Part shown: piece after piece, positions 1-64,000 of the stretch
How positions within the stretch are numbered: position 1 is the stretch's first letter
How the letters are laid out: each line of letters starts with the position of its first letter
DNA from: Acidobacteriota bacterium
GTDB lineage: Bacteria > Acidobacteriota > Thermoanaerobaculia > Gp7-AA8
Length of the DNA stretch: 64,000 nucleotides
Direction: 5' to 3'
NCBI GenBank assembly: GCA_021325515.1
Contig: JAJPHC010000030.1
Span: 78,976-142,975, forward strand
Made by a program: the position numbers and the translations under genes
The notes under the pieces: model-generated
The model's input: the letters and a program-made list of their open reading frames with translations, nothing else
The model's database searches: none
What the model was told of the DNA's origin: nothing

Positions 1-2405
1 CCGATGAGATCGCGGAGATCGCGATCGACGACTTCACTCTGCCGGGACCGCCGCGCACTCTCAAGCGCGCGGTTCCTGCGCGGCGCGTCATGACCGTCAA
101 CGGCCCGCGGCTCGTCACGACGTCGTTCGATCTACTGCTCGCGCAATACGGCGTCGATCGTGGCCTCGGCAAAGGCGAATGGCCGCAGAGCTACGACGAT
201 GCCAGCCAGCCCTTCACTCCCGCATGGCAGGAACAGTTCACCGGCGTCAGCGCAGCGGACGTCATTCGCTTCGCCCGCGAGTGGGGCGATACCGCGGAGA
301 CGACGCAAGGGCGCTGCTCGATCATCATCGGCGCCGGCGTCAATCACTGGTACCACAACAATCTGATCTATCGCGCCTGCATCACCGCGCTGATGATCAC
401 CGGCTGTATTGGGCGCAGCGGCGGCGGCTGGAATCACTACGTCGGCCAGGAGAAGCTCGCGCCGCAGGGCTCATGGGCGCCGATCGCGTTCGCACTCGAC
501 TGGGGCGGACCGGCGAGGCTGCAGAACGCTCCGTCGTTTCACTACATGCACACCGATCAGTGGCGTTACGACCGTGCGTTCAAGGATCTCTGTCCGGTGA
601 CCGACGAGAAGCATCCGATGGCGACGGGCCACACCGCGGACCGGCAGGCGATGGCCGTGCGCAACGGCTGGCTCCCCTGCTTCCCGCAATTCGATCAGCC
701 GAATCGCAGTGTGCTGGAAGGCGCGCGGAAGAGCGGCACGGAAGACATCGGTGCCTACGTCGCCGCCCAGTTGCGCGAGCGCAAGCTCCGCTTCTCGATG
801 GAGGATCCCGACAACCCGCAATCGTGGCCGCGCGTCTTCTACATCTGGCGCGGCAATGCGCTGCAGGCCTCGGCCAAAGGTCACGAGTATTTCCTCAGGC
901 ACTACCTCGGCGTCGACAGCGCGGTGATCGCCGAGGAGCAGGCGAAGGACGACATCCGCGACGTCACCTGGCGCGACGAAGCGCCGCGCGGAAAGATGGA
1001 TCTGATCGTCGACATCAACTTCCGCATGGACACCTCGGCGCTCTACTCCGATGTCGTACTCCCGTCGGCGTCGTGGTACGAGAAGGACGATCTCAGCTCC
1101 ACCGACATGCACACGTACATTCACCCGCTGCAGAAGGCGGTGAATCCATGCTGGGAGTCGAAGAGCGACTGGCAGATCTTCCGCGACCTGGCGAAGCACA
1201 CACAGGATCTCGCGCGCGCGGCGAAGATACCGGCGTTCGACGATCTCGTCGTCACGCCGCTGATGCACGACACTCCGGCGGAGATCGCGCAGCCGGCGGT
1301 GCGCGACTGGACGCGCGGCGAATGCGAGCCGATCCCCGGCCGCACCATGCCCAACGTCACGATCGTCTCCCGCGACTACGCGAACATCTACAACCGTTTC
1401 ATCTCTGTCGGCCCGAAGTTCCGCGACATGGGCCTCGGCGTACATGGGACGAAGTACGCCGTCGACGATGTCTATGACGAGTGGCTGCGGAGCGAGCCGG
1501 TCGAGACGTGGGATGGCCGGAGCTATCCCTCGCTGCGCGAAGACAGAACGGCATGCGATGTCATCCTCCGTTTCGCGGCGGAAACGAATGGCGAGCTCGC
1601 CTGGCGCGCATTTCAAAATGAATCGGAGAAGAGCGGGCGCGATCATTCGCATCTCGCCGCCGACACGCGCGGTGTGCGCTACAGCTTCGATGATCTGATC
1701 CAGCAGCCGCGGCGCGTGTTCACGACGCCGTTTTGGACCGGGATCACGACCGGGGGCCGCACCTACGCAGGCTTCGCGCAGAACATCGAGGAGCTGCTGC
1801 CGTGGCGCACGCTGAGCGGACGCCAGCATCTCTACCTCGATCACGAGGTCTATCGCGCGTACGGCGAGCATCTGCCGACGTACAAACCGCGGCCGGATCA
1901 GGAGGCGATCGGCGATCTCGCCGTCATGCAACCGCAGGACGGCCTCGTCCTCAACTACCTCACGCCGCACGGCAAATGGCACATCCACTCGACCTACGGC
2001 GACACGCTGCGCATGCTCACGCTCTCGCGCGGCACGGAGCCGGCGTGGATGAACGACAAGGACGCGGCCTCCGCCGGCATCAAAGACAACGACTGGGTCG
2101 AGATCGTCAACGATCACGGCGTCGTGGTCACGCGCGCCTGTATCAGCGCGCGCATCCCGCGCGGCATGTGCCTCATCTATCACGCGACGGAGCGAACGAC
2201 CGGCACGCCGAAGACCACCGCGCGTGAAGGCAAGCCGATGCGCGGCGGCGCACACAACAGTCTGACGCGCGCGCGGCTGAAACCGCTCTTCATGATCGGC
2301 GGCTACGCGCAATTCACCTGGGCCTTCAACTACTGGGGGCCGCAGGGCATCAACCGCGACACGTATGTGGTCGTCCGCAGAATGAAGGGAGCCCCGCAAT
2401 GGTGA
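1..2405 (+). CDS. narG: Respiratory nitrate reductase alpha subunit, copy 1; 5'-truncated at the window edge (reading frame runs from nt 3)
   Basis: The C-terminal ~800 aa align colinearly with the full-length NarG at 13131-16805 (e.g. [20 protein letters not shown]). The open frame continues upstream of the first Met to the window start. It is followed by narH, narJ and narI. Confidence 0.9.
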   Translation, partial: DEIAEIAIDDFTLPGPPRTLKRAVPARRVMTVNGPRLVTTSFDLLLAQYGVDRGLGKGEWPQSYDDASQPFTPAWQEQFTGVSAADVIRFAREWGDTAETTQGRCSIIIGAGVNHWYHNNLIYRACITALMITGCIGRSGGGWNHYVGQEKLAPQGSWAPIAFALDWGGPARLQNAPSFHYMHTDQWRYDRAFKDLCPVTDEKHPMATGHTADRQAMAVRNGWLPCFPQFDQPNRSVLEGARKSGTEDIGAYVAAQLRERKLRFSMEDPDNPQSWPRVFYIWRGNALQASAKGHEYFLRHYLGVDSAVIAEEQAKDDIRDVTWRDEAPRGKMDLIVDINFRMDTSALYSDVVLPSASWYEKDDLSSTDMHTYIHPLQKAVNPCWESKSDWQIFRDLAKHTQDLARAAKIPAFDDLVVTPLMHDTPAEIAQPAVRDWTRGECEPIPGRTMPNVTIVSRDYANIYNRFISVGPKFRDMGLGVHGTKYAVDDVYDEWLRSEPVETWDGRSYPSLREDRTACDVILRFAAETNGELAWRAFQNESEKSGRDHSHLAADTRGVRYSFDDLIQQPRRVFTTPFWTGITTGGRTYAGFAQNIEELLPWRTLSGRQHLYLDHEVYRAYGEHLPTYKPRPDQEAIGDLAVMQPQDGLVLNYLTPHGKWHIHSTYGDTLRMLTLSRGTEPAWMNDKDAASAGIKDNDWVEIVNDHGVVVTRACISARIPRGMCLIYHATERTTGTPKTTAREGKPMRGGAHNSLTRARLKPLFMIGGYAQFTWAFNYWGPQGINRDTYVVVRRMKGAPQW

Positions 2406-3886
2406 AGCTCGACGTACGCGCTCAGGTGTCGATGGTGTTTCACCTCGACAAGTGCATCGGCTGCCACACCTGCAGCCTCGCCTGCAAGAACCTCTGGACC
2501 GAGCGGCCCGGCGCCGAGTACATGTGGTGGAACAACGTCGAGACGAAGCCGGGCACGGGATATCCGAGCAACTGGGAAGATCAGGATCGGTGGCAGGGCG
2601 GCTGGAGTGTAGGACAGGCGCCCTCGCCCGTCCTCCGTTCCCAGGGAAAACTCACGGGACTGCTCAAGCTCTTCTACAACGCGAATCAGCCCGGCCTCGA
2701 CGACTATTACGAGCCATGGACCTATCGCTACAGCGATCTGTTCGATGCGCCACAGGGCGATGTCCAACCATCCGCTGCACCCATTTCGCAAATCACGGGA
2801 AAGCCGATCGACATCAAGCGCGGGCCGAACTGGGATGACGATCTCGGCGGCTCGCCGCTCTATGCGGAGAACGATCCGAATCTCGCGTCGCTGACGGAAG
2901 ACGAGCGGAAGTCGCTGTTCGAAGTCGAGCGGATGACGATGATGTACCTCCCGCGCATCTGCAATCACTGCACGAATCCGGCGTGCGTCGCAGCATGTCC
3001 GTCCGGTGCGCTCTACAAGCGCGGCGAAGACGGCATCGTGCTCGTCAATCAGGATGCCTGCCGCGGCTGGCGTGCGTGCGTCGCCGCCTGCCCGTACAAG
3101 AAAGTCTTCTACAACTGGAAAACGGGCAAGTCGGAGAAGTGCATCCTCTGCTATCCGCGTCTCGAGACGGGACAGCCGCCGGCCTGCTTCCACTCCTGCG
3201 TGGGCCGCATCCGGTACATGGGAGTCATCCTCTACGACGCAAGCCGCATCGCGGAGGTCGCGAACGCGCCGGTCGAGAAGCTGATCGACCTGCAGCGCTC
3301 GATGCTCCTCGACCCGAATGATCCTGTGGTCATCGCCGCCGCGGAAGAGAACGGAGTGAGCGCCCAACTACTCGCTGCAGCAAAGCAGTCGCCGGTCTGG
3401 AAATTCGTACGCGAGTGGGAGCTCGCGCTGCCGCTGCATCCGGAGTACCGCACGCTGCCGATGCTTTTCTACGTGCCGCCTCTCGTACCGGTGATGGGGC
3501 ATCGCGAGGAGGGCCTCTACACACGCGCCGGCGATCGCGAATCGATCTTCAATGCAATCGACGAAGCGCGGCTGCCGGTCAAGTACCTCGCGTCGCTCTT
3601 CTCCGCCGGCGATCCCGAGCCCGTCAAAGCGGCGTTGCGCAAGCTGATGGCGGTGCGCTGGCACCGCCGCTCGCTCGAGTTCAAGACCATCGACCCGCAG
3701 CAGATCCTCGCCGACGCCGGCCTCACCGTCGAACAGGCCAACGCGATCTATCGCCTCACCGCGCTGTCGACGCTCGAAGAGCGCTTCGTCCTGCCGCCGC
3801 TGCAGCGCGAGGAAGCGCTCAGCACATTCGGCGACACCGCTGCCGAAGACTGCCGCCAGAGCTGCGGCCTCGGGAGGACGATGTGA
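2399..3886 (+). CDS. narH: Respiratory nitrate reductase beta subunit (Fe-S), copy 1
   Basis: N-terminus is MVKLDVRAQVSMVFHLDKCIGCHTCSLACKN. Several Cys clusters (CNHCTNPACVAACP, CRGWRACVAACPY) are present. Its ATG overlaps the narG stop. Confidence 0.92.
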   Translation: MVKLDVRAQVSMVFHLDKCIGCHTCSLACKNLWTERPGAEYMWWNNVETKPGTGYPSNWEDQDRWQGGWSVGQAPSPVLRSQGKLTGLLKLFYNANQPGLDDYYEPWTYRYSDLFDAPQGDVQPSAAPISQITGKPIDIKRGPNWDDDLGGSPLYAENDPNLASLTEDERKSLFEVERMTMMYLPRICNHCTNPACVAACPSGALYKRGEDGIVLVNQDACRGWRACVAACPYKKVFYNWKTGKSEKCILCYPRLETGQPPACFHSCVGRIRYMGVILYDASRIAEVANAPVEKLIDLQRSMLLDPNDPVVIAAAEENGVSAQLLAAAKQSPVWKFVREWELALPLHPEYRTLPMLFYVPPLVPVMGHREEGLYTRAGDRESIFNAIDEARLPVKYLASLFSAGDPEPVKAALRKLMAVRWHRRSLEFKTIDPQQILADAGLTVEQANAIYRLTALSTLEERFVLPPLQREEALSTFGDTAAEDCRQSCGLGRTM

Positions 3887-4332
3887 CCCTGTCAGCGCTG
3901 TTTCGTTATCCCGAGCGGCCGGTGGCCGCCGGCGAGCACGATCTCGAGCGTTTCGACGCCGAGATGTCCGCGCTCGACCTGCAGACGCAGCAATCGCTCT
4001 ACACCTCGACGTTCGATCTCGCGCCGTCGTGCACGCCGTACCTCGGCGTGCATCTCTTCGGCGATGAGAATGCCGATCGCGCGCGGCTCATGGTCGGTCT
4101 GCGCCTCGCCTACAAGCGAGCCGGCATGAGTGAAGGCGGAGAGCTGCCCGATCACATCGCCGAGGTGCTCGACTTCGACGCACGCGGCGTGGAGGAGAAG
4201 GAGGAGCTGCGCCGGCTCATCCTCGTCCCCGCGTTGACGAAGATGAATGAGCTGCTCCAGCCGACGTCGAATCCCTACAGACATCTCGTCGCGGCAACGC
4301 TGCACCGAATGGAGGAATCCCGTGAGTCGTGA
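3883..4332 (+). CDS. narJ: Nitrate reductase assembly chaperone (delta subunit), copy 1
   Basis: A GTG start lies in-frame after a GGGAGGA ribosome-binding site. The protein is ~150 aa with the NarJ motifs TSTFDL and NPYRHL. Its position between narH and narI fits. Confidence 0.8.
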   Translation: MTLSALFRYPERPVAAGEHDLERFDAEMSALDLQTQQSLYTSTFDLAPSCTPYLGVHLFGDENADRARLMVGLRLAYKRAGMSEGGELPDHIAEVLDFDARGVEEKEELRRLILVPALTKMNELLQPTSNPYRHLVAATLHRMEESRES

Positions 4333-4981
4333 TCTGCTGCTCGTCGCACTCCCCTACGCGTCGGTCGCGATCTTCCTCGCGGGGACGATCTGGCGCTTCC
4401 GCTCCGCGCGGACGATCTCGTCGCAGTCGTCGCAGTTCCTCGAGCGCCGCTGGCTGGCGTGGGGCACGATTCCCTTTCACTTCGGGATCTTCGTCGTGCT
4501 CGCCGATCATCTCGTGCCGCTCGTCGCGCCGGACATGTGGCGCGTCCTCGTATCGAAGCCGTGGGGCCTCCTCGCGGTCGAGAGCCTCGGCGCGGGCGGG
4601 GCGATGCTCGCGCTGCTGGGGCTGACGATTCTCCTGCTTCGCCGCCTCGGCACAGGCGTGGTCCGCGCGTCGTCGAGCTTCGGCGACATCGCGGTCGTCG
4701 TGCTGCTGATCGCTCAGGCCGCACTCGGCTTCGCGGTCGCGTCGCTGCATCGCTGGGGATCGGTGTGGTCCGTAGGCACGACCGTTCCGTACCTGCGCAG
4801 CCTGCTCGCATTCAACCCTGATGTGACGTATGTCGCCGGCGTGCCGCCGCTGATGCAGTGGCATCTCGCCGGAGCATGGATCATCCTCGCGCTGCTCCCC
4901 TTCACGCGATTGGTCCACATGTTGACCTTCCCGCTGGGATATCTGTTCCGCAGACCGCAAAAGGTGGTCTGGACGACGTAA
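4322..4981 (+). CDS. narI: Respiratory nitrate reductase gamma subunit (haem b, membrane), copy 1
   Basis: A GTG start overlaps the narJ stop. The protein is hydrophobic, with a LLLVALPYASVAIFLAGTIWRFRS N-terminus and conserved His-containing helices, colinear with the second narI. Confidence 0.8.
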   Translation: MSRDLLLVALPYASVAIFLAGTIWRFRSARTISSQSSQFLERRWLAWGTIPFHFGIFVVLADHLVPLVAPDMWRVLVSKPWGLLAVESLGAGGAMLALLGLTILLLRRLGTGVVRASSSFGDIAVVVLLIAQAALGFAVASLHRWGSVWSVGTTVPYLRSLLAFNPDVTYVAGVPPLMQWHLAGAWIILALLPFTRLVHMLTFPLGYLFRRPQKVVWTT

Positions 4982-4990
4982 GGTAAGGTG

Positions 4991-5017
4991 CCTTCTCCCC
5001 TCCACGAGGGGAGAAGG
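4991..5017. terminator. Perfect 12-bp stem hairpin (CCTTCTCCCCTC cac GAGGGGAGAAGG) between the convergent narI and M4 peptidase genes; likely a bidirectional terminator
   Basis: The inverted repeat was read directly. It sits 10 nt after the narI stop in a convergent intergenic gap. Confidence 0.5.
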
Positions 5018-5046
5018 TGGCCGCACGGCCGGATGAGGGGCGGTAC

Positions 5047-8000
5047 TCAGTGCGATGGGCGCCGTCTTGCGCGCGTCGTCGTCGTACCGGTCACATTCGC
5101 GATGTTCAACGTTGCCGTCGACGGACTCCCCAGAGTCGCGCCGTTCGTCGGCGATGACAGCCGCAGCGACACCGTCTCCGTTCCTTCGCTCTGCGTATCC
5201 GAGAGCAGCGTCACGCGGAATGTCTTCGGGTCGGAGTCGCCGTCGGCCCACGTCAGAGTGCCGCTCGCCGGCGCGTAATCGGAGCTCGTCGCGCTGCCAT
5301 TCGCGGTCGAGTACGACACCGACACCGTCCCCTTGTTCCCGCCGAGGCGGACGACGGTGATCGTCGCCGCGGAGCCTTCGTTGCCATTGAACGCCGCGCC
5401 GCTGAAGGACAGCGATCCCGGCTGCGTCGTCGGCCCGGAATACGTACCGCGGCGATAGATCACCGGATACGCCGCGCCGCTCAACCACTGCGCGGGATTG
5501 CCGGAGGGCGTCAGATGATCCGCCGCGAGCTGCTGGATCGCGACGCTCGAGCCACTCGCGTTCGACGCGCCGTAGCCGTACACGATCGCGCGATCGTCAC
5601 CGGTATACGACGGCGCCGCGAATGCCCCCGTTTCCTGTCCCACGAACTGCAGATCGCCATTGTCGAGATTCGTCGCGATCACGTACGTCTTCGCGGCGCC
5701 CGCGTCGTAGGCCTCGAACGTCAGCAGGTCGTCGCTCGTGTGGCCGAGCGCCGGGAAACCGAAATCGTAACCGCCGTCCGGAGGGATGACGCCGTACGTC
5801 GTCGCGTCATCGAGCGCGATGGCGTAGATGCTCCACGCGCCCCATAGCTGTCCGTTCGTCGTCAGCTCGTTGAACGCATCGAACAACAGGAACTGTCCGT
5901 CGTGCGTGAACGCCATCGCGTCGGCGTAGTCGATCGTCGTCACCGAGGTTCCGTCGTAGGTCGGCGTATCGACCTGATACGACGTCTGCTGATTCGTCCC
6001 GAGGTCGACGACGATGATCTTGTTGTCGGGGTTCTTCTGCGCATCCATCAGCACGAAGGCGAACTTGTTTCCATCCGGCGACATCGCGGTCGACGAAACA
6101 CGGATGCCGCTCTTCGGCAGATCGAGACAGACTTCCGCCGCGCTGCCGTCGGTACGGATCAGGCACATGTCGTTGATCGAATCGACGAACGCTGCGAGCG
6201 TTCCGTCCGCCGATACGGAAGGGCGCGACTGCGCCACATCGAAGTGGCTCAGGTACGCGCCGGCCGTACCGTCGCTCGGGAGCTCTTTGCGTCCGAGGAA
6301 CCACGACGCGTTGTCCTTGAAGACGAAGAGCGTGCTGTCGGTTCCGCTGATCACCGGAATCGACGGCTGATCCGGCACCGGCGGCGCGGCGAAGATCTCG
6401 ACGGCATCGAACGCCTCGCCCGTCTTCGCGGCCTGCACGGAATTCGTCCCGAATAATTCCTGCGCGGACGTGACCGCGGCGATGCGTGCGTCGATGAACT
6501 GCGAGTCCTTCGTGAGGTGCTGCGTCAGCGCGCGATAAAAAATCTTCTCCGCGTCGCGATTGCCGATCGCTCCCGGCAGCCCCGCCGCGAGCAGGTAGTA
6601 CGCGCGGTTGATGATGCCGCTGTTCGTGTGCACACCGCCGTTGTCCTGCGTGGTCACGAGGAACTGGCTCATCTTCGCCGGATCGCCGAACTGCGCAGGA
6701 TTCGCCATGTTGCGGATCTTCCCGCGGAGCTGCGAGCCGATGATCCAGTCGTTGCTGCCGAACGTCCTCGCCTCGGCCATCTCGCCGAAGATGTCGGACA
6801 TCGCTTCGTTCAACGCTCCCGATTGATCCTTGTAGACGAGTTTCGCCGTGTGCGACGTCACGCCATGCGTCATCTCGTGCGCGATGACATCGAGCGAGCC
6901 CGCGTAGGAGTCGTCGTCGCCGAAGACCATGAACTGCTGCTCGTCATCCCAGAACGCGTTGGGAAAACGCTGGCCGAGGCGAACGATGCCGGTGAGTGAG
7001 CCGCCGTTGCCGTCGATCGAATTGCGATTGTGACGTTCGAGGTAGTAGTCGTACGTCTCGCCGATCCAGACCGCGGCGCTGACCGTATCGGGGACATTCC
7101 AACTGTTCGCGCTGCCCGACGTTGCGACGGCCAGTCCCGGCGGAAAATTCTTCGGCTCGGATGATGCCGGCTGATTGCCGGCGTCCGCGACGAAGATGCC
7201 GCCGCGCGTCTTCTGCGGGCTCGGAGCCTGCGACGTTGTATCGAACATCTTCTTCGTCGCGTTGAGCATGTAGTACGTCGGGCCTTCGAGCCAGAGGTCG
7301 AGCGTGCGCGTCGTGCCGCCGAGGTCGCGGCCGGAACCGCGCGCGGTGGAGGTTTCGACGGTGTTGTAGCGAGTCAGTTCCGCGCCGGTCGCAGCGTCGA
7401 TGAAGACCAGCCATCTCGCGGCGAGTGACTGAAAGACGCTGACCTTCCATGCGAGACGCGGGCGGCTGCCGGCGCGCGCGTAGATGAGCAGCTCGGCCTC
7501 GCCGGCGAGTGCATCGTTCGCCGCACGCTGCTTCGCGCTGTCCGCGGTGATCTGCGGCTTGTTCACGACACGCCGCGGCGTGGGCACGTACGCACCTTCG
7601 ACGAGGTCGATGTCACCGCGAGGATTCGTGTGCACGAGCAATTCAGACGGCCAGACTTCGAGTCCGCGATAGCGCTGTGAGAAGCGCAGCAGCGCGCGGC
7701 CGTCGTCATCAACGCTCGCCGTGGACGCAACGAGCTCGGTATCGGGATCGTTGAGGCGTAACGCACGGCGATTCTCGCGGAAGAACGTACGCGCGGTCTC
7801 GAGATCATCGCGCACTGCGTCCGCCGCGAACTTGTGGACCGCGGGCTGCAGTTGTTCGCCGCGGATCTGCCGCGGCGTGCCGTTCGTGCGATAGAGGCCG
7901 TCGAAGTCGCGGCCTGCGGGCGCGGCCTTGAGAGCCGGCGTTTGCGCCGGATGACCGCTCAATGCTTTCTGAAGCCGCTGGCTGATGTCGATGGCGATGG

Positions 8001-8085
8001 GGTCGTTGGTGGAGAGAGTGGCAGCGAGAATCAGCGTCCCGAGCATGAAATAAATCTTAAGACCGTGCGGCGATTCCTGCCACAC
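5047..8085 (-). CDS. Secreted M4 (thermolysin-like) zinc metalloprotease with a beta-propeller (TolB-like) region and a C-terminal Calx-beta-like domain
   Basis: An HEMTHGV zinc motif and a downstream EAMSDIFGE glutamate are present. Repeated SPDG/PDGN propeller-like segments follow. The C-terminus (GTVSVSYSTANGSATSSDYAPASGTLTWADGD...KTF.VTLLSD) looks like Calx-beta. The signal-like N-terminus is MLGTLILAATLS. The start is either GTG at 8085 or the ATG at 8046. Confidence 0.7.
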   Translation of the reverse strand: MWQESPHGLKIYFMLGTLILAATLSTNDPIAIDISQRLQKALSGHPAQTPALKAAPAGRDFDGLYRTNGTPRQIRGEQLQPAVHKFAADAVRDDLETARTFFRENRRALRLNDPDTELVASTASVDDDGRALLRFSQRYRGLEVWPSELLVHTNPRGDIDLVEGAYVPTPRRVVNKPQITADSAKQRAANDALAGEAELLIYARAGSRPRLAWKVSVFQSLAARWLVFIDAATGAELTRYNTVETSTARGSGRDLGGTTRTLDLWLEGPTYYMLNATKKMFDTTSQAPSPQKTRGGIFVADAGNQPASSEPKNFPPGLAVATSGSANSWNVPDTVSAAVWIGETYDYYLERHNRNSIDGNGGSLTGIVRLGQRFPNAFWDDEQQFMVFGDDDSYAGSLDVIAHEMTHGVTSHTAKLVYKDQSGALNEAMSDIFGEMAEARTFGSNDWIIGSQLRGKIRNMANPAQFGDPAKMSQFLVTTQDNGGVHTNSGIINRAYYLLAAGLPGAIGNRDAEKIFYRALTQHLTKDSQFIDARIAAVTSAQELFGTNSVQAAKTGEAFDAVEIFAAPPVPDQPSIPVISGTDSTLFVFKDNASWFLGRKELPSDGTAGAYLSHFDVAQSRPSVSADGTLAAFVDSINDMCLIRTDGSAAEVCLDLPKSGIRVSSTAMSPDGNKFAFVLMDAQKNPDNKIIVVDLGTNQQTSYQVDTPTYDGTSVTTIDYADAMAFTHDGQFLLFDAFNELTTNGQLWGAWSIYAIALDDATTYGVIPPDGGYDFGFPALGHTSDDLLTFEAYDAGAAKTYVIATNLDNGDLQFVGQETGAFAAPSYTGDDRAIVYGYGASNASGSSVAIQQLAADHLTPSGNPAQWLSGAAYPVIYRRGTYSGPTTQPGSLSFSGAAFNGNEGSAATITVVRLGGNKGTVSVSYSTANGSATSSDYAPASGTLTWADGDSDPKTFRVTLLSDTQSEGTETVSLRLSSPTNGATLGSPSTATLNIANVTGTTTTRARRRPSH

Positions 8086-8095
8086 TCTCCATGCG

Positions 8096-8602
8096 ATGAA
8101 GCGCCGCTGGATCGAAGTGTCGGACCTGATGCAGGACCAGTACGTCTACGCGCTGACCGAACCTGAAGGACGCAATTTTCATCCCGATTTCAAACCGCAG
8201 CTCACACCGCGCGAGCTCCTCGCGCTCGGGATCTTCGGCGGCCGCTACATGACGGACTGCGGCGCGGAGTTTCCCGCGAGCTGGTACGAGAACGCGAAGC
8301 TCTGCTCCGAGCGCCACGACCCCGCGCTGAATTTCTTCGGGGTCAATGCCTCGCAGCCGCTTGCCGAATGGCAGCGGAAAGGATGGATTCGCGATCAGGA
8401 TCCGCGCGGATGGTTCCAGTGGTACTGCCGTTATTTCCTCGGCCGCCGCAGCGACGATGACGAGCGGCAGATCAAGCGATGGAAGGCGATGACGCGCCAC
8501 ATCGCACAGATTCGCCAGGGTTGTCCCGACGGCAATCTGGAGTGCCATCGCAAGCAGCGCCAGGCGCTGCTGCACTGGGCGTACGACTCACGAAAGATAT
8601 GA
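8096..8602 (+). CDS. Hypothetical conserved protein (168 aa, Trp/Arg-rich; no family recognised)
   Basis: A clean ORF lies in the gap between flanking genes. No motif was recognised. Confidence 0.4.
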   Translation: MKRRWIEVSDLMQDQYVYALTEPEGRNFHPDFKPQLTPRELLALGIFGGRYMTDCGAEFPASWYENAKLCSERHDPALNFFGVNASQPLAEWQRKGWIRDQDPRGWFQWYCRYFLGRRSDDDERQIKRWKAMTRHIAQIRQGCPDGNLECHRKQRQALLHWAYDSRKI

Positions 8603-9969
8603 CTGCGCCGCCGTATTGCGCACGGACATCGGCGTCACGTGATTTGAAACCTTCCCGCTCGCCTTTCGTTCATCGCTGCGTGCGTTTCTGCCTGTTGTTT
8701 CTCCTCAGCCTTCTCGCGCTTGCGTCATTCGCGGCCGAGCCACCGAGCGCATTGCCGTCGCCGATTCCGGTCCCCGCTGCCGCCCAGCAATCCGCGCACT
8801 TCGATCCCGAAGCGGCGACGACGGCCTATCTCGCCGTGATGCCTCCCGCGGCGAAGGCGCGCTCCGATGCGTACTTCGAGGGAGGCTACTGGCTGATCCT
8901 CTGGGATTTCCTCTACGGCGCGGCGATCTCGATCGCGCTGCTCGCATTCGGCTGGTCCGCGCGCATGCGCAATCGCGCGGAGCGCATCACAGGCAACGTC
9001 ACCCTGCAGACCATCTTGTATCTCCTGCAGTATTTCGCGGCCGTTGCGATCGCCACCTTTCCGCTCGCGCTTTACGAGACCTTCTTTCGCGAACATCAGT
9101 ACGGGCTCTCCACGCAGACGTTCGCCCAGTGGCTGCGCGACTCGAGCGTCGAGCTCGCGGTCGATGTCGTCATGGGGGCGATCGTCGCGTCGGTTCTCTA
9201 CGCAATCGTGCGCAGGCTGCAGCGCACGTGGTGGATCTGGGGCGCGGCGGCAACGTCGGCCTTCGTGATCGTTCTGCAGCTCGTCTGGCCGGTCTTCATC
9301 TCACCGCTGTTCAACAAGCGCATCCCGTTGCGAGACCGGCGAGTGACGGAGCCGATCCTGCGCATGGCGAGAGCGAATGGCATCCCGGCCGATGACGTCT
9401 ATCAGATCGATGCATCGCGGCAGACGACGCGCATGAGCGCGAATGTCTCCGGCTTCGGCAGCACGATGCGCATCACGATCAATGACAATCTCCTCCGCCG
9501 CGGTTCACCCGAAGAGATTCAGGCGGTGATGGGCCACGAGATCGGGCACTACGTGCTCAATCATTCCTATGACCGCGCATTCAAGTTCACGATCATCATC
9601 GTCTTCTGGTTCATTGCGCTGCGCCTCTCTCTCGGTTGGGCGCTCGAACGCTGGGGCGGACGCCTCGGCCTGCGCGGCATCAGCGATCCTGCCGCGCTGC
9701 CGCTCGTCGTCCTGTTGTCCTCGCTCTTCTTCTTCGTTCTCACTCCGGTCATCAACACGATCATCCGGATGCAGGAAGCGGAGGCGGACATGTATGGGCT
9801 CAATGCCGCACACGAGCCGGACGGATTTGCGCAGGCCGCGCTGCACCTCGGCGAATACCGCAAGATGAGTCCCGGGCCGGTGGAGGAGATCCTCTTCTTC
9901 GATCATCCAAGCGGCCGCGAACGCATCTTCGCCTCGATGCGTTGGAAGGCGGAGCATCTGCAGGAGTGA
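8599..9969 (+). CDS. Membrane-bound M48-family zinc metallopeptidase (Ste24/HtpX-like)
   Basis: An HEIGHYVLNH zinc motif follows several hydrophobic helices. The N-terminus has a signal or TM segment. The start was chosen at ATG 8599 to avoid overlap with the upstream gene. Confidence 0.6.
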   Translation: MTAPPYCARTSASRDLKPSRSPFVHRCVRFCLLFLLSLLALASFAAEPPSALPSPIPVPAAAQQSAHFDPEAATTAYLAVMPPAAKARSDAYFEGGYWLILWDFLYGAAISIALLAFGWSARMRNRAERITGNVTLQTILYLLQYFAAVAIATFPLALYETFFREHQYGLSTQTFAQWLRDSSVELAVDVVMGAIVASVLYAIVRRLQRTWWIWGAAATSAFVIVLQLVWPVFISPLFNKRIPLRDRRVTEPILRMARANGIPADDVYQIDASRQTTRMSANVSGFGSTMRITINDNLLRRGSPEEIQAVMGHEIGHYVLNHSYDRAFKFTIIIVFWFIALRLSLGWALERWGGRLGLRGISDPAALPLVVLLSSLFFFVLTPVINTIIRMQEAEADMYGLNAAHEPDGFAQAALHLGEYRKMSPGPVEEILFFDHPSGRERIFASMRWKAEHLQE

Positions 9970-10105
9970 GAGCGCCCGTTTGGGGACGCAGCTCGCCGCC
10001 TGCCATTCCCGAACGTTCGCGGGAGCTCGACCGATGACGACGCTCCGCGGAGTCCCGGCCATTCGGACTTACTGCCCCTGACGAAGTAGGGTCAGCGGCA
10101 GCAGC

Positions 10106-10792
10106 TCAACCGACGTCGGCGTGCCGCATCAGCTCTTCTACATCCGGCACGATGCACAGCTTGCCATCGAGCCGGATCAATCCCTCGACCTGCAATCTGC
10201 CGAGGTTGCGCGAGACGAGCTCGCGCACGGTGCCGATCGTTGCCGCGATTTCCTGATTCGACGGCAGCGTCACTTCGGTGCCTCGCTGCGTGTGCTCGCC
10301 TGCCGTCTGCGCCAGGCGCACAATCATCATCGCCAGCCTGCTGCGCACGGTCGTGAACGACAACTCCTCGATGAGTGCCACGAGTCTGCGCAGCCGGCCG
10401 CCGACATTCTTCAGCACCTTCAACGCCACTTCGGGATGCTCGAGAATCAACGCGCGAAACTCCCGCTTGCTCAGAAACAGCAGCACGCTGTCGACCGTGG
10501 CCACGGCCGACGCCGGATACGGCCCGCCATCGAATACCGGAATTTCCGCGATGGAGTTTCCCGCGCGGTCGATCGTCAGCACCTGTTCGCGCCCCGAGGC
10601 CGAGGTCTTGAAGATCTTCATCTCGCCCGATTCGACGACGAAGAAGCCCTGGCACGGATCTCCTTCATTGAAGAGGATCTCCCCCTCGTGCACATGCTGC
10701 TTCGCGACGCGATGCGCGAGCGCGTGCAGTTCCTCCTCCGACAGCTCTGCGAAGAGCGCGACGTTCGAGAGAACGGTGTACGGATCGAACAC
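10106..10792 (-). CDS. Crp/Fnr-family transcriptional regulator (cNMP-binding domain plus C-terminal HTH); plausibly NnrR/Dnr-like given neighbours
   Basis: The cNMP-binding fold is indicated by EGEILFNEGDPCQGFFVVESGEMKIF. A C-terminal HTH (SNQEIAATIGTVRELVSRNL) is present. The GTG start after a GGAGG RBS overlaps the nnrS-like stop by 1 nt. Confidence 0.8.
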   Translation of the reverse strand: MFDPYTVLSNVALFAELSEEELHALAHRVAKQHVHEGEILFNEGDPCQGFFVVESGEMKIFKTSASGREQVLTIDRAGNSIAEIPVFDGGPYPASAVATVDSVLLFLSKREFRALILEHPEVALKVLKNVGGRLRRLVALIEELSFTTVRSRLAMMIVRLAQTAGEHTQRGTEVTLPSNQEIAATIGTVRELVSRNLGRLQVEGLIRLDGKLCIVPDVEELMRHADVG

Positions 10793-12090
10793 TACGCCTC
10801 CTGTGCCCGGCGGGCCTCCAGGTATGCCTCGAGAGGTGACCCGGTCGTCAGGGTCATCAACAGGTTCACAGCGAAGAGCGTGACCGCGGTCATTTCGATG
10901 ATCGCAGAAAGTGCGAGCGCGCTCCACGCATGCTCCGAGATGTGCTGATACGCGAGGATCTGTCCGCCAACACGCAGCGTGCAGCCGATGTTGATCAGTC
11001 CCAGCACGACTGCCATGAGTCTCGTGCTCCAGAGCCGCCGCACGTTGAAGAACGCCGGCAGCACGCGCGGCCCGATCGTGAACACCGCCGCCGCGAAGAA
11101 TCCGACCGTGAGCGCGTGGCGCGACGCGCCCGCGTAGCCATTCGGCGCCGGCACGGACGCGGCGACGATCGCCAGCGCGCCTGCGACCACCGACCAGAGA
11201 AACGCGATGCGGATGAACAGCGGCGTCGATTCATGCACACCGCGCAGCTTCGGCTCGCGCTCGCTCCTCTCGAATGTGCGCAGCGCGATTCCAAACATCA
11301 ACGCCGCAATCGTCAGAATGACCGCACCGGCGATCAGCGAGAAGAACGACGTCGCGACGCCCGCGAAGAGTATCGCCATCACCGGGATCAGCATCGTCTT
11401 GCGCGTTTTCTTCAAGCCGAGCAGCGGCGGAAGCCATCGCGAGGCAAAGCCCCAGATGAACGGCACGACGAAGCCCCACGTGATCAGCACCAGATAGCGC
11501 TGGTTGAATGCGGCCGGGAATCGGGGCGCACTGCCGGTGAGCGCGACTCGCAGCGATTCCGCGGCGTTAACGGCGATTGCAACGACCATCGACGCGCCGG
11601 CGCCGCTGATCAGCAGCACCGACTTCCGCCACGAGTCATCCAACGCACGCGGCCGCGCGAGATAGACAGAGACGGCGAAGATGCACACCGCGATCAGCTC
11701 CAGCGCGCCCGACAACGGCAGCAGCACGCGCCATTGCCACGGCCACGTACCGATCGCCCAGCGCATCGCGACGCCCGCGGTCCACAACGGGTACGTCGTC
11801 CATGCCGCGAGGTGCGAGAACGGACTGAGACGCAGGCGCGGAATCGTGTAGTAGCCGATGCCGAGGATGAAGGTGCCGAGCCAGCCGAAAAGCTGGGCAT
11901 GACCGTGGGCCTGCACCCACGCCGCGTCGGCGGCGGACGAGGTGTGTGCGCTCGCGATCTTCAGCAGGGTCATCACGCCGGCGAACGTGCCCGGCAGCAG
12001 CATGAACGCGAGCCCGGTCGCGATGTAGACCTTGAGCATCCGCGAAAGATCAGGATCGTGCGGCTGGCTGAGAGAACGGCAACGCGGCAT
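10792..12090 (-). CDS. nnrS: NnrS-family haem-copper membrane protein (NO-stress associated); start may be the internal ATG at 12039
   Basis: About 12 predicted TM helices with conserved His residues (HGHAQLFGW). It is co-located with a Crp/Fnr regulator and the nar operon. The family assignment comes from memory of the NnrS architecture. Confidence 0.45.
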   Translation of the reverse strand: MPRCRSLSQPHDPDLSRMLKVYIATGLAFMLLPGTFAGVMTLLKIASAHTSSAADAAWVQAHGHAQLFGWLGTFILGIGYYTIPRLRLSPFSHLAAWTTYPLWTAGVAMRWAIGTWPWQWRVLLPLSGALELIAVCIFAVSVYLARPRALDDSWRKSVLLISGAGASMVVAIAVNAAESLRVALTGSAPRFPAAFNQRYLVLITWGFVVPFIWGFASRWLPPLLGLKKTRKTMLIPVMAILFAGVATSFFSLIAGAVILTIAALMFGIALRTFERSEREPKLRGVHESTPLFIRIAFLWSVVAGALAIVAASVPAPNGYAGASRHALTVGFFAAAVFTIGPRVLPAFFNVRRLWSTRLMAVVLGLINIGCTLRVGGQILAYQHISEHAWSALALSAIIEMTAVTLFAVNLLMTLTTGSPLEAYLEARRAQEA

Positions 12091-12137
12091 CGGGCGGGCC
12101 TCCGATGCGTAACGTACCGCGCGCCGTGCAGCGGCGG

Positions 12138-12153
12138 CATGACGGATGTCATG
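12138..12153. promoter_or_regulatory. Candidate Crp/Fnr-family operator: perfect palindrome CATGAC-ggat-GTCATG in the divergent nnrS / cytochrome c-nar promoter region
   Basis: The sequence TGAC-N4-GTCA resembles the FNR/Dnr TTGAT-N4-ATCAA box geometry. It lies ~130 nt upstream of the cytochrome c start and ~50-100 nt upstream of nnrS. Confidence 0.3.
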
Positions 12154-12282
12154 TCGAAGCGGGCAGCAGCAGGATCGGCCACGTTGCTTCCCGCGAAGCC
12201 CTGCCTCTCGCCCGCTTCGTCACATCCCCCCCGGGACCAAAGTCATCGCACCTTGCGTAGCCGATGTCTTCCAATGCGTCAC

Positions 12283-13134
12283 ATGATGTCCAACACCTAT
12301 CGACGCGCTCTCCTGGTGGCGGCGACGGTGACTCTCATCACCGCATCGGCCCGCGCCGCCGACGAAGCGGCCACGTACTTCCGGCAGAACTGCATGAGCT
12401 GCCACACGATCGGAGGCGGCCGTCTCGTCGGCCCTGATCTCAAGGACGTCACGCAACGGCGCGACAAAGGCTGGCTGCAGAAATTCGTCGCCAATCCGAA
12501 GTCGTATCTCGACGGCGGCGATCCCTACGTCGCGAAACTGAAAGAAGACGCACGGGGCGCCGTGATGCCGAACATCGCCGGCATCGACGAAGCCCGAGCG
12601 CTCGCGCTGCTGGAGATGATCGAGCGCGAGTCGAAGCTTCCCAAATCGCAATTCGCCGGTCTCAATATCGGAGACCAGCCATTTACTCCATCCGACATCG
12701 CAAATGGACGGGCCATCATCCTCGGCGAAAAGCATCTGGCCAACGGCGGCCCGGCCTGCGTCTCCTGCCACTCCGTCGACAACATCTCCATCCTCGGCGG
12801 CGGCAAGCTCGCGCCCGATCTGACGAAAGTCTTCGAACGAATGCGCGGCCGGAAGAATCTCGCGTCATGGCTGCAGGCGCCGGCGACGCCGACCATGCGC
12901 CCTCTCTTCGCCAATCAGTCGATGACCAACGACGAGATCACGCAACTCGTCGCTTATCTCGAAACGACCGCACGCAAGCCGCAACAGACCGGCGACACCG
13001 CAACGCTCTCCTTCTTCTTCCTCGGCCTTGGCGGCTGTGTGCTGGGCTTCATCGGCGCCGACACCGTCTGGCGCAAGCGGCTGCGCGGCGTTCGCAAACC
13101 ACTCATTGAAGAAGCTCGGCGAGGTGACCGATGA
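12283..13134 (+). CDS. Dihaem c-type cytochrome with signal peptide and C-terminal TM anchor
   Basis: Two CXXCH motifs (CMSCH, CVSCH) are present. The N-terminus is a signal peptide ([25 protein letters not shown]). There is a C-terminal hydrophobic stretch. Its stop overlaps the narG start (ATGA). The upstream part of the 734-aa track ORF is spurious. Confidence 0.75.
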
Positions 13135-16100
13135 GCATCGGCTGGATTCAGGACGAAGCAACGCCCAACGGGCGCTCCTGGGAAGAGTTCTATAGAAACC
13201 GCTGGCAGCACGACAAGGTCGTCCGCTCGACCCACGGCGTGAATTGCACCGGCTCCTGCACGTGGCAGATCTACGTCAAGAACGGGATCGTCACCTGGGA
13301 GATGCAGGGACTCGATTATCCCGCGCTCGAGAACGGCCTCCCGCCTTATGAGCCGCGCGGCTGCCAGCGCGGCATCTCCTACTCCTGGTACCTCTATTCG
13401 CCATTGCGCGTGAAGTATCCGTACATGCGCGGCGCACTGATCGATCTCTGGAAGAGCGCGCGCAGTGCACACGAGGATCCCGTCGAGGCCTGGGCCTCCA
13501 TCATGGACGACCCCGAAAAGCGCCGGCGCTTTCAGAAAGCGCGCGGCAAAGGGGGATTCCGCCGCGCGTCGTGGGACGACGCGCTGGAATTGATGGCCGC
13601 CGCCAATCTGCACACGATCAGGAAATACGGGCCGGACCGCATCAATGGCTTCTCGCCGATTCCGGCGATGTCGATGATCAGCTACGCATCCGGCGCCCGG
13701 CTGATGCAGCTCATGGGCGGCGTCTCACTGTCGTTCTATGACTGGTATTGCGATCTCCCCAATGCGTCGCCGGAAGTATGGGGCGAACAGACGGACGTTC
13801 AGGAGTCGGCTGACTGGTACAACGCCAAGATGCTCGCCGTCATGGGGTCGAACCTCAACATGACGCGCACGCCCGATTGTCATTTTGCAGCCGAGGCGCG
13901 GCACAACGGTTCGAAGATGTGGGTCTTCGCGCCCGATTTCAATCAGGTCGCGAAATACGCAGACGAGTGGGCCGCCATCAATGCCGGACAGGATGGCGCG
14001 TGGTGGATGGCGGTCAATCACGTCATTCTCAAGGAAGCGCATTACGAGAAACAGACACCGTACTTCATCGATTACGCGAAGAAGTACAGCGACAGTCCTT
14101 ATCTCGTCGAGCTGATCCCAAGTGCAGGACAGGCGTTCAAGGCCGGCCGCCTCCTCCGCGCCAATCGCCTCAAGGCCTACCAGAACGTCGAGCACGGCGA
14201 CTGGAAGTTCCTCATGTGGGACGACACATCCGATCAGCCGAAGATGCCGATGGGCTCCGCGGGCTTTCGCTGGGGGCGTGAAAAGGGCAAGTGGAACCTG
14301 CTGCTCGAGGATGGTCTCTATGGCGACAAGATCGAGCCGGCGCTCACCTTCCTCGGCCGCGGCGACGTCGCGGTCAACGTCGAGTTCGACGATTTCGGCG
14401 CCGATCGCCGCTCGTTCCGCGGCGTGCCCGCGCGGTCCGTCGAGCTTGCGGACGGCTCGCGAGTGCTCGTCGCCACTGTTTATGACCTGCTCATGGCGCA
14501 ATACGGCGTCGACCGCGGTCTGGGCGGCGATTATGCGGGCTCTTATGACGACGACGGGCCGTTCACTCCCGCATGGCAGGAGAAATACACCGGCCTCTCG
14601 CGCGACATGGTCATCAAGTTCGCGCGCGAATGGGCGCGCACGGCGGAACTGACACAGGGGAAGTGCACCGTCATCATCGGCGCCGGCATCAATCACTGGT
14701 ACCACGCCAATCTGATGTACCGCGCGGCGATCCACGCGCTGATCTTCTGCGGCTGCATCGGCGTCAATGGCGGCGGACTCGCCCACTATGTCGGCCAGGA
14801 GAAGCTCGCGCCCGGCGAGCCGTGGGGCGCAGTCGCCTTCGGCAAGGACTGGATCCCCTCCTCGCGCCAACAGAACGCGCCGAGCTGGCACTACGTCCAT
14901 TCCGACCAGTGGCGTTATGAGCGATCGTTCACGGAATACCACCGTCTGCCGCGCGAGGCGAACGACTCGACGAAAGATCACACGATCGATCATCAGGTTC
15001 GCGCCGTCCGGCGTGGCTGGCTCCCCTTCTATCCACAGTTCAACAAGAGCTCGATCGAGATCGTGGCCGAGGCCGAGAAGGCGGGCTGCAGAAGCGATCA
15101 GGAGATCATTGATTACGTCGTCGCGCGCCTGAAATCGAGCGAATTGAAATTCGCGGTGGAAGATCCCGACGCGGAAGAGAACTGGCCGCGCGTTTTCTAC
15201 ATCTGGCGCGGTAACGCACTCATGTCGTCGGCCAAGGGCCACGAATATTTCCTCAAGCATTATCTCGGCACGCACAACAACTCCGTCTCACAGGATCTCG
15301 CCGGAGATTCCGTGAAGGAAGTCGTGTGGCGGGAGCAGGCACCGGAAGGAAAGATGGACCTCATCGTCGATCTCAACTTCCGCATGGACACCTCGGCGCT
15401 CTACTCCGACATCGTTCTGCCCGCCGCCACCTGGTACGAGAAGGCCGACATCAACTCGACCGACATGCACAGCTTCATTCATCCGCTGTCGAAGGCGGTG
15501 CCGCCGTGCTGGGAGTCGAAGAGCGACTGGCAGATCTTCCGCGCGCTGGCAAAGAAGTTCTCGGAGCTTGCGGCGAAGCACTTCCAGGCACCGGTCCGCG
15601 ATCTCGTCGCGACGCCTCTGGCACACGACAGCGCCGCGGAGATCGCACAGAGCGAACCACGTGACTGGTTCCGCGGCGAGTGCGAGGCGATTCCCGGCAA
15701 GACCATGCCCGGCCTCAAGATCGTCACGCGCGATTTTCGCGATGTCTACAAGCAGTACATCTCCTTCGGACCAGAAGCGCGCAAGAACGGACTCGGCGCA
15801 CATGGGACGCACTATGCGATCGACGACTTCTATGACGCCATGCTCACCGAGAAACCGACGGTGTGCTGGAATCACGAAGGCTCGTCGAAGCCCTGCTTCG
15901 CAATCAATGGCACGTCGGGCTGCAAGCGCTATCCCTCGCTCCGTGAAGATGAACATGCCGTCGATTTGATCCTCCACCTCGCCACAGTGACGAACGGCGA
16001 GCTCGCCTGGCGCAGCTACAAGGAGATGGAAGCCAAGGTCGGCCTTCCGCTGACGCACCTCGTCGAGAAACAGCGCGGCGTCAGGGTCTCTTACGCGGAT

Positions 16101-16805
16101 CTGCAATCCAGGCCGCATCGCTTCGTGAATTCGCCGATGTGGTCCGGCCTCATCGAAAACGGCCGCGTCTATTCGCCGTTCACCTACAACGTCGAATGCC
16201 TCGTGCCGTGGCGCACGCTCACCGGCCGCCAGCACCTCTATCTCGATCATCCGACCTACATCGAGTTCGGCGAGCATCTGCCCACATACAAGCCCAAGCC
16301 CCTCCCTGCCGAATATGCCGACCTCCGCTTCGCGGAGCAGAACACGAACGCGAAGATGCTCAATTACCTGACGCCCCACGGCAAGTGGCACATCCACTCG
16401 ACGTACGGCGACAACCAGCGCATGACGACGCTGTCGCGCGGCGTCGAGCCGTTCTGGATGAACGACAGCGATGCCGACGAGCTGGGCATTCAGGACAACG
16501 ACTGGGTGGAAGTCTTCAATGACCACGGCGTCGTGGTGACGAGAGCCGCGGTGTCGGCGCGCATCCCGCGCGGCATCTGCATCCAGTACCACTCGCCGGA
16601 ACGGACGTACTCCGTGCCCAAGTCGCCGCTGCGCGGCAACAAGCGCGCCGGCGGCCACAACTCGCTGACCAGAACACGCCTCAAGCCAAACCTGATGATC
16701 GGCGGCTACGGCCAGTTCACCTTCCACTTCAACTACTGGGGACCGACAGGCTGTAACCGCGACACACATGTACTGGTGAGGAAACTGCCCGAATTGAATT
16801 GGTGA
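13131..16805 (+). CDS. narG: Respiratory nitrate reductase alpha subunit, copy 2 (full length)
   Basis: The N-terminus carries the H/C-x3-C-x3-C Fe-S motif ([12 protein letters not shown]). The protein is 1224 aa with Mo-bisMGD family blocks along its full length. No twin-arginine signal is present. Confidence 0.95.
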
Positions 16806-16823
16806 TGAAAGGGCATGAGACAG

Positions 16824-16903
16824 ATAGGACCTATGGGACCTATGGGACCTATAGGGAGCCACCCATAGGTCCTATAGGTCCCATAAGGTCCCATAAGTCC
16901 CAT
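16824..16903. repeat. 80-bp imperfect palindrome built from tandem octamers (GGACCTAT x3 ... ATAGGTCC-like x4) in the narG2-narH2 spacer
   Basis: Read directly: ataggacctatgggacctatgggacctataggga gccacc cataggtcctataggtcccataaggtcccataagtcccat. It is absent from operon copy 1, where narG and narH overlap. Confidence 0.6.
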
Positions 16904-16925
16904 CGCTGCCACGAGGAGCCAATTA

Positions 16926-18415
16926 TGGATGTCCGATCCCAAATCTCCATGGTCTTCCACCTCGATAAATGCATCGGGTGCCACACCTGCTCCATTGCGT
17001 GCAAGAACATCTGGACCGACCGCAAAGGCACGGAGTACATGTGGTGGAACAACGTCGAGACCAAGCCGGGCACCGGCTATCCGACGCGCTGGGAAGATCA
17101 GGAAAAGTACAGCGGCGGCTGGGAGCTGAAAGGCGGGCGGCTGGAGCTGCGCTCGACGTCGAAGTCGAAGATCGTCTTCAACATCTTTCACAACCCGCAC
17201 ATGCCGTCCATGGACGACTACTACGAGCCATGGACCTATGACTACGGCAATCTCTTCAATGCGCCGGAGGGATGCGACCAGCCGACGGCGAAACCGATCT
17301 CGCTGGTCAACGGCAAGTACCTCGACATCGACGCCGGGCCGAACTGGGACGACGATCTCGGCGGCTCACGCGTCTATGCAGCGAACGATCCCAATCTGGA
17401 AGGGATGAATGAAGAGCAGCGCGCGCAGCTCGCGGCGGTCGAGCGGCTCGTGATGTTCTATTTCCCGCGCATCTGCAATCACTGCCTCAATCCGGCGTGC
17501 GTGGCCGCCTGCCCCTCGGGGGCGATGTACAAGCGCGGCGAGGACGGCATCGTGCTCGTCGATCAGAAGCGCTGCCGTGCCTGGCGCGCCTGTGTGGCCG
17601 CCTGCCCCTACAAGAAAGTCTTCTATAACTGGCAGACAGGCAAGTCGGAAAAGTGCATCCTCTGCTTCCCGCGGCTGGAGACCGGACAGGCGCCGGCGTG
17701 CTTCCACTCCTGCGTCGGCCGCATCCGCTACCTCGGCATCCTGCTCTATGACGCGGAACGGATCGAGGAGATCGCGAAGAGCTCCGACGAGAATCTGATC
17801 GACGCCCATCGCTCGATCATTCTCGATCCGTACGATCCGCAGGTCATCGAAGGCGCGCGTGCCAATGGAATCCACGATTCCGTCATCGAGGCCGCACAGA
17901 AGTCGCCGGTCTATCTCTGGGTGAAGCTCTGGAAGCTCGCCCTGCCTCCGCACATAGAGTTCCGCACACTGCCGATGCTCTTCTACGTTCCGCCGATGTC
18001 TCCGGTGATGGCGCAGAAGGATGGTGACATCATCTCCCACACCAGCGACGATCTCTTCCACGACATCGATCAGGCACGCCTGCCGATGCAGTACCTGGCC
18101 AGGCTGTTCGGCGCCGGGCACGACGGCAAGGTTCGCTACGCACTGCGCAAGCAGAAGGCCGTCCGCGCATACCGGCGCTGGCTAACCGTCGGCGACATCA
18201 GCGAGGCCACGGTCGACCGCATGCTCCGCGAGGCGGATACGACTCGCGACGAAGTCGAGGCCATCTACAGGCTAACGTCTCTCTGCACCTTCGAAGACCG
18301 CTTCGTGATCCCGCCGATGTACCGCGAAGAAGCGATCGAGATGCTGCAGGATCCGATGGAGGCGAAGCAGTCCGCCGGCTTCGGCTTCATGGAAGGCCCG
18401 TCGAGGGGGTTGTAA
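16926..18415 (+). CDS. narH: Respiratory nitrate reductase beta subunit, copy 2
   Basis: N-terminus MDVRSQISMVFHLDKCIGCHTCSIACKN with a GAGGAG RBS 7 nt upstream. The N-terminal extension in the track ORF (YGTYGTY...PIGPIGPI) is a translation of the palindrome, not protein. Confidence 0.92.
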
Positions 18416-18864
18416 TGAACGCAGGATCGCTCATCCGCCTCTCGTCGCTGCTTTCCTATCCGCACGGGCAGCTCGTCCGTCGTCCCGATGATTGCGGCCC
18501 CATCTCCGACTTCTTCGACGAGATCGAGTCCGTCGAGCCGTCCGGTCTCGAAGAGCTCTATACGACGACGTTCGATCTCAATCCGGTGGCGACGCTCGAG
18601 GTCGGGTGGCACCTGTGGGGCGAGCAATACGAGCGGGGGCGATTCCTCGCCGATTTGCGCGGGCTGCAGGCCGAGCACGGCATTCCCAATGACGTCGAGC
18701 TGCCTGACCACCTGACCGTGCTGCTGCCGACCCTCGCTGCCGCCGGCACCCCGGAGCTCCGCGCGCAGTGCGCCAAAGCCATCGAAAAAATCCTGCAGCC
18801 GCTCGAGGAGCATGGCAACCCCTATCGCCATCTGCTTCGCGCGGCAATGGAGGCGGCACAATGA
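18415..18864 (+). CDS. narJ: Nitrate reductase assembly chaperone, copy 2
   Basis: ATG overlaps the narH stop (TAATG). The protein is 149 aa with TTFDLNP and NPYRHL motifs. Confidence 0.85.
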   Translation: MNAGSLIRLSSLLSYPHGQLVRRPDDCGPISDFFDEIESVEPSGLEELYTTTFDLNPVATLEVGWHLWGEQYERGRFLADLRGLQAEHGIPNDVELPDHLTVLLPTLAAAGTPELRAQCAKAIEKILQPLEEHGNPYRHLLRAAMEAAQ

Positions 18865-19562
18865 CGACCTTCGCGAATTACCTCGACACCGTACTGTTCG
18901 CCGTCTTCCCCTATGTGGCGATGGTGCTGTTCCTGGTTGGGACCATCCACCGGTATCGCAGCGAATCGTTCACCTACTCCAGCCTTTCGTCCCAGCTCCT
19001 GGAGAACAAACAGCACTTCTGGGCCGTCGTGCCGTTTCACTACGGCATCATTACGGTACTGACGGGGCACATCGTCGCCTTTCTCATTCCGCGGCAGTTC
19101 CTGCTCTTCAACAGCAAGCCGCTGCGGCTCTACATTCTCGAAGTCTCGGCGTTGATCTTCGGCATCACTACGCTCGTCTCGCTGCTGGCGATCATCGCCC
19201 GCCGCTTCACAGACCCGCGGGTACGCGTGGTCACGACGAAGGCCGACTGGTTCCTTTATGGGATGCTGCTCCTGCAGGTCTTCTGCGGCGTCTATGTGGC
19301 CATCTTCTACCGCTGGGGCTCGGCGTGGTTCGCGGCATCGGCATCGCCTTATCTCTGGTCCCTCCTCAAGCTTCGGCCGGAAATCGCCGTCATTGCCGCC
19401 ATGCCCTTCGCAGTGAAGCTGCACATCGTCAATGCCTGGCTCGTGATTGCCTTCTTCCCGTTCACGCGCCTGGTTCACATCCTCGTCGTTCCGAATCAGT
19501 ACCTCTTCAGAAAACGGCAGGTCGTCCGGTGGTACCGCCGGCCGCAAATGGCGCGGAGCTGA
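18861..19562 (+). CDS. narI: Respiratory nitrate reductase gamma subunit, copy 2
   Basis: ATG overlaps the narJ stop. The protein is hydrophobic (MTTFANYLDTVLFAVFPYVAMVLFLVGTIHRYRS) and colinear with copy 1. Confidence 0.85.
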   Translation: MTTFANYLDTVLFAVFPYVAMVLFLVGTIHRYRSESFTYSSLSSQLLENKQHFWAVVPFHYGIITVLTGHIVAFLIPRQFLLFNSKPLRLYILEVSALIFGITTLVSLLAIIARRFTDPRVRVVTTKADWFLYGMLLLQVFCGVYVAIFYRWGSAWFAASASPYLWSLLKLRPEIAVIAAMPFAVKLHIVNAWLVIAFFPFTRLVHILVVPNQYLFRKRQVVRWYRRPQMARS

Positions 19563-19566
19563 TGCG

Positions 19567-20187
19567 ATGAATGGCCGGATCCTCACGATCATCCTGTCGG
19601 TGGCCGTGGTCTTCTCGGCCATTGCACTCGTGCCGCGCCTCATCGCCATGCGGCTGCCCGGCGATCACTCCGGCTTCGAACCGGAGCAGCCGATCGCCTT
19701 CTCGCACCGTCTTCACGCCGGTGAGCTGAACATCAACTGCCAATACTGTCACGCGACGGCACAGCGGAGCCGCTATGCGGGGATTCCTTCCGCATCGGCC
19801 TGCATGAACTGCCACAAGTTCATCACCTCGCGCCGCGCCGGCATCCGCGCCGAAGAAGAGCAGGCCAAAAAAGAGCACCGCAAGCCGAATCAGGTCATCG
19901 CACCCGAGCTCAACAAGCTTTATCTCGCGATCAAGACCTCGACACCTGTGCGCTGGAACCGCATTCATCAGGTTCCCGACTTCGTCTACTTCGACCACCG
20001 GCCGCACATCGCCGCGGGGCTCGATTGCCAGCGCTGCCACGGCCCGGTGGAGACGATGGAGCGTGTGCGCCAGGTCGAAACGCTCAACATGGGCTTCTGC
20101 GTCAATTGTCATCGCGGACGCGATGGGACGACGCTCAATGGACATCCGGTCAAGGCCACGAGCGATTGCAGCGCGTGCCACTTCTAA
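19567..20187 (+). CDS. actA: Pentahaem c-type cytochrome, alternative complex III subunit ActA-like
   Basis: Five CXXCH motifs (CQYCH, CMNCH, CQRCH, CVNCH, CSACH). An N-terminal TM or signal segment is present. The gene starts 4 nt after the narI stop. Confidence 0.75.
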   Translation: MNGRILTIILSVAVVFSAIALVPRLIAMRLPGDHSGFEPEQPIAFSHRLHAGELNINCQYCHATAQRSRYAGIPSASACMNCHKFITSRRAGIRAEEEQAKKEHRKPNQVIAPELNKLYLAIKTSTPVRWNRIHQVPDFVYFDHRPHIAAGLDCQRCHGPVETMERVRQVETLNMGFCVNCHRGRDGTTLNGHPVKATSDCSACHF

Positions 20188-20192
20188 ACGCC

Positions 20193-22976
20193 ATGAAGAC
20201 TTATTACAGAAGCATCGAAGAGCTCGAGACGCCGGTTGCGCCACGCGATGCGAATGACGACGGCCGCAATGAGGTCGATCGCCGCGACTTCCTGAAGCTC
20301 GCCGGATTCTCCGTCGCCGCTGTTGCTGCAACGGCTTGTCAGAGATCCTCCGTAGAGAAGGCGATTCCGTATCTCACTGCGCCGGAGGAGATCGTCCCCG
20401 GCCGCGCCTACTACGTTGCATCGACGTGCCACGGCTGTCCCGCGCGTTGCGGAATTCTCGTCAAGTGCCGCGACGGCCGGCCGATCAAGATCGAAGGGAA
20501 TCCCGATCATCCGCTCTCCCGCGGAGGCCTCTGCGCCATCGGCCAGGCCACGGTTCTCGGTCTCTATGATTCGCTGCGCCTTTCCGGCCCGATGCTCGGC
20601 GGCAAACCTTCGGACTGGCAGCAGGTCGATGCACTCATCGCACAGAAGCTCTCTTCTGCACGCCGGGTGCGCGTGCTGACATCGACGATTCCCAGCCCTG
20701 CCACCAAACGGTCGATCGATGCCTTCCTGGCCCGCTTCGCCGACGGAAAGCATGTCGTCTACGACACTCTCTCCTGCAGCGCGATTGCAGACGCGCACGA
20801 GGAAACGCACGGCGTCCGCGCGGTTCCGCACTATCGCTTCGACAAAGCCTCCGTCGTTCTCAGCCTCGACGCCGACTTTCTCGGCACATGGCTCTCGCCG
20901 GTCGAATTCACGAAACAATGGAGCGCGCGCCGGCCGTGGCATATCCAGCTCGAGCCTCGCATGTCGCTCACCGGATCCAACGCCAGCCAGCGGCTGCGGA
21001 TGCATCCGGCGGAGGCGGGCCTCGTGCTCGCCCATCTCGCAGCCGCGTTCGGGGCACCGTTTTCGAACCTGCCCCCGCTGCCCTTCAAGCAGGTCGTCTT
21101 CGATCGGATCGTCGAGCGGCTGCGCGCGGCGAAAGGAGAGTCGCTCGTCGTCGCCGGCGGCAATGACATCGAGGTGCAGCGGCTTGTTAACTTCGTCAAT
21201 GAGGCGCTGGGCAACTATGGAGCGGCCGTCGAGATCGGAGCTCCCTCGCTGCAGAGGCAGGGAAACGAGCGGGATCTGGCGGCGCTCGCCGATGCGGACG
21301 CGCTCTTCATCGCCGGCTGCAATCCCGTCTATGACCTGCCGCAGGGCAGCGAGCTCGCAAAGCAGCTTGCGGCGATTCCCCTCGTCGTCTCGTTCGCAAC
21401 GCACGCCGACGAGACGTCGAAGTACGCGCATGCCATCTGTCCCGACCATCATTTCCTCGAGTCGTGGGACGACAACGAGCCTGTGGCCGGCGTCTACTCG
21501 GTGACCCAACCAGCGATTGCACCTCTGCGCAACACGCGCGGAGTCATGGAGAGCTTCGCCACATGGAGCGGAGCACCGGCGAGCGCGTATCAGCAGATCA
21601 AGTCGCAGTTCACCGGCGACTGGGACAAGACCCTGCAGACCGGCGCCGTTGTCCGTGAAGTGCGGACGTCCTCGCCCGCACGTACGAATTTCAAGCCCGA
21701 ATATGGCCCACGAAGTGCGGATGAGACGTCCGCATCCCACTACACCCTTGTCCTCTATCCGGCCGTTGCCATGCTCGACGGCCGCCACGCACACAATGCC
21801 TGGCTTCACGAGCTGCCCGATCCGGTCACAAAGGTCACCTGGGACAATTACGCCTCCGTCTCCCCTGCCACGGCCACGAAGCACGCGCTCAAGGACGGCG
21901 ATATCGTCCGTATCGGCGACGTCGAGCTCCCGGCGTTCGTCCAGCCCGGCCAGCACGACGGCGTCGTCGCCATCGCGATCGGTTACGGTCGCATCGGTAC
22001 CGACCGCTTCGCGAAGAGCGGGCCGAAGTGGCTCCTCGGCCGCACATGGCTGCATCGCGGGGAGACCGTCGGCAAGCGGGTGATCCAACTGGCGAATCAG
22101 CCGGCCGTCACGATCACGAAGACGGGACGGAGCACAGCACTCGCCTCGACGCAGCTTCACAACAAGGCAGAGGGCCGGCCGCTGTTCGGCCCTGAAGAGA
22201 AGAGCACAGCCGGCAATGGACTCTGGCCCGTCAAGAACAAGGGCCAGCATCAGTGGGCAATGGCGATCGATCTCGCCAGATGCACCGGCTGCTCGGCATG
22301 CGTCATCGCCTGCCAGGCCGAGAACAACGTCCCGGTCGTCGGGAAGGACGAAGTCGTGCGCGAGCGCGAGATGCACTGGATCCGCATCGACCGCTATTAC
22401 GCCGGCGAAGGCGATGACCTCGAAACCGTGCATCAGCCGGTCATGTGCATGCATTGTGGCAACGCGCCGTGCGAGACCGTCTGCCCGGTGCTGGCTACAG
22501 TGCATTCATCGGACGGACTCAACCAGCAGGTCTACAACCGCTGCGTCGGAACGCGCTACTGCGCGAACAACTGCCCCTATAAGGCGCGCCGCTTCAACTG
22601 GTTCGACTATCCGCACGACGACCGTTTCGCGAATCTCGTTCTCAATCCCGACGTCACCGTGCGCAGCCGGGGCGTGATGGAGAAGTGCTCGATGTGCGTG
22701 CAGCGCATCGAAGAGGCGCGCATCGAAGCGAAGCAGAAGGGCATCGCGATTCCCGACGGCGCCATTCGAATGGCGTGCGAGCAGTCGTGTGCCGCCGACG
22801 CGATCGTCTTCGGCGATCTCAATGACCCGGCGAGCAGGATCAGCGCCGCGCGCAGGAGCAACCGCCACTTCCGCCTTCTCGAAGAGCTGAACGTGCAGCC
22901 GGCGGTGGGCTATTTGGCTCTCACTTCATCCCGAGCCGAAGGCGAGGGATCAACGACGGCGCCGCGCGAATCATGA
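20193..22976 (+). CDS. actB: Alternative complex III subunit ActB-like: Tat-exported molybdopterin-oxidoreductase-like domain fused to a 4x[4Fe-4S] ferredoxin domain
   Basis: Twin-arginine motif RRDFLKLAGFSVAAVAATA. A CHGCPARCG cluster sits in the N-domain. The C-terminal CTGCSACVIAC...CMHCGNAPCETVCP...CVGTRYCANNCPY is a PsrB/NrfC-like Fe-S domain. Confidence 0.8.
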   Translation: MKTYYRSIEELETPVAPRDANDDGRNEVDRRDFLKLAGFSVAAVAATACQRSSVEKAIPYLTAPEEIVPGRAYYVASTCHGCPARCGILVKCRDGRPIKIEGNPDHPLSRGGLCAIGQATVLGLYDSLRLSGPMLGGKPSDWQQVDALIAQKLSSARRVRVLTSTIPSPATKRSIDAFLARFADGKHVVYDTLSCSAIADAHEETHGVRAVPHYRFDKASVVLSLDADFLGTWLSPVEFTKQWSARRPWHIQLEPRMSLTGSNASQRLRMHPAEAGLVLAHLAAAFGAPFSNLPPLPFKQVVFDRIVERLRAAKGESLVVAGGNDIEVQRLVNFVNEALGNYGAAVEIGAPSLQRQGNERDLAALADADALFIAGCNPVYDLPQGSELAKQLAAIPLVVSFATHADETSKYAHAICPDHHFLESWDDNEPVAGVYSVTQPAIAPLRNTRGVMESFATWSGAPASAYQQIKSQFTGDWDKTLQTGAVVREVRTSSPARTNFKPEYGPRSADETSASHYTLVLYPAVAMLDGRHAHNAWLHELPDPVTKVTWDNYASVSPATATKHALKDGDIVRIGDVELPAFVQPGQHDGVVAIAIGYGRIGTDRFAKSGPKWLLGRTWLHRGETVGKRVIQLANQPAVTITKTGRSTALASTQLHNKAEGRPLFGPEEKSTAGNGLWPVKNKGQHQWAMAIDLARCTGCSACVIACQAENNVPVVGKDEVVREREMHWIRIDRYYAGEGDDLETVHQPVMCMHCGNAPCETVCPVLATVHSSDGLNQQVYNRCVGTRYCANNCPYKARRFNWFDYPHDDRFANLVLNPDVTVRSRGVMEKCSMCVQRIEEARIEAKQKGIAIPDGAIRMACEQSCAADAIVFGDLNDPASRISAARRSNRHFRLLEELNVQPAVGYLALTSSRAEGEGSTTAPRES

Positions 22977-22983
22977 TCGGAGG

Positions 22984-24849
22984 ATGCACGTGACCGCTAC
23001 CACAATCGACTCCAGCGCGGCTGCTCCGTTGATGCCTCACTCCGTTCGGCATGAACTTGTAGAGCCCCTAATCCTCGGCAAAAAATCGGCTGCGGATGTC
23101 ACGAACGACATCTGCGCTCCGCTCGAGCGCCGGGCCACACCGCTCTGGTGGATCGCGTTCCTCGCATCGACGGCATTGATGATCACCGGCCTCATCGCGA
23201 TCGCTTACGAGATCAGCACAGGCATCGGCACATGGGGCCTCAATAAGACCGTCGGATGGGCGTTCGACATCACAAACTTCGTCTTCTGGGTCGGCATCGG
23301 TCATGCCGGCACGCTCATCTCCGCGGTTCTCTTCCTCGTCCGGCAGAAGTGGCGCACCTCGGTGAATCGAAGCGCCGAGGCGATGACGCTGTTCGCGGTG
23401 ATCTGCGCGGCGATCTTCCCGCTCATTCACATGGGCCGCCCGTGGCTCGCATTCTGGGTCTTCCCTTATCCCAATACACGCGGCTCCCTCTGGGTGAACT
23501 TCCGCTCGCCGCTGTTGTGGGACGTCTTCGCAATCAGCGTGTACTTCACGGTGTCCGCGGTGTTCTGGTTCATCGGGCTGATTCCCGATCTCGCGTCGAT
23601 CCGCGACCGTTCGCGAGGTTTGCGCAAAGCGATTTTCGGCGCGCTCTCCTGCGGCTGGAACGGATCGCTGAAGACATGGACGCGCTACGAGAAGATGTAT
23701 CTGCTGCTCGCCGGTCTTGCGACGCCGCTCGTCCTCTCGGTGCATTCAATCGTTAGCTTCGATTTCGCCACGTCGCTGCTTCCGGGCTGGCATGCGACGA
23801 TTTTTCCGCCTTACTTCGTCGCCGGCGCGATCTTTTCCGGAATGGCGATGGTCCTGACGCTGATGCTGATCGCCCGCGCCGTCATGCCCGCCCTGCGCGA
23901 CTACCTGACACACAACCACATCGACGCGATGACCAGGCTCGTCCTGCTCACCTCCGGCTTCGTGGCACTCGCTTACAGCACGGAGTTCTTCACGGCGATG
24001 TACAGCGGCAACCGGTACGAGCGCTATGTCTTCATCAACCGCGCGCTCGGCCCCTTCGCGTGGGGCTACTGGACGATGGTCACCTGCAATGTCGTCATCC
24101 CGCAGCTCTACTGGTTCCGCCGCGTGCGCCGGAATCTCCTCGCCGTCTTCGCCATCTCGATTTTCGTGAACATCGGGATGTGGTTCGAGCGCTTCATCAT
24201 CATCGTCACGTCGCTGCACCGCGACTACCTCCCGTCGAGCTGGGCGAACTATTCGCCGACCATCATCGAGATCCTCACGTTTGCCGGAACATTCGGCCTC
24301 TTCTTCACTGCATTTCTTCTCTTCTGCCGGTTCCTGCCGATGGTCGCCATGGCGGAAGTGAAGGGCGTGCTGCACCGTCCGGAAGAGGCGGAGCTGGCCC
24401 GCGCGGTGCGCGACCTCAAGAGGAACGGCTATGACATCGAGGATGTCCGGACGCCCTATGCGGTGCATGGCCTGGAGAAGGTCGCGGGCATTCCACCGAG
24501 CCGTCTAGGATGGGCGTGCGCGATCGGCGGCTTCAGCGGCGCGGCTCTGATTCTTCTCTTCGAGTCATGGACGTCGGCATCGAGCTGGGCGCTGGATGTC
24601 GGCGGCAAGCCGTTCAACTCGATCCCCGCCTTCATCCCCGTCACCTTCGAGGTCGGCGTTCTCCTCGGCGCCTTCGCGACCGTGCTGGCGTTCTTCGTCC
24701 GCAGCCGCCTCTGGCCCGGCCGCAGGGGCGAGGCGGTCAACGAAGACTTCACGATCGTCGTGCGTGCGCACAATGCCGCGTTCGACCGCAGCGAGGCCGA
24801 GCGGATCACCACGGCCACCCAGACCCTGCTCGTGGTGCAGGAGGACTAA
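22984..24849 (+). CDS. actC-actD: Alternative complex III membrane subunit ActC (NrfD/PsrC family) fused in one ORF to an ActD-like (DUF3341) C-terminal domain
   Basis: An ~450-aa polytopic NrfD-like part is followed, without a stop, by an ~170-aa segment (GYDIEDVRTPYAVHGLEKVAGIPPSRLGWACAIGGFSG...GGKPFNSIPAFIPVTFEVGVLLGAF) that resembles ActD. The start is ATG 22984 or GTG 22990. Confidence 0.75.
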   Translation: MHVTATTIDSSAAAPLMPHSVRHELVEPLILGKKSAADVTNDICAPLERRATPLWWIAFLASTALMITGLIAIAYEISTGIGTWGLNKTVGWAFDITNFVFWVGIGHAGTLISAVLFLVRQKWRTSVNRSAEAMTLFAVICAAIFPLIHMGRPWLAFWVFPYPNTRGSLWVNFRSPLLWDVFAISVYFTVSAVFWFIGLIPDLASIRDRSRGLRKAIFGALSCGWNGSLKTWTRYEKMYLLLAGLATPLVLSVHSIVSFDFATSLLPGWHATIFPPYFVAGAIFSGMAMVLTLMLIARAVMPALRDYLTHNHIDAMTRLVLLTSGFVALAYSTEFFTAMYSGNRYERYVFINRALGPFAWGYWTMVTCNVVIPQLYWFRRVRRNLLAVFAISIFVNIGMWFERFIIIVTSLHRDYLPSSWANYSPTIIEILTFAGTFGLFFTAFLLFCRFLPMVAMAEVKGVLHRPEEAELARAVRDLKRNGYDIEDVRTPYAVHGLEKVAGIPPSRLGWACAIGGFSGAALILLFESWTSASSWALDVGGKPFNSIPAFIPVTFEVGVLLGAFATVLAFFVRSRLWPGRRGEAVNEDFTIVVRAHNAAFDRSEAERITTATQTLLVVQED

Positions 24850-24851
24850 CC

Positions 24852-25421
24852 ATGCGCCGCACCATCATCAATTCACTGCTGCTGGCCGCGACTGCCGCCT
24901 TCCTGTCGCTCAACTGGATTCTTCAGGCCGATCCCAATCAGCGGAATTTCGAGGTCCTGCCCGACATGGCGCACTCGATTCCTTATGACTCGTATGCGTC
25001 GAATCCGAATTTTCGGGATGGCATGACGCTGCGCCTGCCCGTCGCCGGTACTGTGATCCGCGGCATCACGCCTCTGCACTATGCTGCGACGCCCGCCGAT
25101 GCGGAGCGGGCCGGGCGCGTGCTCGTCAATCCTTATCCGGCGACGGATGCCGCGGCACGCACGCGCGGCGCCGCCATCTACAACACCTATTGCGAGATCT
25201 GCCACGGCGTCAGCGGCAAGGGCGACGGAATCGTCGCGCAGAGAGGCTTCCCCACACCCCCGTCACTGCTCGCGCCCAATGCCCTCGGACTGCCCGACGG
25301 GCGCATCTTTCACATCATCACTTACGGCCAGAAGAACATGCCTTCTTACGCATCGCAGATCGATCGCGATGACCGCTGGAAAGCGATTCTCTACGTGCGC
25401 TCGCTGCAGAGAGGCAAATGA
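24852..25421 (+). CDS. actE: Monohaem cytochrome c, ActE-like
   Basis: A single CEICHG motif. The N-terminus is a signal or TM segment. A CAGGAGGA RBS lies 6 nt upstream. Confidence 0.7.
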   Translation: MRRTIINSLLLAATAAFLSLNWILQADPNQRNFEVLPDMAHSIPYDSYASNPNFRDGMTLRLPVAGTVIRGITPLHYAATPADAERAGRVLVNPYPATDAAARTRGAAIYNTYCEICHGVSGKGDGIVAQRGFPTPPSLLAPNALGLPDGRIFHIITYGQKNMPSYASQIDRDDRWKAILYVRSLQRGK

Positions 25422-26470
25422 TGAATTCGCGCATTCTCTTTCCCGTTCTCACACTGATCGCGTTCGCGACAGGAATGGCCGTCACCGGCGCCGTGCTCGC
25501 ACCGGACGATGTGTGGCCGAACGTGCTCGTATCGGGATTGTTCCTGACGGGAATCGGACTCGCCGGCGGATTCGTCGTCGCGGTCCACGATCTCAGCGGC
25601 GCGCACTGGCTGGGGCCGCTGCGCCGCATCGCCTGCTCGTTCACGCGGCTCGTTCTCCCCGGCGCGGCGGTCGTGCTCGTCGCGATCCTCTTCGGAGGCT
25701 CGCATCTCTATCCCGCATTTCATGAGCACCTGCCGGGCTTCAAAGGCGTGTGGCTCGGACGGACCTTCTTCACACTGCGCGCATTCGGATACGCAGCCGC
25801 GTGGGCCGTGGCGCTCCGTCTGCTGCACAAGAAGCGCGCTTCCGCGTTCTATATCGTCGTCTTCGGATTCACGGTGTGGCTGTCGGGCGTTGACTGGGTC
25901 ATGTCGCTCGAGCCCCACTGGTCGAGCACGATCTTCGGCGTCTATCACTTCGCCGGACTCGTGACGGCGGGTCTCGCCGCGATCATCATCGTCGCCGTCC
26001 ATCGCTCACGGACTGATTCCGCGATCACCTCAGACCATCTGCACGATCTGGCGAAGCTGCTCTTCGCGTTCAGCACATTCTGGATGTACATCTGGTTCAG
26101 CCAGAGCATGTTGATCTGGTACGGCAACATGCACGAAGAGACCGGCTATTACCTGCTGCGCGCCTATGGCAACTGGGGCGTGCTGTTCTGGACGACCGTC
26201 GCTCTGATGTGGGTGATCCCGTTCTTCGTCCTGCTGCCGGAGACGACGAAACGCAATCGGACGATTCTCACGCGCATCGCCATCGTCATCCTCGTAGGGC
26301 ACTGGCTGGATCTGTATGTGTCGGTCGTGCCGGCAATCTCACCCGACGCCCGATTGACGGGATGGGAGCTCGCGCTGGCACTGGGTACGTTTGCCGCCGT
26401 CGGCCTCGCGGCAACACGGCGGGAGCGCGACCTGGAGGAAGCCGTCGTCGTGCTGGACCTCGCACGTTGA
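25418..26470 (+). CDS. actF: Alternative complex III membrane subunit ActF-like (NrfD-like polytopic protein)
   Basis: About 10 TM helices. The ATG overlaps the actE stop. It is the last gene of the co-directional array. Confidence 0.7.
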   Translation: MMNSRILFPVLTLIAFATGMAVTGAVLAPDDVWPNVLVSGLFLTGIGLAGGFVVAVHDLSGAHWLGPLRRIACSFTRLVLPGAAVVLVAILFGGSHLYPAFHEHLPGFKGVWLGRTFFTLRAFGYAAAWAVALRLLHKKRASAFYIVVFGFTVWLSGVDWVMSLEPHWSSTIFGVYHFAGLVTAGLAAIIIVAVHRSRTDSAITSDHLHDLAKLLFAFSTFWMYIWFSQSMLIWYGNMHEETGYYLLRAYGNWGVLFWTTVALMWVIPFFVLLPETTKRNRTILTRIAIVILVGHWLDLYVSVVPAISPDARLTGWELALALGTFAAVGLAATRRERDLEEAVVVLDLAR

Positions 26471-26503
26471 GAGTGGAGAGCGGACGCCTCGTCCGCACAT
26501 GGA

Positions 26504-27277
26504 TCACGCGATGCAGACGCGGTTTCTGCCTGCGCGCTTGGCTTGATAGAGCTGCGCATCCGCTCGCTCAACCAGCGACTGCACCGTGTCGCCTTTGCGC
26601 AGCGATGTGGCGCCGAGGCTGATGGTGGCGCGCATCTGGTGATCGTCGAACTCGAAGATCGCGCCGTCGATCATCGCCCGGATTCTCTCGCAGAATCCCG
26701 CCGCTTCGTCGAGGCCAGTCTCCGGCAGCACGACCGCGAACTCCTCGCCGCCGTAGCGCGAGAAGAGCTCGTCGCGCCGCACCGACGCGGCCACATATTG
26801 CGCGATGCCCACCAGCATGCGGTCTCCTGCAAGGTGGCCGAACGAGTCGTTGATCCGCTTGAAGTGGTCGATGTCGAACATCACCAGCGACAACGGCCGT
26901 TCGTGGCGCACCGCGCGCGCGATCTCGCGCTCGAGAAAATCGAGCAGATGCCGCTTGTTCGCCGCCTGCGTCAATCCGTCGGTGATCGCGAGGTGGTAGA
27001 TCTCCTCGTGGTACATCGCCTCGACATTTCCGCCGGCGATGAACTTCAGCACCGAGCCGCCGCAGCGGATCAGATCCCCGTTCTCCAGCCGCCGCGGCCC
27101 TTCGATCGGGGCATCGTTGACGAATGTGCCATTCGTGCTGCCGAGATCCTCGATGCGATAGACGTTGCCGGCGAGAAAAATCCGCGCGTTCGCGGCGTGC
27201 ATCGCGCTCTGGTTCATGGTCGCGTCCTTTCTCGCGTTCCACGCGATGTTCGACGCATCCGAGTTGCTGCGTGGCAC
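26504..27277 (-). CDS. FHA-domain / GGDEF diguanylate cyclase
   Basis: The N-terminus has an FHA core (YRIEDLGSTNGTFVND...GDLIRCG). The C-terminus has GGDEF signatures (RYGGEEFAVVL, DHFKRINDSFGH). Confidence 0.75.
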   Translation of the reverse strand: MPRSNSDASNIAWNARKDATMNQSAMHAANARIFLAGNVYRIEDLGSTNGTFVNDAPIEGPRRLENGDLIRCGGSVLKFIAGGNVEAMYHEEIYHLAITDGLTQAANKRHLLDFLEREIARAVRHERPLSLVMFDIDHFKRINDSFGHLAGDRMLVGIAQYVAASVRRDELFSRYGGEEFAVVLPETGLDEAAGFCERIRAMIDGAIFEFDDHQMRATISLGATSLRKGDTVQSLVERADAQLYQAKRAGRNRVCIA

Positions 27278-27479
27278 GTGGATGATGGAACGTTGTCATG
27301 TTTCGCCGCGGCGATGGGTGCAGATCACGACGTGCCTCGAGCAAACCATGCTGCCGCTCGAGTCGCTCTTTCCGGCAGCCACGGGATGCGTGATCGATGT
27401 CTTCGATCCGCTGGTAACGACGGAACCGGCACTCGCGAGGGCGCGTCAAAGCACTCGAGCTGGACGTCGACCATCAACG

Positions 27480-27778
27480 CCGTCGAAGATGGCTCCGCAG
27501 ACCTCGTGCTGATCATCCTGTCCGCGCACGAGATCCGCGATCGGCGCGAGCGCGAGCGCCTCTTTCACGAGAGCGCGAGAATGCTCGCGGACTCGGGGCG
27601 GATCGTTCTCGTCGAGCATCTGCGTGATGTCGCCGCGGCGCTCGCATTTGGACCGGGGCTGTTTCACTTTTACCCGCGCAGCATCTGGCTGAAGCAGGTT
27701 GCGTCGGCGCGGCTCGCGATTCGCGATGAGCTCGCGATCACGCCGTTCGTGCGGGTGTTCGTTCTGGAGCGAGTGTGA
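27480..27778 (+). pseudogene. C-terminal remnant of a class I SAM-dependent methyltransferase (no N-terminal SAM-binding motif upstream)
   Basis: Only the methyltransferase post-motif region is recognisable (DLVLIILSAHEIRD...RIVLVEH...FHFY). The upstream in-frame sequence lacks a GxGxG motif. Confidence 0.3.
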
Positions 27779-27834
27779 CGAATGAGATTCAACTTTTTTC
27801 GCCAGGGGCACGCCGACGGCGGACGGCGCTGCGC

Positions 27835-28248
27835 TCACCAATACGCCTCGAGGCTGAAGCTTTCGAGACGGTTCGAGAGCTTGCGGTCGAAGGTCGCTAC
27901 AGCGTCGTATCCGTTGGTGGTGGCGAGCGCGACGATCACGGCATCGGTCAGGCCTGCAAGAGATTCAGGCCAGATCTCCAGCACGCGCCGCCACGCGCAG
28001 TCATCGACGATCTGCATGCCGGGAAATTCGGTGATGGCCTGGACGACGGTTGCCACTTGTCTCGACGTCAGCCCGTACTGGCTTTGCAGGACGTACACAA
28101 TCTCGAAGATAACGGACTGCGGAATCATGCCGGCGATCTCGCCTTCTTCCGCGGCGGCCAGCAGAGCCTGCGCGGCGTCTTGCTGCGCCTTGTTACGCTC
28201 GACGAAAAATGAGACGAAAACGTTCGCGTCGGCGACTACGCTGCGCAC
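27835..28248 (-). CDS. vapC: PIN-domain ribonuclease toxin VapC
   Basis: A 137-aa protein whose N-terminus (VVADANVFVSFF) is typical of PIN domains. The vapB-like gene is immediately upstream, with a 2-nt gap. Confidence 0.75.
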   Translation of the reverse strand: MRSVVADANVFVSFFVERNKAQQDAAQALLAAAEEGEIAGMIPQSVIFEIVYVLQSQYGLTSRQVATVVQAITEFPGMQIVDDCAWRRVLEIWPESLAGLTDAVIVALATTNGYDAVATFDRKLSNRLESFSLEAYW

Positions 28249-28249
28249 G

Positions 28250-28477
28250 TCAGACGCGACCTCGCGTCTTGCGAGCCTGTGCGACGGCGGTCAATGCGTC
28301 GGGGCCATGTTTGATGAAGCCACGCAATGAGTAGAGCGCCGGACGCTCGGTGGTAATGGCGACGCGGCCGCCTTTGATCTCCCACGTCAGTTTGTCGCCG
28401 GCGCCGATGTTGAGCGCTTCTCGAACTTCCTTCGGGACCGTCGTCTGGCCTTTGCTGGTGATTGTCGAGGTGGGCAT
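28250..28477 (-). CDS. vapB: AbrB/MazE/SpoVT-family antitoxin VapB
   Basis: SpoVT/AbrB swapped-hairpin signature STITSKGQTTVPKEVREAL. The start was set at the internal ATG. Confidence 0.65.
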   Translation of the reverse strand: MPTSTITSKGQTTVPKEVREALNIGAGDKLTWEIKGGRVAITTERPALYSLRGFIKHGPDALTAVAQARKTRGRV

Positions 28478-28549
28478 GGCACGCTTCTCCTTACATATCG
28501 TAACGCAAGTAAGGACACGGCGAAGGCCGCAGAGAACTTTCACGAGGGT

Positions 28550-28626
28550 TGGTGCGCCCAGCAGGATTCGAACCTGCGACCTTTAGCTCCGGAGGCTAAC
28601 GCTCTATCCAGCTGAGCTATGGGCGC
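28550..28626 (-). tRNA. tRNA-Arg (anticodon CCG)
   Basis: The reverse complement folds as a canonical cloverleaf. The acceptor stem is GCGCCCA/UGGGCGC, the D-arm GCUC-AGCUGGAUA-GAGC, the anticodon loop CUCCGGA (CCG) and the T-arm GCAGG-UUCGAAU-CCUGC. A 3' CCA is encoded. Confidence 0.85.
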
Positions 28627-28686
28627 ATCGAGGAGGTGCGGATTGTACGGGGTGCAACGTCCCCGGGCAACCATGCATTTCCGCGC

Positions 28687-31248
28687 CTACTTCGCCAGAT
28701 AGCGCGCGAGGGCCGGAGCCTGCATCTCGCGATACGCGGTACAGATCTCGATCTGCTCCTTCGCCGCGCGGAGGCGCCTCTCCGCGCCCGGTGCGGAATG
28801 CGCGGCGAAAAACTCGTCGATCTCCTTCTCCGTCTTCGCGTCGCACGCCGCGGAGAGCCCGCCGACCGCCGACTCCAGTGCCCAGTACGGGAAGTGTTTC
28901 GACACCTCGCTCCACTTCGTCCGCATCCACTCCCATGTCGCGGCGCGCGTTGCGGGATTCTCGAGCAAAGCGCCGAGGTAGCGCGGCGAATCCTGCGAGC
29001 GGACCTCGCTGCCGGTCACGAACTCGAGCTCGCGATTCGCGAGCGCGGGATCGCGAAAGCCCATCAGCGCAAAGCTCCAGCGCGCATGGCCCTCGGGCGT
29101 CTTCGCCTTGCGCCGCGCCTCGACCATCCGCTCGAAGAGCGCCGCATCGCCATGACGCGCCGCGATGCGAATGGCGGCGCTGGCCATCGTCGGATCGAAC
29201 GCGCGCGGATCCTCCAGCAGCTTCGCCGTCATCTCCTTCGCCGTCGCGATCACCGCGGCATCTTCCGCGCCATTGCCGAGCATCGTCAGCACCGCGGCGC
29301 GCGCCTCGCGCTGTTCGTCACTCTCGTTCGCCTTCGGCGTCCAGCCGCCCTCCGGCAGCCATCGCTTCGCCGTGGCGCTCACCCACTGCCGCCATGCGGC
29401 GCGCTGCGCATCGCTCACGAGCTCGTTGCCGATCGACTCGATTCGCTCCGCGACCGCGACGATCTCGCTGCGCGAGGCGTTGGCCGGCAGTGCAGCGACC
29501 AGCGCGAGATCGTCTCCGATCTCGCGCCGCCGTGCACGGACGAGCATCCAGTCGTCGCCGAGGAGAGCGATGCGCTCCGGAGCGGAGAGTTGAGAGAGAT
29601 GCTCGCGCAGCCGGGCGAGATCGCCCTTCGAATACTGCGTGACGTAGAAGCCGGTGCCTTTGGCGTTCAGCAGGAGCGGCGAGCCGCAGCCCTGGAACGT
29701 GAACTTCTGTACAGGCTTGTCGATGAGGGTGCAGCGCTCGGTCAGGCTTCCGGTGCTCCTGACACAAACCGGAATCTGCCAGACCGCCGCCTGTCCATCC
29801 GGCGCACCCGCCATCAGGAAGCGCTCCTGCTTCACCTCGACGACCCGCGCATCCCGTTCGCAGGATTCGCTCGCGGTGATCACCGGAACGCCGGGCTGCG
29901 TCACGAACGACACCATCACGCGGTCGACGGGCTGCTTCACCGTCGCCGCCATCGTGTTCCAGAAGTCCTCGCCTGCCGCATTGCTCCACGAATACTTCTT
30001 CAGGTAGGCGCTGATGCCGTCGCGGAACGGGTCCTCTCCCACCCAGTGCTCAACCATCCGCAGCACCGCGGCCGTCTTGCCATACGCGATGCCGTCGAAC
30101 AGCTCGTTGATCTCGGAGCTCTTCGTGGCGTCGGTGCGGATCGCTCGCGTCGCACGCATCGAATCGATCTCGACCGAGTGCCTCGACGACGCAGCGTTGG
30201 CCGCGTCCTGATTCCAGTCGGGATGTGCGGCGGCCAGCGCCTTGGGCGTCATGAACGTGGCGAAGCCCTCGTTGAGCCAGATGTCGTTCCACCACTTCAT
30301 GGTCACGAGATCGCCGAACCACTGATGCGCGATCTCGTGTCCGATCGTCCCTCCGATACGCCGCTTCATCTCCGGCGATGCCGAGGGCGAGGCGAGCAGC
30401 GCGACTTCGCGATAGGTGATCGCGCCTGCGTTCTCCATCGCGCCTGCCTGAAAGTCGGGAATGCCGATGTTGTCGAGCTTCGCGAACGGATACCTGATGC
30501 CGTAGTAGGACTCGTAATAGCCGAGCGAGTCCTTTGCCGTCTGCACCGCCCACTGCGTCAGCGCCGCATTCTCCGGCGTCGCGCAGACGCGGATCGGCAC
30601 TCCGTTCTGTGCGCCATCCGTACATTGGAAGTCGCCAACCAGCATCGCGACGAGATACGTCGAGATGCGCGGCGTGGTGGCGAAGCGCACTTCGTGGCGG
30701 CCATCCGGCAGATTCGTATCCGACACCACCGGCATGTTCGAGATCGCGTTGTCGCCCTTCGGCACAACGATCGTGATGTCGAACACCGCCTTCATCGCCG
30801 GCTCGTCGAACGAAGGGAACGCGCGGCGCGCGTCCGTCGCCTCGAACTGCGTGACCGCGTATTTCCTCCGCGAAGTCGTGCTCAGGTAGAACCCGCGGAG
30901 CTGCTGTTTCAGCGTTCCATCGAAGGCGATGGAGATCGAGGCTTTGCCCGGGCCGGCCGGCGAGGCGAGATCGAGCGTGGCCGTCTCGGCCTTCGGATCC
31001 ATCGTCACCTTCGCCGCGATGCCGTTCACGCTCACATCATGCAGATCGAGCGTCAGCGCATTCAGCACGATCGACTGCACGCGCTCCTTCAGCTCGACGT
31101 CGATCGTCTCCTCTCCCTTGAACGATTCGTGCTCGAGATCCGGCTCCATCCGGATCGCGTAATGGACCGGCACGACATTGCCCGGCAGCCGCTGCGCGCC
31201 GGCCGTGGCTGCGAGGAGGAATGAGGCGAGGATCAGAATCTTCTTCAA
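28687..31248 (-). CDS. pepN: Secreted M1-family aminopeptidase N-like zinc metallopeptidase
   Basis: GAMEN exopeptidase motif plus HEIAHQWFGDLVTMKWWNDIWLNEGFA (HEXXH-18-E). A TTG start with an AAGGAG RBS gives a signal peptide MKKILILASFLLAATAGA. Confidence 0.85.
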   Translation of the reverse strand: MKKILILASFLLAATAGAQRLPGNVVPVHYAIRMEPDLEHESFKGEETIDVELKERVQSIVLNALTLDLHDVSVNGIAAKVTMDPKAETATLDLASPAGPGKASISIAFDGTLKQQLRGFYLSTTSRRKYAVTQFEATDARRAFPSFDEPAMKAVFDITIVVPKGDNAISNMPVVSDTNLPDGRHEVRFATTPRISTYLVAMLVGDFQCTDGAQNGVPIRVCATPENAALTQWAVQTAKDSLGYYESYYGIRYPFAKLDNIGIPDFQAGAMENAGAITYREVALLASPSASPEMKRRIGGTIGHEIAHQWFGDLVTMKWWNDIWLNEGFATFMTPKALAAAHPDWNQDAANAASSRHSVEIDSMRATRAIRTDATKSSEINELFDGIAYGKTAAVLRMVEHWVGEDPFRDGISAYLKKYSWSNAAGEDFWNTMAATVKQPVDRVMVSFVTQPGVPVITASESCERDARVVEVKQERFLMAGAPDGQAAVWQIPVCVRSTGSLTERCTLIDKPVQKFTFQGCGSPLLLNAKGTGFYVTQYSKGDLARLREHLSQLSAPERIALLGDDWMLVRARRREIGDDLALVAALPANASRSEIVAVAERIESIGNELVSDAQRAAWRQWVSATAKRWLPEGGWTPKANESDEQREARAAVLTMLGNGAEDAAVIATAKEMTAKLLEDPRAFDPTMASAAIRIAARHGDAALFERMVEARRKAKTPEGHARWSFALMGFRDPALANRELEFVTGSEVRSQDSPRYLGALLENPATRAATWEWMRTKWSEVSKHFPYWALESAVGGLSAACDAKTEKEIDEFFAAHSAPGAERRLRAAKEQIEICTAYREMQAPALARYLAK

Positions 31249-31859
31249 CGTGTCTCCTTCTGTTCGAGGATGAATGACGCCACCAGTTCGATCGCCGACT
31301 TCATGTGTTGTGCGTGGGTGAATCCCGACTGCTTGCGCGGCTTGAAGGAGTGATCGCCATCGGCGAGCCACTCGATGTGAATCGACTTCGACAGTTTGTA
31401 CTTCGCGACCTCCTCGGGAGTGCCGAAGGGATCGCGCTCGCCCTGCACGATGAGCGCCCGCGTCTGCAGCGATTCGAGATGCTTCGTGCGCGTCTTCTCC
31501 GGCGCGCCGGGCGGATGAAAGGGATAGCCGAGGCATGCCAGGCCGCGGACGGAGAGCTCGTCGGCGACCATGCTCGCCATGCGGCCGCCCATCGACTTGC
31601 CGCCGATGAAGACGTCGCTGCCCATCGTACGCACGACTTCACGCCAGCAGTCGAGCAGCACATCCTGACGATCCGGTGCACCTGCCTTTTTTCCCTCGCG
31701 GCGCGCAGCCATGTAGGGAAATTCGAACCGAACCACGCGAACGCCGCGCGCAGCGAGCCCGCGCGCGATGTCGTTCATCCACGCCGAATCCATCGCGCCG
31801 CCGGCGCCATGCGCGAGGATGAGAGCCGGTCCGTCATCAGGGCCGTCGATCAGAAACAT
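31245..31859 (-). CDS. Alpha/beta-hydrolase fold protein (dienelactone-hydrolase-like predicted esterase)
   Basis: A nucleophile-elbow-like GGKSMGG motif is present. The protein is ~200 aa, the right size for this fold. Confidence 0.55.
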   Translation of the reverse strand: MFLIDGPDDGPALILAHGAGGAMDSAWMNDIARGLAARGVRVVRFEFPYMAARREGKKAGAPDRQDVLLDCWREVVRTMGSDVFIGGKSMGGRMASMVADELSVRGLACLGYPFHPPGAPEKTRTKHLESLQTRALIVQGERDPFGTPEEVAKYKLSKSIHIEWLADGDHSFKPRKQSGFTHAQHMKSAIELVASFILEQKETR

Positions 31860-31979
31860 GGAGCCGGCATTTTAGGGCAGGCCGCAGGCAGCAGAGCGCG
31901 CGGGAGGAAAAGGAACGATGACAGTTTTTCCTGCTGCCCGCTGCCTGAATCGGGCACAAGTTGAGCAACAACCACGGCC

Positions 31980-33986
31980 ATGATCTCCGGCTGGCGGCGG
32001 GGTGATCCAGAGGAAGCGCTCCTCAGACGCGAATGGCTCGTGACCAACGGTCTCGGCGGCTATGCGAGCGGCACGATCGGTGGTGCGTGCACGCGCCGCT
32101 TCCACGGCTTTCTCATCGCGGCAATGCCCGCGCCTCTCGGCCGCGTGATGATGTTCAATCACCTCGAAGAGCATCTCGTCATCAACGGAGAGACCACCTA
32201 CCGGCTGAGCGCGGACGAGCACAACACGCCGTCGCCGATCCGCTATCCGACGTCCGACATCCTCGAACAGCTCGTGCTCGAGAACGGGTTGCCCGTCTGG
32301 CACTACGCACGCGACGGCGTGCACATCGAGAAGCGCGTCGTGATGCCGCACCTGCAGAACACGACGTACATCATCTACAGACTCGTGACCGCGCCGCACG
32401 CAGTCACTCTCGAGCTGCGGCCCTCGCTGCACTTCCGCCCGCACGAAGGTCTTCTGACGGAGGAGGTTTCGCAGAAGTGGACGATCACGCCGCATGAGAA
32501 CGGAGTCGAGATCAGCGACGGCCGTCCCTACCCTCCACTCCGCCTCCAATTCCTGGGGCGCGGCGAGTTGCATCGCGAGCAGATCGTGCACAACGGCGTG
32601 ATCTATCGCATCGAGCGCGCCCGCGGCTATGAGTTCGAAGGCGGGCTGTGGAGTCCCGGCGTGATTCGCTTCACGATCGAGCCGGGGCATGAAGTGGGTC
32701 TGATCGCCTCCGTGGAACCGTGGGATGCGATTCGCGCCATGGACGCCGGCGATGCCTGCGTCGCCGAACACGCGCGTCGCGGCAAACTGAAGACGATCGC
32801 GAAGAGTGCGAACGGCGACGAGTTTCGCAGCCAGCTCGTGCTCGCCGCGGACCAGTTCCTCATCTCACCCCGCACGCGTGCCGCCGATGAAGCGCGCGCG
32901 CACGCCACGGGCGACGACCCGCGGACGGTGATCGCCGGCTATCACTGGTTCACCGACTGGGGCCGCGACACGATGATCAGCCTCGAGGGACTCACGCTCG
33001 TCACGGGACGCCATCGCGAAGCCGGCAACATCCTCCGCACGTTCGCCTCCTACATCCGCGACGGCCTCATTCCCAACATGTTCCCCGAAGGTGAGCATGA
33101 AGGTCTGTACCACACCGCCGACGCCACGATGTGGTTCTTCCACGCCGTGGCGCGCTACATCCGCTACACGAACGACCGCGACACACTGCGGCAACTCCTG
33201 CCGAAGATGGTCGAGATCATCGACCATCACATTCGCGGCACGCGCTTCAACATCCATGTCGATCCCGAGGATGGGCTGCTGTCGCAGGGGGCGGAGGGAT
33301 ATCAACTGACGTGGATGGATGCGAAGGTCGGCGACTGGGTCGTCACGCCGCGGCGCGGCAAGGCGGTGGAGATCAACGCGCTGTATTACAACGCCCTCTG
33401 CATCCTGGAGGGGTTTCTGCGCGAGGAGGGCGATGAGGCCAACGCCGCACGCATGCAGCAATACGCGGCGAAGGCCCGCGCGTCGTTCAATCAGCGCTTC
33501 TGGAACGAAGAAGGTCAATATCTTTACGATGTGGTCGATCCGAACGACCCCGCCTGCCGTCCCAATCAGATCTTCGCCATCTCACTCGACCATCCCGTGC
33601 TGAATGAATCGAGGTGGAAGCGCGTGATCGGCGTCGTCGAGGAGCGGCTGCTCACGCCGTACGGGCTTCGCTCGCTGAGCCGCGATCATCCCGATTACAA
33701 GAAGGCCTACGACGGCGATCTGCGCGCCCGCGATGCGGCGTATCACCAGGGGACGGTGTGGGGCTGGCTCATCGGCCCCTTCATCGATGCCTGGCGGAAG
33801 GTGCATCCCGGCGAGGATGCGAGCCGGTTTCTCGCAGCATTTCCGAAGCATATGGAAGAAGCCTGCATCGGCACGATCGCCGAGATCTTCGACGCCGAGC
33901 CGCCGTATCACCCCAGAGGATGCGCAGCGCAGGCGTGGAGTGTGGCGGAAGTGTTGCGGTGTGCTGGTGAGTCGGTCACGCGGTAG
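31980..33986 (+). CDS. Glycogen-debranching-enzyme-type glycoside hydrolase (amylo-alpha-1,6-glucosidase GDE_C family with N-terminal GDE_N domain)
   Basis: The N-terminus (LVTNGLGGYASGTIGGACTRRFHGFLIA) and C-terminus (YHQGTVWGWLIGPFIDAW) are typical of archaeal-type GDE proteins. Confidence 0.65.
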   Translation: MISGWRRGDPEEALLRREWLVTNGLGGYASGTIGGACTRRFHGFLIAAMPAPLGRVMMFNHLEEHLVINGETTYRLSADEHNTPSPIRYPTSDILEQLVLENGLPVWHYARDGVHIEKRVVMPHLQNTTYIIYRLVTAPHAVTLELRPSLHFRPHEGLLTEEVSQKWTITPHENGVEISDGRPYPPLRLQFLGRGELHREQIVHNGVIYRIERARGYEFEGGLWSPGVIRFTIEPGHEVGLIASVEPWDAIRAMDAGDACVAEHARRGKLKTIAKSANGDEFRSQLVLAADQFLISPRTRAADEARAHATGDDPRTVIAGYHWFTDWGRDTMISLEGLTLVTGRHREAGNILRTFASYIRDGLIPNMFPEGEHEGLYHTADATMWFFHAVARYIRYTNDRDTLRQLLPKMVEIIDHHIRGTRFNIHVDPEDGLLSQGAEGYQLTWMDAKVGDWVVTPRRGKAVEINALYYNALCILEGFLREEGDEANAARMQQYAAKARASFNQRFWNEEGQYLYDVVDPNDPACRPNQIFAISLDHPVLNESRWKRVIGVVEERLLTPYGLRSLSRDHPDYKKAYDGDLRARDAAYHQGTVWGWLIGPFIDAWRKVHPGEDASRFLAAFPKHMEEACIGTIAEIFDAEPPYHPRGCAAQAWSVAEVLRCAGESVTR

Positions 33987-34099
33987 CGCGGGCCCGCGGG
34001 CTCGCGGTGGAAACGGCGACGAAGAACTCGAAATCGCTTAAACCGCGTACCCGCGTAACCGCGAGCCCGCGCAACCACCTACGAGCCCGCGCAACCACA
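33986..34099. repeat. GC-rich intergenic repeat cluster: palindrome GCGGGCCCGC, then two direct copies of CGAGCCCGCGCAACCAC
   Basis: Read directly. The same 17-mer family recurs (reverse-complemented) at 51553-51620 and in a related form at 53886-53947. Confidence 0.5.
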
Positions 34100-34462
34100 T
34101 TACTTCTTCTCCGCCGCCCACTTCATCCAGAGATCGGTGATGTCGAAGTAGACCGTGTGCTGCGAATGATCCGGCAGCTCGACGGTGATGATGTCGTAGT
34201 GGCGGTCGTTCTGATGAGCGACGGCGAACTTCAGGCGCCGGAAACGGCCGAAGCGGTCGTAGATCCAGTTGTTCTCGAACTTGACTTCGTCCCCTTCCAC
34301 GGGAACCGGGACGGCGGTCGTCGTGGAATCGCCGTACGTATCCTTCAGCGCTTCGGCGGAGACGGCCGGAGGTGCAGCGGCTGGTTGGGGCTTCGGCGCC
34401 GGAGCCGGTTTCGGCGTGGCGCAGGCGATGGTGAGGAGGATGAGGATCAGAGCGCGCTTCAT
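34100..34462 (-). CDS. Small Pro/Ala-rich lipoprotein (hypothetical)
   Basis: Lipoprotein signal MKRALILILLTIAC. The start was taken at the internal ATG. Confidence 0.4.
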   Translation of the reverse strand: MKRALILILLTIACATPKPAPAPKPQPAAAPPAVSAEALKDTYGDSTTTAVPVPVEGDEVKFENNWIYDRFGRFRRLKFAVAHQNDRHYDIITVELPDHSQHTVYFDITDLWMKWAAEKK

Positions 34463-34506
34463 GGTTGTCCTTCTCAGTGTAACGCGCGAGCTGCACGAGG
34501 TGAGCA

Positions 34507-35505
34507 CTAGGCGAGATCCTCGTACAGGCGCAGATAGGTCTCGTATCTCGCGGCATTGATTTCCCGCCGCTCCAGCCGTTCCTTCACCTCGCAATCCGGC
34601 TCGTGGACGTGCGTGCAGTCGGTGAACCTGCAGTACTCCGCGGGCTCCTCGAACTCCGGGAAGTAGTCGCGCAGCGACGCGCGATCGAGATCCCACAATC
34701 CGAACTCGCGGATGCCGGGCGTGTCGATGAGATACGTCCCGCCGCCGAAGTCATACAGCGTCGATGCCGTCGTCGTATGCCGTCCGGTACCCCGCCGGTG
34801 CAGCGTGTTCGTCGCGAGCTGCAGGCGCTGATCGATCGCGTTGAGAATCGACGACTTCCCCACCCCGCTATGTCCCACCAGCGCCGTCGTCATCCCCTCT
34901 GCCTCGGCCCGCAGTGCGTCGAGACCCTCTCCCGTCCGGGTCGAGCAGGCGATGACAGGAACCTCCAGCGCGCGATAAACGTCGAGCCGCGCAAGCTCTT
35001 CGCGCCGGTCCTCGTCATCGAGGAGATCGATCTTGTTCACGCAGATCACCGGCCGCGCGCCGCCGCGCATGATCGCGATGAGGTAGCGGTCGATGAGCCG
35101 CGGCCGCAACGGCGGCGCCTTGACCGACACGACGTGCACGACGACGTCGATGTTCGCGGCGATGAGGCGCTGCATGTGCGGGCGCAGCGGATCGGGCCGC
35201 GCCAGCGCGCTGCGGCGCGGCAGGATCGACTCCAGCCGCCACGCGCCGGCCTCGCCCGCGACCACGATGCGGTCGCCGACGGCGAGCATGCTCTTCTGCT
35301 TCACGGCGATGCCGGAGGGAACGACGACGTCGATCTCCTCCCCGCGATACACCGCGCGGCAGCGCGCGCTGCCGACATAGATCACGATCGCCGTCTCGCC
35401 GCGGGGTGCATCCACAGCTCCGCCGGGGGCGAGGAGCTCGTCCCAGCTTCCCTCCGGCCGCTCATGCTGATGCCGGAGCTCTCCGCTCTTTCTGCCTCTT
35501 TTCAT
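34507..35505 (-). CDS. rsgA: Ribosome small-subunit-dependent GTPase A
   Basis: Circularly permuted GTPase motifs (LVGHSGVGKSSILNAI) and the C-terminal zinc-finger CRFTDCTHVHEPDC. Confidence 0.85.
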   Translation of the reverse strand: MKRGRKSGELRHQHERPEGSWDELLAPGGAVDAPRGETAIVIYVGSARCRAVYRGEEIDVVVPSGIAVKQKSMLAVGDRIVVAGEAGAWRLESILPRRSALARPDPLRPHMQRLIAANIDVVVHVVSVKAPPLRPRLIDRYLIAIMRGGARPVICVNKIDLLDDEDRREELARLDVYRALEVPVIACSTRTGEGLDALRAEAEGMTTALVGHSGVGKSSILNAIDQRLQLATNTLHRRGTGRHTTTASTLYDFGGGTYLIDTPGIREFGLWDLDRASLRDYFPEFEEPAEYCRFTDCTHVHEPDCEVKERLERREINAARYETYLRLYEDLA

Positions 35506-35546
35506 CTGGAAAAATTCTTCTGTGTAGAATACCGTCCGTTCAATTC

Positions 35547-36002
35547 ATGACAACGAACGAGAAACCCGTCGTCCTTCTCATCGACGATAACGAGGCGACC
35601 TGCACGCTCATTACGGCCGTGTTGCAGCGCGAGTTCGTAACGGATGCCGTACCTGACGGGGCCGACGCGATCGAACGGCTGAAGACGAGGCGGTATGCGG
35701 CGATTCTGCTCGACCTCCGCATGCCGAACATCGACGGGTACGCCGTGCTCGAGCATCTGAAGAGCACGCGTCCGGATCTGCTTCCATCCGTCCTCGTCGT
35801 CACCGCCTCCCTCACGCAGCGAGAGTTGTCGCGCGTGCATGGCTACGATGTACACGGCATCGTCGCGAAGCCGTTCGACGTCGAGGAACTGCTCGCCGCG
35901 GTCAAGCGCTGCGCGAACCCCGCACCGCCTCCCGGCGGTGCGATTCTCAACGGCGCGATGCTGCTGTTTCTCGCGGATCTCATTCAGAAGCGATTGATGT
36001 AG
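35547..36002 (+). CDS. Stand-alone response-regulator receiver domain protein (CheY-like)
   Basis: Receiver-domain signature (VVLLIDDNEA...ILLDLRMPNIDG...VVTAS...KPF). There is no output domain. Confidence 0.7.
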   Translation: MTTNEKPVVLLIDDNEATCTLITAVLQREFVTDAVPDGADAIERLKTRRYAAILLDLRMPNIDGYAVLEHLKSTRPDLLPSVLVVTASLTQRELSRVHGYDVHGIVAKPFDVEELLAAVKRCANPAPPPGGAILNGAMLLFLADLIQKRLM

Positions 36003-36028
36003 CGGAGCGGAGACATCCGCGCTCCTTC

Positions 36029-36457
36029 TCACATCTTCGCCAGCATCGCGATCAACGGGCCGCCCGCGATCATCGATGCGATGGCCATTGCGCCCAGCGG
36101 GCCGCGCCCGCGGATCTCAACGCAGGCGCGCACCAGCGTCGCGACATCGCGCGGATCGAACGGCTTGCGGATGATGCCGTGCACCAGCCTCGCGTCGAGC
36201 TCGTTCACCATCGACTGATCAGCGCCCGTCACCACCAGCACGACCGGCGAATCCTTGCGAACGGCTTCCAGGAGCTGGAAGCCGTTCATGGCCGGCATCA
36301 TCAGATCCATCAGCATCACCGCGTAGCGGTTCGCATTCAGAAGCTCGAGCGCGTCCAGACCATTTTCCGCGGTGTCGGCTTCGATGCCTTCCTGCGCGAG
36401 AGTCGAACGGAGCAGCCCACGGATCTCTGCATCGTCATCGACGATGAGCACACGCAT
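36029..36457 (-). CDS. Stand-alone response-regulator receiver domain protein (CheY-like)
   Basis: Receiver-domain signature (MRVLIVDDDAEIR...MLMDLMMPAMNG...VVTG...KPFD). The ATG overlaps the stop of the upstream peptidase gene (ATGA). Confidence 0.7.
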   Translation of the reverse strand: MRVLIVDDDAEIRGLLRSTLAQEGIEADTAENGLDALELLNANRYAVMLMDLMMPAMNGFQLLEAVRKDSPVVLVVTGADQSMVNELDARLVHGIIRKPFDPRDVATLVRACVEIRGRGPLGAMAIASMIAGGPLIAMLAKM

Positions 36458-38172
36458 CACCGTACCCCCTCCGGGAAGGGAATGATGGGATCGACGTCGA
36501 CCGGCAGGTCCTTCGCCGCTTCGAGCGCCCCCTTCAACTCCTCCGGCATCCTGTCGTACTTCGCAAACCACGCCTCGGCCCGCGCGCGGTCGCCCGCGGC
36601 CTCGATCTCCAGCAGCTCTTTCGTCAGCGCGGCGATCGAGTCCGGCATCTTCTCGAGCGCCATTTCATATCGCCCGCTGCTGTTGCGCGTGATCGCGCCC
36701 CGTTCACGCAGGAAGTTGAACTCCATCATCTCTGCGCGGCCATGCGCCTCGCCGACGCCAAAGCGAACCGTGCGGAAGATGCCGGCAACGTACGACGCGT
36801 AGTACTCGTTGAGGCGCTCCTGCGGCAGCGCGCCATGCTCGACGAGCCACTTCAGACCGTACATGCCGGTGATGTCGGCCTTGGCCTCTTCCAGCGCGGA
36901 GTAGATCGGGCCGACGGCGGCGCGAATGTCAACCTGTTGACCATTCTGGCGCGCGAAAGCCGGGCCCAGCCCGTGACAGATCTCGTGCATCATCACCACG
37001 GTCAGCGTCCCCTCGGCCGACGCCATCGCGGCCTGGTCCTGCCGCATCACCCGCTTCGCGACGGGCAAGATCACATCGTTCACGCGCGCATCCATGTAGT
37101 TCTTGAAGAAGATCTTCTTGCTGCCCGCCTGCTGGTGGATCTTCGGATCATTCGGCAGATTGTCGGCAACCGCCTGGTAGCCGTGCCGCAGATCGCCGGC
37201 GCGGAACGGCGTATCCATCACTTCCATCGGCGACGCGTGGCCATGTTTCGACGGCCGGTCCTCGGCGGGCAGCGGAAGCGCGTCCTGAATGTCCGGAACG
37301 TACTTCTGAAACACGGCGAGCTTCCGGCTCTCCGGCTCGTTGCGGATCATCACCGCCGCGCCGTACGAGGTCTTCACGCCGAGGAGGCCGTCGAGGTAGG
37401 TTTCGTAGGGAGCGAAGATGACATCGATCTTCGGGTCTTTCATCTCCGCGACCCACACCAGATCGCTCGGATAGTAGTTGTCGTCGAGCAGCGCCTTGGC
37501 GCGGAGGCGGAGGAACCTGGCGAACGTCCTGTCCGGCGTGGCCGCAGCGGCGTTGCGCAAGTGCGAGGCCGCGCTGACGAGCCACTTGTGGTACTTCACG
37601 TGATAGGGCGTCGTCTTGAGCTTCAGCGGATCGCGGCTCACTAGTTCGACGACGGTGCGTTCGTCGTAGATCGCCTTCTTCTGTTCCGGATGTGCGGCGA
37701 CGTACTTCTCGATGTCCTCGCGGGTGAGCCCTTCGGGATAGAGGCTGCGGCCGGGCGGCATCGGCTCGCTGCCGTAGAACGGGCGATTCTCGTCGATCTG
37801 ATCGTAGTGGCTGCCCTGAATCCAGAGGTAGTGGTGCAGCGCCGGGTTAGCCTTGGCCGTCGCGTGATAGAGCTCGATGTCCGAGGGGGTCGCCTGCCGC
37901 CAGTAGATCTCTTCCAGATCGCGGCTTGCGGCAATCAGCTCCTGAACGGCCTTCCGTTCACCGGCAGAAAGATCGGAGCCGGTGAAGGTCATCTCCACCT
38001 TCTGAAACTTCTGCAGACGTTGTTCGATGTCGGGAGCAACCTTCGACGGATCGTAAGGCGCCGCGGCGAGCAGCAGGACCGCTGATAGGGCGAGAAGGCC
38101 AAATTGAAACTTGAACATTGAAAATTGAAAATTGGCCAGCGACTTCTTCATGCGCGAGATTGTAGTCCGCAC
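36457..38172 (-). CDS. Secreted zinc metallopeptidase, M49 (dipeptidyl-peptidase III)-like with an HEXXH variant
   Basis: An HEICHG motif and a downstream EEAKAD motif match the two DPP3 zinc-ligand blocks (HEXXGH / EECRAE). The signal peptide is partly encoded by heptamer-repeat DNA (FQFSMFKFQF). Confidence 0.5.
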   Translation of the reverse strand: MRTTISRMKKSLANFQFSMFKFQFGLLALSAVLLLAAAPYDPSKVAPDIEQRLQKFQKVEMTFTGSDLSAGERKAVQELIAASRDLEEIYWRQATPSDIELYHATAKANPALHHYLWIQGSHYDQIDENRPFYGSEPMPPGRSLYPEGLTREDIEKYVAAHPEQKKAIYDERTVVELVSRDPLKLKTTPYHVKYHKWLVSAASHLRNAAAATPDRTFARFLRLRAKALLDDNYYPSDLVWVAEMKDPKIDVIFAPYETYLDGLLGVKTSYGAAVMIRNEPESRKLAVFQKYVPDIQDALPLPAEDRPSKHGHASPMEVMDTPFRAGDLRHGYQAVADNLPNDPKIHQQAGSKKIFFKNYMDARVNDVILPVAKRVMRQDQAAMASAEGTLTVVMMHEICHGLGPAFARQNGQQVDIRAAVGPIYSALEEAKADITGMYGLKWLVEHGALPQERLNEYYASYVAGIFRTVRFGVGEAHGRAEMMEFNFLRERGAITRNSSGRYEMALEKMPDSIAALTKELLEIEAAGDRARAEAWFAKYDRMPEELKGALEAAKDLPVDVDPIIPFPEGVR

Positions 38173-38192
38173 ACTGGCATTTTCAATTTTGC

Positions 38193-38320
38193 TCCACGCT
38201 CGTGCTCGCTAGTGCGAAATTGAAAATTGAAAATTGAAAATTGAAAACGAAAGGCGGATCTTGCTTCGTTTTTCAATTTTCAATTTTCAATTTTCAATTT
38301 CGAAGCTCCACGCTCGTGCC
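38193..38320. repeat. MITE-like element. A near-perfect ~38-bp-arm hairpin built from tandem AATTGAA heptamers, flanked by 15-bp direct repeats GCTCCACGCTCGTGC
   Basis: Read directly: gaaattgaaaattgaaaattgaaaattgaaaacgaaag gcggatcttg cttcgtttttcaattttcaattttcaattttcaatttcg. The direct repeats lie at 38193-38207 and 38306-38320. The element overlaps the stop codon of the PAS-GGDEF-EAL gene. Confidence 0.6.
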
Positions 38321-41300
38321 CGCCTGCAGCAGTGTCTCGAAAGCTTCGGCCGACACCGGCCTGCTGATCAGGAAGCCCTGCGCTGCCGTGCACTGTTCGC
38401 GCTGAAGGAACGCGAGCTGCTCCTGCGTCTCCACTCCTTCCGCCACCACGCGCAGCCGCAGCGCCCGCGCCATCGAGATCACGGCCGAGATGATCGCGCC
38501 GTCGCTGGAATCGGCGGAGAGATCGCGCACGAAGTCCTGATCGATCTTCACAGTGTCGATCGGGAAGCGCTTGAGATAGTTCAGCGAGGAGTAGCCGGTG
38601 CCGAAGTCATCAATGGAGATGCGGATGCCCATCTCCTTCAACCGCTTCATGATGGCCAGCGACAGATCGGCGTTCTGCATCGCGGTCGACTCGGTGATCT
38701 CGAGGTCGAGCAGCTCCGGCGGGAAACCGGTCTCTTCGATGACGCGCTCCACCATGCGCGTGAGATCGCGCTGCTGGAACTGGCGCGGCGAGAGGTTCAC
38801 CGCGATGCGCAGCCCGCCGTGCCCGGCGTCATGCCACTGCTTCATCTGCGCGCAGGCGGTGCGCAATACCCACTCCCCGATCGGAATGATGAGCCGCGTC
38901 TCCTCGGCGATGGGGATGAACTCGTCGGGCGGCATCATTCCGAATTCCGGATGGCTCCAGCGGATCAGCGCCTCGGCTCCCGAGATCGTGCCGGTGGCAA
39001 GATCGATCATCGGCTGGTAGTGCACGATGAACTCCTTGCGGTCGAATGCGTGATGCAGGCTGTTCTCGAGCGTCAGCCGCTCCGCCCCTTCCATCACCGT
39101 CACGAACTGGAAATTGTTGCGCCCCATCTCCTTGGCGCGATACATCGCGCGATCGGCGTTCTTGAGGAGCGCTTCCGCATCCTCTCCATCGTCGGGAAAC
39201 AGCGCGATGCCGAGCGAGGTGGTGACGAAGAGCTCGTGGCGCTCGACGACGAACGGCTGGCCGATCGAATCGAGCACTTTCTGCGCGACTCCGATCGCCG
39301 CGCGCCGGTCGGCAACATCGCTGAGCAGCACGGTGAACTCGTCTCCCCCCATCCGCGCGACCGTATCCTCGGCCCGCACGCAGTTGACGAGGCGATCCGC
39401 CACCGCCTGCAGCAGCCCGTCGCCCACCGTGTGGCCGAGTGTGTCGTTCACGAGCTTGAACTGATCGAGATCGAGGAACATGACCGCGGCGACGCGTCCG
39501 CTGCGCCGGGCGCGCGCCAGTGCGACCGTGATGCGGTCGCGGAACAGCAGGCGGTTCGGCAGGCTGGTCAGAGCATCGTGATACGCCTGCCACTCCATCT
39601 TTTCCTGCGCGGTCTTGCGATCGGTGATGTCGATGATCGTCCCTTCGATCACATTCCCATCGAGCACCGCGACGTTCTCGAGAACCCACACGGGAGAGCC
39701 GTCCCGCCGCTTCATCCGCCTCTCGACGTTGGTCAGCGACCCCTGCTCCTGCAGCGCCTGCAAGTACCTCTTCCGGTCATCCGGCTCGAAGTAAAGATCG
39801 AGTGCGGATGCCACGCGCATCAGCTCTTCATTCGAGTCGTAGCCGAAGATGCGCGCCATCGCGTCATTGCATTCGAGCATGCGCCCTTCGACGGTGCTGC
39901 GGAAGACGCCTGCGAGATTGCGCTCGAAAAGGAGCCGGAAGCGCGCCTCGTTCGATTTGCGCTCCGTCACATCGCGCGCGATGCCCTGCACTCCGATGCT
40001 CTTGCCGTCGCGGAACACGAGGCGTGTATTGACCTCGACCGGAATGCGCCGGCCGTCCTTGGCCTGCAGATCGATCTCGTACGATGTGGTGTGGGTTTCG
40101 TCGGCGACCTTGCGCCGGAAATTCGAAGCCGCACGCTCGACGTCATCGGGTGCAATGAACTGTTGGATCGTCATCGAGAGCGCTTCGTCGAGCGTGTAGC
40201 CGGTCGTGCGAAGACCGGCCAGATTCATCGACGTGATGCGTCCCTCGAGGTCGTGCGTGTAGACGATGTCGTTCGCGTTCTCGAAAAGATCGCGGTAGCG
40301 CGTCTCGCTCTGCCGCAGCGAAGCCTCGATCGCTTTTCGTTCAGAGATGTCGCGGGCCACGACCTGAATGGCCGGCTTCCCATCGATCTGAAAGGAGATC
40401 GCTGCGACTTCGACATCGACGGCGGTGCCATCGCGCTTGAGGAACTTCTCTTCGATCAGCGGCACCTCGCGTCCTCGCGACAGCACGCGCAGCCGGCTTC
40501 GCACCGTCGTGCGATAGTCGGGATGCACGAGCGTCATGATGTCGCGGCCCACGAGCTCTTCCGCTGACGCGGCTCCAATCAGCCTCACCGCGGCGGTGTT
40601 GACGAACGTCAGCTTGCCTTCCTGATGCACGAAGATCGCATCAGGGCTCAGCTCCACCACGTTCCGATACCGCTCCTCGCTCTCGCGCAGTCTCTCTTCG
40701 GCGCCCCTCCGCTCGGTGACGTCCTGCGCGATGACGAGCCGCGAGCGCTTTTCACCGAAGAGGAACTCGAACGAGGTGATCTCGACGTCGATGATCTTTC
40801 CGCTGCGGATGCGATGGCGGAAGAGCGCGCGATCGCGCTTCTCCGGCGGATTACGCAATGCCTCTTCCATCTGCGGCAGATCTTCCTGCGGGCGGATGTC
40901 GAGGATCGTCATCTCCATGAATTCTTCGCGGAGGTAGCCGTAGTGTGCGATCGCCGCATCGTTCACTGCGATGAACCGCAAGGTGTCGAAGTCGTAGACC
41001 CACATCGGCAGCGGATTCGCGTCGAAGAGCGTGCGGTAGCGCGTCTCGCTTTCGCGCAGCGCTTCTTCCGCCCGCTTGCGCTCCGTGTAGTCCGTCGCGA
41101 CGTAGATCGCGGCGACGGGAGTGCCATCCGCCTGGCGCACGAATGACGACTGCGCGAGCACGTCGAGCGCCGAGCCGTCCGCCGTCCGCCAGAGCATCGT
41201 CTGCTCCAGCACGCCGGTGCTCTCCAGAATCTGCGCGGTGCTCGTCGCTTCGTTGCGCTGGATGATGTTGCGGATGTGGAGGCCGACCATCGTCGGCGCG

Positions 41301-42091
41301 TCGAAGCCGAGCATCGCGCCGGCCGCGCGGTTCACGACGCGGATCTTGCCATCCATGTCGACGACGAGCACCGCCCCCTTCATCGTCTCGAGGATCTGTC
41401 CCGCCGCGAACTCCGGGGTGAGGTCGATGACTTCGTAATTCCAGACCGCGCGCGCCGCGACGATGGAGAACGCGAGCACGGCCATGTAGCCGACCGGGTA
41501 CATGTCGATCCCCATCGAAGGGAAGACATCGACGAGCGCGAGACTGCCGACGGCGAGCGCGAGCAGCATGAGCCCCGTTCGCTCGCGCGTCTGCCCCTCC
41601 GATTGCTGATGCGCATTCCAGAGAAGGCGCATTGCATAAAGGAGGATGAGGCCGTAGGTCGCCGCCCAGATGAAATTCAAGGGCGAGCCGTTGGCGTACC
41701 AGCCCCAGGAGTAGTGGCGCACGGCCGGGATGAGAATCGGCGACGCTGCGCCGATGAGCGCCACCGTGATGCAGAAGAACCAGGAGAGGCCGAGGCGGAC
41801 TCGCAGGCGCTGGCGGGTGCCGGTGTAGACCGAGACGAAATTCAGAATGATCGCCGGAATGAGCGCGGCTGCCACATGGCCGGCACGCGCCCACAACAGA
41901 GCGACATGCGGCGAGAGCGACGAATACATCAGCGCGAAACAGCCAAGCCACGCCGCGGCACTCGCTGTGATTAATGAGAAGAGGATGCTGCCGCGCGCGC
42001 CGCGCCCCCGGAGGGCGACACCAGCGCCGAGACAGAAGGCGACGGCTGCCGTGATCGCAGTCGCAAGCGCCAGAGGGTTCGCCGCGTACAT
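38294..42091 (-). CDS. Membrane-anchored multi-PAS / GGDEF / EAL c-di-GMP signalling protein
   Basis: An N-terminal polytopic segment is followed by at least four PAS-like repeats. A GGDEF domain (RMGGDEFTVLL) and an EAL domain (EALIRW...DDFGTGYSSL...KIDQ) follow. The protein is 1265 aa. Confidence 0.85.
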   Translation of the reverse strand: MYAANPLALATAITAAVAFCLGAGVALRGRGARGSILFSLITASAAAWLGCFALMYSSLSPHVALLWARAGHVAAALIPAIILNFVSVYTGTRQRLRVRLGLSWFFCITVALIGAASPILIPAVRHYSWGWYANGSPLNFIWAATYGLILLYAMRLLWNAHQQSEGQTRERTGLMLLALAVGSLALVDVFPSMGIDMYPVGYMAVLAFSIVAARAVWNYEVIDLTPEFAAGQILETMKGAVLVVDMDGKIRVVNRAAGAMLGFDAPTMVGLHIRNIIQRNEATSTAQILESTGVLEQTMLWRTADGSALDVLAQSSFVRQADGTPVAAIYVATDYTERKRAEEALRESETRYRTLFDANPLPMWVYDFDTLRFIAVNDAAIAHYGYLREEFMEMTILDIRPQEDLPQMEEALRNPPEKRDRALFRHRIRSGKIIDVEITSFEFLFGEKRSRLVIAQDVTERRGAEERLRESEERYRNVVELSPDAIFVHQEGKLTFVNTAAVRLIGAASAEELVGRDIMTLVHPDYRTTVRSRLRVLSRGREVPLIEEKFLKRDGTAVDVEVAAISFQIDGKPAIQVVARDISERKAIEASLRQSETRYRDLFENANDIVYTHDLEGRITSMNLAGLRTTGYTLDEALSMTIQQFIAPDDVERAASNFRRKVADETHTTSYEIDLQAKDGRRIPVEVNTRLVFRDGKSIGVQGIARDVTERKSNEARFRLLFERNLAGVFRSTVEGRMLECNDAMARIFGYDSNEELMRVASALDLYFEPDDRKRYLQALQEQGSLTNVERRMKRRDGSPVWVLENVAVLDGNVIEGTIIDITDRKTAQEKMEWQAYHDALTSLPNRLLFRDRITVALARARRSGRVAAVMFLDLDQFKLVNDTLGHTVGDGLLQAVADRLVNCVRAEDTVARMGGDEFTVLLSDVADRRAAIGVAQKVLDSIGQPFVVERHELFVTTSLGIALFPDDGEDAEALLKNADRAMYRAKEMGRNNFQFVTVMEGAERLTLENSLHHAFDRKEFIVHYQPMIDLATGTISGAEALIRWSHPEFGMMPPDEFIPIAEETRLIIPIGEWVLRTACAQMKQWHDAGHGGLRIAVNLSPRQFQQRDLTRMVERVIEETGFPPELLDLEITESTAMQNADLSLAIMKRLKEMGIRISIDDFGTGYSSLNYLKRFPIDTVKIDQDFVRDLSADSSDGAIISAVISMARALRLRVVAEGVETQEQLAFLQREQCTAAQGFLISRPVSAEAFETLLQAGTSVELRN

Positions 42092-42124
42092 GCCACGCGA
42101 ATCATCGCACGGCGGCGCGCGCGC

Positions 42125-42388
42125 CTACTCGTAATCTCTCTCCCTGAAAAATCCTCCGCGCTTCGCTCCGCCCGGCGTACCGGTCACCTTCCGCGCCGGC
42201 TGCTCGGAATCGGGAATCGGTTCGGCGCGTCCCGGCGGATCCGTGTCGCCCGGCTGCTTTGCGATCGCATCGACCTCAACTGGGGCCGGTGCAGGACGAT
42301 TCACCGTCTGTCCCGTCTTTCCAGTGAGCCACTCGTCCTGACTGCCGTAGCTCTGCGGTTCGTTCTTCATGAGAGGGATGGAGTGCAA
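42125..42388 (-). CDS. Small Pro-rich hypothetical protein
   Basis: An ORF in a gap. Its composition is low-complexity, so it may not be expressed. Confidence 0.2.
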   Translation of the reverse strand: MHSIPLMKNEPQSYGSQDEWLTGKTGQTVNRPAPAPVEVDAIAKQPGDTDPPGRAEPIPDSEQPARKVTGTPGGAKRGGFFRERDYE

Positions 42389-42420
42389 GTCTCATCCCGT
42401 CTTTGGCCCGAAGCTGCGAA

Positions 42421-43539
42421 TCACCAGCCTCGCGTGGGCTTCCATTCGGCGACGCATTCGTTGTTCTCGATCACGTGATAGCGATCGAACATCGCTGCGG
42501 TCAGGCAGGAGTGATTCGGGATGATCCGCACCTTCGTGCCGACGGGAAGATGGGCGATGCCCTCGAGCTTGCCATGCTCCTGCGACAGCGACGTCAGCCG
42601 CACAGGCAGCGGCTCGAGATCGAGATCGCAGACGATTCCGAAGCTCACATCCGGATCGATGTGATCGGGCCCGAGGTCTTTGGAGAGAGCGAGCGCACCG
42701 GCGTCGATGATCGCGCAGCGCCGTTCCGGATAGGAGCCGATCACCGTCGCCAGCACGGACACCGCGACATCCTCGGCACGGCACGAGCCGATCGCCGTCT
42801 GGAATGCGTCATAGAAAATGTAGTTGCCGGGCCGCACCTCATCGACTTCCGTGAAGCGCTCGACGACGGAGGCCGTCGGCGTCGAGCCGGCGCTGCGGAC
42901 GAGAAAGCCGAGCTCTTCGTCGAGCGCGCGAAAGCGCGTGAGGCAGCCTGCCTCCTCCGCCGCGATGCGCCGCACGTCATCGGTATTGCGCGCGTGATAC
43001 GAGTGTCCGGCGTGAGTCAGGATTCCGTGAAACCGGATCGTCGGCGAGCGCATCATCGCGCGGGCGAGCGCGAGGCTGTCGGGACTGTCGGGACTTACAC
43101 CGGCGCGGTGATACCCGCAATCGATCTTGAGAAAGACTTCGAAGGGATAGCCGCGCTGCTCCATCGCACGCAGCGCCATCTCGGAATCGATCAGGAGATT
43201 CAGACGATCGATCCGCGAGGCGAGCGCCGCGGCGCGGTCGAGTTTCTCCGGGGCGATCGGAACCGCATAGGTTATGTCCCTGAACCCGCCGCCGGCGAAA
43301 AACTCCGCCTCCGCGAGAGTGGAGACCGTGATCGGCCCGAAATTTCCTCCATGCTGTAGACGCGCACCTTCGATGGTCTTGTGCGTTTTCACATGAGGCC
43401 GGAACACAACCGCTGATGCGCGGGCCTTTTCCTGCATGCGGAGGCAATTGGCCCGCGCGCGCCGGATGTCGACGAGAAACGAAGGTGTCGGAAGCTCGGT
43501 TACGATCGGCAAGGTGCGCAAGATTATCCACATCGACAT
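42421..43539 (-). CDS. PLP-dependent enzyme of the alanine-racemase-N-terminal / DSD1 family (D-serine dehydratase or D-threonine aldolase-like)
   Basis: A FRPHVKTHKT motif, matching the xHxKT PLP-lysine block of this family. The protein is ~370 aa. Confidence 0.6.
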   Translation of the reverse strand: MSMWIILRTLPIVTELPTPSFLVDIRRARANCLRMQEKARASAVVFRPHVKTHKTIEGARLQHGGNFGPITVSTLAEAEFFAGGGFRDITYAVPIAPEKLDRAAALASRIDRLNLLIDSEMALRAMEQRGYPFEVFLKIDCGYHRAGVSPDSPDSLALARAMMRSPTIRFHGILTHAGHSYHARNTDDVRRIAAEEAGCLTRFRALDEELGFLVRSAGSTPTASVVERFTEVDEVRPGNYIFYDAFQTAIGSCRAEDVAVSVLATVIGSYPERRCAIIDAGALALSKDLGPDHIDPDVSFGIVCDLDLEPLPVRLTSLSQEHGKLEGIAHLPVGTKVRIIPNHSCLTAAMFDRYHVIENNECVAEWKPTRGW

Positions 43540-44587
43540 GGATGCGTTCTACGCCTCTGTCGAACAGCGCGATGAACCCTCGCTGAAGGGAAAGCCGGTG
43601 ATCGTCGGATGGCCGGGCGAACGGAGCGTGGTCTGCGCTGCGTCCTACGAAGCGCGCAAATTCGGCGTGCACTCGGCGATGCCGGCGACGCGCGCGCGCC
43701 GTCTCTGTCCGTCGGCCGTCTTCATCCATCCGAACTTCGACAAATACCGCGCGGTATCGCGCGAGATCCGCGAGATTTTCGAGCGGCATACGCCGCTGGT
43801 CGAGCCGCTCTCGCTCGATGAGGCGTACCTTGATGTCACGCACGAGCTGACCGGGATTCCCACGGCGACCGAAACCGCGGAGTGCATCCGCCGCGAGATC
43901 CGCGAGCGGACGCAGCTCACGGCATCCGCCGGCGTCGCGCCGAACAAATTCCTCGCGAAAATCGCATCGGACTGGCGGAAGCCGGACGGCATGTTCGTCA
44001 TCCGGCCGCATCAGGTGGAGCGATTCCTGATGCCGCTGCCGGTGCGCAAGATTCCGGGCGTCGGCAAGGCGACGGAGAAGATCCTGCTCGAGATGAAGAT
44101 CGAGACCGTCGGCGATCTTCATCGCTTCACGCAGGAAGAGCTCGTGGCGCGATTCGGAAAGTGGGGCACGCGCCTGTGGGAACTGGCGCGCGGCATCGAC
44201 GAGTCGCCGGTCGAGCCTTCGCGTCCGCGCAAGTCGTGGTCGAGTGAGACGACGTTTCCGAAGGACATCCCGTTGAATGAAGTCGCGGAATGGATCGGGA
44301 GCGAGGCGCGCCATCTCTGGGAGACGCTGCAGTCGAAGGGAATGCACGGCCGCACGGTGACGGTGAAACTGCGCACCGGCGATTTCAAGACGGCGACGCG
44401 GCAGATCACGCCCGAGTCGCCGCCGGCATCAGGCGATGACCTCGCAGGAATCGGAGTCGAGCTCCTGTCGCGATTCACGTTCGCGGCGGAGGCGAAGTAC
44501 AGGCTCGCAGGCATCGGCGTTTCGAATTTCGTGGAGGAGGAGACCGAAGACTCCGAGCCCGAAGAAGTCCCGCTGTTTCATTCCTGA
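43514..44587 (+). CDS. dinB: DNA polymerase IV (Y-family translesion polymerase)
   Basis: VRKIIHIDMDAFYASVEQRD ... SLDEAYLDVT, with little-finger region motifs. The GTG start was chosen by alignment to the canonical MRKIIHVDMD N-terminus. The ATG at 43466 is an alternative. Confidence 0.85.
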   Translation: MRKIIHIDMDAFYASVEQRDEPSLKGKPVIVGWPGERSVVCAASYEARKFGVHSAMPATRARRLCPSAVFIHPNFDKYRAVSREIREIFERHTPLVEPLSLDEAYLDVTHELTGIPTATETAECIRREIRERTQLTASAGVAPNKFLAKIASDWRKPDGMFVIRPHQVERFLMPLPVRKIPGVGKATEKILLEMKIETVGDLHRFTQEELVARFGKWGTRLWELARGIDESPVEPSRPRKSWSSETTFPKDIPLNEVAEWIGSEARHLWETLQSKGMHGRTVTVKLRTGDFKTATRQITPESPPASGDDLAGIGVELLSRFTFAAEAKYRLAGIGVSNFVEEETEDSEPEEVPLFHS

Positions 44588-44670
44588 CGCGGGGTCTGCA
44601 TTCGCACGTTAGCCTCCGGCACGAATCGATCAGCAACGGCGGCGGCAGCGGTGCTATCTTTCCCGCCGCC

Positions 44671-45648
44671 ATGAACAGACAGCCCATTACCGTCGCGCAA
44701 TTCGGCATCGGGCCGATCGGCGCGGAGATCGCCCGCCTCCTTCTCACCAAGCCGTGGATCAAGCTCGTTGCCGCGGTCGACATCGATCCGAACAAGATCG
44801 GGCGCGATGTCGGCGAAGTCATCGGACTCGGCAAAGAGACAGGCATCAGAGTCACGCGTGATCTCGAAGTGAAGGCCGATGTCATCTGCCACTCCACCGG
44901 GTCGCGGCTGGCCGACGTCGCAGCGCAGCTCAGGATGCTGCTGGAGCGCGAGGCTCACGTCGTCTCCACCTGCGAAGAGCTCTCGTTCCCGCTCGACGCC
45001 GGCATCCGTGCCGAACTGCAGCACGTGGCGCGCGCGCACAACGTCACGCTCCTCGGCACGGGGGTGAATCCCGGCTTCGTGATGGACAAGCTGCCGCTCA
45101 CCGTCACCTCGGTCTGCCAGCGCGTCGACTCGATTCAGATCATTCGCATCCAGAACGCATCGACGCGTCGCGAGCCGCTGCAGCGAAAAGTTGGGGCCGG
45201 AATGACCGTCGCCGATTTCCGCAGCGCCGTCGATGCCGGGCGCATCAAGCACATGGGTCTCAAAGAGTCCCTCCTGATGGTCGGCAACGGCCTCGGCATC
45301 GATTTCGAGAGCGTGAGTGAAGAGCGGATCGAGCCGATCGTCGCCGGACGCGAGATCGTCACCGAGTACCTGCGCGTCGAGCCCGGCCAGGTGGCCGGCG
45401 TGCATCAGACGATCGAAGGCCGCGGCAGGATCAACGTGTCGCTCGATCTGCGCATGTACGTCGGCGCCGAAGACATCGCCGCAGACCGCGTGATCGTGAA
45501 AGGCATTCCCGATGTCGAGATGGAGATCAAAGGCGGCGTCCACGGCGATCGCGCGACAGCCGCGATGGTGGTGAACTCGATCCCGCGCGTCGTGAGCGCG
45601 CGGCCGGGATTGCTGACGATGGACGATATCCCGGTCAGCTTCCGATAA
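44671..45648 (+). CDS. NAD(P)-dependent oxidoreductase of the dihydrodipicolinate-reductase-like family (e.g. 2,4-diaminopentanoate dehydrogenase-type)
   Basis: N-terminal Rossmann motif VAQFGIGPIGAEI. The protein is ~325 aa. Confidence 0.45.
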   Translation: MNRQPITVAQFGIGPIGAEIARLLLTKPWIKLVAAVDIDPNKIGRDVGEVIGLGKETGIRVTRDLEVKADVICHSTGSRLADVAAQLRMLLEREAHVVSTCEELSFPLDAGIRAELQHVARAHNVTLLGTGVNPGFVMDKLPLTVTSVCQRVDSIQIIRIQNASTRREPLQRKVGAGMTVADFRSAVDAGRIKHMGLKESLLMVGNGLGIDFESVSEERIEPIVAGREIVTEYLRVEPGQVAGVHQTIEGRGRINVSLDLRMYVGAEDIAADRVIVKGIPDVEMEIKGGVHGDRATAAMVVNSIPRVVSARPGLLTMDDIPVSFR

Positions 45649-45697
45649 GGAGAGCGGGCGTCGCGGCCCGGCGAGAACGCCGAGGTAGAATCTCGAC

Positions 45698-45916
45698 ATG
45701 GGCAAATTACTCGATCGTGCCATCGCGGAAATGAACAGCCTGCCGGAGCCCGAGCAGGAGGCCATCGCGGCATGGCTTCTCGCCGAGATCGAATCGGAGA
45801 AGAAGTGGGACGAGCTCTTCGCAAAACCTTCCTCTGTTATCGAACGAATGGCGGACGAGGCGATTCGTGAGCACGAAGCCGGTCTGACAGAGCCATTGGA
45901 TCCCGAGAAGCTGTGA
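45698..45916 (+). CDS. Putative addiction-module antitoxin (small acidic protein, TIGR02574-like)
   Basis: A 72-aa protein with a LPEPEQEAIAAWLL helical motif. It lies directly upstream of, and overlaps, the RelE/ParE-like ORF. Confidence 0.5.
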   Translation: MGKLLDRAIAEMNSLPEPEQEAIAAWLLAEIESEKKWDELFAKPSSVIERMADEAIREHEAGLTEPLDPEKL

Positions 45917-46184
45917 AATCCTTCACAACGCCGGGGTTTCGAAAGCTGTTCGATAAGCTCCCCCGGAAATCAGAGATCAGGCGCGCTCGGCCTACCGGCT
46001 GTTCCGGGCAAACCCACGACATCCGAGTCTCAACTTCAAGCATGTTCACGGTTCGACACGCTTGGTCTCAGCACGAGTTGGTCTCCACTACCGAGTCGTC
46101 GGGACCGAGCGAACCGCAGGCGAGATTGTGTGGTTCTGGATCGGACCCCATGAGGCCTACGAAAAGCTGATCTACCAAGTGTAG
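45913..46184 (+). pseudogene. RelE/ParE-family toxin gene interrupted by a -1 frameshift in a C5 homopolymer (~nt 45958-45962)
   Basis: Frame 1 gives MKSFTTPGFRKLFDKLP, which then runs into nonsense. Frame 0, starting at the C-run, gives PEIRDQARSAYRLFRANPRHPSLNFKHVHG...GEIVWFWIGPHEAYEKLI, a canonical RelE/ParE core and C-terminus. One extra C would restore a ~90-aa toxin. Confidence 0.55.
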
Positions 46185-46200
46185 AAACCGCGCCCGCTCC

Positions 46201-46440
46201 TCACCTTCTCCGCATCAGCGCGACCAACAGCGCCACGGCACCGGCCGCGCCCCACAACGCGATCCACCCCGCGGGCCACGAGCGCATCCAGTTCCACATC
46301 GCGAGCGTGAGCGCCCACAGTCCATAGACCAGCGCGAACATCGTCCGATGGCGGCGGTCATCGTCGATCCCCGCTGCGATCGAGCCGCCGAGGATGAGGA
46401 GCGGAAGGAAGCCGAGAACGATGTTGATGGCAGTGGTCAT
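46201..46440 (-). CDS. Small two-TM membrane protein (hypothetical)
   Basis: A 79-aa hydrophobic ORF in a gap. Confidence 0.3.
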   Translation of the reverse strand: MTTAINIVLGFLPLLILGGSIAAGIDDDRRHRTMFALVYGLWALTLAMWNWMRSWPAGWIALWGAAGAVALLVALMRRR

Positions 46441-46457
46441 GGGTCTATGATTTTCGG

Positions 46458-47534
46458 ATGCGCACTCTCGTGCTCGTTGCGCTTCTCTCCGCTCCCCTTG
46501 CGCTCGCGCAGAACGTTCCGTGCGAGTCGATCGACGGAAGCTATCGCGAATGCCGCGTCAGTTCGAGCGGGATCATACGGCTGACGTACGAAATGAGCGA
46601 TGCGCGCTGCTACGAAGGTGTGACGTGGGGAACGAAAGAAGGCGGCGTCGTCTGGGTGAGCCGCGGATGCCGTGCGATGTTCATCGCCGATCGCGAAAAG
46701 AGCACGCTGCCTCCCGATCGCATCGTCTGTGAGTCGGAAAACGGCGGCCGCAAGGTCTGTCCCGCGAACACGCGCAACGGCATCCGCATCGCGCGCCAGC
46801 TCAGCGCGAAGCCGTGCAATCCGGAAGTATCGTGGGGCTACGACAAGAGTCACGTCTGGGTGGATGACGGCTGCCGCGCGGAATTCGTCCTCGGCCCTGA
46901 GCACGTGCAGGAACCGCAGCCCGCACTGGAAGGCGTCACGACATGCCAGTCGCTCGATGGCCGCCGCGTCGAGTGCAGGGCAGACACCTCTGCCGGAGTC
47001 CAATTGATCCGGACGTTCACGGCGGACAAGTGCTCCTTCGGCACCGACTGGGGCTACGACCGCAAAGGCATATGGGTCGCGAACCTCTGCCGCGCGGCGT
47101 TCGCGGTGAAGCGCACAGGGGCGGCGCGCGCATCATCCATCGTCTGCGAGTCGAGCAGCACGCGCAGCAACTGCGCGGCGGACACCATGTTCGGCGTCGC
47201 GCTCGCGCGGCAACTCAGCGAGAAAGCGTGCGTGCTCGACGAGACGTGGGGCTTCGACGCGACCGGCGTCTGGGTGACCGGCGGATGCAGCGCGCAGTTC
47301 GCGCTCGGCGGCTATCGCCTGCCGCCGGATGCCGTGCCGCCCGGAGCACAAAAAGTGATCTGCGACTCGCTCGACGGCAGCAGGAACGTATGCGCCGCGG
47401 ACACCACGCGCGGCGTCGGCCTCGTGCGCCAGCTCGGCGACATCGAGTGCGTGCTCAATCGCACCTGGGGCTACGAGCGCGATGCGATCTGGGTCTCCGG
47501 CGGCTGCAACGCCGAGTTTGCGGTGGGTCACTGA
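46458..47534 (+). CDS. Secreted protein made of five tandem ~70-aa Cys-rich repeats (CxS...C...WG...GC.A.F; DUF3011-like)
   Basis: A signal peptide is followed by five repeats. Each carries the conserved C-E/D-S, a W-G-Y/F-D dipeptide block and a GC-A-F ending. Assignment to DUF3011 is from memory. Confidence 0.5.
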   Translation: MRTLVLVALLSAPLALAQNVPCESIDGSYRECRVSSSGIIRLTYEMSDARCYEGVTWGTKEGGVVWVSRGCRAMFIADREKSTLPPDRIVCESENGGRKVCPANTRNGIRIARQLSAKPCNPEVSWGYDKSHVWVDDGCRAEFVLGPEHVQEPQPALEGVTTCQSLDGRRVECRADTSAGVQLIRTFTADKCSFGTDWGYDRKGIWVANLCRAAFAVKRTGAARASSIVCESSSTRSNCAADTMFGVALARQLSEKACVLDETWGFDATGVWVTGGCSAQFALGGYRLPPDAVPPGAQKVICDSLDGSRNVCAADTTRGVGLVRQLGDIECVLNRTWGYERDAIWVSGGCNAEFAVGH

Positions 47535-47536
47535 GC

Positions 47537-47623
47537 ATGTGTGCAGGACAGGCGCCCTCGCCTGTCAACAGCGGCAGCCCTACCTGAACAAAGCCGACAG
47601 GCGGGGGCGCCTGTCGTACACAC
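47537..47623. repeat. Composite palindromic element containing two GACAGGCG-N4-CGCCTGTC hairpin units in inverted orientation
   Basis: Read directly: tgtgtgcaggacaggcgccctcgcctgtc ...29 nt... gacaggcgggggcgcctgtcgtacacaca. A near-identical element lies at 61014-61080. Confidence 0.55.
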
Positions 47624-47655
47624 AGCGGGCAGATGAGTTGCAAAGCGCCGGAGCA

Positions 47656-48663
47656 ATGAATGCATTCGCCGCAGTCCTTCTCTCACTGACCCTGCTCAAG
47701 GATCCCGGCGCAAAAGCGCCGCGCATCATCAGTCACGATTCCTGGTCGTCGTTCCTCGCTGGTGCGGTCTTCGCGACTTCGGTCACGGAAACGGGTCCGG
47801 CCACCACGCGCAATGAAGTGTTCTCGACGAACTGGATCGATGCCGGCGCGGCGCGCGACTTCGGCGGCCGCGGAGTCATCGTCGCACGCGTCAAAGGTTC
47901 GCTCGAGCCGCTGACGATCAAGGACAGCGGCTATCCCCAACTGCTCCAGTACGTCTCGGAGCACCATGGCGGGCCGCTACTCGACTCGATGCCCGCGCAC
48001 GATGCGCTGGAGGAGGCTTCGCTCGATGCGGGCGTCGGGATCGGCGGCGCCATTGCGCACGTGATGCTCGCTCCGGTTGCGGAGGCACCGCTCGGGCCCG
48101 CACCGTTCCAGCGCCGGGAATCCTCCGTCGATTTCGCCGAGGCGCCGTTCACGTACGAAACGGCGGAGAGCTGGCGGCGCGTGAAACGTCTCGTGGGTGC
48201 CGGTGTCGCCGCGGACTCCTTCCGCATCGATGCCGCGAGGTTCGACCACGATGCCTGGTCGGTGCGCACGGTCATCGCGCCGGTGTCTAACGTTTCGCTG
48301 CAGCTCTCTCGCGGACGGCTGGAAGACAAACGGACGATCAGCAGCGCGTCGCTCTCGTTCAGCGGCCGTGCAATCGCGGCGACGGCGCATTGGATCGAGA
48401 ACGGCGGCGTGACGGCGTACGGCGTCGAGACCACGCTTCGAATCGCACGCAACACGCTGCTGGCCCGCGCCGAGTCCGCGCCGCTTCCCGAGCGGCGGAA
48501 GCACGTCACGCTCGGCTACCTCTTCGATTTCATCCAGCGCGAAACGTGGCGGACCGGCGCCGGCGTGAATGTCGATTACCACTCCGACACACATGCCATC
48601 AGCGACCGCTACGGGCACAAGCCGCAGAGCATCTACCTCTTCCTCCGCGCCCGCACGTCGTGA
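47656..48663 (+). CDS. Hypothetical secreted protein
   Basis: Signal peptide MNAFAAVLLSLTLL. No family was recognised. The start was taken at the internal ATG after the palindromic element. Confidence 0.4.
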   Translation: MNAFAAVLLSLTLLKDPGAKAPRIISHDSWSSFLAGAVFATSVTETGPATTRNEVFSTNWIDAGAARDFGGRGVIVARVKGSLEPLTIKDSGYPQLLQYVSEHHGGPLLDSMPAHDALEEASLDAGVGIGGAIAHVMLAPVAEAPLGPAPFQRRESSVDFAEAPFTYETAESWRRVKRLVGAGVAADSFRIDAARFDHDAWSVRTVIAPVSNVSLQLSRGRLEDKRTISSASLSFSGRAIAATAHWIENGGVTAYGVETTLRIARNTLLARAESAPLPERRKHVTLGYLFDFIQRETWRTGAGVNVDYHSDTHAISDRYGHKPQSIYLFLRARTS

Positions 48664-48715
48664 ATGTTCGGTGACGGCGGTTGCACGGAGGATCAGGCGA
48701 TCTCATATTCCTGAC

Positions 48716-49192
48716 ATGAGTCTGGCTGCCGTGCTCCTCTTCGCCGCCTCGCAGAACATCGCGAATCCGAACATCGACATGGCTGCCTATCTGCGCGCCG
48801 CATCCGAAGCGGCCGCCGAGCGGCAGACGCATCGCCTCACCGAGGATGAATTCATCGCGATGAGCCGGATGCCGGGGACGGTGATCCTCGATGCGCGCAG
48901 CGCTGAGATGTACCGGCTGCGCCACGTGCGCGGCGCGATCAATCTCAGCTTTCCCGACATCGCGATCGCAAGCCTCGCGAAGCTCCTGCCGGACAAGAAC
49001 ACGCGCATCCTCATCTACTGCAACAACAACTTCCGAGGCGATGAGATCGCGTTCGCGTCGAAGATCGCGCGCGCGTCGCTGAATCTCTCGACTTACATCG
49101 CGCTCTACAGCTACGGCTACAGGAATGTGTGGGAGCTCGGCCCGCTGCTGGATGTGAAGACAACGAAGATCGAGCTCGAGGGGACTCACTAG
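48716..49192 (+). CDS. Rhodanese-domain sulfurtransferase-like protein
   Basis: Rhodanese active-site loop context ILIYCNNNFRG. The protein is ~158 aa with an N-terminal signal-like segment. Confidence 0.55.
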   Translation: MSLAAVLLFAASQNIANPNIDMAAYLRAASEAAAERQTHRLTEDEFIAMSRMPGTVILDARSAEMYRLRHVRGAINLSFPDIAIASLAKLLPDKNTRILIYCNNNFRGDEIAFASKIARASLNLSTYIALYSYGYRNVWELGPLLDVKTTKIELEGTH

Positions 49193-49206
49193 GGAACGAC
49201 GAGCTC

Positions 49207-49947
49207 TCAGCTTGTCCTTCTCGCGACGAGCAGCAGGCCCGGCCCGAACGGCACCCACGAGAACAGCTCGTCGATCGTGAAGAGCGCGCGCACGAACGCC
49301 ACGAGCATGCGCGACTTCCCTGCCCTGCGCACCGTGCCCAGCATCGCATCGTCATCGATCCGATGCTTCGCGCGGCGGCGGTTCATCGGCCGCAGCAGCA
49401 CATAGTCATAGATCAGCGCGAGCGGGAAACCCCAGTAGCTCGCCTTGGCAACCCGCATCCCAGCCGATTGAAACAACGCGCGCAACTGTTCGCGCGAGTA
49501 GCGCCGGCGATGTTCGTAATAGACGTCCGACGTGCTCCAGAGACTCATCAGCGCGGGGACAGTCGTGACGCAGAGGCCATCCTCGCGCAGGACGCGGCGG
49601 ATCTCACCAGCGGCTGCACCATCGTGCTCGAGATGCTCGAGCGTCTCGCCCGAGGTCACGCCGTCGAAGGCGCCGTCGCGAAAGGGCATGCGCGTCATGT
49701 CGCCGACGACCACGGGAATCGAGCTCGTCCGTTTCACGTGCAGCGCGGCCTCGAACGAATAGTCGATGCCGGTGACGCGGAAGCCGCGGCCCTGCAATTG
49801 CGCCGCGAGAGTCCCGAGTCCGACCGCGCCGTCGAGCACGCGGGAGCCGTCCGGCAGGCGCTCGACCTCACGCACGATGCGGCCGAGCCGGTGCGCGTGA
49901 AGCGGGCCAAACATCTCGGGCTGCGTGCCCCATTCGTGAGTCGGCAT
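49207..49947 (-). CDS. Class I SAM-dependent methyltransferase
   Basis: Motif I VLDGAVGLGTL and post-motif DGVTSGETLEHLEHD. Confidence 0.7.
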   Translation of the reverse strand: MPTHEWGTQPEMFGPLHAHRLGRIVREVERLPDGSRVLDGAVGLGTLAAQLQGRGFRVTGIDYSFEAALHVKRTSSIPVVVGDMTRMPFRDGAFDGVTSGETLEHLEHDGAAAGEIRRVLREDGLCVTTVPALMSLWSTSDVYYEHRRRYSREQLRALFQSAGMRVAKASYWGFPLALIYDYVLLRPMNRRRAKHRIDDDAMLGTVRRAGKSRMLVAFVRALFTIDELFSWVPFGPGLLLVARRTS

Positions 49948-50016
49948 GATGCGCTACCGTATCGCTCGGGGCGCCGTCAGGAATTCCCGCGCGACCCTTC
50001 GTGTAGACTACGCGAA

Positions 50017-51549
50017 ATGTCTCAACGCGTTCTTCTGATTGGCCCGCCCTGGGGCGATGTCTACGGCAACTTCAAACATGTGGCGAAAGTCGGCGTCTTC
50101 TACCCGCCGCTCGGCCTCTGCTATCTGAAAAGTCCCCTCGTCGCAGCAGGTTACGACGTCAAAGTCGTCGATGCCGAGGCGTCGGGCTTCTCGATGTCCG
50201 ACATCCTCTCCGTCGTCGGCGACTACAACCCGGACATCATCGGCATTCAGGTCGTCTCGCCTCTGTGGGAAACGGCGAAGAGCATCGCCGCCGCAGTCCG
50301 GGAGCGCTTCCCGAAGATCATCAATGTCTGCGGTGGCCCGCACGTCACGCTGACACATGTCGATGCGATGAAAGAGGCGCCGCAGTTCGACTACGCCGTG
50401 CTCTCCGAATCCGAGGATGGATTTACGGAGCTCGTCGAAGCGATCACGAAGGGCGACTCGAACGATCTCGACAAAGTCGGCGGCATTCTCTATCGCCGCA
50501 ACGGCGAGATCCGCAGGACGCAGCCGCGCACACTGCGCCCCGATGTCGACAATCTCCACTTCCCCGACCGCCGCGATCTCGATCACAGCAAGTACCTCTT
50601 CAGCGTTCCCGGCGCAGGCATCCGCCGCTTCACCACGATCATCACGTCGCGCGGCTGCCCCTACAACTGCACGTTCTGCACGGAGCCGCTGATGTACGGC
50701 CGCACGACGCGCTTCCGCTCCGCGCGGAACGTCGTCGATGAAGTGCAGGACTTTCACGACCGGCACAACATCAATCACTTCATCTTCGTCGACGACACGC
50801 TCACCACGCGCAAAGAGCGGATCATGGAGATGTGCTCCCTTCTGCGCGAGCGCAAGCTCGACATCACGTGGGAGGGGTGGACGCACGTCAACACCGTCGA
50901 TCAGGATCTGCTGCACGAAATGCATGCGGCGGGACTGCGCCGCCTTTCGTTCGGCATCGAGTCCGGCAACGCGGAAGTGCTGCAGTCTCTCAAGAAGAAC
51001 TCGACGCTGCCGCGCATTCGCGAGGCCTATCGCTGGGCCAAGAACGCCGGCATCGAGACCCGCGGCTCCGTCATCCTCGGCCTCCCCGGCGACACGCGGA
51101 AGTCGGCGCAGGAGACGATCGACTTCGTCGTCGGCCTCAAGGAATGCGATCACGCTTACTTCAACATCGCGATGCCGTATCCCGGCACCGAGATCCGCCG
51201 CCAGGCGCTCGCAGGTGAAGCAGGCGTTCGCCTGCTGACCGAGGAGTATTCGGAGCTGCGGAGACAGGGGCAGAAGGTCGTGATGGAGGTCAATGACCTC
51301 GACACGAAGGCGCTGCTCCAACTGCAGCGCCAGGCCTATCTCCGTTTCTGGCTGACACCGCGGCGCATCTGGTACAACGTCGTCCGCTCCGGCTTCAAGG
51401 CAGCGCTGCAGAATGGATGGGCGTTCTTCCGCTCATTCGTGATGCCGACGCGCAACGGCCGCATCCGCTTCATCTCCGAGATCACCGATATTTACGAGGC
51501 GGTGTCGGGCCGTGCGTGGAGCGCGCAGGAGAAGGATAAGGCGGCGTAG
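50017..51549 (+). CDS. B12-binding-domain radical SAM protein (class B radical SAM)
   Basis: An N-terminal cobalamin-binding-like domain (VLLIGPP...GLCYLKSPLVAAGYDVKVVD). Radical SAM Cys triad CPYNCTFC. The protein is 510 aa. Confidence 0.8.
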   Translation: MSQRVLLIGPPWGDVYGNFKHVAKVGVFYPPLGLCYLKSPLVAAGYDVKVVDAEASGFSMSDILSVVGDYNPDIIGIQVVSPLWETAKSIAAAVRERFPKIINVCGGPHVTLTHVDAMKEAPQFDYAVLSESEDGFTELVEAITKGDSNDLDKVGGILYRRNGEIRRTQPRTLRPDVDNLHFPDRRDLDHSKYLFSVPGAGIRRFTTIITSRGCPYNCTFCTEPLMYGRTTRFRSARNVVDEVQDFHDRHNINHFIFVDDTLTTRKERIMEMCSLLRERKLDITWEGWTHVNTVDQDLLHEMHAAGLRRLSFGIESGNAEVLQSLKKNSTLPRIREAYRWAKNAGIETRGSVILGLPGDTRKSAQETIDFVVGLKECDHAYFNIAMPYPGTEIRRQALAGEAGVRLLTEEYSELRRQGQKVVMEVNDLDTKALLQLQRQAYLRFWLTPRRIWYNVVRSGFKAALQNGWAFFRSFVMPTRNGRIRFISEITDIYEAVSGRAWSAQEKDKAA

Positions 51550-51552
51550 TTT

Positions 51553-51620
51553 TTGTCGCGGTTGCGGGGGCTCGCGGGCTCTGGGTTGCGCGGGCTCGCG
51601 GGTGCGCGGCGTCAACTACC
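51553..51620. repeat. GC-rich intergenic repeats: two direct copies of GGTTGCG(C/G)GGGCTCGCGGG (reverse complement of the 34062-34099 repeat)
   Basis: Read directly. Confidence 0.5.
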
Positions 51621-51626
51621 AAGTAA

Positions 51627-51689
51627 GCCTAGCGCCTAGCGCCTAGCGCCTAGCGCCCAGCGCCCAGCGCCTAGCGCCCAGCGCCCAGA
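51627..51689. repeat. Perfect tandem heptanucleotide microsatellite (GCCYAGC)9
   Basis: gcctagc x4, gcccagc x2, gcctagc, gcccagc, gcccaga. In total 63 nt between convergent genes. Confidence 0.7.
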
Positions 51690-51690
51690 C

Positions 51691-52629
51691 TCACAGATCC
51701 ACCCCGCTCCCCGCGACCACCTGCGCGTGATTGAGTGCAGCGACGAGCAGCACACCTCCGATCACGTTTCCTGTCAGCGCGGGCAGCAGGAATCCCATCG
51801 CGAACTCGCTCCATGAGCTGCCGCCCACGAGCACGAGGAACGCGGTCTCGACGGCTCCTGCGATGACGTGGCTGAACTGCGCGAGTGCGATCACGTAAGT
51901 GATCACGCCGATCACCCAGACACGTGCGGCCTCTGCGAACGGCAGCAGCCAGACGGTCAATGCGATCAGCCAGCCCGCGAAGATGCCGCGCAGCAAGGTC
52001 GCCGCGAATCCCGAGGTCTGCGCGTGACGCGCCAGCTCCACCATGCTGCGGAAGGCTTCCTCATCGACGATTTGCGTCCGCGCCAGCACGAAGGCCATGA
52101 CGAGACTGCCGGCAAGATTCGCTGCGAAGACGACGCACCAGAGCCGCACGACGTTGATGAACGTCGCGCGATTGCGATGCTGCAGGAGTGGAAGAATCAC
52201 AGTCAGCGTGTTCTCGGTGAAGAGCTGCTGTCTGCCGAGAATCACGATCAGGAAGCCGACGGGATAACCGAGGGCGACGAGGAGCGGGCGCCATTGGGAA
52301 TCGGGAAGGTGGGCGTGGATCAGCGCGGGCGTGATGAACGAGAAGCTCATCGACAGACCGGCGGCGAGACCCGACCACGCCAGCGCCTGCGATGGGCGCT
52401 GCAGCTCGCTCTCCCCTTCGCTGAAGATCGCCCGGTACACCACTTCGCCGGTCGGTGCACTTCGTTCTTCCGCTTCGTCCAGCGCTGCCTGATCGGTCAC
52501 GCCGCGCTGGTTGTGCAAGAGGCGGCCCAGCCATCCCCAACTCGCCGCTGCACCCACCAATTTTGTATCCCAATTATGTATCATCGATCTCATGCGCAGA
52601 CTGCTGATCGTTCTCTCGTTCCTGGCCAT
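51691..52629 (-). CDS. Formate/nitrite transporter (FNT) family channel; possibly nitrite-related given context. Start uncertain
   Basis: FNT signatures LFTENT and GNVIGG with a 6-TM core. The longest ORF (to 52737) and the ATG at 52629 both overlap the divergent lipoprotein gene start at 52592. A GTG at 52500 gives an FocA-like N-terminus. Confidence 0.65.
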   Translation of the reverse strand: MARNERTISSLRMRSMIHNWDTKLVGAAASWGWLGRLLHNQRGVTDQAALDEAEERSAPTGEVVYRAIFSEGESELQRPSQALAWSGLAAGLSMSFSFITPALIHAHLPDSQWRPLLVALGYPVGFLIVILGRQQLFTENTLTVILPLLQHRNRATFINVVRLWCVVFAANLAGSLVMAFVLARTQIVDEEAFRSMVELARHAQTSGFAATLLRGIFAGWLIALTVWLLPFAEAARVWVIGVITYVIALAQFSHVIAGAVETAFLVLVGGSSWSEFAMGFLLPALTGNVIGGVLLVAALNHAQVVAGSGVDL

Positions 52630-53881
52630 CCTCGCCGCATGCAGGAAGAAGGAAGCTGCCGCGACCGCGACGGCATCCTCCGCCGCTGCGACCGCAACTT
52701 CGCCGGCATTCACGCAGAAGACGCTTCCCGTGCACAACGGTGAAAACCTCGTGGCGCTCGCATCCGGTGCGATGCCTGTGATTCGCGCCGGCGCGCCCGA
52801 GCAGGGAGGCGAGGCGTACTACATGTTCGACGAAGATCCGCTGACGGGATGGGCCAGCAACGACGGCAAGTACAACGAGCCGACCGTCGTCGAGCTCGCG
52901 GATCGAAGCATCATCCACTCCGTCGAGTTCGACGAAAAGAACATCGCGTACGACGGCCGCTTGCCGCAGGGAGTGCTGATCGAAGTCTCCGACACGAGCG
53001 CCACCGACGGCTTCAAGCCGATCGCGAACGTGACGATGACCGAGATGAAGGACGGGCAGACCTTTCCCGTCTCCGCCGAAGTGCCCGGCCGCTGGGTGCG
53101 AATCTCCGTCAAGAAGGCCGCATCCGATGCCGCGATCGCGCAGATCATGGAGTTCCGCGCGTTTGGCGAGCGGCTCACGCACAATCCCGTGCCCGACATC
53201 ACCGGCACGTACGAAACCAACGCAGGCAAATTCCATCTCAAGCAGCAGGGCACTTCGGTCACCGGCTGCTACGACAACGGCAGCGAGCCGCTGATCGGCG
53301 GGATGGAGGGACGCATCCTGAAGTTCCGCTACGCAGTCGGAGAAAACGGCAGCGGCCCTGCGCTTCTCGTCACGTCGAGCACCGGCGATGTTTTCGGCGG
53401 ATGGTGGCGAACGGACAGCAAGGTGGTCGAGCATCCCACGCTCGATCCGATCGAAGGAAAGCGGATCAGCACCGACCCGGGCAACACCGCATGCCCGCAA
53501 TGGGCAGCGCCGGAAGCGCAGATGGCGTCGGAGCTGAAGCAGAAGGGACGCGTGCAGCTCTACGGCATCAACTTCGACAGCGATTCGGATGTCATCCGCG
53601 ACGAATCGAAGCCGGCACTCGATCAGGTCGTGGCGATGTTGAAAGCGGACGCAGGCCTGAAGCTGACAATCGAAGGCCACACCGATTCGACCGCAACGCC
53701 GGAGCACAATCTGGAGCTGTCGACGAAGCGCGCAAACGCGGTGAAGCAATACCTCACCGCCGCAGGCATCGACAGCGCCCGTCTCGACGCAGCCGGCCGC
53801 GGCGCCACGCAACCGGTGGCCACGAATGACACGCCGCTGGGACGCGCTGCGAATCGGAGAGTGGAATTGGTGAAGCGCTGA
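52592..53881 (+). CDS. OmpA-family lipoprotein with an N-terminal discoidin-like domain
   Basis: Lipobox LAILAAC. C-terminal OmpA/MotB peptidoglycan-binding domain (LYGINFDSDSDVIRDESKPALDQVVAML...TIEGHTDSTATPEHNLELSTKRANAV). Confidence 0.65.
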   Translation: MRRLLIVLSFLAILAACRKKEAAATATASSAAATATSPAFTQKTLPVHNGENLVALASGAMPVIRAGAPEQGGEAYYMFDEDPLTGWASNDGKYNEPTVVELADRSIIHSVEFDEKNIAYDGRLPQGVLIEVSDTSATDGFKPIANVTMTEMKDGQTFPVSAEVPGRWVRISVKKAASDAAIAQIMEFRAFGERLTHNPVPDITGTYETNAGKFHLKQQGTSVTGCYDNGSEPLIGGMEGRILKFRYAVGENGSGPALLVTSSTGDVFGGWWRTDSKVVEHPTLDPIEGKRISTDPGNTACPQWAAPEAQMASELKQKGRVQLYGINFDSDSDVIRDESKPALDQVVAMLKADAGLKLTIEGHTDSTATPEHNLELSTKRANAVKQYLTAAGIDSARLDAAGRGATQPVATNDTPLGRAANRRVELVKR

Positions 53882-53885
53882 GGGT

Positions 53886-53947
53886 CTCGCGGGCCCGCGG
53901 TCGTTCACTGGATGACCGCGAGCCCGCGAGCCCGCGCATCCGCGTGA
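53886..53947. repeat. GC-rich 3' intergenic repeat (CGCGGGCCCGCG palindrome plus CGCGAGCCCGCGAGCCCGCGCATCC)
   Basis: Read directly. Related to the 33986-34099 and 51553-51620 repeats. Confidence 0.4.
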
Positions 53948-53956
53948 CCAACAACG

Positions 53957-54883
53957 TCACCGATACCGAATATCCAACACCTTCCTCACGACGTCCTTCG
54001 CGACGCCGGGAAGGTTCTGCACTCGCGTCAGCACGTCGTTGAACGCGTGCGACTCGCCGCCGTGCTTGAAGCATTCGCCGCAGCGCGGGAGTTGCGAGAA
54101 GTCGCGCGCCTCGAACGCTGCCTTCATCTGCAGCATGCGATCGCTCTTCACGATCTCTTCCAGCGTCTGCGTCTTCAGATCGCCCATGACCTGATCGCCA
54201 TGCGCGTCGTAGCAGCAGTGCGTGACGCGGCCATCGGCGAAGATCACGACCCAGGTGAAGAACGCCCCCTGCACGCAGCCGTAGAACTTTCCGTGGAGGT
54301 CCGTCTCCTCGTTGACATCGAGCGCCTCGCACGTCCGTTCGATCACGCGCGCATTCCTGTACTGCTTCAGATCGAAGAGGCGCCTGAAGTCATCCACCGA
54401 CTCATCGAGCGTGAGCCGCGACCGCATCTTCTGAATCTCGATGCGGAGCGGATGTCCTTTCGCCTGCCTGAGAAACTTCCGCGTCAGGTCAACGAGCTGT
54501 TCGAAGTCGCCGCCGGTGCGGATGTGCGGATACACATCGGGATTGATCGAGTCGACGCAGATGCGCAGCCGCTTGAGCGGCGACGCGAGGAGCTTCGCTC
54601 CCACCGCCTCCGTCAGCACCAGCCCGTTGGTCGACACACTCGCCTCGGGGAACAGCCGGATCGCATCGTCGATGCGGGAGTAGAGCAGCGGCTCGCCCAT
54701 CTCGTGCAGCCACTTCAGCTTCAGCCCGAGCCCGTGGATCTCGCGCTCCGCTTTCTCGACGAGCGGCCAGGCCATGTCTTCGTAGGGACGCCGCAGCACC
54801 GGCAGGGGGCACATGCCGCACCGCAGGTTGCACTTCGAGGTCAGCTCAAGGCCGACTTTGATCCGTCGCGGAATGACGCTCAT
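53957..54883 (-). CDS. Radical SAM / SPASM-domain protein
   Basis: CNLRCGMC (CX3CX2C) at residues 18-25. A C-terminal Cys-rich auxiliary cluster region (CCYDAHGDQ...CGEC). The ATG overlaps the stop of the upstream GT4 gene. Confidence 0.75.
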   Translation of the reverse strand: MSVIPRRIKVGLELTSKCNLRCGMCPLPVLRRPYEDMAWPLVEKAEREIHGLGLKLKWLHEMGEPLLYSRIDDAIRLFPEASVSTNGLVLTEAVGAKLLASPLKRLRICVDSINPDVYPHIRTGGDFEQLVDLTRKFLRQAKGHPLRIEIQKMRSRLTLDESVDDFRRLFDLKQYRNARVIERTCEALDVNEETDLHGKFYGCVQGAFFTWVVIFADGRVTHCCYDAHGDQVMGDLKTQTLEEIVKSDRMLQMKAAFEARDFSQLPRCGECFKHGGESHAFNDVLTRVQNLPGVAKDVVRKVLDIRYR

Positions 54884-55980
54884 CGGCTCACCAAGCGCGC
54901 AAACACGTTCGCGTATTCCTTCCACGAATACTTGCGCGCCGACTCGGCGGCGGCCTGCTCCATCGCCGCGCGATCGCGCGAGGTGCAGAACTCGTCCACC
55001 GCGCGCGCGAGTCCCGCTGGGTCTTCCGTGTCGATGAGCATGCCGTTCCTGCCGTCGATGATCTCCGGAAGCCCGCCGACGCGGCTGGCGATCACCGGCC
55101 GTGCGAAGTGGAACGCCGTCAGCGCGACGCCGCTCTGCGCCTCGGCGCGATAGGGCGCGAGGACGACGTCCGCGGCCGCGAAGTACGTCGCGATCTCGGA
55201 GTCGGGGATGTAGCGGTACTCGAGGCGCACGCGATCCGCGACGCCCATCTCCTTCGCCAGCGCGCTGTACTCCTCGTCCGCGCCCCACCACGCCTCCCCT
55301 GCCGCGAGCAGCAGCACGTCGGACTTCACCTCGCGCCAGGCGCGCAGCGCGATGTCGACGCCCTTGAATGGACGCATGTGGCCGAACGAGAGTGCAACGA
55401 ATGGTTGGGAAATGCCGAGCTTCTGCCTCGCATCTTCGCGCGAAGGCATCTCGCCTCCCAGCTCATGCACGGGGAGGAACGTCTTGATCACATGGCGCCC
55501 CCGCGAGCGCCGCCAGGCCTCATCCGCTTCGGTCCGCGCATGGGTCACCAGCACGTCGCCGCGCCGCAGCACCGGATTCGTCATCGCACGCTTCCACCAC
55601 GCCGGCTCCTTGTCGCCGACGTTGTGGCACTGCAGGATCACGCGCGTGCGGCGCCGCAGCATCGCCATCATCACGCGATACGGCAGCTTCCACACCCAGA
55701 TGTAGAGGACGAAGATGACGTGGTCGTACTGGCGCAGCCGCCATCCCGCGCGCACCCAGGTGAAGGGATTCAGCAGGTCGACGATGAAGTCGGCCTTCGC
55801 ACGCGGCAGCGTCGCGTCCATGTCGCTCGCCCCGCCGGGATAGAGGCTGCGCGGATACTGCCTCGAGAACGAGATCACATCCGCCGGCTGCAGCTCCTCG
55901 GCTAACCGAGTGGTGCAGTACGCGACCCCCGAGCGGTAGGGAAAGACGGGACCGACGATGGCGAGGTTGTTGTCGTTCAT
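54880..55980 (-). CDS. Family 4 glycosyltransferase (GT-B, GT4)
   Basis: C-terminal GT4 block GGLPEIIDGRNGMLID plus an EX7E-like region. The protein is 366 aa. Confidence 0.75.
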   Translation of the reverse strand: MNDNNLAIVGPVFPYRSGVAYCTTRLAEELQPADVISFSRQYPRSLYPGGASDMDATLPRAKADFIVDLLNPFTWVRAGWRLRQYDHVIFVLYIWVWKLPYRVMMAMLRRRTRVILQCHNVGDKEPAWWKRAMTNPVLRRGDVLVTHARTEADEAWRRSRGRHVIKTFLPVHELGGEMPSREDARQKLGISQPFVALSFGHMRPFKGVDIALRAWREVKSDVLLLAAGEAWWGADEEYSALAKEMGVADRVRLEYRYIPDSEIATYFAAADVVLAPYRAEAQSGVALTAFHFARPVIASRVGGLPEIIDGRNGMLIDTEDPAGLARAVDEFCTSRDRAAMEQAAAESARKYSWKEYANVFARLVSR

Positions 55981-55998
55981 CCTGAGCGCAGCGATGGA

Positions 55999-57147
55999 TC
56001 AGCCAAGGCGCAGAGAAGACGACGCCGATTCGCGCGGCGCCTTGATTGACTCTTCGCTGCGCTCAGAGTGACCGGACAGGAAATTCACCACGGTCGATGC
56101 GAAGTACGCTCCCCACGTCCGCACGTCGAAGACGAGCGACGACGACATGAAGCAGGAGTGCGTGCAGTGGCACTCTTTCGCCCGGATCGCGGCGCGCTGG
56201 GCGTCGGCCGCCTCGGAATACCAGAGCTTGTTGAAGTCGAAGCCATGCTCGCGCACGTTGCCGACCGCATCGCGAAGCTCGCACATCCGCACCTCGCCGC
56301 GCGCATCGAGCACGCCCGACACACGGCCGGCGTGACAGGGGCGCACCTGCGTCTCCTGCTCCAGCACCGCCAGCTCCATCCGCCGCGAGTAGATCTTCAC
56401 GAACTTCAGGAAGCTGTCGTAATGCGGATAGGAGTCCCAGTACGCCTCGAGCTTCGGCAGCAGCTCGCGATAGCGCTGCGTGGTGATCGGCTGGATGTTC
56501 TTGTCCGGCTGGTCGCCGCGCAGCATCTCGAACGAATGAAAGGAGACGGCCGGGAAATCGCGCTTCACTCCGGCACACAGCTCATCGAGATCCTCCGCGT
56601 TGTACGTGCACAAGCAGGTGTGCACGTTGACGGTGAGGTTCTCGTACTTGTCGCGCAGCGCGATCAGCGCGGCGTAGGTCTTCTTCGCTTTCTCGTAGTT
56701 ACCCGGCACGCCGCGGATCCAGTCGTGCTTCTCGCCGATGTGATCGATCGAGAGATTGACGACGATCTGCGTGTCCGGGCAGCGCTTCAGCGTCTCCTCG
56801 GTGTTGCGCGCGATGAGATCGCTCGCGATCGCGCCGGTCGGGATCGTGATCTGCTTCACATGATTCTTCTTCGACAGCGTCTCGCAGACCTCCGGCAGAT
56901 CGCGGCGCAGGAACGGCTCGCCGCCACTCATCACGATGAAGAGGAGATCGCCGAGGGAGGCGAAGGTCTTCTGAAGCTCCTCGAGGGAGAGCTCGTGCTC
57001 CTTGTTTTTCCGCAACTGCTCCCAGTTGAAACAGGTGCGGCAGAACGAGTTGCAGTCGTACGTCAGCCCGATGATGAGGTAGACGGGTTTCATCCCCCGC
57101 TTGTCGACGAGGAAACGCAGATACTGCAGTTTGTCGGTGAACTTCAT
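55999..57147 (-). CDS. Radical SAM / SPASM-domain protein
   Basis: CNSFCRTC Cys triad. C-terminal SPASM-like cysteines (CHAGRVSG...RMCE...CHCTHSC). The protein is 382 aa. Confidence 0.75.
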   Translation of the reverse strand: MKFTDKLQYLRFLVDKRGMKPVYLIIGLTYDCNSFCRTCFNWEQLRKNKEHELSLEELQKTFASLGDLLFIVMSGGEPFLRRDLPEVCETLSKKNHVKQITIPTGAIASDLIARNTEETLKRCPDTQIVVNLSIDHIGEKHDWIRGVPGNYEKAKKTYAALIALRDKYENLTVNVHTCLCTYNAEDLDELCAGVKRDFPAVSFHSFEMLRGDQPDKNIQPITTQRYRELLPKLEAYWDSYPHYDSFLKFVKIYSRRMELAVLEQETQVRPCHAGRVSGVLDARGEVRMCELRDAVGNVREHGFDFNKLWYSEAADAQRAAIRAKECHCTHSCFMSSSLVFDVRTWGAYFASTVVNFLSGHSERSEESIKAPRESASSSLRLG

Positions 57148-57190
57148 GTGCGCTAACGAAACGGCCGGGACGGATCATACAATCCCGACG

Positions 57191-57958
57191 ATGTCCGTAC
57201 GTGCCGCTCAGGCGCTTTATCACCGGTTGATTCCCGCCTCGATCCGCAATCCGATCGGCGCATTCCGGCGCCGCCTCGGCGATCGTGTGCGCCGGGCGAG
57301 CGTGCCGTATCCGCTTCCCCCTGCGCGGCTTCTGCGCAATGTGCAGCTCACGCCCTACGTCAAGGAGTACCTCTCGGTGGGCCGCAAGTCGGCCGAATCG
57401 ATCATCGCCGCGCTCGCTTCGCGGAGCCCGGCTCGCGTGCTCGATTTCGGATGCGGCTCGGCACGCACGCTGCGGCATCTGCGCAACACGGGATGGGAGC
57501 TATACGGCTGCGACATCGACGCGGACGCGATCGCGTGGTCGCGCAGCGCACTTCCCTTCGCGCGCTTCGATGTCAACGGCGCGGAACCGCCACTCCCCTA
57601 CGCCGGCGCGTTGTTCGACGCCGTCTACACGATCTCCGTCTTCACGCATTTCCCGCCGGGACAGCAGGAGCGCTGGGCTGCCGAGATGGCGCGCGTGCTG
57701 CGCACCGGCGGAACGCTCGTCGTCTCGAGCGTTGGCTTCACGGCACTCCAGGCATTCGCGGGCAGCGCGGAGAATCTCGCGCAACTGGAGGCGGAGGGAA
57801 CCTTGTTCATCCGCGGCACCGAGGAGTTCAACGCGAGCGGCATGTACCACGCGCGGGCCGGACTCGAGCGGCTCTTCGGCCCTCACTTCACGATGGATGT
57901 CCACGAGGAGCGCGGGCTGGATGGCTTTCAGGATCTGACGATCTTCACGCGCCGGTAG
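57191..57958 (+). CDS. Class I SAM-dependent methyltransferase
   Basis: Motif I VLDFGCGSARTL. The start was set at the internal ATG. The 3' end overlaps the convergent GT2 gene by 14 nt. Confidence 0.65.
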   Translation: MSVRAAQALYHRLIPASIRNPIGAFRRRLGDRVRRASVPYPLPPARLLRNVQLTPYVKEYLSVGRKSAESIIAALASRSPARVLDFGCGSARTLRHLRNTGWELYGCDIDADAIAWSRSALPFARFDVNGAEPPLPYAGALFDAVYTISVFTHFPPGQQERWAAEMARVLRTGGTLVVSSVGFTALQAFAGSAENLAQLEAEGTLFIRGTEEFNASGMYHARAGLERLFGPHFTMDVHEERGLDGFQDLTIFTRR

Positions 57959-58844
57959 TGCTCTCTCCTCGAATCAGTCCCCAGACGATTCCGCAGAAAT
58001 ACGTCGCGTGATGTGCCGCGAAGGCGGCCGGGATCACCGGCCAGTAGCGCAGCGGCAGGCGCGTATGGCGTGCGCCGAGAATGAGCGTGGCGATGACGTA
58101 GAGCGGCAGGGACACGGGAAGGGCGAGCAATCCGATCAGACCCAGCAGCAGGAACGCGCGCACTTTCGGCGGTCTGATTCCGCGCTCGCGCATCATCCGT
58201 CCGGTCTTCACGCGATAACGCCAGCGCTGCGCGAGATACGCGCCGGGAAACGCGCGGCGGCGATGGAAGACTCGCACCGTGTCGCTGTAGACGGCGTGCG
58301 GCAGCAGTTGCGTGAGCAATGCGGTGTCCTCGCCGATGTAGCCGATCGATTCGTCGAAGCCGGTGAATGCCGAGCGGCGCACGAAGAGATTCACCAGCGC
58401 GATATCGCTGGGATGCTGCAGAGGGAACGTTCCGCGCCGGTTCTCATGCGCCGCGACGCCGCTGCCGATGAGCGGCGTGGCGAGGAGCGTGTCGGAGATC
58501 AATTCGGCAATCGACGAGTCCGGCGGCGCGGGATCGGGACCGCCCAGCGCGAGCACGTCGGGATGCTCGTCGAGATACCGCACGGCATTCGCCAGCCAGT
58601 GCGGATCGGCGATCGCATCGTCGTCGATGAACGCCAGCAGCTCCCCCTCGGCGACGGAAGCTGCTCGATTTCTTCGAGTTGCGGGATTACGATTCGCCTC
58701 GACGACGTTTCGTACGCCGGTTCGTGCACACTCGGGAAGAGGCGCCGCCGACACGACGATCAACTCGTACGGAAATGCGGCTTCCTGATTGAGTACCGAC
58801 GCGATGGCTCGTTCCGCGTCGCCGCCGACCCGCTCCACTGGCAT
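57945..58844 (-). CDS. Family 2 glycosyltransferase (GT-A); N-terminus abuts or overlaps the heptamer-repeat element
   Basis: VSVIMPV(E)R...LNQ...ELIVVSAA...FIDDDA (DxD). The only in-frame ATG is the M in VSVIMPV. Upstream in-frame sequence is the repeat translated as FNFQFSIS. Confidence 0.65.
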   Translation of the reverse strand: MPVERVGGDAERAIASVLNQEAAFPYELIVVSAAPLPECARTGVRNVVEANRNPATRRNRAASVAEGELLAFIDDDAIADPHWLANAVRYLDEHPDVLALGGPDPAPPDSSIAELISDTLLATPLIGSGVAAHENRRGTFPLQHPSDIALVNLFVRRSAFTGFDESIGYIGEDTALLTQLLPHAVYSDTVRVFHRRRAFPGAYLAQRWRYRVKTGRMMRERGIRPPKVRAFLLLGLIGLLALPVSLPLYVIATLILGARHTRLPLRYWPVIPAAFAAHHATYFCGIVWGLIRGESTTGA

Positions 58845-58864
58845 GATGACGGAGACTCGAAGAG

Positions 58865-58941
58865 TCGAAATTGAAAATTGAAAATTGAAAATTGAAAATT
58901 CGCTCCGTCCCCCATTTTCAATTTTCAATTTCCAATTTTCA
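58865..58941. repeat. Heptamer (GAAAATT)n palindromic hairpin, second copy of the 38216-38302 element family, filling the divergent GT2/GT2 intergenic region
   Basis: Read directly: tcgaaattgaaaattgaaaattgaaaat tcgctccgtccccc attttcaattttcaatttccaattttcaatttcga. Confidence 0.6.
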
Positions 58942-58968
58942 ATTTCGATTCGCGAAGAACTGAGAAAA

Positions 58969-60192
58969 ATGAAGCTCATTGTTCAAATCCCTGCTTTCAA
59001 TGAAGAGGGCACGATCGCGGCCACGCTCCGCGACATCCCGAAGAAGATCGACGGCATCACCTCGATCGAAACGCTGGTCATCGATGATGGCAGCAGCGAC
59101 AAGACGGTGGACGCAGCGCGCAAGGCCGGCGCGAATCACGTCGTGCAGCTGAAGACGCATCGCGGACTCTCCTCCGCCTTCGTCGCCGGCATCGACGCCG
59201 CGCTTCGCCTCGGCGCCGACGTCATCGTCAACACCGACGCCGACAATCAGTACGCCGCCGCCGACATCGCCAAGCTCGTCGCGCCGATCGTCAAGGGCAC
59301 GGCGGAAGTCGTCGTCGGCGATCGCGAGGTGGCGAATTCGCCGCACATGTCCGGATTCAAGCGCATGCTGCAGCGCCTTGGAAGCTGGACCGTGAGCCTC
59401 GCCTCCGGCATCGACGTCGCCGACGTCACCAGCGGCTTCCGCGCCTTCTCGCGCGAAGCGGCGATGCGGATCAACGTCTTCAACCCATTCACCTACACGC
59501 TCGAGACCATCATTCAATCCGGCAACCACAACCTCGGCGTGCAATCGGTCGCGGTGCGGACGAACGCGCCGACGCGTCCCTCGCGTCTCTATCGCGGCAT
59601 CGGGACGTACCTGCGCAAGTCGGTCGCGACGATCTTCCGCATCTCCACCGTCTATCGCCCCCTCAAGACGTTTGCCTGGCTCGGCTTCGCACTCGTCTTC
59701 GCCGGCGTTCTCCTCGGAATGCGCTTCGTCTGGGCATTCTTCTACGGAAATCGCGCCGGCCATGTGCAGTCGCTCATCCTCTGCGCCGTCTTTCTCGTCA
59801 CCGGATTCCAGACGTGGCTCATCGCGCTCGTCGCGGACCTCATCGCCGTGAATCGACGGATCAGCGAAGACGTGCTGCTGCGGTTGAAGCGGATGGAGAT
59901 GGCGCAGGAGCAGCGGAGGCCGCGGCGCGATCGCGATCGCGATCGAGACCGCGACAGGGAGCGCGAGCAGCGACCGCGTCCCCAACCAGCCGTTGCACCT
60001 CCGCCCCCGAAGGAGCCGGAGACGCAGTGGGTCTGGCTGCACGAGCCGGAGCAGGCGGAAGAGATTCCGGCCGTCGAAGAGAGTCCGGCGCCGGGCGGAG
60101 CACCCAGCGGAGGACGCAGGCGCCGCAGACGGCGCGGTGGTCCGCGCAATCATCCGGAGCTGCCGGGCAATCGCGGCAAGCACCTCGAGTAG
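58969..60192 (+). CDS. GT2 polyprenyl-phosphate sugar synthase-like glycosyltransferase (DPM1/GtrB-like) with C-terminal TM helices and an Arg/Asp-rich disordered tail
   Basis: MKLIVQIPAFNEEGTIAATL...LVIDDGSSDKT...VNTDADNQY (DPM1-like blocks). The tail is RRPRRDRDRDRDRDREREQRPRP...GGRRRRRRRGGPR. Confidence 0.75.
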   Translation: MKLIVQIPAFNEEGTIAATLRDIPKKIDGITSIETLVIDDGSSDKTVDAARKAGANHVVQLKTHRGLSSAFVAGIDAALRLGADVIVNTDADNQYAAADIAKLVAPIVKGTAEVVVGDREVANSPHMSGFKRMLQRLGSWTVSLASGIDVADVTSGFRAFSREAAMRINVFNPFTYTLETIIQSGNHNLGVQSVAVRTNAPTRPSRLYRGIGTYLRKSVATIFRISTVYRPLKTFAWLGFALVFAGVLLGMRFVWAFFYGNRAGHVQSLILCAVFLVTGFQTWLIALVADLIAVNRRISEDVLLRLKRMEMAQEQRRPRRDRDRDRDRDREREQRPRPQPAVAPPPPKEPETQWVWLHEPEQAEEIPAVEESPAPGGAPSGGRRRRRRRGGPRNHPELPGNRGKHLE

Positions 60193-60211
60193 AGATCGGA
60201 GCGCGGCGCGC

Positions 60212-61009
60212 TTACGCGTACGCGTTGCAGAAGTGTGCGGCGAGCTCGCCCGCCAGCGACAGCTCCTTCGGCACCGTGATCAGCGGATGAATCGCGTTGA
60301 AGGTGTGCGTGCCGTTGCCGATGATCATCTTCGATACATCGATGGCGCGCGCCGCGATCCGATCCGCTTCCGCGACCGGCACGCTCTCATCGCGCCCGCC
60401 GTGGACGACGAACAGCGGCACGTGCAGGCGCGACACGGCGGCACCGATGTCGAGCCGCGCGCCGTTCGCTTCGACGTCGTCGAGCATCCGCGTCGACATC
60501 CGCATCACCTGCTTCGTCCTCGCGTTCACGACGTCCAGGAACCCTTCGCGGCGCCACTGCGCGATCGTCGGGGCGTCCCAGCGATCGACGTGTGAGATCG
60601 CGTTCCAGGTGATCACGCCCGCCAGCTCTTCAATCTCCCCGGCCGCGAGCAGCGCGACGCCGCCCCCGCGCGAATGGCCGAGGAGGAAGGTGGGGAGCGT
60701 CGGGAACTGCGAGCGGCAATAGCGCGCCACCGTGCGGAGGTCGGCAACCTGCGCGGAGTACGTGTCGCCGGCGAAGAGATCGAGTCGATCGAATTCATCG
60801 CCACGGCCGCCGATGCCGCAGCGCGACATGTTGAAGCGGCAGACCGCGAGCTCATGCTTCGCGAGATGCTCCGCGAGCCAGGGAAAGAAGCCCCAGTCCA
60901 TGAAGCCCTTGAATCCATGAACGACGATGACCAGCGACCGCGGATGCAGCGGAAGCGTCAGCTCGCCGTGGATCTCGAGCCCCTCGTCGGATTGAAGAAC
61001 GAATTTCAT
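60212..61009 (-). CDS. Alpha/beta hydrolase
   Basis: Nucleophile elbow GHSRGG. The start was set at the internal ATG (MKFVLQSDEG), downstream of the palindromic element. Confidence 0.6.
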   Translation of the reverse strand: MKFVLQSDEGLEIHGELTLPLHPRSLVIVVHGFKGFMDWGFFPWLAEHLAKHELAVCRFNMSRCGIGGRGDEFDRLDLFAGDTYSAQVADLRTVARYCRSQFPTLPTFLLGHSRGGGVALLAAGEIEELAGVITWNAISHVDRWDAPTIAQWRREGFLDVVNARTKQVMRMSTRMLDDVEANGARLDIGAAVSRLHVPLFVVHGGRDESVPVAEADRIAARAIDVSKMIIGNGTHTFNAIHPLITVPKELSLAGELAAHFCNAYA

Positions 61010-61013
61010 CAGG

Positions 61014-61080
61014 TGTGCGTGTAGGACAGGCGCCCTCGCCTGTCGGTCCCATGGACAGGCGAGGGCGCCTGTCCTACACG
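61014..61080. repeat. Composite palindromic element with two GACAGGCG-N4-CGCCTGTC units (copy of the 47537-47623 family), immediately 3' of the ychF stop
   Basis: Read directly: gtgtgcgtgtaggacaggcgccctcgcctgtc ggtcccatg gacaggcgagggcgcctgtcctacacg. Confidence 0.55.
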
Positions 61081-62168
61081 TTGAATCGGAACAGGATGAC
61101 GTCGCCGTCCTGCACCTCGTAGTCCTTCCCTTCGCTGCGCATCTTACCCGCGGCCTTCGCACCCTGCTCCCCGCCGAACGCGACGTAATCGTCGTAGGCG
61201 ATGGTCTCCGCGCGAATGAAGCCCCGCTCGAAATCGCTGTGGATCACGCCGGCCGCCTGCGGCGCCTTGTCGCCGCGATGAATCGTCCAGGCGCGCGCCT
61301 CTTTCGGCCCCGCGGTGAAGTAGGTCTCGAGATTCAGCAGCTTGTAGGCGGCGCGCACGAGAAGGTCGAGGCCCGGTTCCGGCAGCCCCATTTCCGTCAG
61401 GAAATCCTTCCGTTCCTCGGGCGGAAGCTGCGAGATCTGCGCTTCGAGCTCGCCGCAGATCACGACGATCTCGCCGCCCTTCGCCTTCGCCACTGCGCGC
61501 ACCTTCTGCAGGAGCGGAGTCTCGCGGCCGAGATCGCCTTCGGCGACATTCGCGACGTAGAGCACCGGCTTGAGCGTGATGAGATTCAGTTCGCGCAACG
61601 CCTCGCGTTCTTCATCGTTGAATGAGAGCGCGCGCAGCGGAGTGCCTTCGTTGGCGGCAGCGATCGCTTTCGTGAGTGCGTCGGCGGCGGCCTGCGCGTC
61701 CTTCTGTCCGACGCGGGCGAGCCGCACGACCTTGTCGGCGCGCTTCTGCAGCGCGTCGAGGTCGGCGAGCAGCAGCTCGGTCTCGATGATCTCGATGTCA
61801 CGCTCCGGATCGACGGAGGTCTCGACATGCACGACGTTCGGATCTTCGAAGCAGCGGACGACATGCAGGATCGCGTCGGTCTCTCTGATGTTCGCCAGGA
61901 ACTGATTGCCGAGCCCTTCACCTTTGCTCGCGCCGCGAACGAGACCGGCGATGTCGACCACGCGCAGATCGGTGTAGATGGTCTGCCTGCTCTGCGCGAG
62001 CTCGGCGAGCTTGTCGAGGCGCTTGTCGACGACCGGCACGATGCCGACGTTCGGCTCGATCGTGCAGAACGGATAGTTCGCGCTCTGCGCTCCCGCTGCA
62101 GTCAATGCGTTGAAGATGGTTGATTTGCCGACGTTCGGCAGTCCGACGATGCCTACACTGAGTCCCAT
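61074..62168 (-). CDS. ychF: Ribosome-binding ATPase YchF (Obg-family GTPase/ATPase)
   Basis: MGLSVGIVGLPNVGKSTIFNALT P-loop, a TGS domain C-terminus, 364 aa. Confidence 0.9.
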   Translation of the reverse strand: MGLSVGIVGLPNVGKSTIFNALTAAGAQSANYPFCTIEPNVGIVPVVDKRLDKLAELAQSRQTIYTDLRVVDIAGLVRGASKGEGLGNQFLANIRETDAILHVVRCFEDPNVVHVETSVDPERDIEIIETELLLADLDALQKRADKVVRLARVGQKDAQAAADALTKAIAAANEGTPLRALSFNDEEREALRELNLITLKPVLYVANVAEGDLGRETPLLQKVRAVAKAKGGEIVVICGELEAQISQLPPEERKDFLTEMGLPEPGLDLLVRAAYKLLNLETYFTAGPKEARAWTIHRGDKAPQAAGVIHSDFERGFIRAETIAYDDYVAFGGEQGAKAAGKMRSEGKDYEVQDGDVILFRFNV

Positions 62169-62205
62169 GCGAGGCGAACCAACCTCGCGCGGCGCGCCCG
62201 CATTC

Positions 62206-63135
62206 CTACCGCCGCGCCATCTCCGTCGCGCCGATCAATCCGACTCGCGGATTCGCGATGAGATTCACCGGAATCCCGCGCAGGATCTCGCGGAAGCGTC
62301 CCTTGCGCAGGAAGGCTTCCATGAACCGGCCGTCCGTGAACCACTCCACATTGCGCGCCGCGATGCCCCCGGCGAGGAACACCCCTCCGCGCGTCAGCGC
62401 TCTCAGCGCCATGTTCCCCGCCTCCGCACCATAGATGTCGATGAAGATCGCGACCGCGCGGCGCGCGGCATCATCACCGCGCTGATAGGCCGCGGCGATC
62501 TCCGCCGGCAGCACATCGTCATACTCCCGATCGACGCCGTTCACGAAGTTGTGGATGTTCACGAGCCCCATTCCGGAGACCAGCCGCTCCCAGCTCACGT
62601 GTCCGAGCTTCGCATGCAGATAGAGGAAGAGGCGCGCCTGCTCTTCGTCCTGCGGCGCGAAGTCGGCATGGCCGCCTTCCGATGCCAGCACGTTCCAACG
62701 CGCACCGTCGTGGATCACCACCGCTTCGCCGAGACCGGTGCCGGCGCCGACGATGCCGATCGGCGCGGCCGCCAGGCGCGTTCCCTTCTGAATCGGCGTG
62801 ACGTCGTTCTCGGCGAGAAGCGGCACGCCGAGCGCGACCGCTTCGAAATCGTTGATGAGCGAGACGCGGCCGATCGAGAAGTCGTGCGCGAGCGCATCCG
62901 CGTTCATCGACCAGCGCAGATTCGTCACCGACGCCGTACGGCCGAGGACCGGACCGGCGACGGCAAAGCAGGCGGAATCGACGGGCGAGGCCGCGCGCGA
63001 GAGGAAATCGCGCAGCAGCTCATCGAACGTCGCATACGCTCCGCTCTCGTAACGCCGTTCGATCGAGACCCCATCCTCCCCGACCAGTTGAAGCAGTGTC
63101 TTCGTCCCACCAATATCCCCAGCAATGACGCGCAT
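62206..63135 (-). CDS. glk: Glucokinase (Glk family)
   Basis: RVIAGDIGGTKT N-terminal phosphate-1 motif. The ATG at 63135 is preceded by a GGGAG RBS that lies inside the large palindrome. Confidence 0.7.
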   Translation of the reverse strand: MRVIAGDIGGTKTLLQLVGEDGVSIERRYESGAYATFDELLRDFLSRAASPVDSACFAVAGPVLGRTASVTNLRWSMNADALAHDFSIGRVSLINDFEAVALGVPLLAENDVTPIQKGTRLAAAPIGIVGAGTGLGEAVVIHDGARWNVLASEGGHADFAPQDEEQARLFLYLHAKLGHVSWERLVSGMGLVNIHNFVNGVDREYDDVLPAEIAAAYQRGDDAARRAVAIFIDIYGAEAGNMALRALTRGGVFLAGGIAARNVEWFTDGRFMEAFLRKGRFREILRGIPVNLIANPRVGLIGATEMARR

Positions 63136-63142
63136 CCACACT

Positions 63143-63253
63143 CCCGTTAAGTTGGTTTTCGGGGGTCACACCTGGAAAATCAATTTAACTCGGCACCGGT
63201 GACCGCCGTTAAGTTGATTTTCCAGGTGTGACCCCCGAAAACCAACTTAACGG
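63143..63253. repeat. 111-bp perfect-arm inverted repeat (47-bp arms, one mismatch; 17-nt loop); each arm is itself internally palindromic
   Basis: Left arm cccgttaagttggttttcgggggtcacacctggaaaatcaatttaac. Loop tcggcaccggtgaccgc. Right arm cgttaagttgattttccaggtgtgacccccgaaaaccaacttaacggg. It fills the divergent glk / XRE-regulator intergenic region. Confidence 0.65.
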
Positions 63254-63258
63254 GTTGG

Positions 63259-63744
63259 TTGAACTCAAGAAAGGTGGATGAACGGATTGCTGCCTCGGAG
63301 GAAAAAGTACGTTACACTTCGGCATATTCCATGGTCGGGACCCGAATCCGCGAACTCCGCTCAGCCCGCGGTTTGTCGCTCAGCGAAGTAGCACATCAAG
63401 CCTCAATCAGCGCGGCCACACTCTCCCGGATCGAGACCGGCAAGCAGAACATCGACGTCGGTCTGATGACCCTGATCGCAAAGGTGCTGCACGTCTCTCC
63501 CCACGACTTCCTCGAGAAGCAGGGGCAGGACGAACAGAACCTCGTCGAGAGGATCGCGACGCTCCAGCCGAACGACCGCGCGCGGATCTGGCGTGAAGCC
63601 GGCAGCCGGCGCAAGCGCGACAAGCAGACGCGCGGGTACGAAGAAATCGCGTCGCAGCTGGAGGAAGTCCTGGCGCAAATCGATTTCCTCAGAACCGAGG
63701 TCGAGCGCCTCTGCATCGGATTGCGCACGCAGCGGCGGAAGTAA
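63259..63744 (+). CDS. XRE-family helix-turn-helix transcriptional regulator with a C-terminal coiled-coil-like region
   Basis: HTH_XRE signature IRELRSARGLSLSEVAHQASISAATLSRIETGKQN. An alternative start is the ATG at 63331. Confidence 0.6.
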   Translation: MNSRKVDERIAASEEKVRYTSAYSMVGTRIRELRSARGLSLSEVAHQASISAATLSRIETGKQNIDVGLMTLIAKVLHVSPHDFLEKQGQDEQNLVERIATLQPNDRARIWREAGSRRKRDKQTRGYEEIASQLEEVLAQIDFLRTEVERLCIGLRTQRRK

Positions 63745-63756
63745 GGCCAGTCGAAA

Positions 63757-64000
63757 TCAACGGGATGACGTCTCTCCCGGAGGAAATCCGAAACTGATGC
63801 GCACCGCCGCATACTCGCGATGAACCTTGCCGTCGATGCAGCGAACGGTTAGAGGCGATTCGACCGCCAGCGGCTGACCGACAGCCAGATCTTCCCTCCG
63901 CATCGCGCCGAACAGCGAGATCAGCGGCATCTCCCCTTCCTTGAAGATGATGTCGCGTCTGCGCAGCAGGACCAGCCCGCTGTCCTCCAGCGCGCGATCG
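63757..64000 (-). CDS. Partial CDS (3' end only; gene continues beyond the window); possible PilZ- or cNMP-binding-like fold
   Basis: An open minus-strand frame runs from the window end to a TGA at 63757-63759 (…DIIFKEGEMPLISLFGAMRRED…). Confidence 0.35.
   Translation of the reverse strand, partial: DRALEDSGLVLLRRRDIIFKEGEMPLISLFGAMRREDLAVGQPLAVESPLTVRCIDGKVHREYAAVRISFGFPPGETSSR

Follow-up and report, generated by a model that had tools for sequence, protein, structure and literature searches.

A soil acidobacterium carries ten plus-strand genes, at positions 12283-26470 of the window (the whole 64,000-nt stretch of DNA analysed here), that encode a NarC-like dihaem cytochrome c, the nitrate reductase NarGHJI and a complete alternative complex III (ACIII). 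With moderate confidence, we read this array as one co-inherited nitrate-respiration module, most likely expressed as a single transcript, in which ACIII would reduce NarC. The genes follow each other in the order dihaem cytochrome c, narG, narH, narJ, narI, actA, actB, actC-actD fusion, actE and actF. The array and its surroundings contain the following features.

10106..10792, minus strand: Crp/Fnr-family regulator, 228 aa, DnrT-like (Pfam cNMP_binding and HTH_Crp_2; L001 gene call)
10792..12090, minus strand: nnrS, haem/copper membrane protein of NO-responsive regulons, divergent from narC (Pfam NnrS 29.5 bits, cut-off 28)
12139..12152, unstranded: distal palindromic box ATGACGGATGTCAT, exact match to ATGAC-N4-GTCAT, candidate Crp/Fnr-family site
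12233..12246, unstranded: proximal box GGGACCAAAGTCAT, ~37-50 nt upstream of the narC ATG
12283..13134, plus strand: narC, periplasmic dihaem cytochrome c with a C-terminal membrane anchor (CxxCH motifs, TM segment, Thermus homology)
13131..16805, plus strand: narG, catalytic Mo-bisPGD subunit, cytoplasm-facing (TIGR01580 1521 bits, cut-off 1084)
16815..16912, unstranded: REP-like palindrome of 9-nt GGGACCTAT repeats in the narG/narH spacer
16925..18415, plus strand: narH, iron-sulfur subunit (TIGR01660 655 bits, cut-off 524)
18415..18864, plus strand: narJ, assembly chaperone, 149 aa (Pfam Nitrate_red_del 26.5 bits against 22.2)
18861..19562, plus strand: narI, dihaem b membrane subunit (TIGR00351 127.5 bits, cut-off 105.55; aligns to E. 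coli NarI)
19567..20187, plus strand: actA, pentahaem cytochrome c with an N-terminal anchor (five CxxCH; TM residues 5-23)
20193..22976, plus strand: actB, Tat-exported MopB-like domain plus 4Fe-4S domain (6btm_B 546 bits, 6f0k_B 544 bits)
22984..24849, plus strand: actC-actD fusion, NrfD-like quinol-site subunit joined to ActD (Pfam NrfD and ActD)
24852..25421, plus strand: actE, monohaem cytochrome c, electron exit of ACIII (6f0k_E 90 bits, 6btm_E 79.5 bits; one CxxCH)
25418..26470, plus strand: actF, second NrfD-like membrane subunit, short form, 350 aa (6f0k_F 120 bits, 6btm_F 101 bits)
26480..26496, unstranded: GC-rich hairpin GCGGACG-CCT-CGTCCGC between the convergent actF and GGDEF genes, read from the sequence
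26504-27277, minus strand: GGDEF gene downstream of actF

Packing and expression of the array

The gene content proposed in a first-pass annotation is borne out by the gene map and by family and structure matches. The tight packing that it described also holds, but not its gap limit of 6 nt, the only deviation being the 7-nt actB/actC gap, which has GGAGG inside. All junctions are overlaps or gaps of at most 7 nt with the sole exception of narG/narH: ATGA overlaps join narC/narG, narJ/narI and actE/actF, narH and narJ share 1 nt in TAATG, and gaps of 4, 5 and 2 nt separate narI/actA, actA/actB and actCD/actE respectively. A terminator between narI and actA would argue against a single array, but the 4-nt gap leaves no room for one. 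An internal promoter may exist within narI. In the 10000-27500 region, no Rfam family reached its gathering score and terminator-like matches were no commoner than in shuffled sequence. The hairpin at 26480..26496, a candidate transcript end, was not called by the terminator scan because it lacks a T-run. Identical junctions were found in the independent assemblies L004, L006, L008 and L011 and are therefore not an assembly artefact.

The 119-nt narG/narH spacer holds the structured palindrome previously reported, in which 9-nt GGGACCTAT units are followed by inverted copies of themselves (hairpin of -68 kcal/mol, z = -7.35). It is present in a single copy within the window. In most relatives this spacer measures 9-24 nt, and the inserts that other lineages have at this position are unrelated. 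The palindrome is thus a lineage-specific insert and not a conserved signal, a point missed in the first-pass annotation.

Upstream of narC, the divergent Crp/Fnr regulator and nnrS were both found on the minus strand, as claimed earlier, and the same pair precedes narC in L006, L008, L009 and L011. The regulator has no N-terminal Cys cluster and is 41% identical to the Crp/Fnr gene product encoded divergently upstream of Thermus narC. Conservation of the distal box extends to L006, L009 and L011, where it occupies the corresponding position; the proximal box shows one mismatch to the 12-nt core TGAC-N4-GTCA and two to the 14-nt ATGAC-N4-GTCAT. ATGACCAAAGTCAT or ATGACTTTAGTCAT occurs 40-91 nt upstream of narC in L006, L007, L009 and L011, so that palindromic boxes are conserved among the Thermoanaerobaculia relatives. 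Expression would probably start from the nnrS-narC intergenic region, the DnrT-like regulator acting on the two ATGAC-N4-GTCAT boxes.

The nitrate reductase and its cytochrome c

In NarC, CxxCH occurs twice and residues 240-258 form a TM segment. Its best plasmid matches in tblastn are Thermus c-type cytochromes encoded directly 5' of narG (31% identity over 69% of the query), and full-length alignment with Thermus NarC gave 28% identity with both haem motifs and the anchor kept. Judged by sequence, the cytochrome c of the array is homologous to NarC of Thermus thermophilus, where it forms the fourth nitrate reductase subunit; this identity had been missed before. Because a cytoplasm-facing Nar with NarC as its fourth subunit is already known from Thermus (PMC7694296), nitrate reductases that bear a cytochrome c are not new. 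In Thermus, NarC interacts with NarI, carries electrons to periplasmic acceptors and is required for NarG maturation (PMC7694296, PMC10609526).

narG, narH and narI pass their NCBIfam equivalog cut-offs. narJ scores 45.9 bits with TIGR00684, under the cut-off of 59.35, and its position is conserved in all relatives. NarG has no Tat motif, possesses the FS0 motif HGVNCTGSC, has an N-terminus ~14 aa shorter than that of the E. coli protein and shares 61% identity with Thermus NarG. A second, plain narGHJI operon, overlooked in the first-pass annotation, lies at 1-4981 of the window. NarG and NarI of the array are nearer to their Thermus counterparts than to this paralogous operon.

The whole arrangement resembles narCGHJI(KT) of the Thermus thermophilus NCE element, which encodes the heterotetrameric NarCGHI: a homologous, C-terminally anchored dihaem NarC directly 5' of narG, a NarG with the same short N-terminus, a Crp-family regulator divergent upstream and, shared with most relatives of the array, narK after narI. 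However, the Thermus operon is not followed by ACIII, and it carries a DnrS-type GAF sensor gene where nnrS is found here. Thermus NarC works without any ACIII, and NarC therefore does not require one; it has been proposed to replace the repressed bc complex (PMC7694296).

Reverse operation as a Nitrobacter-type nitrite oxidoreductase (NXR) is the least likely of the electron routes listed in the first-pass annotation (supercomplex, cytochrome-c-to-nitrate pathway, reverse NXR), and we regard it as very improbable. Nitrite would be oxidised in the cytoplasm, electrons would pass via NarI and NarC to a cytochrome c oxidase, and ACIII running backwards would reduce quinone for reverse electron flow. 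In its favour, a review of Thermus nitrate respiration notes a closely similar cluster in Nitrobacter hamburgensis that includes a NarC homologue and functions as an NXR (PMC7694296), catalytic direction is not fixed by sequence alone, and the second narGHJI operon would allow the two enzymes to differ in role. Compared by description only, the Nitrobacter cluster shares the cytoplasm-facing NarG-like enzyme and the NarI-like and NarC-like partners, the cytochrome c gene being upstream (PMC7694296), but functions oxidatively in a chemolithoautotroph with no ACIII linkage reported. Against this reading, narG passes the narG equivalog model, and the first 150 residues of NarG score 210 bits with E. 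coli NarG and 29.5 with Kuenenia NXR. Moreover, the window holds neither oxidase nor carbon-fixation genes, carriers bear names of lineages known chiefly as heterotrophs (Acidobacteriota, Planctomycetota, Bacteroidota), and the DnrT-like regulator, nnrS and the relatives' ScdA/hemerythrin and Rrf2 genes look like an anaerobic NO-stress context.

The ACIII of the array and its possible partner

Each Act protein has a match among the chains of solved ACIII structures. ActA matches 6btm_A at 152 bits as well as the ActA of three other solved complexes, and ActB bears an RRDFL Tat motif at residue 30. In the ActC-ActD fusion, residues 25-464 match 6btm_C (610 bits) and residues 470-586 match 6btm_D; such a fusion is the minority state (3 of 31 relatives). 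The ActF matches to 6f0k_F and 6btm_F are confined to the C-terminal two thirds of the protein, for which no Pfam match was obtained. The full set of six subunits is encoded in the order known from the oxidase-linked complexes of R. marinus (6F0K) and F. johnsoniae (6BTM, an ACIII-aa3 supercomplex), likewise with a pentahaem ActA, a Tat-exported ActB, NrfD-like ActC and ActF and a monohaem ActE. In contrast to these, the array has nar genes upstream instead of an adjoining terminal oxidase, its ActC and ActD are fused, and its ActF falls 60-110 aa short of the length seen in the solved complexes. The extra cytochrome c domain that F. johnsoniae ActA carries is missing from the ActA encoded here, and a homologous domain sits in NarC instead.

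The closest solved structures to NarC domain 1 are three ACIII-associated proteins, namely this extra domain of F. johnsoniae ActA (6btm_A), an R. marinus cytochrome c (3cp5) and the cytochrome c domain of caa3 subunit II (1w2l). Likeness among class I cytochrome c domains is generic, which counts against reading it as a sign of ACIII-NarC transfer, and fold comparison of a moderately confident NarC model (pLDDT 72) gave no match at E <= 0.001. NarC is the only c-type cytochrome partner in the module, where no soluble cytochrome c gene was found.

In the module that we favour, a Thermus-type nitrate reductase made of the membrane-anchored periplasmic dihaem NarC and cytoplasm-facing NarGHI, with NarJ for assembly, would be served by a dedicated ACIII of ActA, B, C-D, E and F. 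This complex would oxidise (mena)quinol at ActC and pass electrons via ActB, ActA and ActE to the c haems of NarC, whose role would be akin to that of the membrane-anchored cytochrome c domain of the caa3/aa3 oxidases for oxidase-linked ACIII. Beyond NarC, electrons could reach nitrate by way of the NarI b haems and NarH/NarG, or they could be handed to N-oxide reductases in the periplasm whose genes lie elsewhere, the route suggested for Thermus NarC. The four haem-ligand His of NarI are invariant and an Arg occupies the E. coli K86 column, so that Nar probably takes quinol directly. ACIII would thus be dispensable for nitrate reduction as such, and two entry points would coexist.

The same NarI residues are compatible with two co-regulated but electrically separate branches, which we hold to be possible but less probable. 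NarGHI would take quinol directly, NarC would serve mainly in Nar assembly or maturation as in Thermus (PMC7694296, PMC10609526), and ACIII, as a quinol:cytochrome c oxidoreductase expressed under anaerobic conditions, would supply the soluble cytochromes of nitrite, NO and N2O reductases whose genes lie elsewhere. The linkage would then reflect shared regulation and joint horizontal transfer rather than direct electron flow from ACIII to NarC. Electron donation to Nar indeed bypasses complex III in characterised bacterial chains (PMC3509893), and the NO-stress genes that recur around the module (nnrS, ScdA/hemerythrin, Rrf2) are consistent with a wider N-oxide regulon. However, linkage to Nir, Nor or Nos genes would then be expected, and oxidase, nir, nor and nos genes were found neither in the window nor downstream of actF in the sampled relatives. 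The missing soluble cytochrome c gene argues in the same direction, as does the finding that, viewed from either side, this ACIII clade and NarC-type nar operons occur almost exclusively together, a tie closer than co-regulation alone would demand.

Conservation of the nar-act arrangement

The first-pass annotation had suggested a survey of homologous loci and had allowed that the gene order might be an isolated accident. NarC relatives are encoded in 534 stretches from species-representative genomes. Among the loci with narI in range, actA/actB lie downstream of narI on the same strand in 50 of 55, or in 50 of 51 informative ones once the 4 whose fetched sequence ends inside narK genes are set aside. 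The cytochrome c-nar-act order is therefore conserved across several phyla, with loci from Acidobacteriota, Planctomycetota, Bacteroidota/Ignavibacteria, Gemmatimonadota and Myxococcota. narI and actA are directly adjacent in 22 of these 50 loci; the remainder have one or two NarK-type transporter genes in between, some with a further membrane-transporter-like ORF before actA. Direct narI-actA translational coupling is thus not essential. Starting from ActF (565 relatives in metagenomes), narI and/or narK were found upstream of actA in 17 of the 18 loci with enough upstream sequence, which, together with the NarC-side result, contradicts an isolated accident. Distance matrices of Nar and Act subunits are correlated (r = 0.75-0.90; 0 of 2000 Mantel permutations reach the observed value), a pattern that plain vertical inheritance of adjacent genes can produce as well.

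That chimeras occur among metagenome assemblies is a general caveat, and the only point in favour of a chance juxtaposition or assembly chimera devoid of functional meaning. Dozens of independent assemblies, drawn from several phyla, share this order, and the nar genes have diverged in step with the act genes; the surveys from both sides and this co-divergence contradict such an origin, which we consider extremely improbable.

A comparable arrangement has been seen before. [quoted passage not shown] 2023, PMC10732223). Judged by its description, this is the same nar-then-ACIII arrangement, but it was not recognised as ACIII, and neither NarC nor the cross-phylum distribution was reported. Our survey likewise includes Planctomycetota loci (L042, L051, L055 and L070). 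Haloarchaeal Rieske/cytochrome b-Nar clusters also encode a complex-III-type quinol oxidase with Nar, to which this oxidase has been proposed to supply electrons (PMC3509893). There, a Rieske/cytb module is coupled to a periplasm-facing pNar via a b-type cytochrome, whereas the present array combines a cytoplasm-facing Nar with NarI, the unrelated ACIII and a c-type cytochrome. The occurrence of the nar-ACIII array in dozens of genomes from several phyla points to an uncharacterised wiring of nitrate respiration.

Organization of the cytochrome c-nar-ACIII array

Ten genes on the + strand fill the region 12283-26470 and leave no room between one another apart from the narG/narH spacer. They are given here with the features that flank or interrupt them.

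Genes and features of the array (window positions)
12139-12152, palindrome ATGAC-N4-GTCAT (exact), nnrS-narC region
12233-12246, second ATGAC-N4-GTCAT palindrome, nnrS-narC region
12283-13134, +, narC, 283-aa cytochrome c
13131-16805, +, narG
16815-16912, palindrome in the narG/narH spacer
16925-18415, +, narH
18415-18864, +, narJ
18861-19562, +, narI
19567-20187, +, actA
20193-22976, +, actB
22984-24849, +, actC-actD fusion
24852-25421, +, actE
25418-26470, +, actF
26480-26496, GC-rich hairpin directly 3' of actF

This map bears out the first-pass annotation, which had placed a cytochrome c gene, narGHJI and the genes of alternative complex III (ACIII) in this order in one tight array. It had also stated that every junction outside the narG/narH spacer (119 nt) is an overlap or a gap of at most 6 nt, which holds for all of them except actB/actC, where 7 nt with GGAGG inside separate the two genes. 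ATGA overlaps join narC/narG, narJ/narI and actE/actF, the narH/narJ junction is TAATG, and gaps of 4, 5 and 2 nt are found at narI/actA, actA/actB and actCD/actE, respectively. A sigma-70 promoter scan and an intrinsic-terminator scan performed no better than on shuffled sequence, and an Rfam search of positions 10000-27500 gave no match.

The structured palindrome noticed earlier in the narG/narH spacer is real and forms a very stable hairpin (-68 kcal/mol) composed of 9-nt GGGACCTAT repeats and their inverted copies. It is the sole copy in the window, has no T-run and is not called by the terminator scan. The spacer measures only 9-24 nt in most relatives, and unrelated structured inserts occupy it in other lineages (loci L012, L046, L055, L060, L070 and L071), which makes it a recurrent landing site. 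These two observations rule out a conserved regulatory element, and the palindrome is read as a probable REP-like insert in a permissive spacer.

Upstream of narC and divergent from it lie nnrS and a Crp-family gene, as first described. Both palindromes of the nnrS-narC region, candidate Crp/Fnr-family sites, are conserved among close relatives (L006, L007, L009 and L011) and a few further lineages; overall the box was found in 13 of 77 loci, confined to Thermoanaerobaculia relatives and a few others. The classical FNR box (TTGAT-N4-ATCAA) was rejected as the site, since the nnrS-narC intergenic region holds none at up to 2 mismatches, and counts of the FNR consensus over the whole window did not exceed those of shuffled sequences. 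The narC ATG has no visible Shine-Dalgarno sequence and the proximal box is situated only about 37-50 nt upstream (12233-12283); an AGGAGG precedes narC in relatives such as L006. The gene may have a very short leader, a leaderless start or its true start at 12274 (MRHMM...). Two one-mismatch copies of the box, ATGGCGGCGGTCAT (46348-46361) and ATGGCAGTGGTCAT (46427-46440), stand just upstream of a DUF3011 gene (46458-47534), which may share a regulon with narC.

In relatives, the neighbours of the module include nnrS (in some cases with DUF1858), ScdA/hemerythrin, Rrf2 and a NorB-cytochrome-c-like protein. A search for nir, nor and nos genes found none in the window (64 kb) or immediately behind actF in the sampled relatives. 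About half of 13 sampled relatives share with the window a gene on the opposite strand after actF; in the window, a cyclic-di-GMP gene of the FHA-GGDEF type (26504-27277, -) is convergent with actF. A second cyclic-di-GMP gene (38294-42091, -) encodes a 1265-aa protein with a 7TM region, PAS domains, GGDEF and EAL. Further on, positions 49129-57147 hold a radical SAM cluster (one B12-binding, one SPASM-domain and one more) adjoining genes for a methyltransferase and a glycosyltransferase, which has no connection with the nar-ACIII array.

Identity of the Nar, NarC and Act proteins

Three of the four nar products passed their NCBIfam equivalog models: NarG with 1521 bits against TIGR01580 (cut-off 1084), NarH with 655 against TIGR01660 (cut-off 524) and NarI with 127.5 against TIGR00351 (cut-off 105.55). 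NarJ exceeded the cut-off of PF02613 (26.5 against 22.2 bits) yet stayed below that of TIGR00684 (45.9 against 59.35 bits), and its gene position is conserved. NarG starts about 14 residues later than its E. coli counterpart, carries the FS0 motif H-x3-C-x3-C (HGVNCTGSC, aligned to E. coli NarG) and has no Tat RR motif in its first 70 residues. By these models and motifs, narGHI is assigned as a cytoplasm-facing respiratory nitrate reductase. The haem b ligands of NarI (H56, H66, H187 and H205) are invariant across 33-34 sequences, and the column of E. coli K86 is an invariant Arg in NarC-type NarI, with the reservation that the alignment of this loop is uncertain. Since the ligands and a basic residue in this column are kept, direct quinol oxidation by Nar probably persists, in which case ACIII would be an additional and not an obligatory entry for electrons.

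A second, plain narGHJI operon is present 7.3 kb upstream of narC.

Second nar operon (window positions 1-4981, +)
1-2405, +, narG, cut by the window start
2399-3886, +, narH
about 3.9 kb-4332, +, narJ
4247-4981, +, narI

No ACIII genes follow its narI, and it is not found at the same place in the close relatives L006 and L008.

The cytochrome c of the array has two CxxCH motifs, a signal-like N-terminus and a single C-terminal TM segment (residues 240-258). Its best matches among plasmid records are c-type cytochromes whose genes lie immediately 5' of narG on Thermus thermophilus megaplasmids, and full-length alignment with the Thermus protein shows that both CxxCH, the Met-Pro motif and the anchor are retained. 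On this alignment the protein is identified as NarC. The likeness extends to the enzyme: NarG and NarI are 61% and 43% identical to the Thermus proteins, whereas they are only 57% and 38% identical to the copies of the second operon, and the NarG N-terminus is equal in length to that of Thermus. These pairwise identities appear to place NarG and NarI in the clade of the Thermus enzyme. The Crp/Fnr gene upstream of Thermus narC, too, has its likeness here, with 41% identity to the divergent Crp-family gene.

The five best solved-structure matches of the first haem domain of NarC are headed by the cytochrome c domain of Pseudomonas putida PP3183 (2l4d); ranks 2, 3 and 5 are taken by the additional N-terminal cytochrome c domain that F. 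johnsoniae ActA carries, by R. marinus cytochrome c and by the cytochrome c domain of R. marinus caa3 subunit II. The domain is of a distinctive cytochrome c subtype, and these matches support a pairing with ACIII. So does the second domain, which is similar to QcrC, the dihaem protein linking complexes III and IV in actinobacterial supercomplexes. An AlphaFold model of NarC (pLDDT 72, pTM 0.49) had no Foldseek match in the PDB at E <= 0.001; the top matches, all above this value and supportive only, were 2l4d, R. marinus cytochrome c and, weakly, actinobacterial QcrC. Out of 1.84 billion representatives, 312 clusters fall into the NarC family at E <= 1e-30. Several much longer relatives of 390-635 aa (P0121, P0124, P0128, P0137 and P0236; P0095, P0098 and P0112) have the NarC-like part at their C-terminus, indicating that extra N-terminal domains were fused in some lineages.

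Each Act protein matches its counterpart chain in the four solved ACIII complexes (6BTM, 6F0K, 6LOD and 8K9E), with 152 bits for ActA, 546 for ActB, 610 for ActC, 76 for ActD, 90 for ActE and 120 for ActF. The set is full and in canonical order. ActA contains five CxxCH motifs (pentahaem), ActE one (monohaem), and ActB bears the Tat motif RRDFL at residue 30. By subunit homology, the act genes are therefore assigned to alternative complex III. ActF, at 350 aa, is shorter than its counterparts of 411-464 aa in the solved structures, and its match covers only the C-terminal two thirds. ActC and ActD are fused in 3 of 31 nar-linked ACIII loci (L113, L134 and L157), as well as in the window and on the contig of P0036; ActD is a separate gene in the remaining nar-linked loci. 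Adjoining terminal oxidase genes are typical of respiratory ACIII, without strictly defining it. None was detected anywhere in the window (64 kb), nor behind actF in the sampled relatives.

An ancient, co-inherited nar-ACIII module

The exact cytochrome and its relatives at 77% and 55% identity occur on independent contigs. Those of the two relatives show the same order, narC-narGHJI-actA-actB-actC, and the exact-match contig (L001) stops within narG. A NarC alignment scan of one genome per species yielded 534 stretches encoding a NarC relative, of which the best 80 belong, by name, to Acidobacteriota (six classes or orders), Planctomycetota, Bacteroidota/Ignavibacteria, Gemmatimonadota, Myxococcota and others. 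When the proteins of the window were compared with those loci, narG was seen to follow narC in every one that has sequence there. The survey of homologous loci proposed with the first-pass annotation thus found the arrangement conserved: actA, with actB where sequence allows, lies downstream of narI on the same strand in 50 of the 55 loci that have narI in range. The two genes are directly adjacent in 22 of these loci, while inserts of 1.3 kb (15 loci) or 1.7-3.3 kb (13 loci) separate them in the others. In seven sampled loci the inserts are NarK-type MFS transporter genes, and most relatives have one or two narK between narI and actA (for instance L013, L016, L021 and L042); L021 and L060 have, behind the narK gene, a second ORF that is membrane-transporter-like. 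Of the five apparent exceptions, four break off within two narK genes and are hence uninformative, which leaves L029 as the sole locus with 3.6 kb past narI yet neither narK nor actA.

The window groups with Thermoanaerobaculia MAGs, a clade that has lost narK from the position between narI and actA; no NarK-type nitrate/nitrite transporter is encoded in the whole window. Two MFS genes are seen about 6-8 kb upstream of narC in L003/L009.

The linkage was also observed from the ACIII side. A metagenome search with ActF returned 565 relatives, and narI and/or narK precede actA in 17 of the 18 loci with enough upstream sequence. The association is two-way: NarC-type nar is nearly always found with this ACIII, and the ACIII clade with short ActF is nearly always nar-linked. 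An isolated accident of gene order is contradicted by both counts, and chance juxtaposition or a chimera is excluded by the same surveys. Pairwise distances of NarC, NarG, NarH, NarI, ActA and ActB in 31 loci correlate with r = 0.75-0.90, values that 0 of 2000 permutations reached, indicating that the two halves diverged together and were not joined repeatedly. Together, these results show that the nar-ACIII module is ancient and co-inherited.

Candidate electron routes and significance

In the textbook picture, bacterial NarGHI draws its electrons directly from quinol, bypassing complex III, and the known partners of ACIII are oxygen reductases or photosynthetic chains. Within the module, NarC is the only candidate redox partner for the exit haem of ACIII. 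In the reading judged most likely, ACIII would oxidise quinol and reduce NarC, whose electrons would either enter Nar via the b haems of NarI or, by analogy with a proposal for Thermus, leave for periplasmic N-oxide reductases. In the first case, Nar and its dedicated ACIII could form a supercomplex working in series (quinol, ACIII, c haems of NarC, b haems of NarI, NarH/NarG), an arrangement that we put forward as an unlikely but serious proposal. If true, it would be a cytochrome-c-dependent entry to a cytoplasm-facing Nar, and proton translocation by ACIII would be added to the 2 H+/2 e- of the NarI redox loop, for which the menaquinol-to-nitrate span leaves room. The result would be a higher-yield nitrate respiration, widespread in soil Acidobacteriota and other phyla.

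Nar and ACIII might instead be parallel branches that are merely co-regulated. This reading, somewhat doubtful in our judgement, fits the retained NarI site and the role of NarC in Thermus, where genetics and two-hybrid assays showed that NarC interacts with NarI and is needed for NarG maturation (PMC7694296, PMC10609526). It does not account for the linkage of this ACIII clade to nar operons of the NarC type and not to nir/nor/nos genes. In Thermus, NarC was also proposed to feed nitrite and NO reductases while the bc complex is repressed (PMC7694296, PMC10609526), and its role in electron transfer has been described as not well defined (PMC7694296).

The first-pass annotation had taken the array to suggest an unusual electron route and is supported in part, in that the cytochrome c-nar-ACIII linkage is conserved in both surveys. 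Among the routes it named, reverse operation as a nitrite oxidoreductase (NXR) appears very improbable. A similar cluster is reported for Nitrobacter (PMC7694296), but the regulator, the NO-stress and Dnr-type neighbours, the absence of oxidase and carbon-fixation genes from the window and the lineage names of the carriers all argue against it. The first 150 residues of NarG score 210 bits against E. coli NarG and 29.5 bits, a weak match, against the periplasmic-type NXR of Kuenenia.

A precedent for Nar genes joined by a complex-III-type module exists in the haloarchaeal periplasmic enzyme (PMC3509893). In 2023, a MAG study described 13 instances of Nar genes upstream of the same six-gene cluster in Planctomycetota- and KSB1-affiliated genomes; according to its authors, the cluster fitted none of the complexes described so far, and they suggested a new nitrite reductase of the NrfAH-like kind (PMC10732223). 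Within the literature covered, which leaves out most subscription journals, only this study reports the adjacency of nar and ACIII, and we found no account of NarC beside ACIII, of the distribution across phyla or of the biochemistry. Thermus NarCGHI and ACIII are each well described, and their conserved union is at most barely recognised. The present finding corrects the published reading of the cluster as a possible novel nitrite reductase. With the narC-narGHJI-(narK)-actABCDEF module, nitrate respiration appears to be wired via NarC to a complex-III-type enzyme in abundant, mostly uncultured lineages to which the carrier genomes belong by name (Acidobacteriota, Planctomycetota, Ignavibacteria and Gemmatimonadota). 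The module offers a concrete candidate partner for NarC and, for ACIII, a candidate partner in anaerobic metabolism. It could alter how much energy nitrate reduction in soils is estimated to yield, and the union is of real interest for bioenergetics and for soil nitrogen cycling.

Follow-up and report, generated by a model that had tools for sequence, protein, structure and literature searches.

The palindrome that separates narG2 from narH2 in the 64,000-nucleotide stretch of acidobacterial DNA analysed here (hereafter the window) looks, from its sequence, like one copy of a dispersed family of nonamer-built repeats that is multi-copy in related genomes and present once in the window. Our preferred explanation, held with moderate confidence, is that a copy of this self-complementary intergenic repeat was inserted 3′ of the narG2 stop codon, and that it is most likely a selfish or structural hairpin tolerated within the operon.

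The flanking genes, encoding the alpha and beta subunits of nitrate reductase, were identified by NCBIfam models (Table 1). The C-terminus of NarG2, ...RKLPELNW*, is as long as that of copy 1, and the true start of NarH2 is the ATG at 16925, given that the alignment to the family model starts at residue 1 and that nearly all of the 120 best homologs are 496 amino acids long. NarH1 and NarH2 are 60% identical. The difference in gene spacing that was first remarked on is real: narG and narH of copy 1 overlap in ATGGTGA (2399–2405), whereas in copy 2 they are separated by 119 nt (16806–16924). Within this spacer the palindrome is confirmed at 16824–16903 with mirrored arms, as described in the original prediction, but it is built of nonamers and not, as proposed there, of octamers. 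Thus, Tandem Repeats Finder returns period 9 for both the left array (16827–16857, 3.3 copies, 95% matches) and the right array (16862–16903, 4.6 copies, 85% matches), with 3–4 left units of the form ATRGGAC+NN facing 4–5 mirrored right units across GGGAGCCACCC; the octamer GGACCTAT is the constant portion of the nonamer ATRGGACCT. The element is extended outward by a degenerate fourth left unit, ATGAGACAG (16815–16823), and by a terminal ATCGCTGC (16902–16909). Its arms are complementary (24-nt arms, 92%, 6-nt gap), also in slipped registers, and the copy is slightly decayed, with 1-nt indels in two right-arm units and the degenerate outer unit just mentioned. A pattern of three nonamer units, allowing up to three mismatches, occurs at a single site in the window, with 0.00 sites expected by chance.

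Folding of the spacer as RNA, the check that had been suggested for this locus, yields a stable hairpin with the narH2 Shine-Dalgarno sequence outside its stem. The RNA from 16790 to 16940 folds at −74.8 kcal/mol, compared to −43.3 ± 4.4 kcal/mol for shuffled sequences (z = −7.1, none of 200 shuffles being as good), and the minus strand of the element gives an equally stable fold. The core stem comprises 34 pairs (16819–16899) including one G-U, in agreement with the ~34 bp first estimated, and GGG/CCC pairing in the apex leaves the loop AGCCA. A scan for U-tract terminators across 16000–18000 found no terminator-like sites, the stem being followed by CGCTGCCACGAGG. At the Rfam gathering score a tRNA is the sole match in the window, and the narG2–narH2 locus gives only sub-threshold matches to generic hairpins. 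An integron attC site was dropped as a candidate, since the core sites differ and the setting is no cassette array, as was a CRISPR array, since spacers are absent; the resemblance of the apex CTATAGGGAG to a T7-type promoter is accounted for by the unit sequence.

Table 1. Coordinates of the narG2–narH2 junction and of two further mirrored elements in the window.
Feature	Position	Strand	Basis or remarks
narG2 (nitrate reductase alpha subunit)	13131–16805	+	TIGR01580, 1521 bits; stop TGA 16803–16805
Sole open frame across spacer	16805–16924	+	ATG overlapping narG2 stop (UGAUG); in phase with narH2; would add 40 residues
Inserted 104-nt element: TGAAAGGGC, left array, apex, right array, ATCGCTGC	16806–16909	.	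Breaks in ortholog alignments; L113 and L109 spacers
Left arm, four 9-nt units: ATGAGACAG, ATAGGACCT, ATGGGACCT, ATGGGACCT	16815–16850	+	Sequence and repeat finding
Apex: ATAGGGAGCCACCC	16851–16864	+	Fold; motif GGAGCC(C)ACCC common to JBAQWH01 copies
Right arm: ATAGGTCCT, ATAGGTCCC, ATAAGGTCCC (10 nt), ATAAGTCCC, ATCGCTGC	16865–16909	+	Sequence, repeats, arm complementarity
narH2 Shine-Dalgarno GAGGAG	16913–16918	+	Outside main stem; ~50% unpaired in ensemble
narH2 (beta subunit)	16925–18415	+	TIGR01660, 655 bits from residue 1; true start ATG 16925; narJ next
(GAAAATT)4, loop, (AATTTTC)4	38215–38302	.	On stop codon of PAS/GGDEF/EAL gene
Second mirrored GAAAATT element	58862–58951	.	Same design class

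That the element is an insertion follows from comparison with orthologous operons. The closest NarH (89% identical) is found in the Thermoanaerobaculia MAG JADGOA01, at a locus (L109) that is syntenic with the window across 12 kb at 77–82% nucleotide identity and whose narG–narH spacer is 16 nt long and free of the element. NarH similarity, synteny and shared repeat families are the basis on which the window is assigned to this lineage. Spacers of 5–25 nt are found in 43 of the 72 orthologous junctions measured. Alignments of orthologous loci with the window end at about 16803–16812 and restart at about 16911–16925, and the spacer of locus L113, TGA-CACGAGGAGCC..ATG, equals the window sequence immediately past the element, a match that places the insertion at 16806–16909 (104 nt), so that it begins right behind the stop codon of narG2. 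Read in this way, the aligned loci show a 104-nt insertion 3′ of the narG2 stop into what would have been a spacer of about 15 nt, with Shine-Dalgarno sequence and ATG left intact. A small mobile insertion, one of several possibilities raised in the original prediction, is supported by these element-free orthologous operons and by the homologous copies dispersed in related genomes. Upstream of narG2, the window has a 734-amino acid multi-haem c-type cytochrome ORF (10930–13134) that overlaps the narG2 start by 4 nt; in L109 a 279-amino acid cytochrome c gene takes its place.

Strong but unrelated hairpins, each at −43 kcal/mol or below, lie at the same narG–narH position in at least 7 of the 72 junctions (window, L110/L111, L112, L119, L138, L150 and L161). 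L110/L111, whose NarH is 87% identical, have (GGTTGRC)4, loop, (GYCAACC)4 with a fold of −75 kcal/mol, L150 has mirrored GTCATTN heptamers, L161 mirrored CGNCGAC-type units and L112 a plain palindrome. At the narH–narJ junction, in contrast, where a 4-nt overlap is usual, an insertion is found in 1 of 60 loci. Such a distribution, with hairpins arising at narG–narH in several lineages independently and the Shine-Dalgarno sequence just outside the hairpin in each case, could point to a stem selected for regulation, one that sets the narG:narHJI ratio (by way of RNase III, by shielding against 3′ exonucleases or by terminating in part) or that keeps translational coupling, and the REP325 precedent discussed below would fit. 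We nevertheless consider selection of this kind unlikely: most orthologous operons, the closest relative included, are hairpin-free, the elements are generic repeats that occur at many unrelated junctions, the NarG and NarH subunits are required in equal amounts (1:1), and the narH–narJ overlap leaves no room for insertion and so explains the contrast between the two junctions without function. The rarity of narH–narJ insertions fits a picture in which elements persist solely at junctions that have a spacer. A function specific to nar is likewise unlikely for the narG2–narH2 hairpin, because a U-tract terminator is absent and most orthologous operons do without a hairpin.

Other features were observed in these clusters as well. 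The narG–narH spacers of nine loci (L152, L133, L144, L159, L162, L181, L182, L164 and L180) hold one-armed heptamer direct repeats (TAACGAC in six copies; GAGAACT/NAACTGA), whose ends lie 0–4 nt before the narH ATG; a recognisable Shine-Dalgarno sequence is absent from these spacers. The 432-nt spacer of L158, a metagenome contig, contains a small ORF that looks hemerythrin-like, to judge by sequence motifs. L110 (6657–6745) and L111 (6140–6228) have a second mirrored array, (CCTCTGTG)3...(CACAGAGA)3, which sits in the same cluster between a molybdopterin-oxidoreductase gene and an NrfD/ActC-like gene; the corresponding junction is 7 nt long in the window (between 22976 and 22984), and in L109 the two genes overlap.

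Related copies of the narG2–narH2 element were found by scanning one genome per species for two exact nonamer units, which returned at least 108 loci. Among the matches listed, at least 41 loci come from nine Thermoanaerobaculia MAGs, several of which have 8 or more, and the nonamer design is present at no fewer than 40 places in these nine MAGs. Part of the cross-phylum signal is collagen-like coding sequence (L010, L020, L034, L043 and L072). A nonamer scan of viral contigs gave no evidence of a phage vector, its 48 matches being almost all collagen-like G-X-Y coding repeats (GGACCTATG = G-P-M), and the heptamer pattern gave 22 raw matches to viral contigs. The scan loci and the window together hold 57 clusters of at least three units in 379 kb, 40 of them mirrored as (ATRGGACNN)n...(NNGTCCYAT)n, 2 in the opposite order and 15 one-armed. 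Across 499 units, position 1 is A in 84% and position 2 is T in 83%, position 3 is A or G, and positions 8–9 are nearly free; about half of all units read ATAGGAC, and GGAC served as search anchor, so that its conservation is not independent evidence. The copies share an outer-to-inner unit order of GA, CT, CT, (AG/GA), (AA/GG) as well as the ends GGGGAACG...CGTTCCCC, and the window copy aligns with those of MAG JBAQWH01, apical GGAGCC(C)ACCC included. Fixed polarity together with shared order, ends and apex indicates common descent and spread, and not independent local origins. The original prediction would have been undone by an element with no other genomic copies; copies are found in relatives, while the window itself holds a single one. 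Native arms fold at −1.49 kcal/nt and chimeric arms at −1.45 kcal/nt (p = 0.13), a comparison uninformative about covariation because all copies share the unit order.

Several individual copies deserve mention. An element occupies the same orthologous site in two different MAGs (L092, 53–128, and L101, 7314–7415), with differing unit composition and loop and with complementary arms in both; judged from these two sequences, the pair shows long-term retention with unit turnover. In L078 (1770–2256) the loop of a nonamer element is interrupted by ~380 nt that include another long palindrome, a nested insertion. In L107 (3158–3250) a nonamer element separates an upstream gene from a gene for a 4Fe-4S (Fer4_11) subunit, which starts 3 nt past it and is followed by an NrfD gene; as at narG|narH, the element immediately precedes the gene for an Fe-S subunit within a respiratory operon.

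With respect to neighbouring genes, 24 mirrored arrays lie between convergent, 30 between co-directional and 6 between divergent genes, numbers that are approximate as they derive from crude, GC3-based gene calls. The gap from stop codon to array is often 0–10 nt, the stop codon falls inside the first unit in about 17 cases, and between several convergent pairs the mirrored element takes up practically all of the intergenic DNA. As at narG|narH, many co-directional arrays are followed by a start codon after only 3–30 nt, which puts them inside operons and argues against efficient termination. When 71 elements were examined for target-site duplications, the direct repeats on their flanks did not exceed controls in length (mean 7.5 versus 7.5). 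Two of the 71 are exceptions, with flank duplications of 17–19 nt (the 38.2-kb element of the window, and L002 2042–2128 with 17 nt), and the other 69 have none. A Pfam screen of ten ORFs located between neighbouring elements revealed no transposase, five having metabolic or respiratory domains and five no Pfam match. Both negative results weigh against our preferred reading, in which spread of the nonamer family by transposition is inferred.

The nonamer is one of many units arranged in this way. A scan for arrays mirrored within 90 nt gave 57, whose units, 7–10 nt long, are of at least 20 types: heptamers (GAAAACC, GAAAACG, GAAAATT, CGACAAC, TGACAAC, CAGCAAC, CGCCAAC, GAACGCA and others), the octamers CACAGAGA and GAGTCTTC, nonamers and one decamer, with arms usually of 4–5 units, or 30–40 nt. 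The kinship in design with heptamer elements of the window that had been pointed out at the start is thereby borne out, in that mirrored arrays of 7–10-nt units, GAAAATT included, recur in the lineage and different ones occur at narG–narH. The GAAAATT heptamer family is also present in MAG DASPHC01 (L031 and L091). Density in Thermoanaerobaculia is roughly one mirrored array per 10–20 kb, and the design is also seen in loci of Blastocatellia, Gemmataceae (Planctomycetota), Sumerlaeia (Sumerlaeota), and Prevotella and Alistipes (Bacteroidota). We put forward tentatively, as a possibility rather less probable than not, that mirrored short-unit arrays make up one general class of intergenic hairpin elements, comprising many families and governed by the rules seen for the Xanthomonas GGGAATC pairs described below; the hairpin itself would be the feature common to the class, because most units cannot form G-quadruplexes. 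If true, this would imply either an undescribed way of building and spreading hairpins (by a dedicated enzyme, or by slippage with arm-to-arm template switching) or a shared role as two-way 3′-end elements between genes. Some contigs also start or end in or beside such arrays, for example L011, L026, L035, L042 and L111.

As to the remaining repeats of the window, the 38.2-kb GAAAATT element is flanked by a 19-nt duplication of the 3′ end of the PAS/GGDEF/EAL gene (38191–38209 and 38305–38323, one mismatch), and the native end of this gene past the duplicate reads CAAAATTGAAAATG, which is unit-like. Close by, a one-armed AATTTTC-like array of ~5 units (38101–38134, minus strand) lies within codons 6–17 of an ORF starting at ATG 38151, in which it encodes the signal-peptide-like MKKSLANFQFSMFKFQFGLLALSAVLLLAAA. 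A one-armed GCCYAGC array (8.4 copies, 51627–51688) lies just after a gene ending at 51549. Three long palindromes (47538–47624, 61018–61080 and 63143–63254) are plain and not unit-built; two share GTAGGACAGGCGCCCTCGCCTGTC and are thereby REP-like, with a GTAG head, and the third has 47-nt arms with 98% complementarity.

The unit statistics bear on a further explanation, in which the arrays are periodic sites for a sequence-specific protein, binding single-stranded RNA or DNA or duplex, and the hairpin is secondary. A 7-nt core conserved over 499 units with two positions free would suit such sites, as would the core-plus-variable pattern of other families (GAAAA+NN, GNCAAC+N, and GGGANTN in Xanthomonas), the typical arm length of 4–5 units, and the one-armed heptamer arrays just upstream of start codons in other contigs, as in MacGregor 2015. 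We find this reading improbable, as no candidate protein is known, the mirrored motifs are buried in a very stable stem, and the many cores that coexist in one genome would demand as many binding proteins.

The arrays might also have arisen in place, through polymerase slippage expanding a local 9-mer and intrastrand template switching that copied it to the other arm, with no transposition involved. Unit numbers do vary between copies and orthologous sites, L092 versus L101 being an example, one architecture is common to many different units, the native gene end by the 38.2-kb heptamer element reads AAAATTGAAAAT, again unit-like, and slippage has been suggested for heptamers by Mrazek, as cited in later papers. 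Local origin is nonetheless very improbable for the element at hand, for its empty site, TGA-CACGAGGAGCC, has nothing like ATRGGAC, and dozens of unrelated loci have the unit in common, along with its polarity and order, the ends and the apical motif, an outcome not to be expected of independent local origins. Hardly credible, finally, is a coding role, whether as translational restart at the UGAUG AUG giving NarH2 a 40-residue N-terminal extension or as a MIRU-like coupling ORF: the sole open frame across the spacer, from ATG 16805, is in phase with narH2, which we treat as chance, roughly one in three, and is probably unused because the orthologs are 496 amino acids long, while the NarH2 alignment begins at its own Met, ATG 16925 has a good Shine-Dalgarno sequence in front of it, and other junction elements have stop codons in that frame. 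An open frame that spans the element can, for its part, mislead gene callers.

We return to the insertion of a dispersed repeat, the reading that we prefer, and to its counterparts among known systems; a literature search of open-access text found no papers on the repeat strings themselves. The closest precedent is the GGGAATC repeat of Xanthomonas campestris and X. citri (PMC4692102, PLoS One 2015), in which GGGANTN units, mostly four per array, form 70–75 inverted pairs per genome in convergent orientation. About 90% of these arrays are intergenic; they follow the preceding ORF at a mean distance of 28 nt, are under-represented between divergent genes and vary in length between species; their function is unknown and the authors interpreted them as G-quadruplexes (PMC4692102). 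The resemblance to the nonamer family, which we regard as a further instance of this unexplained type, is extensive: both have a conserved core with variable positions (GGGANTN versus ATRGGACNN) and mostly about four units per array, both pair two nearby arrays convergently on opposite strands such that a stem-loop can form, both are dispersed in hundreds, ~90% intergenic, placed shortly after the preceding ORF and under-represented where genes diverge, and in both a given site can have different numbers of units in different relatives. G-quadruplex potential is the one structural rule of the Xanthomonas repeats that the nonamer family does not follow. The two differ in unit length (7 nt there, 9 nt here) and in phylum, and the present case has many unit families per genome and a copy inside an operon. 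G-tracts are inconsistent here, the window copy having three GGG runs, half of the units reading ATAGGAC and GAAAATT having none, so that the G-quadruplex reading cannot apply to these arrays; this suggests that G-quadruplexes are not what the mirrored-array class has in common.

The REP/BIME and REPIN elements of E. coli and Pseudomonas are likewise extragenic hairpins in many copies, located behind stop codons, in convergent gene pairs and within operons. REP/BIME elements have a GTAG or CGTC head and a cognate gene for a RAYT (REP-associated tyrosine transposase) flanked by repeats, and they can stabilise the mRNA upstream while attenuating transcription downstream in part; REPINs are long hairpins made from two inverted copies. 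The narG2–narH2 element, in contrast, has no GTAG/CGTC head, and in place of a 20–40-nt imperfect palindrome it is a hairpin of ~100 nt composed of 9-nt units with the ends GGGCATGAGAC... and GGGGAACGAT.... None of the ten ORFs screened between neighbouring elements is a RAYT or other transposase. With MITE hairpins (Correia elements of Neisseria, ERIC of enterobacteria) it shares a size of ~100 nt, self-complementarity, a position within transcription units and folding in mRNA. Target-site duplications of fixed length and a parent insertion sequence are characteristic of MITEs, whereas the 71 elements examined here lack a regular target-site duplication. Mycobacterial interspersed repetitive units (MIRU) are 46–101 bp units and not hairpins. 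They too are intercistronic in operons with an ORF overlapping the flanking gene ends; here, however, the unit is 9 nt and the overlapping ORF runs on into narH2 instead of stopping where that gene begins.

The TAACTGA heptamer direct repeats that MacGregor (2015) described upstream of start codons in Beggiatoaceae, with one inverted case (PMC4679880), and long simple-sequence repeats (Mrazek 2007, as cited in that paper) are similarly intergenic arrays of 5–11-nt units with a sporadic phylogeny. The TAACTGA repeats are one-armed and precede start codons, whereas the narG2–narH2 element is a mirrored pair forming a hairpin; the one-armed NAACTGA/TAACGAC arrays before the narH ATG in other contigs do resemble them. 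Palindromic microsatellite-like repeats in Fusarium mitochondria are optional between close species, which argues for mobility (PMC7218506); the present elements share this optional presence, and the likeness to those organellar repeats is by description only.

On the insertion reading, the element would fold in the narGHJI transcript into a predicted hairpin of 34–41 bp, having landed at what appears to be the one place in a short intercistronic spacer where insertion is permitted. The hairpin would bring the narG2 stop codon and the Shine-Dalgarno and start region back together, and the element may be tolerated because it folds away and leaves stop, Shine-Dalgarno and start close to one another. 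By analogy with REP/BIME and the Xanthomonas arrays it is most likely selfish or merely structural. Any function would probably go no further than blocking 3′ exonucleases or weakly attenuating transcription, to the advantage of narG over narHJI. REP325, within the yjdMN operon, is both attenuator and stabiliser, and by this analogy the element could plausibly alter mRNA decay or read-through to a modest extent. Copies change through gain and loss of units, with the arms staying complementary.

For the nar operon the outcome is deflationary, in that the palindrome would be a generic repeat insertion and not a control device of nitrate reductase. The narG|narH junction, with its empty state and at least three independent fillings, would make a natural test bed for the arrival of such elements and for their effects on polycistronic mRNA. 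The phenomenon known from Xanthomonas would be extended to another phylum, with units that are unable to form G-quadruplexes, which narrows the possible explanations to the hairpin or a periodic core motif.

Follow-up and report, generated by a model that had tools for sequence, protein, structure and literature searches.

What kind of element closes a gene with a perfect palindrome, and how did it come to be there? In the window (the whole stretch of 64,000 nt of Thermoanaerobaculia (Acidobacteriota) DNA analysed here), a minus-strand ORF of 1265 aa encoding a PAS-GGDEF-EAL protein (38294..42091) is followed by the gene for an M49-like peptidase, and at the junction between the two sits a perfect palindrome of 88 bp (38215-38302), whose arms are made of the 7-nt unit GAAAATT. 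An earlier note took this structure for a MITE-like insertion that had rewritten the end of the first gene. We favour, with moderate confidence in the joint reading, a different answer, namely that the palindrome belongs to a lineage-typical family of extragenic palindromes, i.e. heptameric SSR inverted arrays, with a proposed role as an intercistronic stem-loop.

The palindrome is simple in its design. Its arms, 33 nt each and 100% complementary, are separated by 22 nt, and TRF describes each of them as 4.4 units of period 7 with 100% matches. On the + strand, the left arm (38215..38247) reads CGAAATT(GAAAATT)3GAAAA and the right arm (38270..38302) reads (AATTTTC)4.4, which on the gene strand is again CGAAATT(GAAAATT)3GAAAA. 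The spacer (38248..38269) is unique and bears no relation to those of other copies; at either side, its outermost 5 nt (ACGAA/TTCGT, gene strand) extend the stem. The hairpin of ~87 bp with (GAAAATT)4-5 arms that had been noticed previously is therefore real, with the slightly different dimensions given here. With up to two mismatches, GAAAATTGAAAATT has 20 matches in the 64-kb window against 0.05 expected, all of them within two loci. As RNA, the hairpin has a predicted fold of -43.6 kcal/mol (z = -10.2; the structure z-scores were -10.2, -10.7 and -9.2). A search of the window at Rfam 15 gathering scores returned one tRNA only and no family match at the hairpin, and the exact string GAAAATTGAAAATT was looked for in the literature without turning up a report from bacteria.

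How far the palindrome has invaded the GGDEF-EAL gene can be read directly from its last codons. The ORF ends ...AGTSVELRN, and its last three codons (L, R and N) plus the TGA stop occupy 38294..38304 (minus strand): the R, N and stop codons (TGA, 38294-38296) lie within the hairpin arm, and the Leu codon lies outside it (38303-38304 plus the first base of a flanking repeat). This bears out, in the sequence and by comparison with orthologues, the previous claim that the gene ends in codons, stop included, that come from the repeat and the arm. It is also correct that, past the left repeat, the same frame would read ...TSVEQN followed by TGA (38183-38185). The idea that the native C-terminus was thereby replaced holds only in part: the arm does provide the final codons, but no more than 2-3 residues are involved, the tail to which they belong is different in each orthologue, and what would be the 'native' end (QN-stop) is likewise encoded by the repeat motif.

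The flanking repeat is the feature that most invites an insertion scenario. It consists of GCTCCACGCTCGTGC, 15 nt that are exact at 38191-38205 and 38305-38319 (the earlier note had its existence right and its coordinates 1-2 nt off), and it reaches 19 nt with one mismatch at 38191-38209 and 38305-38323. The gene-proximal copy (38305..38323, minus strand) encodes the ...AGTSVE of the GGDEF-EAL protein, and the distal copy (38191..38209, minus strand) is non-coding; next to the latter, + strand positions 38207-38216 repeat its last 10 nt imperfectly in tandem (TRF row 38197-38215, period 10). When the 35-nt flanks were shuffled, the longest shared word averaged 4.9 nt and never exceeded 9 nt, so the 15-nt repeat is not due to chance. 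Nor is it a part of the element, since neither the second copy in the window nor any of 12 other hairpins has the 15/19-mer. Where the window has the gene-proximal copy, the closest orthologue (L121) reads GCGGGCACGACCGTTGGGAGC, an alignment that confirms this copy as native coding sequence; both copies align about equally to the closest relative (GGAGC..CGAAAT vs GGAGCA..GAAATGC), so that either may be the ancestral one. Excising the segment between the repeats leaves a stop codon 31 nt ahead of the peptidase ATG, and an orthologous locus (L127) with a spacer of 29 nt is equally compact. At this site, the inner hairpin arose in one event of ~114 bp, which duplicated 15-19 nt of the 3' end of the gene. 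This leaves one copy of the array with a clean target duplication, which makes the spread of such arrays to new sites directly testable.

The comparison with orthologous GGDEF-EAL genes, which had been suggested as a check, shows the hairpin to be absent from four GGDEF-EAL/peptidase intergenic regions, among them the 29-nt one. In the metagenome collection, a degenerate 33-mer placed in the EAL domain matched JACXTT010000040 alone, and BLASTN of the window against the first 120 retrieved loci had no match at E <= 1e-10. In another related genome (L125), the same gene end carries an unrelated insert of 455 nt between exact repeats of 17 nt, which suggests that an insertion process leaving long duplications may exist in this lineage.

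Downstream of the distal repeat, the GAAAATT motif occurs twice more. An isolated motif of 1.7 units, AAAATTGAAAAT (38179..38190, minus strand), which had been missed in the first reading, contains both the alternative stop TGA (38183-38185) and a -35-like TTGAAA (38186-38181), and is complementary in 12/12 positions to 38121-38132. A TACAAT box (38159..38164, minus strand) follows this TTGAAA at 16 nt and precedes the peptidase ATG (38149..38151, minus strand) by 7 nt; the box is kept as TA[C/G]AAT in 6/6 orthologous loci, and the start reads ATGAAGAA in 5/6 aligned loci and ATGACGAA in the remaining one (L126). The leftover repeat motif would give the peptidase gene a -35 element to go with its conserved TACAAT box, possibly yielding a leaderless transcript. 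The second occurrence is within the peptidase ORF itself, where an in-frame insertion of 42 nt in the signal-peptide region (38101..38142, minus strand), encoding SLANFQFSMFKFQF, consists of 9 nt and a degenerate array of 33 nt (38101-38133). TRF delimits this third array at 38101-38134 (4.9 units, 85% matches), and it encodes NFQFSMFKFQF. Orthologues of the peptidase read MKK-LLLALL..., to which the window adds 14 residues after MKK, which substantiates the suggestion that a degenerate third arm is translated as signal peptide; among the 120 orthologues listed, only the window and its closest relative have the insertion.

That this is not a private feature of one gene end is clear from a second GAAAATT hairpin in the window (58866..58947), overlooked in the first reading, which lies between two divergent GT2 glycosyltransferase genes. 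Its 13-nt loop differs from that of the first copy, its ends (CGAAATTG...CAATTTCG) are the same, and the ORF at 57945..58979 (minus strand) remains open across it. The orthologous hairpin is present in L129, an 87% orthologue, where the loop is related and each arm ends with a single-base difference from the window (CGAAATTG vs CGAATTG); at another locus (L130) the site is empty. Translated arrays are found at the GT2 site in 14 among the 120 GT2 orthologues listed, and the protein translations imply units of CAATTTT, CAATTCT or CAATCCT in the R arm and, where the F arm is also translated, its complement (GAGGATT). By this comparison, the GT2-site hairpin has been passed on vertically while its units drifted in concert. 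Arms that differ between species yet remain complementary wherever both are readable point to a pairing constraint or to templated correction.

More widely, GAAAATT arrays occur in at least nine Thermoanaerobaculia MAG loci, mostly as hairpins with unrelated loops of ~13 to >350 nt that have no internal sequence in common. Perfect runs are fairly uniform (13/24 are 30-31 nt long, and nearly all begin (A)AATTG), whereas their lengths in other phyla are broadly spread. Singlet arrays (L001, L026, L090 and L131) exist alongside inverted doublets, and copies in relatives lie just past stop codons and between convergent genes. The flanking repeats of 12 other GAAAATT hairpins measure 0-7 nt, within shuffle expectation, and the second copy in the window has none beyond 6 nt. 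We also noted that arm mismatches compatible with G.U pairing, as a cue to the strand, fit the sense strand in the second copy and in L050 and not in L005, a sample too small to be used. Heptamers are a general habit of these genomes: in 226 kb of related DNA, no tandem-repeat period is as frequent as 7 (47/133 TRF rows), inverted pairs of other units (AGCAGGC, AATGCAG and ACTCAGG) are present in related genomes, and JACXTT01 carries GAAAATT, GCAGAAC/AATGCAG and AGCAGGC arrays side by side. The listed matches of the genome scan include Bacteroidota, Patescibacteria, Cyanobacteria, Planctomycetota and others. A special status of the motif across phyla was nevertheless rejected: in viral contigs (GAAAATT)3 is found at 39 loci against 45, 76 and 52 for three control heptamers of the same composition, so that the unit is not special outside the lineage.

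What class of repeat, then, fits these properties? The arm of the family is a near-standard ~4.3 copies of GAAAATT, (G)AATT(GAAAATT)3GAAAA, usually 30-31 nt, and is therefore a heptameric SSR inverted array. Its attributes are those of the SSR class: (i) three or more tandem 7-nt units, far above chance, (ii) a lineage-preferred unit at many gene-boundary loci (two hairpins and one coding array per 64 kb here), (iii) a close inverted pair able to form a stem-loop and (iv) a site occupied in relatives with variation (the GT2 site, with variants read from protein). The arrays are located at gene boundaries and persist at orthologous sites. Their arms stay complementary as the unit drifts, as the sequences compared indicate (with the distant variants inferred from translations), and they occasionally become coding, as at the end of the GGDEF-EAL gene (R, N and stop), in the 14 signal-peptide residues and in the frame that is open across the second hairpin. 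The best fit is thus not a classical MITE but the class to which the inverted GGGAATC pairs of Xanthomonas and the cyanobacterial heptamer STRR repeats belong.

Among long SSRs, heptamers are the most over-represented in many bacteria. The parallel with Xanthomonas is close. In that genus, GGGAATC arrays have mostly four units, form 70-75 inverted pairs among ~185 arrays, are 89-93% intergenic at a mean of 28 nt from the neighbouring 5' ORF, and have no known function (Rehm et al., 2015, PMC4692102). The arrays of X. campestris and X. axonopodis share with ours the ~4 tandem 7-nt units and many close inverted pairs, the ~90% intergenic location, close to where the upstream ORF ends and mostly with flanking genes in the same orientation, and intergenic sites that are common to related species and variable in sequence and length (PMC4692102). 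GAAAATT arrays differ in being AT-rich without G-tracts, in their Acidobacteriota host, and in having near-identical arms of 30-31 nt that are also found inside coding sequence. Because the unit has no G-tracts, the G-quadruplexes offered to explain the four-unit preference in Xanthomonas are inapplicable here. The heptamer inverted-array class hence extends to Acidobacteriota with an AT-rich unit, which implies that G-quadruplexes cannot generally explain a preference for about four units. Cyanobacterial STRR and TAACTGA repeats are likewise lineage-preferred heptamers in 2-6 or more copies at many intergenic sites, often right upstream of start codons, with stop codons in the repeat and a patchy distribution over phyla (MacGregor, 2015, PMC4679880). 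The mechanism by which TAACTGA repeats spread in Beggiatoaceae, Cyanobacteria and Bacteroidetes is not known, and their sets are 169 direct and 1 indirect, whereas GAAAATT arrays commonly form inverted pairs (MacGregor, 2015, PMC4679880).

As for function, the palindrome would be co-transcribed with the GGDEF-EAL gene and fold into a stem of ~38 bp, which would act as an intercistronic stem-loop of the REP/terminator type, i.e. as a 3'-end barrier or a target for double-strand RNase, and in this way would uncouple the GGDEF-EAL and peptidase genes. Like bidirectional terminators, the arrays are symmetric and can therefore be read on either strand, the flank 5' of the stem is rich in A and the one 3' of it in T, and several copies in relatives lie between convergent genes; unlike such terminators, the hairpin core has only three G-C pairs and no U-tract past the full stem on the gene strand. 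Since the stem is AU-rich and lacks such a tract, the hairpin is not a canonical terminator. An intrinsic terminator was also dismissed on the basis of a scan, whose sole site was weak and on the + strand, antisense to both genes; the gene strand had none. That the second copy is between divergent genes rather than past a stop codon speaks against the stem-loop role. Against the SSR reading as a whole, the 15-19-nt flanking repeat fits a staggered-cut insertion and is not explained by simple slippage, and the fixed arm length and outer phase resemble the copying of a master sequence more than free slippage. Some insertion or copying process must exist, because arrays occur at sites that offered no seed (the signal peptide).

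In the main rival, the arrays would be the terminal inverted repeats of a MITE/foldback non-autonomous element that inserted just 5' of the native GGDEF-EAL stop with a duplication of 15-19 bp. We regard this as unlikely. Like MITEs, the hairpins are small, non-coding and have inverted ends, the copy at 38215-38302 is flanked by a direct repeat of its target taken from native gene sequence, the identical ends of both window copies and the standardised arm length and phase over loci and species would suit a mobile unit, and so would the empty orthologous sites, the 31-nt spacer inferred for the time before insertion and the L125 insert. Insertion with target duplication implies a hairpin-free allele ...GTGGAGCAAAATTGAAAATGCC, i.e. 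...GCGGGCACGAGCGTGGAGC joined straight to AAAATTGAAAATGCCAGTG. However, the heptamer motif was already present in this inferred target, pointing to a local event driven by homology. In bacteria, the target duplications of IS and MITEs usually measure 2-14 bp, a range that is exceeded here, and a MITE family requires a shared interior, regular target duplications and a cognate transposase. The copies have no conserved internal sequence or size, a flanking repeat above chance is present in 1/14 of them, and neither a transposase nor an integrase nor a Y1 domain is found among the ~40 ORFs of the window. The MITE-like reading first proposed is partly supported, with the repeat derived from the gene and the empty orthologous sites in its favour. 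Furthermore, unlike MITEs, GAAAATT hairpins persist vertically with concerted unit change, and other heptamers, too, frequently form inverted arrays in the same genomes.

Could the arms instead be spread in trans? REPs and REPINs are short extragenic palindromes of fixed length, mobilised by RAYT, that form RNA stem-loops at mRNA 3' ends, and a Y1 (RAYT/IS200-IS605-type) transposase leaves no target duplication. Under this doubtful alternative, such an enzyme would disperse the 30-31-nt arms, and a separate local duplication would account for the flanking repeat. The resemblance is genuine (fixed-length units with a standard outer end across loci and species, singlets as well as inverted doublets, copies just behind stop codons or between convergent genes, other hairpins without target duplications). 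REPs are not made of tandem units, though, unlike GAAAATT arms. They also have a conserved head motif, which was not found in these arrays, and a cognate RAYT gene; the 64-kb window yielded no RAYT gene and no Y1 domain. The doublet spacers are wholly unrelated, and the coexistence of several heptamer families in JACXTT01 would demand one enzyme per family. A similarly doubtful, separate reading takes heptamer-array hairpins for structured genetic elements of a kind of their own. Selection for pairing would maintain them, as both arms change together and arm length is standardised near 31 bp in the absence of G-tracts, and a discrete copying process independent of known transposases, able to leave 15-19-bp target duplications, would implant them at new sites (even in ORFs).

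Slightly less probable again is a neutral by-product, in which arrays grow by slippage, template switching maintains their symmetry and the flanking repeat is a chance replication error. Heptamer SSRs are over-represented in many bacteria, with slippage put forward as the cause (credited to Mrazek, 2007), the frequency of (GAAAATT)3 in viral contigs is no higher than that of control heptamers, and some orthologous sites are empty at no apparent cost. This account sits badly with an arm-length mode of 30-31 nt in fixed phase, with positions tightly at gene boundaries, and with persistence at the GT2 site over relatives of ~70% identity while both arms change complementarily.

A phase-variation (contingency) switch, in which gain or loss of 7-nt units in the peptidase or GT2 frames or in the promoter spacer toggles genes, has the precedent of the heptanucleotide SSRs that control hmw expression in Haemophilus, the presence of arrays in N-terminal coding regions and beside a promoter-like site, and the frameshift caused by a single unit (7 is not a multiple of 3) in its favour, but is highly improbable given that unit numbers are equal or nearly so between the window and 87-90% relatives (4.9 vs 4.9; 4.7/4.6 vs 4.4/4.6), that the coding array is broken by mismatches and that 4-5 units are short for a hypermutable tract. 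Half-sites of the CodY box, AATTTTCWGAAAATT, match the heptamer arms; a CodY operator was rejected in view of arms that are arrayed and 22 nt apart and of CodY being a regulator of Firmicutes/Synergistetes, and CRISPR, attC and riboswitch candidates were set aside in view of contiguous heptamer units and of Rfam 15 showing only a tRNA in the window.

Returning to the heptameric SSR inverted array, one practical consequence is that it can enter proteins, as a signal-peptide insert, as C-terminal tails with stops and as N-terminal extensions, and that gene callers treat it inconsistently. Such hairpins are not confined to heptamers, as the window also contains a nonamer-array hairpin (16827-16903), which had escaped the first reading.

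The palindrome at 38215-38302 is perfect: its 33-nt arms, 100% complementary and 22 nt apart, each comprise 4.4 units with a period of 7 nt (CGAAATT(GAAAATT)3GAAAA on one strand), which confirms the hairpin of GAAAATT arms described in the earlier note. Its RNA fold has a free energy of -43.6 kcal/mol (z = -10.2). In this window with a G+C content of 61-66%, GAAAATT-type motifs with up to two mismatches are found 20 times, versus 0.05 expected, and are confined to two loci. All frames of the AATTTTC strand are free of stop codons, and TGA occurs in every frame of the GAAAATT strand.

This hairpin is a further member of a class that is already known but unexplained. As cited by others, Mrazek (2007) found that, of the long SSRs, those with heptamer units are the most over-represented in many bacteria. 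GGGAATC arrays in Xanthomonas, which are of the same kind as the GAAAATT inverted arrays, mostly contain four units and number about 185, with 70-75 inverted pairs among them; 89-93% are intergenic (at a mean distance of 28 nt from the upstream ORF), and in two species they are found at shared sites but vary in sequence, no function having been identified (Rehm et al., 2015; PMC4692102). TAACTGA arrays are patchily distributed across phyla (MacGregor, 2015; PMC4679880), similarly to GAAAATT arrays: a scan for (GAAAATT)3 in one genome per species returned at least 120 loci, and the matches listed include Bacteroidota, Patescibacteria, Cyanobacteria, Planctomycetota and nine Thermoanaerobaculia MAG loci. 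Since GAAAATT is no more frequent in viral contigs (39 loci) than three same-composition controls (45, 76 and 52), it is not special outside the Thermoanaerobaculia lineage. Tandem repeats in 226 kb of related DNA most often have a period of 7 (47 of 133 rows), and relatives have inverted pairs of other units, AGCAGGC, AATGCAG and ACTCAGG (L121 2501-2589, L131 3039-3134 and L050 2626-2704). Much longer arrays occur elsewhere: 17 AATTCTC units directly after (AATTTTC)3 in an Acidobacteria MAG (L071 943-1063) and about 12 perfect GAAAATT units in a Saprospiraceae MAG (L077, about 6640-6730).

The main hairpin overlaps the end of the PAS-GGDEF-EAL ORF (38294..42091, minus strand; 1265 aa with 7TM, PAS, GGDEF and EAL domains). 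The protein ends in ...AGTSVELRN and its TGA falls within the hairpin arm, which, as previously proposed, donates the stop codon; continued past the distal repeat copy, the frame reads ...TSVEQN-TGA. The homologues come from Thermoanaerobaculia (Acidobacteriota) MAGs. In the closest orthologue (P0001, 88% identity; loci L121 and L122), the shared coding sequence extends to GCGGGCACGACCGTTGGGAGC and is followed by a different heptamer array, (GCAGAAC)3 (L121 9807-9827), giving the tail ...GSRSEMQNAERRT and a stop. The gene end is thus written by heptamer repeats in both the window and its closest relative. Four more distant orthologues at 73-75% identity, in which the order GGDEF-EAL to peptidase is kept, have no GAAAATT arrays in their spacers (29 nt in L127, 265 nt in L123, 473 nt in L126 and 724 nt in L125), and their C-terminal tails are all different. 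In the closest relative's genome (JACXTT01), the two genes are separated by an IS630-like transposase gene (L121 9930-10160 and L131 1-120), which splits the assembly into two contigs.

The flanking direct repeat reported earlier is genuine, with coordinates shifted by 1-2 nt: GCTCCACGCTCGTGC is found at 38191-38205 and 38305-38319 (15 nt exact, 19 nt with one mismatch), whereas shuffled flanks have words of at most 9 nt in common (mean of the longest word, 4.9 nt). It is unique to this hairpin. On the gene strand, the order is X(19), TTCG, F array (GAAAATT orientation), 22 nt, R array (AATTTTC orientation), 9 nt, X'(19), AAAATTGAAAAT, 46 nt including the ATG and a degenerate R array, so that the duplicated stretch is effectively X plus the array start (~31-34 nt, with one substitution and a small indel). 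Because the coding sequence shared with P0001 runs up to GCGGGCACGACCGTTGGGAGC, the gene-proximal copy is native gene sequence; either copy may be ancestral, the alignment with the closest relative being about as good for one as for the other. Without the segment between the copies, the putative state before insertion, the window would read TGA, 31 nt and ATG, which is as compact as L127. The repeat could be a target duplication at a staggered cut, or it may have been left by a double template switch at the hairpin base. In L125, a 17-nt exact direct repeat, CGGGTGATCAGGCCGTA (5263-5279 and 5735-5751), copies the 3' end of the orthologous GGDEF-EAL gene with most of its stop codon and flanks an unrelated 455-nt insert there. 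The insert, possibly a toxin-antitoxin cassette, contains a PIN-like remnant and an ORF of 60 aa. This parallel makes an insertion process leaving long duplications still conceivable.

A third, degenerate array (38101-38133) encodes NFQFSMFKFQF of the downstream peptidase ORF, a weak match to Peptidase_M49 (26.1 bits, above the cutoff of 21). Orthologues start with MKKLLLALL...AAAPYDP, whereas the window protein has 14 extra residues after MKK, encoded by the 33-nt array and 9 further nt (42 nt in total), so the translation of this array in the signal peptide is upheld. A comparable insert, MKKPRNFPFSIFNFQF..., is found in just one of 120 listed orthologues, the closest (P0241, 90% identity). 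The array came into the signal-peptide region in an ancestor shared by the two genomes and is older than the inner hairpin. Upstream of the closest relative's peptidase gene, a region disrupted by the IS element and other repeats, there is neither a hairpin nor a heptamer motif; repeats of the GGGGAGAAGG...GCGGATGAGGGGG type occur upstream of this gene in L125 and L131. A TA[C/G]AAT box precedes the peptidase start by 7-8 nt in six of six loci (38159-38164 in the window; L123, L125, L126, L127 and L131), the start sequence being ATGAAGAA in five and ATGACGAA in L126, and no Shine-Dalgarno motif is present in these six genomes, which suggests a leaderless mRNA. An isolated 1.7-unit motif (38179-38190), not mentioned in the earlier note and complementary at 12 of 12 positions to part of the third array, contains TTGAAA 16 nt upstream of the TACAAT box, itself ending 7 nt before the ATG. 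This suggests a leaderless transcript with a repeat-derived -35, in which the leftover TTGAAA would act with the TACAAT box as the peptidase promoter. In read-through RNA, the same motif may pair with the third array around the peptidase start codon, although the fold enclosing it is not significant by itself (z = -1.8).

A second hairpin, missed by the earlier note, lies at 58866-58947 between two divergent GT2 genes; it has the same ends as the first (CGAAATTG...CAATTTCG), an unrelated loop and no flanking repeat longer than 6 nt. In an 80% orthologous locus (L130), the hairpin is absent and the two GT2 start codons are 3 nt apart, while an 87% one (L129, same genome as L121) has it, its loop being related (gtgcagcggagcg versus gggggacggagcg) and its ends one base shorter on each arm (CGAATTG...CAATTCCG). 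The array is old at this site, since it is translated as an N-terminal extension in 14 of 120 GT2 orthologues, e.g. FSIFNFQFSI (CAATTTT units), FSILNSQFSI (CAATTCT) or SSILNPQSSI (CAATCCT). In P0162, P0200 and P0182, the opposite arm within the ORF reads LRIED/LRIEN, i.e. (GAGGATT)n, the complement of AATCCTC. Judging from the proteins, all units at this site, and both arms where both are readable, would differ from the window complementarily. In the window, an arm mismatch (GGAAATT, a G.U pair in minus-strand RNA) turns an in-frame TGA into TGG, thereby keeping the ORF 57945..58979 (minus strand) open through the hairpin, and the native GTG start (GTG AAA GTC in L130) has been lost, having become GTC. 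Such repeat-encoded extensions are annotated in several GT2 orthologues; public gene calls begin at an internal Met, which cuts off the first beta-strand (KVSVI).

In Thermoanaerobaculia, the listed arrays are mostly inverted pairs with unrelated spacers of about 28 to >350 nt. Of 24 perfect runs, 13 are 30-31 nt long, array lengths in other phyla being broadly spread. Most begin with a truncated unit, (G)AATTG, but L001 and the three perfect long arms of the window hairpins begin with CGAAATTG; arrays are also found without a prior seed, as in the peptidase signal peptide. Together, these features imply either a process of copying or a strong constraint on length. Plain slippage does not fit the standard lengths, array starts and seedless sites, and a REPIN-like mechanism is a possible but less likely source of the spread. 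The MITE assignment is not supported: flanking repeats at 12 hairpins of other genomes measure 0-7 nt, within shuffle expectation, the second window hairpin has none beyond 6 nt, spacers are unrelated and no transposase, integrase or Y1 domain was found in about 40 window ORFs, so that, save for the duplication at the main hairpin, the defining features are lacking among these copies and ORFs. The earlier interpretation is partly supported: its duplication, donated stop codon and translated array hold, and its MITE family does not. A canonical intrinsic terminator was rejected for the main hairpin.

Hairpins in relatives are found between convergent or co-directional genes, 3-27 nt downstream of a stop codon, which is where REP-type or terminator-type stem-loops are placed. 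The main hairpin would fold within the GGDEF-EAL transcript as a ~38-bp stem, and a stem this long and regular is a plausible substrate for a double-strand RNase. Other repeats were noticed along the way: (i) a nonamer-array hairpin (16827-16903; (GGGACCTAT)3.3 versus 4.6 inverted units; -55.9 kcal/mol as RNA, z = -7.9) between molybdopterin oxidoreductase alpha (13131..16805) and beta (ATG 16925, preceded by GAGGAG) genes, which overlap without a hairpin in the paralogous operon (90..4981), (ii) an intergenic palindromic family, GTGTCATTCCG...GGAATCCCCTGCCGATG...CGGAATGACAC (L123 6805-6935; L005, about 7085-7130) and (iii) a direct (GCGCCTA)8 array (51627-51688; 8.4 heptamers, GCGCCTA/GCGCCCA) between convergent radical-SAM/B12-binding (49129..51549, plus strand) and formate/nitrite transporter (51691..52737, minus strand) genes.
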